Shown piece by piece: positions 1 to 12,734 of a stretch of DNA of 12,734 nucleotides. The stretch is from an uncultured Clostridia bacterium. GTDB taxonomy: Bacteria > Bacillota > Clostridia > Oscillospirales > Acutalibacteraceae. A program made the translations under genes and the position numbers. Where the stretch lies: positions 1 to 12,734 of the forward strand of contig CALAQQ010000071.1 in assembly GCA_937888485.1 (NCBI GenBank). Reading direction: 5' to 3'. Positions within the stretch are counted from its first letter, which is position 1, and each line of letters begins with the position of its first letter. Below the pieces are notes generated by a model that was not told where the DNA came from, searched no databases, and worked only from the letters and a program-made list of their open reading frames with translations.

Positions 1-19
1 CGATTTCGTTGTTTGACAT
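1..19 (-). CDS. First 6 codons (MSNNEI...) of a leftward gene transcribed divergently from the Xre gene; product unknown (position suggests a cI-like or other regulator)
   Basis: ATG at 19-17 on the minus strand, preceded by AAGGAGA (complement of 29-35) with an 8-nt spacer. Sits downstream of the leftward promoter at 70-98. Too little sequence to identify. Confidence 0.35.
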
Positions 20-69
20 AGTTGTTATCTCCTTTGTTTTTATTTGTTTGGTGTTTATCAACTGTCTAT

Positions 70-98
70 ATTATAGCACTAAATATTAGTGCTGTCTA
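70..98 (-). promoter_or_regulatory. Leftward sigma-A-type promoter: -35 TAGACA (93-98), 17-nt spacer, -10 TATAAT (70-75)
   Basis: Hexamers read directly on the minus strand. The perfect palindromic operator O1 (75-93) fills the spacer. Confidence 0.55.
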
Positions 99-161
99 TT
101 GACATATTACACTAATTTTTAGTGCAATATTTGTGCAATTTTAGCACTTGATTTTAGTGCA
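75..161. promoter_or_regulatory. Three related 19-bp operators (8-bp arms, 3-bp spacer): O1 75-93 AGCACTAA-ATA-TTAGTGCT (perfect), O2 108-126 TACACTAA-TTT-TTAGTGCA (1 arm mismatch), O3 143-161 AGCACTTG-ATT-TTAGTGCA (imperfect)
   Basis: Read directly. Centres are at about 84, 117 and 152, so spacing is 33 and 35 bp. O1 lies in the leftward promoter spacer. O3 overlaps the -35 and spacer of the rightward promoter. GTGCAAT also recurs at 122, 133 and 157. Confidence 0.6.
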
Positions 162-176
162 ATTATATGATAGAAT
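148..176 (+). promoter_or_regulatory. Rightward promoter of the Xre gene: -35 TTGATT (148-153), 17-nt spacer, extended -10 TGATAGAAT (168-176)
   Basis: Hexamers and the TGn extension read directly. RBS GGAAAGGTGG (186-195) and ATG at 206 follow. Confidence 0.6.
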
Positions 177-205
177 GATTACGCTGGGAAAGGTGGTGCT
201 AAAAT

Positions 206-424
206 ATGGCATTACAGTATAAGATTGATATTATGGATGCGTTGAAAAACAAAGGTTATTCTTCAACGAAAATCCGTGAAGAAAAACTTATCGGTCAATC
301 ATACCTTCAACAAATCAGACACGGTGAATTGGTATCGTGGAAAACTATTGATACTCTTTGCTCCCTCTTGGACTGTCAGGTTGGCGATTTGGTTGAGTAT
401 GTAAAAGACCCCGATGCTCAGTAA
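206..424 (+). CDS. Xre/Cro-C1-type helix-turn-helix transcriptional regulator (72 aa)
   Basis: The ORF has a good RBS. The sequence LKNKGYSSTKIREEKLIGQSYLQQIRHGELVSWKTIDTLCSLLDCQVGDLVEY is typical of small HTH_26/Xre regulators of phages and ICEs. It sits next to an operator-rich divergent promoter region. TAA stop. Confidence 0.85.
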   Translation: MALQYKIDIMDALKNKGYSSTKIREEKLIGQSYLQQIRHGELVSWKTIDTLCSLLDCQVGDLVEYVKDPDAQ

Positions 425-698
425 AGGGCGAACAGAGTTTCTTTAACAAATAACGGCGATTTTTGCACGGAATACACCCGATTTTTACCGAGCTTAAAGT
501 GTGAAGGAAAGCAGTTGTTTTTCTGAACAGGGGTCAGGGGGTATATTTCGGGAGAATCAAAAACACTTTCTCCCTTTGCGGAATTGCGTGGCTTGTTCTC
601 CGTCTGAATGTGATTTTTGTTTCGGATTACGGTTTATCCCGACCGCAAATGATAGAATGATTGTTTCTCCGTCAAGCGAACCAAAAGGAATATAAACG

Positions 699-742
699 AA
701 AAAAGACGGCAAACCGTGAGATTGTTTCTCTTGGTTTGCCGT
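699..742 (-). terminator. Rho-independent terminator closing the leftward module
   Basis: 10-bp stem ACGGCAAACC (706-715) / GGTTTGCCGT (733-742). On the minus strand it is followed by a six-U run (complement of 699-704). Lies 6 nt after the stop at 748. Confidence 0.7.
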
Positions 743-747
743 TTCGC

Positions 748-882
748 TTATTTCCAATCCTTGAATATTTCATCAAGTGCCATATCGAGTGCGGTTTTCA
801 TGCTCTTTTGCATAAAGGCAAGAATTTCCGCCTCGATTATGTTTTTCTTTTTCTTCTTCTTTTTGTCTTTTGGATTCGACAC
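748..882 (-). CDS. Small lysine-rich hypothetical protein (44 aa, GTG start): VSNPKDKKKKKKKNIIEAEILAFMQKSMKTALDMALDEIFKDWK
   Basis: Below the ORF-track length cut-off. GAGGTG RBS 8 nt upstream of the GTG. Starts 2 nt after the TAA of the preceding gene. TAA stop is followed directly by the terminator. Confidence 0.35.
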   Translation of the reverse strand: MSNPKDKKKKKKKNIIEAEILAFMQKSMKTALDMALDEIFKDWK

Positions 883-884
883 TG

Positions 885-1070
885 TTATTTCACCTCACTT
901 GTAAAGATGAATTGAACAGTCTCAGGTTCTTCCGAATCCTGTAATGAGTTGAAGAAATTATCTCTCTGTTCTGTATAGTTTTCTATTGCAGATTTGCCGT
1001 TCATTTGATAATAAAACAAATCGGGAACTTTGCCCTATGCTCTGTTAAACTCCAATAAATCTTTATTCAT
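885..1070 (-). CDS. Hypothetical 61-codon protein with one in-frame TAG (1035-1037): MNKDLLEFNRAxGKVPDLFYYQMNGKSAIENYTEQRDNFFNSLQDSEEPETVQFIFTSEVK
   Basis: The ATG at 1070 overlaps the TGA of the upstream gene (ATGA). The same frame stays open on both sides of the TAG. TAA stop at 885-887. Under the standard code only 11 codons would be made. Confidence 0.45.
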
Positions 1071-1504
1071 ATATTTTCTCCTTCCATAATATCATCAAGG
1101 GATATATTCAATGCACCCCTGTTGACTGTATAGCTTCTCCAATTTTCCTCTTTTGGAATCTGAGTGTTCAGCGGCGGCTAATACAGGCGGATGAAATATC
1201 CTTCTCTTTCTCCGATTTCTTCTTCGATTTCTGCTCTTGTTTTGCTCTTGGCGGTATAAAGAACGTTGAATCTGACGTTATATCTCCGCCTATGGGCTTC
1301 CGCAAGAACTTTGTATTTATTCTCTTTTGGATTTCCCATTGAAGCCCAATGTTCCGCCATTCGGTATAGAATATCTTTGCTTTTACCGATATAAACGATT
1401 TTATTGTTGACGGTTATTGAATAAACCCCCGAACACTAAAACTTTTTACTCCATTCTTGCTCTATGTATTTGTTGTAAATATTCTGTATGTGTAAATTAC
1501 TCAT
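1067..1504 (-). CDS. GIY-YIG domain nuclease (145 codons) with two in-frame TAG codons (1436-1438 and 1178-1180)
   Basis: RBS AAGGAGA sits 7 nt before the ATG at 1504. Translation is MSNLHIQNIYNKYIEQEWSKKFxCSGVYSITVNNKIVYIGKSKDILYRMAEHW...EIEEEIGEREGYFIRLYxPPLNTQIP...MEGENI. The GVY..(9)..YIGKS motif lies after the first TAG. The closing E...I....P.LN motif of the fold spans the second TAG. The real stop TGA (1067-1069) overlaps the next ATG. Confidence 0.7.
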
Positions 1505-1519
1505 ATTCATTCTCCTTTA

Positions 1520-2071
1520 TTAAAATTTAAAATTACCGTGTTCGTCTGTTAAACTCCCACTTGCTTTTGGATTCTTTATATTGTTATAATTTATATTATT
1601 CGAGCTTATAATTTTCTCTATATTATTATGCGTATTTTCAATAACCCCTGCTGAGGTGTATTCAGAATTTGAAGGGGTATATTCATTGTCAGGGGAAGGG
1701 GTATTTTCAATATCCCTCTCCGCACTTTTATAAATCGCATCATAATCAACGATGATTTCGCCTTGTTGACCGTTTTCGCTTGGCTTGTGGATTATCCAAC
1801 CTTTTTCAATCAGCTTTTTTCTTGCACTCTTATACGTTGTTTCTGACATTCCGCATCTGCTCATGACCGTTGCCTCAGGAACGGCAAAACTGCCGTTATC
1901 TGCATTTCCTGTCAGAAATAATATCAGTTTCAGCTAAGCTCCTTCTTTGCCTGTCAGACCGTTAAATATTATTGATTCAAGGTGATTCGTTCTCATTGCC
2001 ATTCCCCACTTTTTATCCCTGTTTTTTTCTCCATTAGCCCTCAGTATCGGTGCCTGAATAAAAACGCCCAT
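1520..2071 (-). CDS. Winged-helix replication-initiator / DnaD-like phage-plasmid replication protein (183 codons) with one in-frame TAG (1934-1936)
   Basis: Translation is MGVFIQAPILRANGEKNRDKKWGMAMRTNHLESIIFNGLTGKEGAxLKLILFLTGNADNGSFAVPEATVMSRCGMSETTYKSARKKLIEKGWIIHKP..., followed by a low-complexity N/S/E-rich tail. The pattern G-x-x-x-x-P-x-x-L ... L(T/S)xxxxxxLxLxL ... wHTH ... L-x-E-K-G-W-I matches phage/ICE replication organiser proteins. GGAGGA lies 9 nt before the ATG at 2071. Alternative starts at 2002 or 1996 are also upstream of the TAG. TAA stop. Confidence 0.65.
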
Positions 2072-2213
2072 AGCCGCAAATCCTCCACTGTTCGCAAATA
2101 AATCTGATATACTGACTTGTATTCATGTGATATTTTCTTGCCTACTCTTGGATTGCTTCCTTTTCTTTTTCAGTCAGGCGAAGGTCAATTTTTTTATTTT
2201 TTATAGTCTTCAT
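2034..2213 (-). CDS. Ribbon-helix-helix (MobC/CopG-like) protein, 59 codons, with one in-frame TAG (2142-2144)
   Basis: Translation is MKTIKNKKIDLRLTEKEKEAIQExARKYHMNTSQYIRFICEQWRICGYGRFYSGTDTEG. The beta strand (IDLRLT) and helix A precede the TAG, and helix B (NTSQYIRFI) follows it in the same frame. RBS GGAGAG is 5 nt before the ATG at 2213. An in-frame alternative start at 2264 (MSDISFKRKF...) exists. TAA stop at 2034-2036. Confidence 0.6.
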
Positions 2214-2283
2214 TTTATCTCTCCTTTTACTTGTAAATTTTCTTTTAAATGAAATATCAGACATTGTCCTACCTTCTAAATAT

Positions 2284-2312
2284 ATTATACAAAAATTTTT
2301 TGTTAAAATCAA
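2284..2312 (-). promoter_or_regulatory. Strong internal leftward promoter: -35 TTGATT (2307-2312), 17-nt spacer, -10 TATAAT (2284-2289), driving the TAG-containing module
   Basis: Near-consensus hexamers read on the minus strand. Lies directly downstream of terminator-like hairpins and upstream of the RHH gene. Confidence 0.6.
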
Positions 2313-2366
2313 AAAAGAGCGGTCGCCGCAAACAAAAGCACCGCTGAACTCGAGTGAATTCAGCGG
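2311..2366 (-). terminator. Tandem terminator-like hairpins after the paralogue pair
   Basis: Minus-strand RNA: CCGCUGAA-(10 nt)-UUCAGCGG (2341-2366) followed by UGCUUUUGUUUG. Then GCGG-CGA-CCGC (2319-2329) followed by UCUUUUUU. Confidence 0.5.
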
Positions 2367-2403
2367 CGGACTTGCTTTATTAAAATACATGGATTTGTTC
2401 CTT

Positions 2404-2925
2404 TCAGGCGGCAGGGTCAACTATTTCATTTTCTTCAGTTGCGTTATCGTTTTCTGCAACTGCGTTATCGATTTTTATAACTGCGTTATCTTTTTCCTCT
2501 TGGACTTCATCAGAGTTTTTGTCAACAGTCGGCATACCGTAATTTACGATTTCAGGATATTTCTTCAAAAACCAATTTTTAATTTCAGGATAACGGTATG
2601 CTTTTGAATGACATTCACTGATAAAAAGTTTATCATCAAGTTCTTTGAGAACAGCATCTCTTGTTTCAACAGGCTCAAATCTGTTGATATATTCTTTCAT
2701 ATAATCATAAGTTAATCCTTTGTAGTGTTCCTGATTGCTGTTAGCATTTATATTCTCACGGATAACCACATCAAAATTCGGGAAACTCTTTACATACTCG
2801 ACAAGCGTCTTATATTCCTTGTTTTTAGGGTTTTTTGCCTTTTCCGCAAACCATTTATAAAGAATAATTTGTTTGTTTGCGTAATCAATTCTTGCAGGGT
2901 TTATTCTTTTTCTTGACTTAGCCAT
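2404..2925 (-). CDS. Hypothetical protein, paralogue B (173 aa from MAKSRK...), with an acidic C-terminal tail of three heptad repeats
   Basis: RBS GGAAGGTGA is 5 nt before the ATG at 2925 (the ORF-track GTG at 2934 overlaps the RBS). Shares YKGL(T/G)YDYMK(E/R)YI and WFLxxYPEI motifs with the upstream gene. TGA stop. I recognise no family. Confidence 0.8.
   Translation of the reverse strand: MAKSRKRINPARIDYANKQIILYKWFAEKAKNPKNKEYKTLVEYVKSFPNFDVVIRENINANSNQEHYKGLTYDYMKEYINRFEPVETRDAVLKELDDKLFISECHSKAYRYPEIKNWFLKKYPEIVNYGMPTVDKNSDEVQEEKDNAVIKIDNAVAENDNATEENEIVDPAA
2440..2502. repeat. Three tandem 21-nt repeats, each starting TGCGTTATC, encoding DNAVIKI / DNAVAEN / DNATEEN on the minus strand
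   Basis: TGCGTTATC is found at 2440, 2461 and 2482, exactly 21 nt apart, inside the 3' end of paralogue B. Confidence 0.7.
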
Positions 2926-2947
2926 GATATTCACCTTCCTTTCTTAA

Positions 2948-3394
2948 TTAAGCCACAACTCTAAGCTTGGCTTTCTTTTCTTCACGAGCCTTTGCTCTCT
3001 TGGCTTTGATTTCCTTAATTTCCTCATCAGTTTTGTTGTTGAATTCTTCTATTTCAGGGTATGTTGCCAAGAACCACATTTTAATGTCACCATAAGAGAA
3101 TTCTTTGATAGTAACATCTCTTTCACCTTTTTCATTAAGACCCCTGAGCTTATAGAACATTTTCAGGTTTTCTTCCTTATTTTCATGAGCTTCGATGTAT
3201 CGCTTCATGTAATCATAACCAAGACCTTTGTATGTGTCTCTCTTGGTTGAGTTTGCTTTTACAACAATTTCATAACCTGTGAATATTGTGCGGAACTTTA
3301 CAAGTTCTTCAAACTTTTCACTTCCGAACTTTCCTGCTTCCTTTGATTCAGCCTTTGTCATTACAATAACTTTCTTTTCGTGATTTGCATACAT
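2948..3394 (-). CDS. Hypothetical protein, paralogue A (148 aa)
   Basis: RBS AAGGAGA is 6 nt before the ATG at 3394. Motifs TYKGLGYDYMKRYI and MWFLATYPEIEEF are colinear with paralogue B. Lys/Glu-rich C-terminus. TAA stop. Confidence 0.85.
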   Translation of the reverse strand: MYANHEKKVIVMTKAESKEAGKFGSEKFEELVKFRTIFTGYEIVVKANSTKRDTYKGLGYDYMKRYIEAHENKEENLKMFYKLRGLNEKGERDVTIKEFSYGDIKMWFLATYPEIEEFNNKTDEEIKEIKAKRAKAREEKKAKLRVVA

Positions 3395-3405
3395 AATTTT
3401 TCTCC

Positions 3406-3463
3406 TTAATAATAGGCGTTAGGTCGCCACCCTATTTTTATTATTCAGCGGTAAGTCGCTACC
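3406..3463 (-). promoter_or_regulatory. Structured 5' leader with a duplicated stem-loop module just upstream of the paralogue A RBS
   Basis: Plus-strand modules GGCG-TTAGGT-CGCC-ACC (3415-3431) and AGCG-GTAAGT-CGCT-ACC (3447-3463) are 32 nt apart. The closing pair differs by a compensatory change (G-C versus A-T). AATAGG (3411-3416) / CCTATT (3431-3436) can form a larger helix that abuts the RBS. Confidence 0.4.
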
Positions 3464-3558
3464 TTATTTCAGCACTTCAGGTTTCACCGTTTGCCTCTTG
3501 GTTTCGTTCACTCCTTTCAGGCGTTTTGTTTTGGTGTGTTCCCCTCTGCTGTGTCTAC

Positions 3559-3567
3559 AGTATATCA
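3559..3567 (-). promoter_or_regulatory. Candidate extended -10 promoter (TGATATACT on the minus strand) for the paralogue operon; weak -35
   Basis: Plus-strand AGTATATCA at 3559-3567. It would give a leader of about 160 nt. No good -35 hexamer was found. Confidence 0.3.
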
Positions 3568-3605
3568 CGCAACCACAATTTATCAGTCGTTATAAATGCA
3601 AAAAT

Positions 3606-3647
3606 AAGAAAGATACAAACTTTTTCAAAAAAAGTTGTATCTTTCTT
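3606..3647. terminator. Long AT-rich inverted repeat (19 bp with one bulge); bidirectional terminator/insulator or recombination/transfer-related hairpin
   Basis: AAGAAAGATACAAACTTTTT (3606-3625), c, AAAAAAAGTTGTATCTTTCTT (3627-3647). T-rich tracts flank it on both strands. Confidence 0.4.
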
Positions 3648-3655
3648 CTTAAATA

Positions 3656-3695
3656 GTTGTTATTAGGTTGTTATAAAGGCTTATAAATGTTGTTA
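3656..3695 (+). repeat. Helically phased direct repeats GTTGTTA at 3656, 3667 and 3689 (offsets 11 and 22 nt); candidate arm-type recombinase/accessory-protein sites or iterons
   Basis: Read directly. TTATAAA is also duplicated (3671-3677 and 3681-3687). Lies about 190 nt from the att core. Confidence 0.4.
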
Positions 3696-3714
3696 AAAAC
3701 TTATTACATACCTG

Positions 3715-3743
3715 TTGATTTTATAATAGAATTGTTTTATACT
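3715..3743 (+). promoter_or_regulatory. Outward-facing promoter-like element: -35 TTGATT (3715-3720), 17-nt spacer, -10 TATACT (3738-3743)
   Basis: Hexamers read directly. It points toward the tRNA fragment and terminator. The AT-rich context raises the chance of a false positive. Confidence 0.35.
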
Positions 3744-3854
3744 GTTATTGATTTAGAGATGAGGTCTGAGTTAATGTTAAACAAGACCTCTACATAATTA
3801 AGATTCCTAAAACTTGTTTAGTGTCAAGGGGTTGTTGGGGGTATCGTCTCCAAA

Positions 3855-3877
3855 ACAAGACCGAGAATCGGTCTTGT
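3855..3877. repeat. Perfect 10-bp inverted repeat ACAAGACCGA-GAA-TCGGTCTTGT abutting the att core
   Basis: Read directly. It ends 4 nt before the tRNA-derived sequence begins. Confidence 0.6.
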
Positions 3878-3880
3878 GTG

Positions 3881-3926
3881 CTTGGTAAGGATGAGGTCGG
3901 CGGTTCAATTCCGCCTAGCAGCTCCA
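3881..3926 (+). pseudogene. 3' portion (about 45 nt) of a tRNA-Thr(GGU) gene without its 5' half; interpreted as the displaced tRNA end at attR
   Basis: Colinear canonical parts are present: anticodon loop TTGGTAA (U33, GGT, A37) at 3882-3888, stem strand GGATG, variable loop AGGTC, T arm GGCGG-TTCAATT-CCGCC (3899-3915), acceptor strand TAGCAGC, discriminator T, and CCA (3924-3926). It closely parallels known bacterial tRNA-Thr(GGU) 3' halves. The partner strands CATCC and GCTGCTA and a D arm are absent upstream. Confidence 0.75.
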
Positions 3927-3929
3927 GAT

Positions 3930-3961
3930 AGCACTTCCTTTTGGAAGTGCTTTTCTTTTTT
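3930..3961 (+). terminator. Rho-independent terminator of the native tRNA gene
   Basis: AGCACTTCC-TTTT-GGAAGTGCT (3930-3951) followed by TTTCTTTTTT. Confidence 0.8.
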
Positions 3962-3962
3962 G

Positions 3963-3991
3963 TTGACAAAAATCGGGCAATGATTTATTCT
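3963..3991 (+). promoter_or_regulatory. Promoter of the GxGYxYP gene: -35 TTGACA (3963-3968), 17-nt spacer, -10 TATTCT (3986-3991)
   Basis: Hexamers read directly. RBS AAGGTGG lies at 4000-4006 and the ATG at 4013. Confidence 0.45.
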
Positions 3992-4012
3992 GTATTATAA
4001 GGTGGTGTTTTT

Positions 4013-5680
4013 ATGACAAGATTTACAGCATTCTTTATTTCGATAATACTGTTTTTCATTTCATGCTTTACGCCCGCAACTCCTGAAGCAAAACCTGAGC
4101 AGGAGCTTTTACAACTCGGCGATATCTGCATTGACTACACACTTTCAGACAAGCTTTATGTTCTTGATTCATCAACATTCCAAAGCAAAGATGAACGTCA
4201 CATGGCGGTAGGTCTTCAGGGCGTTGTTGCAAAAACCGCTCCGCTCATATATATAGTCACAAATTCAGCAGATAATTATTATCTTGAAGAGATTGAAAAA
4301 AGCGGTATTGAACTTATACGCAAAGATGAAAACGGTGAAAATTGGACCGTCAAATCTCTTCTCAACAAATTCAAATCATACATAACCGATTCGGGTTATG
4401 TTCTTTACCGTGAAAGCGAAAAGGCAGAAGGTCTTAACGCCGCAACAAATCTTGCGGCTCTTTACGGATGGTTGCCCGTACCTGAAAGCCTGAAACAGCT
4501 TGCAGTTGATGCAGGTCTTTCTCTTAAAGAGGATTTTTCAGATGACACATACAACTTGGTTTTTCAGTGGAGTTTTTTTGAAAAACATAAGGATGAGTTC
4601 AATTATAACGCACTTGCCAGCCTTAAATATGAGGTAACGGGCATTCGTGACCTTGCAATTCAGCAAGGATTTTACACATTCTATATTGACGATAACGAAG
4701 ACACGACTCTTCTTCGCGGTCATGTTATGAAACATGCAGGAGATAACGTTCCCGTTCTCGGATGGGTTAAATACGAGGTTGCATTCGTTGAGCAGGCATC
4801 AAAAAACGGCAATATTGCACTCCCCTCAGATCACAGCCACAATAACAGTTACCTTGCTTCGTTCAGATATGATATTCCCGAACAAAAGCACAGTGTTACA
4901 AAGGAATACACAGACACAACCAAACATTACTGCGCAATCGTTTTCAGCGACGGCGACAATCTTCAATGGATTCAGAACGGATACAGCGAATATTATCAAA
5001 AACTTGCCCTCGAAAATCAGTTCCCCATAACATGGTCATTTCCGCCACTGCTCCAAGAATTTTCACCTATTACTGTCAAAAGAATATATTCCGATGCAAC
5101 TGAAAACGATTATTTCATGGCAGGTGTTTCGGGCGCAGGATATATTCATCCGACCGAATACCCCTTTGACGCTCTCGGAGGATTCACCGATTTAACCGCT
5201 TCCTCAATGATGAAGAGCAATCTTGAATATGTTCAGATTCTCGACGGCACTCCGGAAAATAAAATTGACGATAAAATCCTTACCGACAGACTTGAATACT
5301 ATGCAAGATACGATAACATCAAGGGCGGTGTTTTAAGCCTTGATCCAACAAGATATGAGGGCGGCAAGGGCATGATTTATTTCGTTAACGACAAGCCCTT
5401 TATCAGCTACCGTCTTTCTCTCTGGCATCCAGACGGCGAGGGTGCAAGCGTTACAAACGAATGGCTTGACGAGCAGGCAGCAACAGTCAATTTCTACCCC
5501 GCAGATATTAAATCAATCAACGGATACAGCGTTATCAATGTTCATCCGTGGACCGTCAGCATTGAAAATCTCGCATATTTCGTAAGTCAGCTTGACGAGG
5601 ACGTTGTTCTCGTAACGCTTGATGAGCTTATGGAAATGATTGACAAGAATATTCCTCACGAATATGCAAAACCGGAATAA
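4013..5680 (+). CDS. GxGYxYP-domain protein (putative secreted/anchored glycoside hydrolase family), 555 aa
   Basis: N-terminal hydrophobic signal/anchor FFISIILFFISC (possible lipobox). GVSGAGYIHP matches the GxGYxYP signature. Good RBS and TAA stop. Confidence 0.8.
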   Translation: MTRFTAFFISIILFFISCFTPATPEAKPEQELLQLGDICIDYTLSDKLYVLDSSTFQSKDERHMAVGLQGVVAKTAPLIYIVTNSADNYYLEEIEKSGIELIRKDENGENWTVKSLLNKFKSYITDSGYVLYRESEKAEGLNAATNLAALYGWLPVPESLKQLAVDAGLSLKEDFSDDTYNLVFQWSFFEKHKDEFNYNALASLKYEVTGIRDLAIQQGFYTFYIDDNEDTTLLRGHVMKHAGDNVPVLGWVKYEVAFVEQASKNGNIALPSDHSHNNSYLASFRYDIPEQKHSVTKEYTDTTKHYCAIVFSDGDNLQWIQNGYSEYYQKLALENQFPITWSFPPLLQEFSPITVKRIYSDATENDYFMAGVSGAGYIHPTEYPFDALGGFTDLTASSMMKSNLEYVQILDGTPENKIDDKILTDRLEYYARYDNIKGGVLSLDPTRYEGGKGMIYFVNDKPFISYRLSLWHPDGEGASVTNEWLDEQAATVNFYPADIKSINGYSVINVHPWTVSIENLAYFVSQLDEDVVLVTLDELMEMIDKNIPHEYAKPE

Positions 5681-5687
5681 TAAAAAC

Positions 5688-5706
5688 GGGCGGCTCAATG
5701 CCGCCC
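5688..5706. terminator. Bidirectional terminator between convergent genes
   Basis: GGGCGGC-TCAAT-GCCGCCC. An A-run lies upstream and a T-rich tract downstream on the plus strand. On the minus strand it is followed by GTTTTTATTATT. Confidence 0.7.
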
Positions 5707-5712
5707 ATAATG

Positions 5713-6225
5713 TTATTTTGATTTGACAAACTTATAAATTATCGGCGGCAAAACACAGGCAACAATCAATACAGTGCAAAAAATAATATGCGCCTCAGAA
5801 AAGCCCGCAGGTCTTACATTTCCGTAGAACTCTCTGAAAAAGCCGTCAAAAACAGATAATGCAGGCATGGCCGGAATCAAAAACAGCAAAAGAATAAATG
5901 AAATATAATCCTCAAATCCAAGACCTAAATATTGATTTATCCAAAGAAAAAGAAACGCAACCGAAGGAACAACTAAAAATAAATATGAACCGAATAACAT
6001 TGCGTCTTTCGATTTTCTTTTGCAAACAACAGCAATGACAATCGAATACACAAGAAAGAGAAAAGGAAATATCAGAGTTATCAGTCTGCTTTCCGTGGGA
6101 AGATAAATATAGTCAACCAAAAAAGGCATTCTTCCTGCTGAAAAAACTCCCAAAGCCCAGACCGCAAGCGTTATTGCGGCGCCGAGAAAAAACTGTTTTG
6201 TGTCCGAATGTTTTTTATTTGCCAT
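5713..6225 (-). CDS. Hypothetical integral membrane protein (170 aa, several predicted TM helices)
   Basis: RBS AAAGGAG before the ATG at 6225. Hydrophobic segments run throughout (LGAAITLAVWALGVF, LITLIFPFLFLVYSIVIAVV, LFLVVPSVAFLFLWI, FILLLFLIPAMPAL, IIFCTVLIVACVLPPII). No family recognised. Confidence 0.7.
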   Translation of the reverse strand: MANKKHSDTKQFFLGAAITLAVWALGVFSAGRMPFLVDYIYLPTESRLITLIFPFLFLVYSIVIAVVCKRKSKDAMLFGSYLFLVVPSVAFLFLWINQYLGLGFEDYISFILLLFLIPAMPALSVFDGFFREFYGNVRPAGFSEAHIIFCTVLIVACVLPPIIYKFVKSK

Positions 6226-6331
6226 ATTACCACTCCTTTCCTTATCTTAACTATATCACGGCAAGAAATTTATTGTGTTACGGAAATATTAATATTGAAT
6301 TACAAATATTTACAAAACAAAAGGTGAAAAA

Positions 6332-7015
6332 ATGAAAACCGAAATAAATATCATAGCTCATATTCACACCGATTTTTCGTCAAAATTCGGTATACCCCGT
6401 CAGAGCGGACTTGTTGACGAGCTTGAAGCAACGATAGTTTTTGAACCCGAATACCGCAATCCCGATGCGCTGAGAGGCATTGAAGAATATTCGCATTTAT
6501 GGCTTCTGTGGCAGTTTTCGGAATGCATGGACAAGGAATGGACTCCGACGGTCAGACCGCCGAGACTCGGAGGCAACAAAAGAATGGGCGTTTTTGCAAC
6601 ACGCTCCCCTTTCAGACCTAATCCGATAGGTCTTTCAAGCGTAAGATTTCTCGGCATTGAAAAAACGGAAAAGTACGGTTATGTTCTTCGTGTTGCAGGT
6701 GCGGATTTGCTTGACGGCACTCCGATTTACGACATAAAGCCATATCTTCCCTACGTTGACTCACATCCCGAAGCAAGCAACGGCTTTGCACTTGATGAAA
6801 AGGATGGCAGACTTACCGTTGATTTTCCTGATGAGCTTTTAAATATGATTCCGAGCGAAAAGCAATCGGCATTGATTGCAGTCCTTGCGCAGGACCCCCG
6901 ACCCGGTTATCAGGATATTCCCGAAAGAATTTACGGAATAGAATTTGCGGGGTTTGACGTGAGATTCAAGGTTGAAAACTCTGTTTTATCAGTTATTGAA
7001 ATCAAAAACATATAA
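6332..7015 (+). CDS. trmO: tRNA (N6-threonylcarbamoyladenosine(37)-N6)-methyltransferase TrmO (TsaA/YaeB family)
   Basis: Family-typical motifs: FGIPRQSGL, YSHLWLLWQF, GVFATRSPFRPNPIGLS, GADLLDGTPIYDIKPYLPY. 227 aa, RBS AAGGTGA. Confidence 0.88.
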   Translation: MKTEINIIAHIHTDFSSKFGIPRQSGLVDELEATIVFEPEYRNPDALRGIEEYSHLWLLWQFSECMDKEWTPTVRPPRLGGNKRMGVFATRSPFRPNPIGLSSVRFLGIEKTEKYGYVLRVAGADLLDGTPIYDIKPYLPYVDSHPEASNGFALDEKDGRLTVDFPDELLNMIPSEKQSALIAVLAQDPRPGYQDIPERIYGIEFAGFDVRFKVENSVLSVIEIKNI

Positions 7016-7046
7016 AAAAACCGAGGTTTTAAAGCCTCGGTTTTTT
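7016..7046. terminator. Bidirectional terminator between trmO and the convergent operon
   Basis: A-run, CCGAGGTT-TTAA-AGCCTCGG (7021-7040), then T6. Confidence 0.75.
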
Positions 7047-7047
7047 G

Positions 7048-8673
7048 TTACGGTTGCAGAACAATCGGATGGTCTTCACTGATATGCTCGATTGTTATAA
7101 AATTATTTCTCTTTGCATATGCCCACTTCATTCCGAACGCCTTACAAGCGCCGTCAACGGGCATATAAAGCTGACCTTCGTTGCCTCTGAAAACTTCCGC
7201 GCCGAGGTCAACATCGCCTTTATTTGTCACGGCAATACTGCTTCCTTCGGTGAAAGTAACTTCTCTTCCGTAGATTTTAAGAGTGACCTTTCCCTTTTCA
7301 CGGATATCTTCACCGCCTGCAAATCTTATCATAGTTGCAAAAGCGATATACCACTCGCCGTCTTTGCATACAGCGGGAGTTGACATATTGCAAAGAGCAA
7401 GATCGACACCTTTATAATACACTCTCGTTCTGCCTTCGCCGAAAACCGGAGCAACTCTGTAAGGTCTGATTTCGTCTTTTGATTTATCAATTGAGAATTC
7501 ATCAATGATTCTGCCGTCGTTAAGCTCGGAAATAATTGATATTTTATCGCCGTCAACCTCAACAAGAGCAAAAGAGGAAACCTGTTCCTCATGAGGATAG
7601 AAAGATGCGTGCCATACTTTGTCGGTTGTTTTTGTTCCGGGAGGATTGAAATTTGCGTTGCCGAGTTCATAATGAATCGTGCCCTGCGAGGGTCTGTCAA
7701 AAATCTCTTCGTTCTTTATAGGAAATGAACGGGAGAAGTTATGCTCATGACCCGAGAAAAGAATATCGAGCATTTCCATTGATTCGCGCATCATGGGATA
7801 ATCATCATCGTTTGCAAGGTTGGGACCTGCATAATAAACGGGGAAATGCTGAGTGCCGAGTTTCCAGGTTTTATCGCTTTTTGCAATATCTTCTATCGCC
7901 CATTCATTCATAAGCTCGGGTTCATTAACACCGAAAACATTGAAATGAACGTTGCCGTAATCAAATGAATAAATTTCCGTCTGCCAACCCTCAGGACCGT
8001 TCTTTGGATATGAATATTCAAGCTGGGTATTGAAAAACTCAGCGGGCTCGGCATAGTATCTGTTAACCTCGTTGGGAAAATAATGCTCAAAGCCTCTGTT
8101 ATCATGGTTTCCGCAGGTCATCATATAGGGCAGATGCTCCATGATACCTTCCATACCCTCAAACATTGCGTTCCACTGAATTTCATGCTGACCGCAGTTT
8201 GTATTGTCGCCTGCGGTCAGAATAAACTTTACATCGGGGTATTTTGCGAGAATATCTTTGAGGAACTTGTTGAGAGTTGAATAATCGGGATTATAATGGT
8301 CGTTATCCTTTTGGTGGTCGGAAATCGCAATAAATCTGAACTTTGTGAGGTTTTCTTCCTCGGTATCAAACCAATATTCTTTGCTTCTGTTTTCCGCACT
8401 TCCGCAGGTATAATAATATCTTGTTCCGGGTTTCAGATCTGACGGAGTTGCCCAGAAAATATTGCTCGTGTTGACATCACTCTTGAACGGCTTCACGATT
8501 GCGTCCGCACGCTTTTTTTCTCCGTCTTTTTCGTAATACTCAACGTAACCTTCGGTAACATCAAGGCTTGAACGCCACGTTACCGTCATTGAGGTTTTGG
8601 CATCTCCCGAAATGCTGACCATAATATGGTCGGGCTTTTCGGTTGCAAATCTGTAATTGGGTGTTCTTTCCAT
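7048..8673 (-). CDS. Metallophosphoesterase with a purple-acid-phosphatase-like N-terminal domain and a C-terminal copper-amine-oxidase-N-like (stalk) domain, 541 aa
   Basis: Metallophosphoesterase motifs ISDHQ, TAGDNTN, CGNHDN and SGHEHNF. N-terminal TVTWRS...GTRYYYTCGS. No obvious signal peptide. RBS AAGGTGA. Confidence 0.85.
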   Translation of the reverse strand: MERTPNYRFATEKPDHIMVSISGDAKTSMTVTWRSSLDVTEGYVEYYEKDGEKKRADAIVKPFKSDVNTSNIFWATPSDLKPGTRYYYTCGSAENRSKEYWFDTEEENLTKFRFIAISDHQKDNDHYNPDYSTLNKFLKDILAKYPDVKFILTAGDNTNCGQHEIQWNAMFEGMEGIMEHLPYMMTCGNHDNRGFEHYFPNEVNRYYAEPAEFFNTQLEYSYPKNGPEGWQTEIYSFDYGNVHFNVFGVNEPELMNEWAIEDIAKSDKTWKLGTQHFPVYYAGPNLANDDDYPMMRESMEMLDILFSGHEHNFSRSFPIKNEEIFDRPSQGTIHYELGNANFNPPGTKTTDKVWHASFYPHEEQVSSFALVEVDGDKISIISELNDGRIIDEFSIDKSKDEIRPYRVAPVFGEGRTRVYYKGVDLALCNMSTPAVCKDGEWYIAFATMIRFAGGEDIREKGKVTLKIYGREVTFTEGSSIAVTNKGDVDLGAEVFRGNEGQLYMPVDGACKAFGMKWAYAKRNNFITIEHISEDHPIVLQP

Positions 8674-8675
8674 AA

Positions 8676-9983
8676 TTATTTCACCTTGATTTTAAATAAT
8701 CTTGCACCGTGGGAATTGACTTCTGCCGAAAATTCACCGTCGGTTACCGCATATTCTTCATGCTTCCACATATCCCATACGGAATAATTTATACCGCCGA
8801 TCGCAATATCGTTGATATCAAATTTTATGTTTCTGACTTTATCATCGGTATTGAAAAGAGCAACATATTTACAGTTTTCACCCTTTGAAGTCCAGATAAT
8901 TTCGCCCTTGCCGTCGGTTTCGTTTCTGCTGAACTGTCTTGCACCGCTTGAGTTTTTGAGCATATCGATAAGCTCTCTGTTCTGAAGAAGAGAAAGAGTG
9001 AACTCATCGTTTTCACGCATTTCAGCACCTATCATGAGCGGTGAACGGAAAATTCCCCAAAGAGTCATCATCGTTATCTGCTCATCATGAGTAAAACGGG
9101 TATATCTGTTTCTGTACTTTTCGAGCTCTTCGGTCTTCTGAATCCTGCCTATGGGAAGCATATCACAATCGGGCCATGCACCCGGCTGAACATATTCCTG
9201 CCATGCATAGCAACGCTCAAACATTGCATGAAGCTTGCTCCATTCATCCCAGAAATCGCCCGTCATTCTCCAGAGATTTGCGTTTGCGGCAAGATGTTCA
9301 TGCTCCCATACGGGTGCGGGACCGGGTGAAAGGCTGAGAACCATATCTCTGCCGCACTTATCAATTGCTTTGCGGAGCATTTCAATTTCTTCTCTGCCCG
9401 AATAAGGCTTATCAGGCCACATCTCTGTATTGGCAATATCATCGCATTTGATGTAGTCGACACCCCACTCGGCATAAAGTTCAAAAATGGAATCGTAATA
9501 TTCCTGCGCGCCCTTTTTATGAGTTTCAAGACCGTACATATCGGGATTCCACGGACAAATTGACGAAGGCTTTGCAATATCTTTTGCAGTGACGCCTTCA
9601 CACTTGATTTTAGTATTCATGTGTGCAGCCTGTCTGGGAATGCCTCTCATGATATGAATACCGAATTTAAGCCCGAGTGAGTGGATATAATCAGCAATAG
9701 GTTTGAAGCCTTTTCCGCCTGCTGAGGAAGGAAATCTTTCAACAGAGGGAATAAGGCGTGAATATTCATCCATGCAAAGGGGCGCAAAATAGTGGTAATA
9801 AAAGCTGTCGGCTGTCGGTTCTGACCACTGAATATCGCAGACAACATATTCCCAACCGTAATCCTTAAGATGCTCAGCCATATAGTCGGCATTTGCAAGA
9901 AGCTGTTCCTCGTTAACGGCAGCACCGTAGCAGTCCCAACTGTTCCAACCCATGGGAGGAGTGGGGGCAAGTCTTTTGTGCAT
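8676..9983 (-). CDS. Glycoside hydrolase family 27 enzyme (alpha-galactosidase-like), 435 aa
   Basis: PPMGWNSWDCYG N-terminal signature and the VDYIKCDD nucleophile-region motif. Starts 2 nt after the upstream gene ends. Confidence 0.85.
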   Translation of the reverse strand: MHKRLAPTPPMGWNSWDCYGAAVNEEQLLANADYMAEHLKDYGWEYVVCDIQWSEPTADSFYYHYFAPLCMDEYSRLIPSVERFPSSAGGKGFKPIADYIHSLGLKFGIHIMRGIPRQAAHMNTKIKCEGVTAKDIAKPSSICPWNPDMYGLETHKKGAQEYYDSIFELYAEWGVDYIKCDDIANTEMWPDKPYSGREEIEMLRKAIDKCGRDMVLSLSPGPAPVWEHEHLAANANLWRMTGDFWDEWSKLHAMFERCYAWQEYVQPGAWPDCDMLPIGRIQKTEELEKYRNRYTRFTHDEQITMMTLWGIFRSPLMIGAEMRENDEFTLSLLQNRELIDMLKNSSGARQFSRNETDGKGEIIWTSKGENCKYVALFNTDDKVRNIKFDINDIAIGGINYSVWDMWKHEEYAVTDGEFSAEVNSHGARLFKIKVK

Positions 9984-9985
9984 AA

Positions 9986-10810
9986 TTATCTTTCCTTTCG
10001 ATAAACTCTTATCTCAAACTCTGCCTGAGTTTCGAGATAGTCAAGATTATTTATTTTTTGTTGGTCTTCAATTCCTGTTTTATAATAATAAGGTGTCATT
10101 TTGAAAAGGCTCTGTATCATTTCATTGGAATTCATCAGAAACTGTGTTTTGGTCTGACAAGTTTTAACACAGCTGAAGCCGTCAATTTCCGTATCGGGAA
10201 CATCGTTGAGATAAGGCTTTTCATATATTGCGGCTTTCAGTCCGAAAAGATGCTTTTCAAGCGGAATTATCTTTATAAGATAACCTCCTGTTTTCAGAAC
10301 ACGGTGAAATTCTCCGTCTGCATCGGGTGAAAAGATATTCAGCACCGCATCGAAGCGTTCGTCGGCAAACGGCAAATCAAAAAGACTTGCAACGGCGAGA
10401 GGAATTCCGCTTTTCCTTTTTGAGGCATATTCAAGCGCATCCTTCGAAATATCAACGCCCGAAACAAAAATCTCTTTTCCTTTTTCGGAATAATACTGCT
10501 TCAGACCCGATGAATAATAACATTCACCGCAGCCCGCATCGAGAAAATCTCTGCCGTCGGGAAGATATTTTTCGCAGATTTCACACAGTTCATCACGCAG
10601 AAAACCGTAATAACCCGAATCGAGGAAATCGCGTCTTGCCCTGACCATGAGGCGGTCGTCGCCGTGGCGTTTTGCGGAGGATTTCTGCGACTGCAACAAA
10701 TTCACATAGCCGAATTTTGACTTATCGAAACAATGCCCCTTTTCACAGCGGTAAAGCCTTTCTTCTTCTGAAAGCTCTTTTTTGCATACGGGACAAATAA
10801 AATTTATCAT
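9986..10810 (-). CDS. rlmA: 23S rRNA (guanine-N1)-methyltransferase, RlmA family
   Basis: Zn-finger CPVC...C.KGHCFD, then FGYVNLL, GDD..MV.AR..FL, and SAM motif LDAGCGECYY. The ATG overlaps the upstream TGA (ATGA at 10807-10810). Confidence 0.8.
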   Translation of the reverse strand: MINFICPVCKKELSEEERLYRCEKGHCFDKSKFGYVNLLQSQKSSAKRHGDDRLMVRARRDFLDSGYYGFLRDELCEICEKYLPDGRDFLDAGCGECYYSSGLKQYYSEKGKEIFVSGVDISKDALEYASKRKSGIPLAVASLFDLPFADERFDAVLNIFSPDADGEFHRVLKTGGYLIKIIPLEKHLFGLKAAIYEKPYLNDVPDTEIDGFSCVKTCQTKTQFLMNSNEMIQSLFKMTPYYYKTGIEDQQKINNLDYLETQAEFEIRVYRKER

Positions 10811-11673
10811 TTCTTAACCCTGTATTTCTCAATTTTTTTCATCATTGATCTGCCGACGTCATGCATGAATCTTTCGCATGCGGGAAGCAAATCATCTGGG
10901 AAGCCGTGGAGAAAACGGTCCGCTTCATACGTAAAATTACCCTTATAGTCGATTTCTCCGAGTGCGTGAAGAATATCGTCCCAATCCATTTCCATCATAT
11001 AGGGAAGAGTGTGGCTGTCATTAAAATTATCGTTATCATGGATATGAAGGCAACCGAGTCTGCCGTCCATCTGACGAATCATTGCGCCCGCATTATCGCC
11101 GACAAGACCGCAATGACCGAGGTCAAGGCAAGCGGTGAAATTATCGGGATTCAGAGCGTCAACGTATCGGTTGAAATCCTCTGCAACGGAGCAAACGTTG
11201 GGAACGATTTTGTTAAGCTTATTATCCCATCCCCACATATTTTCGAGCGCAATTTTAACGCCGTATTCCTTGGCATAAGGTTCGAGAGAATGATAAAGCT
11301 CCATGTTACGCTCAAACTGGTCTGAGCTGAACTGCACGGGATGAACAACGCAGATTTTTGCATCGAGAATGCCTGAAATTTCAAGCGCTCTCTTGAGCTT
11401 TTCAAAAATCTGTACGGTATATTCACTGTCAAATTCCTTTGCGCTGGGGAAAGGTGCATGAGCCTGCTCAAAGGTTACACCGTAATAATCGGCAATCTTC
11501 TTCAATGCATTAATGTGGTTTTTATAAGCTGACGTGTTGAGCACGTCGTTATCATCGTCCATTTTGAACATGGAATAGTCTATTCCGTCAAAACCGCTTT
11601 CGCAGATAATACGAACTGCCTCGGCATCTCCGAGACGTTCGGAGATTCTTTCCGTCTGATTAACAAGCTTCAT
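10807..11673 (-). CDS. Sugar phosphate isomerase/epimerase (xylose-isomerase-like TIM barrel family), 288 aa
   Basis: Family-like blocks KIALENMWG, CLDLGH and LHIHDND. RBS GGAGG is 8 nt before the ATG. First gene of the four-gene leftward operon. Confidence 0.85.
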   Translation of the reverse strand: MKLVNQTERISERLGDAEAVRIICESGFDGIDYSMFKMDDDNDVLNTSAYKNHINALKKIADYYGVTFEQAHAPFPSAKEFDSEYTVQIFEKLKRALEISGILDAKICVVHPVQFSSDQFERNMELYHSLEPYAKEYGVKIALENMWGWDNKLNKIVPNVCSVAEDFNRYVDALNPDNFTACLDLGHCGLVGDNAGAMIRQMDGRLGCLHIHDNDNFNDSHTLPYMMEMDWDDILHALGEIDYKGNFTYEADRFLHGFPDDLLPACERFMHDVGRSMMKKIEKYRVKK

Positions 11674-11705
11674 ATATTTGCCTCCTATTATAAGGTCATG
11701 AGAAC

Positions 11706-11734
11706 ATTATAACAGTTAACTCTCTTTTCTACAA
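11706..11734 (-). promoter_or_regulatory. Operon promoter: -35 TTGTAG (11729-11734), 17-nt spacer, extended -10 TGTTATAAT (11706-11714)
   Basis: Read on the minus strand. A GTTAAC-centred site (11715-11720) lies in the spacer. Confidence 0.55.
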
Positions 11735-11737
11735 GTT

Positions 11738-11749
11738 ATTGTTAACAAT
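11738..11749. promoter_or_regulatory. Perfect 12-bp palindrome ATTGTTAACAAT; candidate TetR operator
   Basis: Lies between the divergent TetR gene and the operon promoter, 3 bp upstream of its -35. A related half-palindrome AACAGTTAAC is at 11711-11720. Confidence 0.45.
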
Positions 11750-11820
11750 TTTTTAATTGACTTTTAAATAAAAATATATTAAATTATTATCATTGGGAAA
11801 TTATAAAGGGGAGAAAGAAT

Positions 11821-12396
11821 ATGGCTAAAGCAGAATACAGAAGTTCAATACGTTCAAAAAACCTTATCAAAAAGGCTTTGGCTAAGCTGATTCACGAAAA
11901 GGATATAGCAAAAATCACTGTTTCGGATATTATCAGAGAAGCCGATATAAGCCGCGGCACATTCTATGCTCATTTTTCAGATGTCAATTCTGTTGTCACA
12001 CAGATTGAAAGCGAAGAAATGAACAGTCTTATGGATTTTGTTGATAAATACGGTTTTGAAAATATCAGCAAAACACCAAACAACTTCATTGCCGTCATAT
12101 GCGAATATATGATGCGTGATATGGAGTATTACCGTATGCTTGCAATGTCAAACATACTCAACAACTTTATCTGGCGTCTTGTAAATGTTTACTATGAAAA
12201 ACTGCTTGAGATAGTTTTGTCACTCAGACAGGATATTGACAGAAACGAAGCTGAAACTTACCTTATTTATATCACCTCAGGTGCAAAAACAGCTATTCTC
12301 AGCTGGCTCAACGGTGAAATAAAGTGTACCCCGGAAGAAATCGGCGAAAGACTCGGAAAGCTTATCAAACTGTCACAGACTTATTTTGAAAGATAA
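11821..12396 (+). CDS. TetR/AcrR family transcriptional regulator, 191 aa
   Basis: N-terminal HTH ITVSDIIREADISRGTFYAHFSD. RBS GGGGAG. Divergent from the carbohydrate/rlmA operon. Confidence 0.9.
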   Translation: MAKAEYRSSIRSKNLIKKALAKLIHEKDIAKITVSDIIREADISRGTFYAHFSDVNSVVTQIESEEMNSLMDFVDKYGFENISKTPNNFIAVICEYMMRDMEYYRMLAMSNILNNFIWRLVNVYYEKLLEIVLSLRQDIDRNEAETYLIYITSGAKTAILSWLNGEIKCTPEEIGERLGKLIKLSQTYFER

Positions 12397-12401
12397 TAAA
12401 A

Positions 12402-12440
12402 GGCACGATGCAATTTTAAATGCACCGTGCCGATTTTTTT
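12402..12440. terminator. Bidirectional terminator between convergent genes
   Basis: GGCACGATGCA-(loop)-TGCACCGTGCC (one mismatch) followed by T7. An A-rich tract lies upstream. Confidence 0.7.
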
Positions 12441-12734
12441 ATAATCCGATAAGTCCGAGAAAACCGTATGAGAAAGCACTCATAATGAGGTTTGCAATAA
12501 GAACACCGAGGGCAATAATCGGAAAAGAAGATTTTATTCTTATGTCGAGCAATGCCGCAATCAGTGCGCCTGTCCAACCGCCCGTACCTGGAAGAGGAAT
12601 GGCAACAAAAGCAAGAAGCCCCCAGTTTCTCCATCTCTTAACCTTTTCGCTCTTTCTCATGGAACGGACTTCAAGTTTTTCGATGAGTCCGCCGATTTTT
12701 TTGAATCTTTTGAGAAACTGAAAAATCCTTCTTA
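12439..12734 (-). CDS. Small multidrug export-like membrane protein (COG2426-type), C-terminal part; the gene continues past the window end
   Basis: The frame stays open upstream of the ORF-track Met (...RRIFQFLKRFKKIGGLIEKLEVRSMRKSEK...). The motif LLAFVAIPLPGTGGWTGALIAALL is typical of this family. TAA stop at 12439-12441. Confidence 0.65.
   Translation of the reverse strand, partial: RRIFQFLKRFKKIGGLIEKLEVRSMRKSEKVKRWRNWGLLAFVAIPLPGTGGWTGALIAALLDIRIKSSFPIIALGVLIANLIMSAFSYGFLGLIGL

Follow-up and report, generated by a model that had tools for sequence, protein, structure and literature searches.

A putatively code-gated replication operon with early in-frame TAG codons in a tRNA-Thr island of gut Oscillospirales

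Four genes of a single operon in a gut Oscillospirales bacterium (Clostridia) contain in-frame TAG codons, which raises the question of whether, and under which circumstances, their full-length products can be made. The operon lies in a window of 12,734 nucleotides, whose positions 1-3926 represent the right half of an island integrated at the 3' end of tRNA-Thr(GGT). The island measures about 8.8 kb from attL to attR and has a 46-bp tRNA-Thr repeat at both ends; full copies carry the intact tRNA-Thr at attL, beside the integrase. The truncated tRNA-Thr reported in the first-pass annotation was correctly recognized and corresponds to attR (Table 1), whose T-arm also gives a weak Rfam match to the tmRNA clan. 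In full copies, the gene order is integrase, WYL regulator, cargo, resolvase, DUF6809, p91, Xre, TAG-bearing module and paralogues, with attL/tRNA-Thr and all genes up to DUF6809 located to the left of the window. The variable cargo slot beside the WYL regulator holds defence genes, for instance type II restriction-modification, and an identical Xre protein is present in 80 collection blocks. For paralogue 1, an AF2 model with a mean pLDDT of 81 was obtained, and a fold search returned no match. Searches with Pfam and PHROG revealed no virion structural, packaging or lysis genes in full island copies, the island has no match in IMG/VR or among isolate phage genomes, and an excised circular form was looked for and not seen. 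Gene calls for the island are inconsistent in public records, with code 15 used on short contigs and fragmented code-11 calls on long ones; thus, the family is easily missed.

Table 1. Features of the island portion of the window (positions 1-3926)
Feature	Position	Strand	Basis
p91 (conserved 91-aa core gene), start, first 6 codons MSNNEI	1..19	-	full gene in L001-L011, L018
Three copies of the palindromic box CACTAAnnTTTAGTGCA, divergent xre/p91 promoter region	77..163	.	repeat/inverted-repeat search
Xre-type HTH_26 regulator, 72 aa, no TAG, stop TAA	206..424	+	domain match
Conserved non-coding stretch, 83-99% identity in all copies	425..747	.	
44-aa ORF, GTG start, last gene of the operon, no TAG	748..882	-	
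61-aa ORF, TAG at codon 12 (1035-1037)	885..1070	-	
GIY-YIG nuclease, 147 aa, TAG at codons 25 (1436-1438) and 111 (1178-1180)	1067..1510	-	Pfam, PHROG
Rep-like winged-helix protein, 160 aa, HTH_36, TAG at codon 23 (1934-1936)	1520..2002	-	Pfam, PHROG
RHH protein, 59 aa, NikA-like/CopG-like, first gene of the operon, TAG at codon 24 (2142-2144)	2034..2213	-	
Sigma-70-type promoter of the TAG-bearing operon, TTGATT-17-TATAAT, near consensus	2284..2312	-	consensus match
Intrinsic terminator, 3' end of the paralogue transcription unit, upstream of the module promoter	2339..2368	-	
Paralogue 2, 176 aa, no TAG, stop TGA	2404..2934	-	
Paralogue 1, 148 aa, no TAG, stop TAA	2948..3394	-	
attR, 3' 46 nt of tRNA-Thr(GGT)	3881..3926	+	attL/attR duplication in full copies

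The five TAG codons described earlier are all present and confined to one minus-strand transcription unit, where they interrupt the RHH, Rep-like and GIY-YIG genes and the 61-aa ORF. Matches to NikA-like RHH, HTH_36/replication initiator and GIY-YIG families in Pfam and PHROG span or abut the TAGs, and the PHROG match of the Rep-like protein, for which an alternative start exists upstream at 2071, is to a replication initiator or DnaD-like loader. As had been pointed out for the RHH, Rep-like and GIY-YIG proteins, the products would be truncated under the standard code: each of the four would stop at codon 12-25. The suggested function in mobilisation, by contrast, is unsupported, as only the RHH protein with its NikA-like match points in this direction and a relaxase is lacking; no relaxase domain was detected in any island copy, nor was a coupling protein or a recognisable oriT found.

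Within the window alone, five TAGs among 471 module codons face none among the 396 codons of the Xre gene and the two paralogues (Fisher p=0.066). For the whole element L001, the counts are 4/471 module versus 0/1810 other codons (Fisher p=0.0018), and the same confinement is seen in every related copy, including the islands L003, L020, L022 and L043 with unrelated Rep genes, the last of which is a variant whose Rep gene itself has no TAG. The integrase, WYL, resolvase, DUF6809, p91, Xre and paralogue genes are all TAG-free.

Could the element simply be dying and the TAGs be nonsense mutations in what are now pseudogenes? Standard-code gene callers do fragment the region; however, the module genes contain neither frameshifts nor in-frame TAA or TGA, and with TAG representing about 12% of the region's stop trinucleotides, the chance that all five interruptions would be this codon is ~3e-5. 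Island copies in distinct genomic surroundings have the same TAGs, as do alleles with identities as low as 71%. Module genes have an overall pN/pS of 0.05-0.3, and the ratio remains at 0.07-0.25 downstream of the first TAG; they are under purifying selection and not decayed. Decay, which the first-pass annotation had raised as a possible objection, is effectively refuted by pN/pS, the TAG-only interruptions and their conservation across copies, and we consider it extremely improbable.

The alleles also indicate what the codon means. Where alleles differ at the same site, TAG alternates exclusively with CAG, as at codon 111 of the GIY-YIG gene, which is TAG here and CAG in other alleles; in the module, TAG therefore most likely stands for glutamine. 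All alleles retain the first TAG of each module gene, near its 5' end, while second TAGs flip to CAG. In the RHH gene of L004 and L008, the TAG has shifted by one codon (GAG-TAG to TAG-CAG), with one early TAG retained. Across island genes, the mean relative position of the first TAG is 0.20 versus a null expectation of 0.46 (p=0.0007).

One way of obtaining the full-length proteins would be a host that reads TAG as sense throughout its genome, or as pyrrolysine. The single observation pointing this way is the rarity of TAG as terminator in host ORFs (1/54, with TAA accounting for 85%). On the other hand, the host flanks contain no in-frame TAG in 18,895 codons, so that the widespread in-frame TAGs in host genes that had been considered as a counter-argument were not observed; none occurs in the ~1,800 other island codons either, and both a host OPT-family gene and one cargo gene end with TAG. 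Pyrrolysine is disfavoured by the alternation of TAG with CAG, which indicates Gln, and searches of the island and the examined host flanks yielded no pylT-like tRNA. For the DNA examined, that is the island and host flanks, both possibilities are effectively refuted, and we assign them only a marginal probability.

The island brings no suppressor of its own. According to ARAGORN, the window contains no tRNA, and relaxed ARAGORN settings together with Rfam yield no CUA anticodon, in agreement with the initial reading of the sequence. It had been proposed that a suppressor might be encoded in the then unseen left part of the element; this is refuted, as the sole tRNA of full copies is the host tRNA-Thr at attL. 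No tRNA(CUA) was detected in eight complete or near-complete island copies, relaxed settings included, or in any examined host flank, and release-factor or tRNA-synthetase domains were not found in the island. The conserved non-coding stretch next to the operon, which is closed by a bidirectional terminator hairpin at 706-742, was rejected as a tRNA based on tRNA and Rfam searches; it may serve as a replication origin or encode an RNA.

Stop-codon recoding is known from phages and prophages, where it is thought to time late-gene expression. Several island proteins have homologues in TAG-recoded phages: the module GIY-YIG nuclease shares 36-51% identity with homologues in recoded phages of similar G+C, and the integrase 38-52%. 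The closest GIY-YIG relative (51%) is encoded on L017, a TAG-recoded 96-kb phage contig, which also has a homologue of the 61-aa ORF (44%) and the module promoter sequence, which is likewise kept in divergent islands. Another recoded phage, L021, encodes a GIY-YIG homologue (46%) adjoining terS, and in related small phages homologues are located directly upstream of terS. The integrase is 52% identical to that of the short TAG-dense contig L051 and 38% identical to those of Topaz-like prophages at tRNA-Thr(CGT); the Topaz-like phages with homologues are 20-24 kb in size and integrate at tRNA-Thr. Topaz phages of Oscillospiraceae have been described to integrate at tRNA-Thr and to possess TAG-free integrases, and it was suggested that, through recoding, a phage might detect co-infection by another phage using the same code (Borges et al., 10.1101/2021.08.26.457843). 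Support for the idea that a recoded helper phage supplies suppression is thus circumstantial: homologues of the GIY-YIG nuclease, the 61-aa ORF and the integrase do reside in such phages, but these phages lack a suppressor tRNA. No CUA tRNA is encoded by those recoded phages that stand nearest to the module, one of them a complete genome of 21.4 kb, and suppression could in reality come from the host. Neither a helper nor a packaging function was identified, and a helper phage is a plausible candidate for the source of suppression.

The same homologies would be expected if the module had merely been captured from a TAG-recoded phage, its TAGs being ordinary code-15 Gln codons without gating function and the island being functional only where code 15 is available. 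GIY-YIG, 61-aa and L003-type Rep homologues in TAG-using phages, the common promoter sequence and the swapping of modules between islands are consistent with such passive inheritance. However, TAGs are sparse (1-3 per gene) and 5'-biased in the island, whereas in phages they are dense and uniform: first TAGs of Topaz-like phage genes show no positional bias (0.25 versus 0.30) and TAG is used throughout. Moreover, first TAGs are kept in all alleles while second ones revert to CAG, the TAG of the RHH gene moved by one codon instead of vanishing, and an early TAG is found in each of three unrelated Rep types. We regard inheritance without gating as improbable.

A stronger alternative is that the host provides the activity. 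Oscillospirales might themselves decode UAG as Gln, conditionally or weakly, for example by means of a suppressor tRNA induced under stress, through low RF1 activity or through near-cognate reading by tRNA-Gln(CUG). Both the island and tRNA-less Topaz-like phages would exploit this ability; the TAGs would then lower expression or make it depend on the physiology of the host instead of a helper phage. Gln is the residue typically inserted at UAG in natural read-through, which fits the alternation of TAG with CAG, and as few host ORFs end in TAG, suppression would cost the host little. Topaz-like genomes, complete or nearly so, have TAG in nearly every gene and no tRNA at all; given that the island lacks a tRNA(CUA) too, a non-phage or undetected source of UAG-to-Gln decoding must be present in these Oscillospirales cells. 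More generally, suppressor tRNAs are found in only 40% of TAG-recoded phages and are absent from 60% (Borges et al., 10.1101/2021.08.26.457843). Against a host source stands the absence of a host tRNA(CUA) from all flanks examined, and host genes and other island genes strictly avoid in-frame TAG, so the normal state cannot involve an efficient activity of this kind. With two to three TAGs in the GIY-YIG gene and up to nine in its phage homologues, the yield of leaky read-through would be negligible, and the bases following the five TAGs (G, C, T, C and G) do not form a common read-through context. Overall, host-supplied suppression seems unlikely, though it deserves more weight than the other alternatives.

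How, then, might a phage-dependent gate work? The promoter noted previously within the cluster is real as a consensus match and is preceded by an intrinsic terminator (Table 1). The CACTAAnnTTTAGTGCA boxes between xre and p91 are the probable Xre operator; they were searched for at the module promoter and are absent. With its own near-consensus promoter and without an Xre operator, the operon is presumably transcribed freely and blocked at the level of translation. In the normal state of the host, UAG would act as stop and only peptides of 11-24 residues would be produced from the first four genes. Once the cell acquires efficient UAG-to-Gln decoding, most likely because a TAG-recoded ('code 15') phage infects it or is induced, the four proteins would be made together and the island could replicate. 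It would then be a satellite or sentinel of recoded phages, which it senses through the genetic code. We give roughly even chances to translation of the module being controlled by a change of code that is provided in trans, with a TAG-recoded phage as the most likely source. More tentatively, the replication/nuclease transcript may always be present and become translatable only when a TAG-recoding phage turns UAG into a Gln codon in the cell, serving either a satellite, which replicates and hitch-hikes with the recoded phage, or an abortive or interfering defence, in which the GIY-YIG nuclease is released specifically against recoded phages.

In the literature searched, no description of such a code-gated island was found. 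The recoding device is here found in a non-phage island, in the form of one conserved early amber per gene in a single operon without a suppressor of its own. If recoded phages open the gate, this would be a new route by which a satellite or defence island detects a helper or an enemy.

The closest known relatives in terms of coding are the Topaz-clade phages: like the island, they read in-frame TAG as Gln, keep integrase and lysogeny genes TAG-free, integrate at tRNA-Thr in standard-code Oscillospirales, and have GIY-YIG and integrase homologues; many lack a detectable suppressor tRNA, and recoding was proposed to act as a translational switch. In contrast to these phages, the 8.8-kb island lacks terminase, portal, capsid, tail and lysis genes, uses tRNA-Thr(GGT) rather than tRNA-Thr(CGT) as att site, and restricts TAG to a few early codons of one replication operon, whereas phage TAGs are many and spread over nearly every gene. 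Firmicutes IMEs share the tyrosine integrase, the small size and an RHH protein with NikA-like match; neither relaxase nor coupling protein nor recognisable oriT was found in the island. Being small, equipped with an integrase and inserted at a tRNA gene, without a full set of virion genes, the island resembles PICI, PLE and P4-like satellites, with which it also shares a divergent Xre-type regulator and a variable cargo slot with defence genes; like PLE with NixI, it encodes a nuclease (GIY-YIG). A putative replication module of its own may, as proposed here, stay silent until triggered: a Rep-like gene, with its translation stopped by TAG under the standard code, and the conserved non-coding region are present. 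The satellite functions terS, capsid remodelling, cos/pac and primase-helicase were not found in the island; the one lead towards packaging is the position of GIY-YIG homologues directly upstream of terS in related small phages. Known satellites sense their helper through a helper protein that binds the repressor or through helper transcription factors, whereas the signal proposed here is UAG decoding itself. In this respect, the island resembles engineered amber-suppression and biocontainment circuits such as the suppressor-tRNA feed-forward design (PMC7969014), in which early ambers in several genes make expression dependent on a suppressor supplied in trans. Those gates are synthetic; the island, if gated as proposed, would be their natural counterpart in a mobile element.

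The right part of the island carries five tightly packed ORFs on the minus strand (window 748-2213), which encode an RHH protein, a Rep-like winged-helix protein, a GIY-YIG nuclease and two small proteins of 61 and 44 amino acids. The first four of these ORFs are interrupted exclusively by TAG, with no frameshift and no in-frame TAA or TGA, and the Pfam and PHROG domain matches within the module span or adjoin the TAG positions. The PHROG match of the Rep-like protein is 'replication initiation protein / DnaD-like helicase loader'. The internal promoter proposed in the first-pass annotation could be located behind an intrinsic terminator. Three Xre operator-like boxes are found only in the promoter region of xre and the gene of the 91-aa protein and none at the module promoter, which suggests translational control of the operon.

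Features of the island part of the window and of related phage loci (positions in the window, except for the last three lines, which refer to the locus named)
Feature	Position	Strand	Remark
Xre gene	206-424		TAG-free; ends in TAA or TGA
44-aa ORF	748-882	-	outside the four TAG-interrupted ORFs
61-aa ORF	885-1070	-	TAG at codon 12 (1035-1037)
GIY-YIG nuclease	1067-1510	-	TAG at codons 25 (1436-1438) and 111 (1178-1180); GIY-YIG catalytic domain match
Rep-like winged-helix protein	1520-2002	-	TAG at codon 23 (1934-1936); HTH_36 match
RHH protein	2034-2213	-	TAG at codon 24 (2142-2144); NikA-like RHH match (Pfam/PHROG)
Module promoter TTGATT-17-TATAAT	2312-2284	-	5' of the TAG operon
Intrinsic terminator	2368-2339	-	ends the upstream unit; module promoter follows
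Two paralogues	2404-2934, 2948-3394		TAG-free; end in TAA or TGA
attR	3881-3926		46-bp repeat of the 3' end of tRNA-Thr
GIY-YIG/small terminase locus, L021	726-2063		
GIY-YIG/small terminase locus, L118	2870-3746		
GIY-YIG/small terminase locus, L122	9905-10837		

The promoter and start region, TTTTTTGAyTTT...TATAATATATATAGAA (window 2271-2317), is conserved in the loci L003, L016, L020 and L022 and in the 96-kb phage contig L017; this conservation reaches beyond the -10 box in islands that are otherwise divergent. A promoter-like site, TTGATT-17-TATACT (window 3715-3743, plus strand), repeats the module promoter (2286-2312) in inverted orientation. It faces outward over attR and would read over attP toward the integrase gene once the island is excised and circularised.

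A look-up of the Xre protein yielded ten loci from independent assemblies, and a genome scan added two MAG loci (Acutalibacteraceae and a 'Clostridia bacterium' from water deer) and a distant Faecalimonas relative. The island has a length of about 8.8 kb and starts with an intact tRNA-Thr(GGT) (attL), followed by a tyrosine integrase, a WYL/WCX regulator, variable cargo, a small serine recombinase, DUF6809, the 91-aa protein, Xre, conserved non-coding DNA, the TAG operon, the two paralogues and attR. The window opens within this order, its bases 1-19 being the start of the 91-aa gene, and the truncated tRNA-Thr seen in the first-pass annotation is indeed present and corresponds to the attR repeat. 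As the neighbouring host genes differ among copies, the island is mobile. It lacks a relaxase, which leaves the proposed mobilisation function unsupported, and contains no virion, packaging or lysis genes. No copy was found in IMG/VR, INPHARED or PLSDB; searches of PLSDB plasmids with the 148-aa paralogue and GIY-YIG gave nothing relevant, and searches of INPHARED isolate phages with Rep and GIY-YIG gave no match. Terminal repeats of a circular excised form were not found, and L020 is an integrated form.

The two paralogues constitute a narrow family of hypothetical proteins without Pfam, PHROG or PADLOC matches, and a paralogue AF2 model (mean pLDDT 81) has no fold match in PDB or BFVD. The 3' end of the gene for the 176-aa paralogue contains 21-bp tandem repeats (TGCGTTATC..., window 2426-2496), which encode an acidic repetitive C-terminal tail, and its alleles range from 155 to 187 aa. 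Between the Xre gene and the convergent operon lies a non-coding stretch of around 320 bp (window 425-747), which is closed by a bidirectional terminator. Its identity of 83-99% exceeds that of the flanking genes, and it persists in island copies whose Xre allele or Rep module differs. A search of both strands for a hidden tRNA or other RNA gave no Rfam match and no convincing covariation; the stretch may be a replication origin or an uncharacterised RNA.

The confinement of TAG to one transcription unit, noted from the window alone, extends to every copy examined. In L001, a full island copy, TAG accounts for 4 of 471 operon codons vs none of the 1,810 codons of its nine remaining genes (Fisher p=0.0018). 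In L003, L020 and L022, the genes outside the operon are TAG-free, save for one TAG in a 444-aa ORF of L022. The first-pass annotation had named decay of the module and genome-wide recoding of the host as the readings that would speak against gating. Values of pN/pS are 0.05-0.3 for the module overall and 0.07-0.25 for codons past the first TAG, with pS of up to 0.49, which indicates that the module genes are under purifying selection; together with the restriction of the interruptions to TAG, these values exclude decay. In 54 non-redundant host ORFs flanking the islands (18,895 codons), there is not a single in-frame TAG, and the stop codons are TAA in 46 cases, TGA in seven and TAG in one; a cargo gene of L002 also terminates with TAG. 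Within the DNA examined, this excludes genome-wide recoding. For DNA with about 42% G+C (window 3930-12734 and host flanks of L001-L011), such stop usage is extreme, and with TAG stops almost missing, amber suppression would cost these hosts little.

Several comparisons point to the amino acid that would be inserted. At sites where one allele has TAG and another a sense codon, that codon is always CAG (RHH codons 42 and 24, GIY-YIG codon 111), the sole other change being GAG to TAG at RHH codon 23. The TAG in the Rep of L003 corresponds to glutamine in a standard-code homologue of this Rep type, and the uracil-DNA glycosylase of the phage contig L017 has TAG where E. coli Ung presumably has glutamine. 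On short contigs of the module, public gene callers already translate TAG as glutamine, and the stored proteins are not reproduced by table 11. As judged from these comparisons, TAG in the module most likely stands for glutamine. The public gene calls are inconsistent: short contigs yield a full-length GIY-YIG protein of 145 aa (P0001-P0057), and long chromosomal contigs (L001-L007), called in code 11, yield module fragments of 44-114 aa.

Conservation and position of the TAG codons are signs of a gate and not simply of codon usage. All alleles examined keep the first TAG of each gene, including Rep-like and GIY-YIG alleles with as little as 71% protein identity, and second TAGs alternate with CAG. 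In L004 and L008, GAG-TAG of the RHH gene has become TAG-CAG; the early TAG was moved by one codon and not lost. The mean relative position of first TAGs is 0.20 vs 0.46 expected (p=0.0007; ten independent gene/position cases). TAG-containing genes of Topaz-like phages are rich in this codon (about 3.7 each), which is distributed almost uniformly along their length (0.25 vs 0.30). Early TAGs occur again in Rep and its neighbours in L003 and L022, which carry an unrelated Rep gene. In L020, a TAG-free 104-aa protein replaces RHH, and early TAGs are found in Rep, GIY-YIG and a 73-aa ORF; in L043, Rep is without TAG, and the GIY-YIG and 61-aa-like genes have TAGs. The distant Faecalimonas relative has an unrelated TAG-free gene in the module slot. 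The observation thus holds, and it applies to a whole family of islands. The reading with the best support, to which we give an even chance, is that of a replication/nuclease operon translationally gated by early UAG codons, which are read as glutamine only when amber suppression is provided in trans. According to this model, early UAG codons would block translation of the operon until such suppression arrives, upon which UAG would be decoded as glutamine in the operon proteins.

Where the suppression would come from is a separate question. In agreement with the first-pass annotation, which saw no tRNA with a CUA anticodon in the window, ARAGORN detected no tRNA there, and Rfam gave only a weak clan match over the T-arm (3828-3929). 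The full island copies contain no tRNA besides the host tRNA-Thr, and no CUA anticodon emerged with lowered ARAGORN thresholds, in intron mode or in mitochondrial mode. The full copies thereby refute the idea that the left part of the island, outside the window, encodes a suppressor.

A TAG-recoded helper phage, the other source proposed initially, is plausible. Such phages and the island have genes and a host clade in common and use att sites of one class, and what is known of the biology of these phages also speaks for it. The end of the 96-kb IMG/VR contig (L017, 36% G+C) contains in-frame TAGs and the order Rep, small ORF, GIY-YIG, 78-aa ORF and a homologue of the 61-aa ORF; GIY-YIG is 51% identical to that of the island over its full length, the 61-aa homologue 44%, and the module promoter sequence is common to divergent islands and this contig. 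The 20.5-kb contig L021 is a true TAG-recoded phage, whose TerL gene has nine TAGs. A metagenome scan with the GIY-YIG alignment revealed further strongly recoded small phages, with coding densities of 0.41-0.63 in code 11 vs 0.83-0.93 in code 15. Several of these are prophages adjoining tRNA-Thr(CGT), with integrases 38% identical to the island integrase; the integrase match in the short TAG-dense contig L051 reaches 52%. These phages match the features of the Topaz clade, which has genomes of 22 +/- 3 kb, TAG recoding, Oscillospiraceae hosts, integration at tRNA-Thr and a TAG-free integrase (Borges et al., 10.1101/2021.08.26.457843). Small siphophages akin to the Topaz-like group, whether standard-code or TAG-recoded, have a GIY-YIG homologue a short distance 5' of the small terminase gene; it adjoins that gene in standard-code relatives and is separated from it by two small ORFs in L021 (46% identity). 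This position hints at a packaging-linked role. Searches of IMG/VR for helpers with the integrase, attP, the 148-aa paralogue and Rep found only standard-code prophage fragments or nothing.

A serious rival to a supplier phage is a host-encoded conditional activity that decodes UAG. It is favoured by the module's nearest phage relatives, as none of 43 Topaz-like IMG/VR loci contains a tRNA(CUA) and Rfam detected no tRNA in Topaz-like phages; these phages can therefore not be shown to supply suppression. Among them is a complete genome of 21,424 bp (L105 and L128, IMGVR_UViG_3300045988_078222), which, like the 40 or more loci related to it, has TAG in nearly every gene and encodes no tRNA of any kind. 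About 1.3 kb more of the 96-kb recoded contig and short stretches of two related contigs also gave no tRNA. Suppressor tRNAs were detected in only 40% of TAG-recoded phages (Borges et al., 10.1101/2021.08.26.457843).

In full-text literature searches, every description of stop-codon recoding concerned phages or prophages, and amber gating appeared solely in engineered devices; no paper reported amber codons as the gate of a satellite or island. In a passing remark, Borges et al. (10.1101/2021.08.26.457843) raised the possibility that a phage might, through recoding, detect another phage with its own code in a co-infected cell. The variable cargo slot lies between the WYL regulator and the resolvase (L001-L010, L018, L020); it holds a type II restriction-modification pair in L002, a protein with a weak FokI-cleavage-domain match in L009 and large proteins of unassigned function in L018 and L020. 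With its place beside the WYL/WCX regulator, this slot resembles the defence hotspots of phage satellites.

Follow-up and report, generated by a model that had tools for sequence, protein, structure and literature searches.

The window analysed here, a contig of 12,734 nucleotides, begins within an integrated element of an Oscillospirales gut bacterium and continues into host DNA. A first-pass annotation made from the letters alone had described a small integrated element at this place. That description stands, with the refinement that the element is ~8 kb long, occupies the 3' end of a tRNA-Thr(GGU) gene and extends past the left end of the window, which covers only its tRNA-distal half (Table 1). 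The element as a whole encodes a tyrosine integrase, a WYL regulator, variable cargo, a resolvase and a repressor, and no virion genes were found in it. Beyond p91, outside the window, the order of features is DUF6809, resolvase, cargo, WYL, integrase and an intact tRNA-Thr (architecture in the related loci L001, L004, L006, L007 and L009). Its recognisable mobilisation features amount to the NikA-like RHH accessory protein, and no relaxase domain was found in the element proteins.

The att core is the same 46-nt 3' segment as in the intact tRNA-Thr that lies beside the integrase in L009 and L010, with a few base differences in the T-arm, and each of these two loci carries its attL and attR as exact 46-nt repeats. 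An empty site (L080) has an intact tRNA-Thr, the same terminator and the same downstream gene. From attL to attR the element measures ~8.2 kb in L009, and the family ranges from about 5 to 12 kb. A second ENA assembly (L001) is 100% identical over window positions 430-5670, including all five of the TAG codons described below; the repressor allele in the window is unlike that of L001 (divergence left of 398), though the remaining element is identical.

Table 1. Features of the element in the window, from left to right, with the positions of in-frame TAG codons.
Feature	Position	Strand	Remarks
p91, first codons (MSNNEI...)	1..20	-	conserved 91-aa gene; start same as L001 5725-6000; contig ends here
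Operator-like repeats	70..160	.	3 x 23 nt, TTAGTGC four times; between divergent repressor and p91 genes; overlap promoter-like sites
Cro/CI-type HTH repressor (HTH_26)	206..424	+	Pfam PF13443, E=1e-10; TAG-free; stop TAA
Hairpin	706..742	.	inverted repeat, 16-bp arms; closes TAG-bearing operon
s44	748..882	-	44-aa lysine-rich ORF; operon's last gene; no TAG in window copy; 23 loci keep s44, 1 TAG in total
s61	885..1070	-	61-codon ORF; TAG 1035-1037 = codon 12; ATG overlaps GIY-YIG stop (ATGA)
GIY-YIG nuclease	1067..1510	-	147 codons; TAG 1436-1438 = codon 25, before GIY...YIG motif; TAG 1178-1180 = codon 111, before PPLN
wHTH replication-initiator-like (Rep)	1520..2071	-	183 codons; TAG 1934-1936 = codon 46; Pfam HTH_36
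RHH (NikA-like)	2034..2213	-	59 codons; TAG 2142-2144 = codon 24; operon's first gene; Pfam PF21983, 36.2 bits vs cut-off 27, residues 5-37
Terminator-like hairpin and promoter-like site	2284..2368	-	hairpin 2368-2339 after p176, then TTGATT-17-TATAAT at 2312-2284; consensus scans only
p176	2404..2934	-	p148 paralogue; TAG-free; no Pfam or PHROG family
p148	2948..3394	-	TAG-free; 2-4 tandem paralogues in relatives
att core	3881..3926	+	3' 46 nt of tRNA-Thr(GGU), anticodon loop to CCA; element's right boundary, then host terminator

The terminator-like hairpin and promoter-like site that follow p176 were found by consensus scans only, and given these two features the TAG-bearing genes appear to form a transcription unit of their own. 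The wHTH protein matches PHROG replication initiation families of the DnaD-like and O-like kinds (E down to 8e-11), and its gene holds three 20-nt iteron-like direct repeats (1626-1714). The GIY-YIG protein scores 28.8 bits against Pfam PF01541 (gathering cut-off 22.6) and also matches the endonuclease family phrog_1111. For the p148/p176 family we found no match to Pfam, PHROG, PDB sequences or PDB folds; the AF2 model of p148 has a pLDDT of 80.

Four minus-strand genes in a row (those for the RHH protein, the replication initiator and the GIY-YIG nuclease, and the 61-codon ORF s61) contain five in-frame TAG codons, exactly where the first-pass annotation had placed them, and the first TAG of each gene falls at codon 12, 24, 25 or 46. 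We likewise confirmed that the four genes are free of frameshifts and of in-frame TAA and TGA codons, that their true ends are TAA or TGA, and that an RBS of the GGAG type precedes the first segment of each. In the GIY-YIG gene both TAGs held up and the extent of the gene had to be corrected, its TGA end overlapping the next ATG. Recognisable folds had also been said to continue across TAGs, and here Pfam alignments above curated cut-offs span three of the five (NikA-like residues 5-37, HTH_36 residues 43-93, GIY-YIG residues 27-113); the two outside are codon 25 of the GIY-YIG gene, which is just N-terminal of the Pfam-matched stretch, and the TAG of s61, an ORF with no Pfam match. Residues G100, E103, I107, R108, P112 and N115 are invariant in 38/38 sequences of the GIY-YIG alignment (A1), and the 'VYSIT...VYIGKS' motif is kept where aligned, with Y48 and G50 at 70% or above, some database sequences being N-terminally truncated.

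The same codon recurs throughout the family. We collected 67 related loci, mostly from Oscillospirales genomes and including three cultured isolates with TAG-bearing copies (L028, L064 and L065). The isolates are Hominicoprocola fusiformis CLA-AA-H188 (JBBNGO01), Pseudoflavonifractor phocaeensis An901 (NZ_JADYTU01) and Oscillibacter valericigenes An860 (NZ_JAFBIV01). The claim that a TAG-only pattern is not what decay produces was borne out when relatives were examined for TAA or TGA stops and frameshifts: tblastn alignments of the four families in 75 sequences contain 165 in-frame TAG, one TGA, no TAA and no frameshifts. The GIY-YIG family accounts for 121 of the TAGs, together with the single TGA and no TAA, across 73 loci; RHH has 17 in 13 loci (two of them adjacent in L007), s61 has 14 and no other stop in 17 loci, and Rep has 13. 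In an annotation-free scan in which only TAA and TGA counted as stops, 64 of 69 modules contained one TAG or more (median 3, maximum 7). Five variants are TAG-free (L033, L036, L038, L052 and L058). In Rep, TAG occurs at the same codon in lineages separated by dS above 1. TAG makes up 26% of the sum of CAA, CAG and TAG, and is placed earlier than the two Gln codons, with a median relative position of 0.35 vs 0.62 (P = 7e-5, a value that ignores shared ancestry). The other families of the element contain zero in-frame TAG in ~31,000 codons: p91, DUF6809, resolvase, WYL and p176 have no in-frame stops at all in ~26,000 codons (p91 being TAG-free in 37 loci), and p148 (5,354 codons) has two TAA only, both towards the end of a single weak alignment with a paralogue. 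Taken together, these data show that TAG is tolerated and maintained only in the RHH-to-s44 operon, and that this is so family-wide.

Purifying selection acts on the protein sequence that follows the TAGs. For sequence 3' of the first TAG, dN/dS was 0.14-0.21 in ten pairs, some with dS of 1-1.6. Purifying selection past an in-frame stop means that the downstream sequence is translated and, since the TAG-bearing relatives are still under selection, TAG must stand for an amino acid in these genes. The proposal of amber reassignment or suppression, originally drawn from this one window, therefore holds in relatives as well: their frames stay open across TAG at dS ~1 with dN/dS ~0.15-0.2, and non-TAG stops are essentially absent.

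The host reads the standard code, as the first-pass annotation had stated. Eight host ORFs between 4013 and 12396 run without an in-frame stop to a terminal TAA (seven) or TGA (one), and among host-flank ORFs of at least 200 aa TAG is a rare genuine stop (21/206, ~10%, against 116 TAA and 69 TGA). As for a decoder within the element, ARAGORN detected no tRNA-CUA in the window or in any locus scanned, four elements contained no CUA anticodon stem-loop, Rfam gave no relevant match, and no Pfam domain for tRNA-CUA, RF2 or aaRS code-change machinery occurs among the element proteins. With no suppressor tRNA in cis, the decoder must come from elsewhere in the cell, in trans, or decoding must use a mechanism that escaped detection. 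A tRNA-like fold at 3828-3926 was considered as a cis-encoded suppressor and rejected, as it has no CUA, its hairpin loop varies between close relatives and it is confined to one clade.

Our searches found no helper phage, no suppressor tRNA and no excised or packaged form. The att junction was searched for as an exact pattern in two scans, in which viral contigs gave no match and metagenomes one ordinary integrated copy. The integrase, p91, p148 and Rep have no close relatives among the phages of GenBank or IMG/VR; with the integrase or p91 as tblastn query, phages returned distant matches only (at most 35% identity), viral-contig scans with p148, Rep and the integrase as single proteins gave no match, and a blastn comparison of the element with GenBank phages and PLSDB plasmids hit nothing but the tRNA-Thr fragment. 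The record MT836333, an apparent 'phage' match, is bacterial DNA containing a tRNA-Thr. The GIY-YIG profile identified in IMG/VR two standard-code phages with a distant homologue and one 96-kb contig with a TAG-bearing module at its end, none of which qualifies as a helper candidate. Within the element, packaging, terS, capsid-redirecting or capsid-remodelling genes were not recognisable.

On balance we lean towards a conditionally decoded, amber-locked replication module with its decoder in trans. The TAGs would be sense codons, probably decoded as Gln (Glu is also possible), of a conditionally translated operon comprising RHH, the replication initiator, the GIY-YIG nuclease, s61 and s44, and their decoding would need an efficient amber-decoding state that is normally absent from the cell. 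In the standard-code state each gene would yield a short inactive N-terminal fragment, so that replication and nuclease activity would be locked off; the maintenance, integration and cargo genes would stay expressed. Arrival of the decoder would give full-length RHH, Rep and GIY-YIG proteins, and the element would replicate. The likeliest source of the decoder would be the suppressor tRNA of a TAG-recoded temperate phage, such as one of the 'Topaz' clade, and the element would then act like a satellite, or like a plasmid-like island, set off by the code switch itself. A bolder version, which we offer tentatively and regard as rather doubtful, treats the amber codons as the tripwire of a satellite or defence island: the initiator, RHH and GIY-YIG proteins would be translatable only with the suppressor tRNA of a TAG-recoded phage, and the code switch of that phage would start replication of the island and possibly a nuclease attack on the phage or parasitism of it. 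If true, this would be the first mobile element to sense another via the genetic code, not via a protein or promoter.

Decoding might instead be self-contained or host-supplied, with no helper phage involved, an account that we consider possible but on the whole unlikely. Near-cognate readthrough by tRNA-Gln(CUG) could attenuate a toxic nuclease and initiator, or a host suppressor could act, or an element protein could weaken RF1. That our searches yielded no helper fits this account, and the restriction of TAG to one module suits an attenuator as much as a lock; the TAG-free paralogues p148 and p176 could hide an undiscovered function. A suppressor tRNA is detectable in no more than 40% of TAG-recoded phages, and the other 60% likewise show none (bioRxiv 10.1101/2021.08.26.457843), so an unrecognised element-intrinsic mechanism is conceivable. 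Leaky readthrough, however, would give a negligible yield with multiple TAGs per gene (up to three in a 138-aa protein and the adjacent pair in the RHH of L007), the proteins are strongly constrained all the same, and the base following TAG is similar to that following CAG, with no special leaky context. A constitutive host suppressor, for its part, would leave unexplained both the complete avoidance of in-frame TAG in the element's other genes and the 10% of host stops that are TAG.

The residue inserted at TAG bears on a further alternative. TAG was found in 29 columns of the GIY-YIG alignment, where the nearest neighbours carry E (28%), Q (17%, against a background of 3%) or K (10%). A same-column comparison of TAG with CAG in related elements, as the first-pass annotation had suggested, found CAG in several TAG-free relatives (RIAQHY/RMAXHY, IRQYRP/IRXYRP and GQIVY/GXIVY), though more often E or K. 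Decoding of TAG as Gln is probable: Q is enriched about five-fold and there are clear CAG/TAG pairs, but E is the commonest nearest neighbour, so the assignment rests partly on precedent. Q in 'full-length' database homologues was rejected as independent evidence, because the gene calls behind those proteins already translate TAG as Q. GlnRS is missing from many Clostridia, in which Gln-tRNA is formed by way of Glu-tRNA, and this, with the E and K neighbours, would suit a non-Gln residue (pyrrolysine, Glu or Lys) inserted through a host system. We think that improbable, since Q is the residue most enriched over background, several near relatives differ by CAG to TAG alone, and the documented TAG reassignments in phages of standard-code hosts are all Gln (bioRxiv 10.1101/2021.08.26.457843). 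Nor did any pyl genes come to notice in passing in ~1 Mb of flanking DNA. Pseudogenes of a decaying element, carrying nonsense mutations from, for example, C-to-T deamination of CAG, are effectively refuted. CAG to TAG is indeed a single transition, and for the window alone five random nonsense hits in 450 codons of this composition would all be TAG with P = 0.003-0.009; against this stand the family-wide tally of stops, the low dN/dS past TAGs at dS ~1, the sharing of TAG positions by lineages saturated at synonymous sites, and the absence of the CAA to TAA and CGA to TGA changes expected from the same mutational process. Least credible of all is an assembly or base-calling artefact, as the separate ENA assembly has identical TAGs and the same pattern is found in Logan, JGI and NCBI assemblies and in the three isolate genomes.

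An amber-locked module in such an element can be compared with several known systems. TAG-recoded temperate gut phages have been described as 'Topaz' in Oscillospiraceae and 'Garnet' in Prevotella; integration at Oscillospiraceae tRNA-Thr with a TAG-free integrase is known among them, and recoding has been proposed to let an element sense a co-infecting phage via the suppressor tRNA of that phage (Borges et al., bioRxiv 10.1101/2021.08.26.457843, later in Nature Microbiology). The element shares with these phages a standard-code host, in-frame TAG (Gln in the phages), and TAG-free integrase and lysogeny genes beside another, recoded module, and in the phages recoding is proposed to partition two life-cycle states. 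With Topaz it also shares the tRNA-Thr of Oscillospiraceae as its site, and the integrase ORF of L009 has no TAG either. The Topaz phage, however, is 22-24 kb long with recoded structural and lysis genes, whereas the element (~8.2 kb in L009) has no virion, packaging or lysis genes; unlike both phage groups it recodes only a replication operon of 4-5 genes, and no phage record proved related to it in sequence. The code-15 lytic phages (crAss-like, Lak, Agate and others) resemble it in reading TAG as an amino acid (Gln in these phages) in hosts with a TAG stop and in module-wise recoding, but they often carry tRNA-CUA and sometimes RF2, whereas the element encodes no tRNA, and they recode late genes, and replication genes variably, where the element recodes replication genes.

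Small satellites offer a different likeness. Like PICI/SaPI, P4-like, PLE and PICMI elements, the element is small, uses a tyrosine integrase at a tRNA site, has a divergent repressor/operator region, encodes a replication initiator of its own together with iteron-like repeats, lacks structural genes and has a slot in which the cargo varies and includes defence-like genes. An integrase, a repressor, a replication module of its own, a lack of structural genes and a size of about 5-15 kb mark an element as PICI-like, and this element has them all. Known satellites sense their helper by protein-repressor interaction or helper-driven transcription; satellites gated by in-frame stop codons are not reported in the searchable literature. 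Amber codons in a replication initiator gene are familiar from lambda Oam and Pam on supE and supF hosts, where UAG in the initiator gene permits replication strictly in the presence of a suppressor tRNA inserting Gln or Tyr. Those are engineered or selected conditional-lethal mutants, whereas the arrangement in the element is natural, multi-gene, conserved and evolving family-wide.

Stop-codon recoding is known from phages; here it is in a tiny non-phage element without a suppressor tRNA of its own. What the searchable literature describes so far is recoding in phages, and we found no report of it in satellites, integrative islands or plasmid-like elements. Its confinement to one operon of a minimal, non-viral integrative element indicates that alternative coding also occurs in a small island, and the lack of a suppressor in the element implies reliance on another resident of the cell or on an unknown decoding mechanism. 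Dependency on a suppressor would bear directly on the published idea of recoding as a sensor or lock and, since three cultured isolates carry such elements, the question is open to bench work. Finally, annotation under table 11 splits the TAG loci into fragments or labels them pseudogenes, and public protein sets from a table-15 model silently show Q at the TAG positions.

Translation of the minus strand confirmed that the five in-frame TAG codons reported in the first-pass annotation are correctly placed, that the four genes carrying them contain neither in-frame TAA or TGA codons nor frameshifts, and that each of these genes starts with a GGAG-type ribosome-binding site and genuinely ends in TAA or TGA; the span of the GIY-YIG nuclease gene is corrected to 1067-1510, and its terminal TGA overlaps the ATG of the next gene. 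The eight host ORFs are uninterrupted, with TAA or TGA as their stop codons. Three of the five TAG codons lie inside Pfam matches scoring above the curated cut-offs: a NikA-like match (RHH residues 5-37) and an HTH_36 match (residues 43-93 of the wHTH replication-initiator-like protein, Rep) each span a TAG, as does the GIY-YIG match (residues 27-113). The remaining two lie outside such matches: codon 25 of the GIY-YIG gene falls just ahead of the aligned region, and no Pfam family matches the 61-codon ORF (s61). PHROGs put the GIY-YIG protein with endonucleases, and Rep with replication initiators and with loaders of the DnaD-like or O-like type. The chance of five random nonsense mutations all being TAG (P ~0.003-0.009) is, for the window alone, suggestive but not decisive.

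Features of the window and codon numbers of the in-frame TAGs
Feature	Position	Strand	In-frame TAG
Three 23-nt repeats	70-160
61-codon ORF (s61)	885-1070	-	codon 12
GIY-YIG gene	1067-1510	-	codons 25 and 111
wHTH gene (Rep)	1520-2071	-	codon 46
Three 20-nt repeats in Rep gene	1626-1714	-
RHH gene	2034-2213	-	codon 24
p148 and p176	2404-3394	-
Cloverleaf-like fold	3828-3926	+
Eight host ORFs	4013-12396
170-aa ORF	5713-6225	-

The window is a complete MAG contig of 12,734 bp. That the TAG codons are an artefact is effectively excluded, since all five are shared with L001, a 19.8-kb contig from a separate ENA assembly that is 100% identical over window positions 430-5670. Searching GTDB species representatives with a GIY-YIG protein profile retrieved 67 loci, three of them from cultured isolates and almost all from Oscillospirales of the animal and human gut (Acutalibacteraceae, Oscillospiraceae, Faecousia, Ructibacterium). 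When the read-through proteins were aligned to all loci and in-frame stops tallied, GIY-YIG yielded 121 TAG, one TGA and no TAA, and Rep, RHH and s61 yielded 13, 17 and 14 TAG, respectively. The element proteins p91, DUF6809, resolvase, WYL regulator and p176 had no in-frame stop in ~26,000 aligned codons, and the only ones in p148 (5,354 codons) were two TAA towards the end of a single weak paralogue alignment. A homology-free scan, in which only TAA and TGA were taken as stops, showed that 64 of the 69 non-redundant modules contain one or more TAG (median 3, maximum 7), and in distant relatives TAG was likewise confined to the replication operon. The recurrence of TAG across the family, in the comparison with related elements proposed at first pass, supports its reading. 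Downstream of the first TAG, dN/dS (Nei-Gojobori) was 0.14-0.21 over ten pairs in the four genes, pairs that include synonymous-saturated ones (dS 1-1.6), and it was similar upstream. Such values indicate that the segments after TAG are translated and the proteins functional; together with in-frame stops that are nearly all TAG in four families, they effectively exclude that these genes are pseudogenes.

The element has an architecture that is kept in L001 and four other related loci (L004, L006, L007 and L009). An att site is followed by the paralogues p148 and p176 (two to four copies); a terminator and promoter-like site; the TAG-bearing operon (RHH, Rep, GIY-YIG, s61, s44); a hairpin; an HTH_26 repressor on the opposite strand; putative operator repeats; p91, DUF6809, a 195-aa serine resolvase and a variable cargo slot; and finally the WYL regulator, a tyrosine integrase and an intact tRNA. 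The last 45-48 nt of the tRNA, at its 3' end, form the att core; the tRNA is tRNA-Thr(GGU) in the window's clade and Val, Ala or Pro in others. An empty site in a closely related genome, where the same terminator and GxGYxYP gene lie downstream of an intact tRNA-Thr, sets the element's right boundary at window position 3926. Length ranges from ~5 to 12 kb across the family (8.2 kb in L009), and no virion, packaging or lysis genes were present in the elements examined. Cargo comprises Mrr-type (Mrr_cat type IV restriction-like) nucleases, IetA-like AAA ATPases, surface proteins and lipoproteins. Direct repeats of 20 nt occur three times in the Rep gene (GATATTGAAAATACCCCTTC with variants of it), at spacings of 24 and 45 nt; besides coding for a TPS-rich peptide that is itself repeated, they resemble the iterons of origins located inside lambda-O-type initiator genes.

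Which residue is inserted at TAG was addressed by rebuilding all GIY-YIG genes from DNA. Apparently full-length 145-aa homologues display Q at both positions, but we rejected this as independent evidence because their DNA has TAG, which the gene caller had translated as Q. Logan and ENA protein sets (P0001-P0057; L004 1168-1605) list the genes intact with Q at TAG positions owing to a TAG=Q model in the gene caller, whereas in NCBI and JGI records the family's genes are broken up into 45-111-aa fragments; recoding can therefore be either masked or simulated by database homologues. In the rebuilt genes, TAG is found at 29 columns of the alignment (110 cells), nearly all of them variable and hydrophilic, and Q (CAG) is frequent at these sites in TAG-free relatives (RIAQHY vs RMAXHY, IRQYRP vs IRXYRP, GQIVY vs GXIVY, AEAQRKGH vs AEAXRKGH). 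Nearest-neighbour residues at TAG columns were Q in 17% (background 3%), E in 28% and K in 10%. Gln appears to be the best assignment, in agreement with every known phage case, with Glu as the alternative.

No tRNA-CUA was detected by ARAGORN in the window or in any locus scanned, the tRNAs found there being ordinary host genes and many of them integration targets; a direct scan of four elements for CUA anticodon arms returned nothing credible. TAG ends 21 of 206 host-flank ORFs, from which we conclude that the hosts use the standard code; it also ends 4 of 111 non-module element genes. Rfam gave no ribozyme or tRNA match, and its one sub-threshold match, tmRNA-like (25.9 bits, E = 8.7e-8), falls at the element end and att core, on a 99-nt cloverleaf-like fold (-44.4 kcal/mol, z = -4.7) with acceptor stem GGGGUUG/CAGCUCC and a tmRNA-like G3:U pair. 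ARAGORN calls the homologue in the related locus L010 a 96-nt 'tRNA-Lys(ttt)'. As a suppressor tRNA this fold was rejected: its hairpin loop varies among close relatives and it occurs in one clade only.

The in-frame TAG codons are module-specific, family-wide and selected, in standard-code hosts and with no tRNA-CUA in cis. They are kept out of genes needed in the integrated state, yet in GIY-YIG, the only operon family so counted, TAG makes up 26% of CAA, CAG and TAG codons; this partition argues for two translation states, with suppression that would be conditional and efficient. We strongly infer a special cellular state in which TAG is decoded, with Gln the probable residue, and outside which the genes give short inactive fragments. 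Within the GIY-YIG gene, TAG codons concentrate in the first 40% (median relative position 0.35, vs 0.62 for CAA/CAG; P = 7e-5, with no correction for phylogeny), where a lock that has to abolish activity would be expected. Leaky near-cognate readthrough fits poorly with up to three TAG in one 138-aa protein, two adjacent TAG in one RHH, and a base after TAG that resembles the base after CAG, with no special leaky context. On balance we slightly favour a decoder supplied in trans by a TAG-recoded phage, whose code switch would unlock a satellite-like island; the main rival, that decoding is intrinsic to the element or host-supplied, or that TAG is an attenuator, is possible but rather unlikely.

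TAG-recoded temperate phages are already described, including a 'Topaz' clade of 22-24 kb integrated at tRNA-Thr of Oscillospiraceae; their integrases are TAG-free, two codes are proposed to separate lysogeny from lytic growth, and recoding is speculated to allow one phage to detect another, co-infecting one by the latter's suppressor tRNA (Borges et al., bioRxiv 10.1101/2021.08.26.457843). The present element shares their host group, att site type and partition into two codes, but it is not a phage, recodes its replication operon only and has no decoder of its own. For satellites, integrative islands and plasmids, full-text literature searches returned no description of stop-codon recoding. 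Exact-pattern scans for the att junction found no excised or packaged form, and GenBank phage and IMG/VR searches identified no phage with genes common to the element. One 96-kb IMG/VR contig classed as viral (L075, UViG_3300045988_073130) has a Rep and GIY-YIG module with in-frame TAG at its end (9400-10700), preceded by 9 kb that are TAG-free; it may be either a host contig with an island or a large phage with the module.

Several further features were observed. The p148/p176 family (the window's pair ~31% identical) is confined to these elements, always TAG-free and in two to four tandem copies; it matches nothing in the PDB by sequence or by fold and nothing in Pfam or PHROGs (AF2 pLDDT 80). 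The 23-nt repeats (TTAGTGC four times, partly palindromic) lie between repressor and p91 and overlap divergent promoter-like sites; they are probably operators, and the motif is absent near the TAG-bearing operon promoter. Window positions 1 to ~398 are unrelated to L001 5342-5740, with the HTH_26 repressor allele and operators differing, which looks like a recent immunity-region swap between otherwise identical elements. The slot between resolvase and WYL, whose contents differ per relative (L006 12584-13855, L050 12405-13793, L004 3886-6978, L053 7763-10906, L065 8188-11130) and include ~1000-aa proteins with SLH or Listeria-Bacteroides repeats, behaves as a cargo and defence hotspot. Finally, in the host neighbourhood, the GxGYxYP and TrmO genes are separated by a 170-aa ORF that lacks a Pfam match and may be a small host insertion; it is missing from two otherwise collinear genomes (L080 and L081), where TrmO is directly adjacent.

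Follow-up and report, generated by a model that had tools for sequence, protein, structure and literature searches.

Probable decoding of in-frame TAG as glutamine in a replication and nuclease operon of a small element integrated at tRNA-Thr in Oscillospirales

The window analyzed in this study is a stretch of 12,734 nucleotides of DNA from an uncultured Clostridia bacterium. The TAG at positions 1178-1180 (minus strand) is very probably a glutamine codon, one of five such codons in a four-gene operon of an element integrated at tRNA-Thr, judging from the window and its relatives. Comparative analysis shows that TAG is used there as a sense codon that is under purifying selection and corresponds to Gln, and that this use is confined to the recoded operon. 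The first-pass annotation had described the read-through of one stop at the end of a GIY-YIG gene. The gene does continue past this TAG, but that description was too narrow: five in-frame TAGs are distributed over four adjacent minus-strand genes (approximately 2264 to 885), which encode a ribbon-helix-helix protein, a replication-initiator-like protein, the GIY-YIG nuclease, and p61. Each TAG lies within a conserved domain, and no in-frame TAA or TGA was present.

The GIY-YIG nuclease gene, whose product resembles T4 endonuclease II, occupies 1067..1504 on the minus strand. It starts at ATG 1504-1502, preceded by the Shine-Dalgarno sequence AAGGAG at 1517-1512, ends at TGA 1069-1067, and encodes 145 aa when both of its TAGs are read as Gln. 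On the minus strand, the sequence reads ...EREGYFIRLY-TAG(1180-1178)-PPLNTQIPKEENWRSYTVNRGALNISLDDIMEGENI-TGA(1069-1067), and the coordinates in the first-pass annotation were all correct in this orientation. The 36 codons between TAG 1180-1178 and TGA 1069-1067 are open. By a rough, uncomputed estimate, such a run after a stop has a chance of about 1 in 8 at the local base composition; the open stretch is unremarkable by itself, and it is the comparative data that lend it significance. The TAG at 1178-1180 is codon 109, read as Gln; the catalytic Glu is encoded before it (1204-1202) and the conserved Asn after it (1168-1166). A second in-frame TAG, overlooked in the first-pass annotation, was found at codon 23 (1436..1438, minus strand), three codons ahead of the GIY motif. 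Standard-code translation from the real start therefore ends after 22 codons. Because this TAG separates the GIY-YIG ORF from its true start, the 60-aa product of the ORF track is not a truncated enzyme that read-through would extend. A short functional isoform is impossible, as it would lack both the GIY/YIG motifs and the Asn.

Full-length 145-aa homologues with Gln at both TAG columns exist. Of the database homologues, the 23 closest (P0001-P0023, 77-97% identical) have Gln at both columns, and every homologue that is 80-97% identical has it at the codon-23 column; at codon 109, the related loci L001 and L005 have CAG. The 36 residues after the TAG are conserved in 103 homologues, down to approximately 40% identity, and an alignment of 37 sequences shows no variation at P110, L112, N113, P117, or W122. 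For seven distinct copies that carry TAG, the pairs of which are not phylogenetically independent, pN/pS was 0.00 for codons 1-22 (30 synonymous differences), 0.17 between the two TAGs, and 0.15 for codons 110-145, indicating that purifying selection on the nuclease persists beyond the TAGs. The proposal that the gene continues past 1178-1180 is thus supported by conservation and by pN/pS downstream, and neither the homologue alignment nor the pN/pS values refuted the claim that the downstream codons are conserved.

The nuclease matched Pfam PF01541 over residues 25-110 (E 3.7e-6; 27.6 bits vs. a cut-off of 22.6) and the PHROG 1111 endonuclease; its best sequence match among PDB profiles was T4 EndoII (2wsh, E 1.4e-7). 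The EndoII profile alignment continues through the PPxN motif beyond the TAG, placing the Pro-Pro-Leu-Asn of the domain where the first-pass annotation had put it, and the Pfam and EndoII profile checks left standing its claim that the domain is incomplete before 1180. The GIY and YIG motifs (GVYSI ... IVYIGKS, residues 26-42) lie downstream of the first TAG, and G26, Y28, Y38, and G40 are invariant, as are R48 and E101, so that the conserved Arg and the catalytic Glu are both present. E101 (1204-1202) aligned with T4 EndoII position 118, occupied by Ala in 2wsh, the structure of the E118A mutant. N113 (1168-1166), invariant and four codons past TAG 1178-1180, aligned with the PPWN of EndoII; in UvrC, the conserved Asn that closes the domain is N88, and an "N88A" mutant was among the structural matches. 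Since N113 lies after the TAG, the domain-closing Asn is present only if the TAG is decoded. The Glu and Asn columns had been expected at 1190-1165, which holds for the Asn but not for the catalytic Glu, located just outside.

AlphaFold predicted the full-length nuclease as a single compact GIY-YIG domain (pLDDT 94.2, pTM 0.88; residues 110-140 at 95-98), and Foldseek matched this model to UvrC-N, T4 EndoII, and I-TevI (1ycz, 2wsh, and 1ln0, each at probability 1.00). By its motifs, residues, and predicted fold, the protein belongs to the GIY-YIG nuclease superfamily, and nuclease activity is predicted for it. It has the fold and the catalytic constellation (GIY/YIG hairpin, Arg, Glu, and Asn) in common with T4 endonuclease II (DenA), UvrC, and I-TevI, but identity to these proteins is only about 20-25%, and the element nuclease has an additional N-terminal helix (residues 3-15) and a C-terminal extension (115-141). 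In contrast to I-TevI, it has no attached DNA-binding domain of the I-TevI type.

The nuclease frame terminates, as proposed previously, in an ATGA junction (1067..1070, minus strand), in which TGA 1069-1067 overlaps ATG 1070-1068 of p61 and which is kept in all close relatives. The overlap is real, but the argument from translational coupling adds little, since p61 has its own Shine-Dalgarno sequence (AGGAG, 1078..1082, minus strand), 7 nt ahead of the ATG and within the last GIY-YIG codons, and itself carries a TAG at codon 12 (1037-1035). The p61 gene (885..1070, minus strand) encodes 61 aa with no assigned function; 14 distinct copies contained 12 in-frame TAGs (at least one in 11 copies), zero TAA, and zero TGA, and at another column TAG and Gln are exchanged (E*RNNF vs. 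EQRDNF, the asterisk marking TAG). Upstream of the nuclease, the gene for the replication-initiator-like winged-helix protein (1520..2002, minus strand; 160 aa) has its TAG at codon 23 (1936-1934). Its Pfam HTH_36 match over residues 22-70 spans the TAG, its PHROG matches (270/428/186) are to replication initiation and DnaD-like families, and its TAG column is Gln in the related locus L013 and in the phage locus L117. An alternative initiator start is ATG 2071. The first gene of the operon (2034..2264, minus strand) encodes a 76-aa NikA-like or repressor-like ribbon-helix-helix protein with a TAG at codon 41 (2144-2142); the Pfam NikA-like match over residues 22-54 again spans the TAG, and the PHROG match is 876, repressor. 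In relatives of this gene, TAG was found at other Gln positions, including a tandem TAG-TAG in L010 and L011 where L013 has QQ.

A consensus scan of the region ahead of these genes (2279..2368, minus strand) detected a terminator-like hairpin (2368-2339) followed by promoter-like sites at 2312-2284 and 2306-2279, pattern matches that may mark the recoded operon as a separate transcription unit. The operon is closed by p44, a small TAG-free ORF (748..882, minus strand), followed by a hairpin and T-run at approximately 745-700. Between 885 and 2330, ORF coverage was 0.52 with TAG as a stop and 0.99 with TAG as sense, whereas coverage of the host region was 0.97 under either reading.

The same pattern was observed across the family. 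In the GIY-YIG core (122 codons, 86 loci), there were 126 TAG, 1 TAA, and 1 TGA, and 75 of the 86 loci carried at least one TAG; the four recoded genes together contained 175 TAG vs. 2 other stops. TAG/(TAG+CAR) was 0.19-0.31 in p61, the GIY-YIG gene, the initiator gene, and the ribbon-helix-helix gene. The TAGs of the GIY-YIG family are spread over 27 alignment columns and swap with CAG or CAA in relatives; these shifting, exchangeable positions imply codon reassignment rather than a site-specific read-through signal. Programmed read-through, in which local context would let some ribosomes pass TAG 1178-1180 to give an extended isoform, is compatible with a frame that is open and conserved past the TAG and ends at the ATGA junction. 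However, the codon-23 TAG in the same gene would abolish any product, neighboring genes carry TAGs too, the TAG position is not fixed among relatives (with CAG at codon 109 in two of them), tandem TAG-TAG occurs, and no short isoform could function. We consider this explanation highly unlikely. The base after an in-frame TAG is C in 40% of cases, many of these TAGs occupying one shared column. The large TAG-bearing ORFs of L061 (53% GC) proved to be antisense artefacts.

The TAG columns could also reflect decaying pseudogenes, in which CAG-to-TAG nonsense mutations pile up in a dead element. Each such change is a single C-to-T transition, and the near-identical copy L139 appears to lack the integrase. 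Decay is nevertheless difficult to reconcile with 126 TAG against one TAA and one TGA in the GIY-YIG core: CAA is about as frequent as CAG (254 vs. 250), yet CAA-to-TAA changes are absent. Moreover, no frameshifts were seen in collinear alignments (indels were assessed without an explicit count), pN/pS is 0.15-0.17 on either side of the TAGs, TAG is restricted to one operon, and the element has spread horizontally in recent times (see below). Decay is therefore an extremely unlikely explanation.

The residue inserted at TAG was assigned from the nearest relative without a stop at the TAG column: of 123 such comparisons, 81 showed Gln, as did 18 of the 19 at ≥90% identity. Column-wise residue statistics were dropped because Gln, Glu, and Lys, all single-base neighbors of TAG, could not be distinguished; as these statistics do not discriminate, the Gln assignment rests on the nearest-relative analysis. 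TAG is the pyrrolysine codon, and pyl genes are present in some Clostridia, so that TAG might encode pyrrolysine or another non-Gln residue. Against this stand the Gln residues at TAG columns in close relatives, the occurrence of the TAGs at variable surface-type positions of ordinary DNA-binding and nuclease proteins, and the lack of any pylT-like tRNA at credible thresholds in the loci searched, leaving a non-Gln residue with almost no likelihood.

Outside the operon, TAG is avoided. Copies of the TAG-free element genes, namely integrase, WYL, resolvase, DUF6809, p91, HTH_26, p44, p176/p187, and p148, together span more than 50,000 codons, of which about 1,800 specify Gln and none is TAG. 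Upstream of the operon (2404..3394, minus strand) lie the TAG-free paralogues p176 (2404-2934) and p148 (2948-3394), which are 30% identical to each other and contained 0 TAG in 39 and 49 distinct copies, respectively. Neither had a match in Pfam, PHROG, PDB, or BFVD, and a Foldseek search of PDB and BFVD with the predicted p148 structure (pLDDT 81, pTM 0.47) returned nothing with E <0.1. p61 was likewise unmatched. The element yielded no homologue of a small terminase or of a capsid-remodelling protein. A Cro/C1-type HTH regulator (206..424, plus strand; Pfam HTH_26) is divergent from the recoded operon and had 0 TAG in 32 copies.

The right end of the element is attR (3881..3926, plus strand), which duplicates 46 bp from the 3' part of tRNA-Thr(GGT) and is followed by the intrinsic terminator of the original tRNA gene (3930..3962, plus strand), where the host chromosome begins. 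A 96-nt "tRNA" that ARAGORN reported at attR (3831-3926) is spurious, consisting of a hairpin and the tRNA-Thr fragment, with an "anticodon" that varies between GAA and TTT among variants. The host chromosome (4013..12734) is in the standard code; by Pfam, it encodes a GxGYxYP glycoside hydrolase, TrmO, a purple acid phosphatase, an alpha-galactosidase, RlmA, a TetR regulator, and a TIM barrel protein of the sugar-phosphate isomerase/epimerase type. In the flanks examined, host genes are full length relative to Pfam, those of the window stopping at TAA or TGA, and the host, as seen in these flanks, uses the standard code. TAG made up 1 of 47 stops in the closest hosts and approximately 6-8% of stops across the 86 genome loci.

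From attL to attR, the element measures approximately 8.8 kb and lies at the 3' end of tRNA-Thr(GGT) of an Oscillospirales (Clostridia) host. It carries an integrase, a WYL regulator, a serine resolvase, the Cro-like regulator, and a variable cargo slot, which in L002 holds a methylase and GmrSD/HNH; terminase, portal, capsid, tail, and lysis genes were not found in it. The element is 91-96% identical between hosts whose flanking genes are merely 78-80% identical, indicating recent horizontal spread across species. Among the Oscillospirales species representatives of GTDB, at least 80 carry related elements. The MAGs JAZUQA01, JAGAOT01, and JAFQRY01 carry the element, and relatives were found in the cultured isolates Oscillibacter valericigenes An860, Pseudoflavonifractor phocaeensis An901, and Hominicoprocola fusiformis CLA-AA-H188.

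No tRNA with a CUA anticodon was detected by ARAGORN, at default or lowered thresholds, in the window and related loci (141 in all: 86 genome, 52 viral, and three further loci), and Rfam detected none in the eight loci to which it was applied, namely L001, which is a complete element, and seven loci from phages, L089 and L097 among them. Some related phages carry a tRNA-Ile(UAU), which is a normal tRNA and not a suppressor. A complete recoded phage genome, rebuilt from L089 and L097, contained zero tRNAs, which weakens the idea that a helper phage supplies the suppressor tRNA. In this phage, TAG occurs in nearly every gene except the integrase, including the neighbors of the integrase. Three IMG/VR phages of approximately 22 kb (L089, L092, and L093) are TAG-recoded and fit, by description, the published "Topaz" prophages of Oscillospiraceae, which are TAG-recoded, approximately 22 kb (22±3) in size, integrated at tRNA-Thr, and equipped with a TAG-free integrase (Borges et al., bioRxiv 10.1101/2021.08.26.457843; Nat Microbiol 2022). 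Their GIY-YIG homologue (35-37% identity) is encoded two genes upstream of the small terminase subunit, and their integrase is 33-36% identical to that of the element. The large terminase subunit of the recoded phages has at most 38% identity to Clostridium and Bacillus siphoviruses. Nucleotide comparison revealed no shared non-coding DNA, such as a cos/pac site or operator, between the element and the recoded phage loci, and neither the element nor its nuclease had a relative among GenBank phages in DNA and protein searches.

These observations bear on whether TAG decoding is a capacity of the host, constitutive or conditional, that the element and the phages exploit; it could stem from a suppressor tRNA on the chromosome or from weak or absent RF1. 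No tRNA(CUA) was found in the element or in the complete related recoded phage, nearly all genes of that phage apart from the integrase contain TAG, and TAG is rare as a host stop. In contrast, host genes and ten element gene families have no in-frame TAG, which is hard to explain if TAG were always readable, and some host ORFs end in TAG. We know of no bacterium with genome-wide reassignment of TAG to Gln. Decoding by the host thus appears unlikely, albeit much less so than the explanations weighed above.

We infer instead a regulatory "amber lock", in which decoding is conditional and supplied in trans. Under this model of Gln decoding, the element would run two coding regimes. The TAG-free genes (integrase, WYL, cargo, resolvase, Cro-like, p148, and p176) could be made in the normal translation state of the host, whereas the replication and nuclease operon would be translatable only while UAG is decoded as Gln. 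With UAG read as a stop, the nuclease would be cut after 22 codons and the initiator likewise after 22 codons, so that the operon would be locked at the translation level. Decoding might be supplied by a TAG-recoded phage that infects the cell or already resides in it, or by some other code-switching factor. Recoding has previously been proposed as a translational lock, and a suppressor tRNA was detected in 40% of TAG-recoded phages, being frequent but not universal (bioRxiv 10.1101/2021.08.26.457843).

A further, tentative possibility is that the element hitch-hikes on, or is a satellite of, temperate phages that are TAG-recoded, its amber codons acting as a sensor. In that case, the initiator and the EndoII-like nuclease would be made only after the code switch to UAG = Gln. 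The switch would be thrown when a recoded phage infects the cell or is induced, or else through a mechanism that involves no tRNA, for instance the inactivation of RF1. Replication of the element would then coincide exactly with the entry of the recoded helper into its lytic programme, and the element would perhaps also process DNA for packaging or attack the helper or host genome.

TAG-to-Gln recoding is a known phenomenon in gut phages; what is new is the kind of carrier. Like the Topaz phages, the element is mobile, uses TAG as Gln in a standard-code Firmicutes host, integrates at tRNA-Thr, and keeps its integrase strictly TAG-free. However, it is approximately 8.8 kb rather than 22±3 kb, has none of the terminase, portal, capsid, tail, and lysis genes, and carries a WYL regulator, a serine resolvase, and a variable cargo slot; it recodes one four-gene replication and nuclease operon, whereas the phages recode nearly all genes or structural and lysis genes. 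The element thus falls outside the Topaz clade, and only the integrase and the GIY-YIG gene are common to it and Topaz-like loci. The crAss-like and Lak phages (genetic code 15) likewise have in-frame TAG corresponding to Gln, a code unlike that of the host, and recoded and standard-code genes partitioned within a single genome, but they are large and lytic, infect Bacteroidota, and in many cases carry a suppressor tRNA. In contrast, the element is integrative and non-virion-forming and resides in Clostridia, with no suppressor tRNA found. With phage satellites (PICI, P4-like, and PLE) and integrative mobilizable elements, it shares small size, an integrase, tRNA integration, a cargo slot, its own regulators and replication initiator, the lack of structural genes, and spread between species; it differs in that we recognised no relaxase, primase, or packaging-hijack gene in it. 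Known here from its genes, the element would fit a PICI-like satellite in the broad sense. No satellite with a recoded operon turned up in our literature searches.

These results suggest that stop-codon recoding extends beyond virion-forming phages to a small integrative element that has a single operon written in a code other than that of its remaining genes. That operon serves replication and a nuclease rather than structural or lysis functions, extending the published idea of a translational lock. Standard-code gene calling shatters it: the nuclease appears in databases as 53- to 111-aa fragments, and the initiator and the ribbon-helix-helix protein are truncated, an annotation problem that also affects the related elements of the Oscillospirales species representatives. 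Since neither the element nor the complete recoded phage yielded a suppressor tRNA, the system bears on how UAG is reassigned, and the cultured relatives provide an experimental handle on TAG decoding in the approximately 60% of recoded phages without a detected suppressor tRNA. If the satellite interpretation is true, this would be the first case of the state of the genetic code serving as a signal between elements.

The minus-strand frame annotated as ending in ...EREGYFIRLY at TAG 1180-1178 continues without another stop for 36 codons (PPLNTQIPKEENWRSYTVNRGALNISLDDIMEGENI) up to TGA 1069-1067, which forms an ATGA (1070-1067) with the start codon of the next ORF. The first-pass annotation had described this continuation and the overlap with the right coordinates, read on the minus strand. 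Thirty-six open codons past a stop are not improbable by themselves; they gain significance once relatives are compared. ATG 1504 has a Shine-Dalgarno sequence 7 nt upstream (AAGGAG, 1517-1512), and the frame from this ATG reads MSNLHIQNIYNKYIEQEWSKKF-TAG(1438-1436)-CSGVYSITVNNKIVYIGKS... The first in-frame TAG is codon 23 and TAG 1180-1178 is codon 109, so both the GIY and the YIG motif lie behind a TAG. The complete GIY-YIG gene spans 1504-1067 (145 aa); the gene extent first proposed was too small, and the TAG at 1438-1436 had been missed.

A search of 5.8 billion proteins returned 103 homologues of the read-through product, many of which were stop-free, full-length 145-aa proteins. Gln occupied both TAG columns in the 23 closest homologues (77-97% identical). 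As had been expected of the downstream codons, the C-terminal segment was conserved in homologues down to approximately 40% identity, and P110, L112, N113, P117, and W122, all beyond the second TAG, were invariant in a 37-sequence alignment. Of the 78 positions of the Pfam GIY-YIG profile, 2-74 matched residues 25-110. Among PDB sequences, a profile search picked out T4 endonuclease II (EndoII; 2wsh, E 1.4e-7), and the alignment continued through "FIKLFNPPWNIQ" against the query "fiRkykPpLntq". TAG 1180-1178 separates two invariant residues: the Glu E101 (1204-1202) precedes it and the Asn N113 (1168-1166) follows it. E101 aligned to EndoII position 118, a residue replaced by Ala in the crystallized E118A mutant. 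The position of N113 and the EndoII alignment beyond the TAG bear out the earlier claim that the domain is incomplete without the downstream part. AlphaFold predicted a single compact domain for the 145 aa (mean pLDDT 94.2, pTM 0.88), with pLDDT of 95-98 at residues 110-140 and 85-88 in the N-terminal helix ahead of the first TAG, and Foldseek matched this model to the UvrC N-terminal domain, T4 EndoII, and I-TevI with a probability of 1.00.

To survey the family, one genome per GTDB species was scanned, yielding 80 loci, nearly all from Oscillospirales or other Clostridia and including cultured isolates. The GIY-YIG core (122 codons, 86 loci) contained 126 in-frame TAGs, one TAA, and one TGA; the TAGs were spread over 27 alignment columns, and 75 of the 86 loci carried at least one. 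When each TAG was compared with the nearest relative lacking a stop at that column, the relative had Gln for 81 of 123 TAGs, and for 18 of 19 where it was ≥90% identical. Codon 109 itself is CAG in two of the genome loci (L001 and L005), a direct TAG/CAG swap, and similar pairs were ICEQWRI and ICE-TAG-WRI and, in the initiator, KEGA-TAG-LKL and KEGAQLKL. In the ribbon-helix-helix gene, two loci (L010 and L011) had two consecutive TAGs (IQ-TAG-TAG-AKKY) where a third (L013) had QQ (IQQTAKKF), which points to efficient decoding and away from leaky read-through. A single leaky stop or a site-specific read-through signal is excluded by these tandem TAGs together with the shifting TAG positions. 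CAA was as frequent as CAG in the recoded genes and no CAA-to-TAA changes were found, while pN/pS in seven distinct TAG-bearing copies was 0.00 ahead of the first TAG, 0.17 from there to the second, and 0.15 beyond it; the missing CAA-to-TAA changes and this purifying selection exclude pseudogene decay. At the level of sequence comparison, this shows that TAG serves in this operon as a sense codon under selection, equivalent to Gln, and we consider it highly probable that it is decoded as a sense codon. The base 3' of the in-frame TAGs of the four recoded genes was C in 40% of cases across all loci, compared with 12-24% after CAA/CAG, although these counts are not independent, many TAGs falling in one column (A-TAG-HY).

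Reading TAG as sense also mended three neighboring minus-strand genes: a ribbon-helix-helix protein (2264-2034; TAG 2144-2142, inside the Pfam NikA-like match), a replication-initiator-like protein (2002-1520; TAG 1936-1934, inside Pfam HTH_36; PHROG 270/428/186), and p61, which has no assigned function (1070-885; TAG 1037-1035). ORF coverage of 885-2330 was 0.52 under the standard code versus 0.99 with TAG as sense; that of the host part of the window was 0.97 under either code. Pattern matches placed a terminator-like hairpin (2368-2339) and then promoter-like hexamers (2312-2284) upstream of the ribbon-helix-helix gene, and a hairpin with a T-run downstream of p44, so the recoded genes look like one transcription unit. 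The continuation of the GIY-YIG gene past its TAG is real and had been rightly inferred, but it is to be explained by a whole operon being recoded from TAG to Gln and not by the single read-through first proposed.

TAGs were counted per gene in all distinct copies from 93 loci. The integrase (47 copies), WYL, resolvase, DUF6809, p91, HTH_26, p44, p176/p187, and p148 genes had no in-frame TAG in >50,000 codons, including approximately 1,800 Gln (CAR) codons, whereas TAG/(TAG+CAR) was 0.19 in p61, 0.27 in GIY-YIG, 0.20 in the initiator, and 0.31 in ribbon-helix-helix. Host ORFs ended in TAA and TGA and seldom in TAG, with a strong TAA bias; TAG made up 0 of 9 host stops in 4013-12734, 1 of 47 in the closest hosts, and approximately 6-8% of the stops of long ORFs in the 86 genome loci. 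These results show that TAG is kept out of the host and of the rest of the element. The TAG-free genes must therefore be expressed while TAG is a stop, whereas the four recoded genes are expressible only when TAG is decoded.

The element, approximately 8.8 kb in size, was seen whole in contigs coding for an identical Cro-like protein (206-424 in the window). It begins with an intact tRNA-Thr, followed by a tyrosine integrase, a WYL regulator, variable cargo, a serine resolvase, DUF6809, p91, and HTH_26; p44, p61, GIY-YIG, the initiator, ribbon-helix-helix, p176/p187, and p148 follow on the opposite strand. It ends at attR (3881-3926), where 46 bp duplicate the 3' part of tRNA-Thr(GGT). The tRNA-Thr gene terminator comes next, and everything to the right of 4013 belongs to the host chromosome, whose genes here are ordinary and full length. 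The element was 91-96% identical between contigs, whereas the host flanks differed or were only 78-80% identical, indicating that it moves between hosts. The cargo slot between the WYL and resolvase genes (L001-L006) resembled a defence hotspot. Its variable contents were a 352-aa lipoprotein-like protein, an EcoRI-type methylase with GmrSD/HNH, a 535-aa zinc-ribbon/CapR-like protein, a 276-aa protein, and a 169-aa protein. p176 (2404-2934) and p148 (2948-3394), paralogues with 30% identity, form an operon upstream of the recoded one; they were conserved across the family, always TAG-free, and without matches in Pfam, PHROG, PDB, or BFVD. An ENA contig (L139, ERZ1767568 NODE_976) was 99.9% identical to 398-5673, left of which the window carries a different HTH_26 allele. 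From attR, its copy of the element extends past the resolvase and WYL genes directly into a host MatE gene, with neither integrase nor tRNA-Thr at that end; it has been either immobilised or rearranged. At the attR junction, ARAGORN called a 96-nt tRNA-like sequence (3831-3926; L002 13656-13751; L009 7630-7725). In it, the acceptor 3' strand in the tRNA-Thr fragment has GTTGTTG of the element as its pairing partner, and the place of the anticodon arm is taken by a conserved hairpin (AAGACC-loop-GGTCTT) adjacent to the att core. The call is probably spurious, its "anticodon" being GAA or TTT depending on the variant; the hairpin may act as an arm site for a recombinase or as a terminator.

TAG-to-Gln recoded phages are known from gut microbiomes, among them "Topaz" prophages of 22±3 kb that reside at tRNA-Thr of standard-code Oscillospiraceae and have TAG-free integrases (Borges et al., bioRxiv 10.1101/2021.08.26.457843). 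IMG/VR contigs of approximately 22-27 kb fitted this description (L089, L092, and L093, with relatives L094-L135), with 1-14 TAGs in each of the tape-measure, tail, small and large terminase subunit, and portal genes. L089 and L097 (3300045988_102862 and _091535) represent a complete TAG-recoded siphovirus-like genome of approximately 22.5 kb with TAG in nearly every gene except the integrase. The TAG-free phage integrase was 33-36% identical to that of the element, and a GIY-YIG homologue (35-37% identical) lay two genes upstream of the small terminase subunit. T4 EndoII, the best structural relative of the nuclease, breaks down DNA in T4 infection; given this and the packaging genes adjoining the phage homologues, a role in DNA processing tied to replication or packaging, or in attack on competing DNA, is plausible. 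The element thus resembles the Topaz-like phages in its integrase, its GIY-YIG gene, and its TAG coding habit, but carries no virion genes and has a third of their size, and therefore does not belong to their clade.

No tRNA(CUA) was found in the element, any flank, or the complete phage genome (ARAGORN over 141 loci, Rfam over 8), and that phage genome yielded no tRNA of any kind with either tool. A canonical tRNA-Ile(UAU) lay 1.6-2.3 kb upstream of the large terminase subunit gene in some of the phages whose relationship rests on that subunit (L113 3208-3283, L114 8359-8434, L125 7747-7823). Under standard host decoding, nuclease and initiator would each be cut after 22 codons, leaving the operon silent; decoding of UAG as Gln would unlock it. 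The decoder may be a suppressor tRNA on another co-resident phage or a conditional, host-encoded factor; RF1 inactivation with near-cognate reading by tRNA-Gln is a candidate route other than a tRNA. Suppressor tRNAs were detected in only 40% of TAG-recoded phages, in which recoding was proposed to act as a translational lock on lytic genes (bioRxiv 10.1101/2021.08.26.457843). We give even chances to a conditional lock in the element; that the element, as a satellite, senses the code switch of recoded phages through its amber codons is a more speculative and rather doubtful reading.

Related GIY-YIG genes with 1-4 in-frame TAGs were present in the cultured isolates Oscillibacter valericigenes An860 (L035 and L061, the latter with resolvase and WYL genes nearby), Pseudoflavonifractor phocaeensis An901 (L030), and Hominicoprocola fusiformis CLA-AA-H188 (L023), which offer experimental systems. 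Literature searches found no paper on a recoded satellite or integrative mobilizable element; TAG-to-Gln recoding is already published, and the element that carries it here is of an unpublished type.
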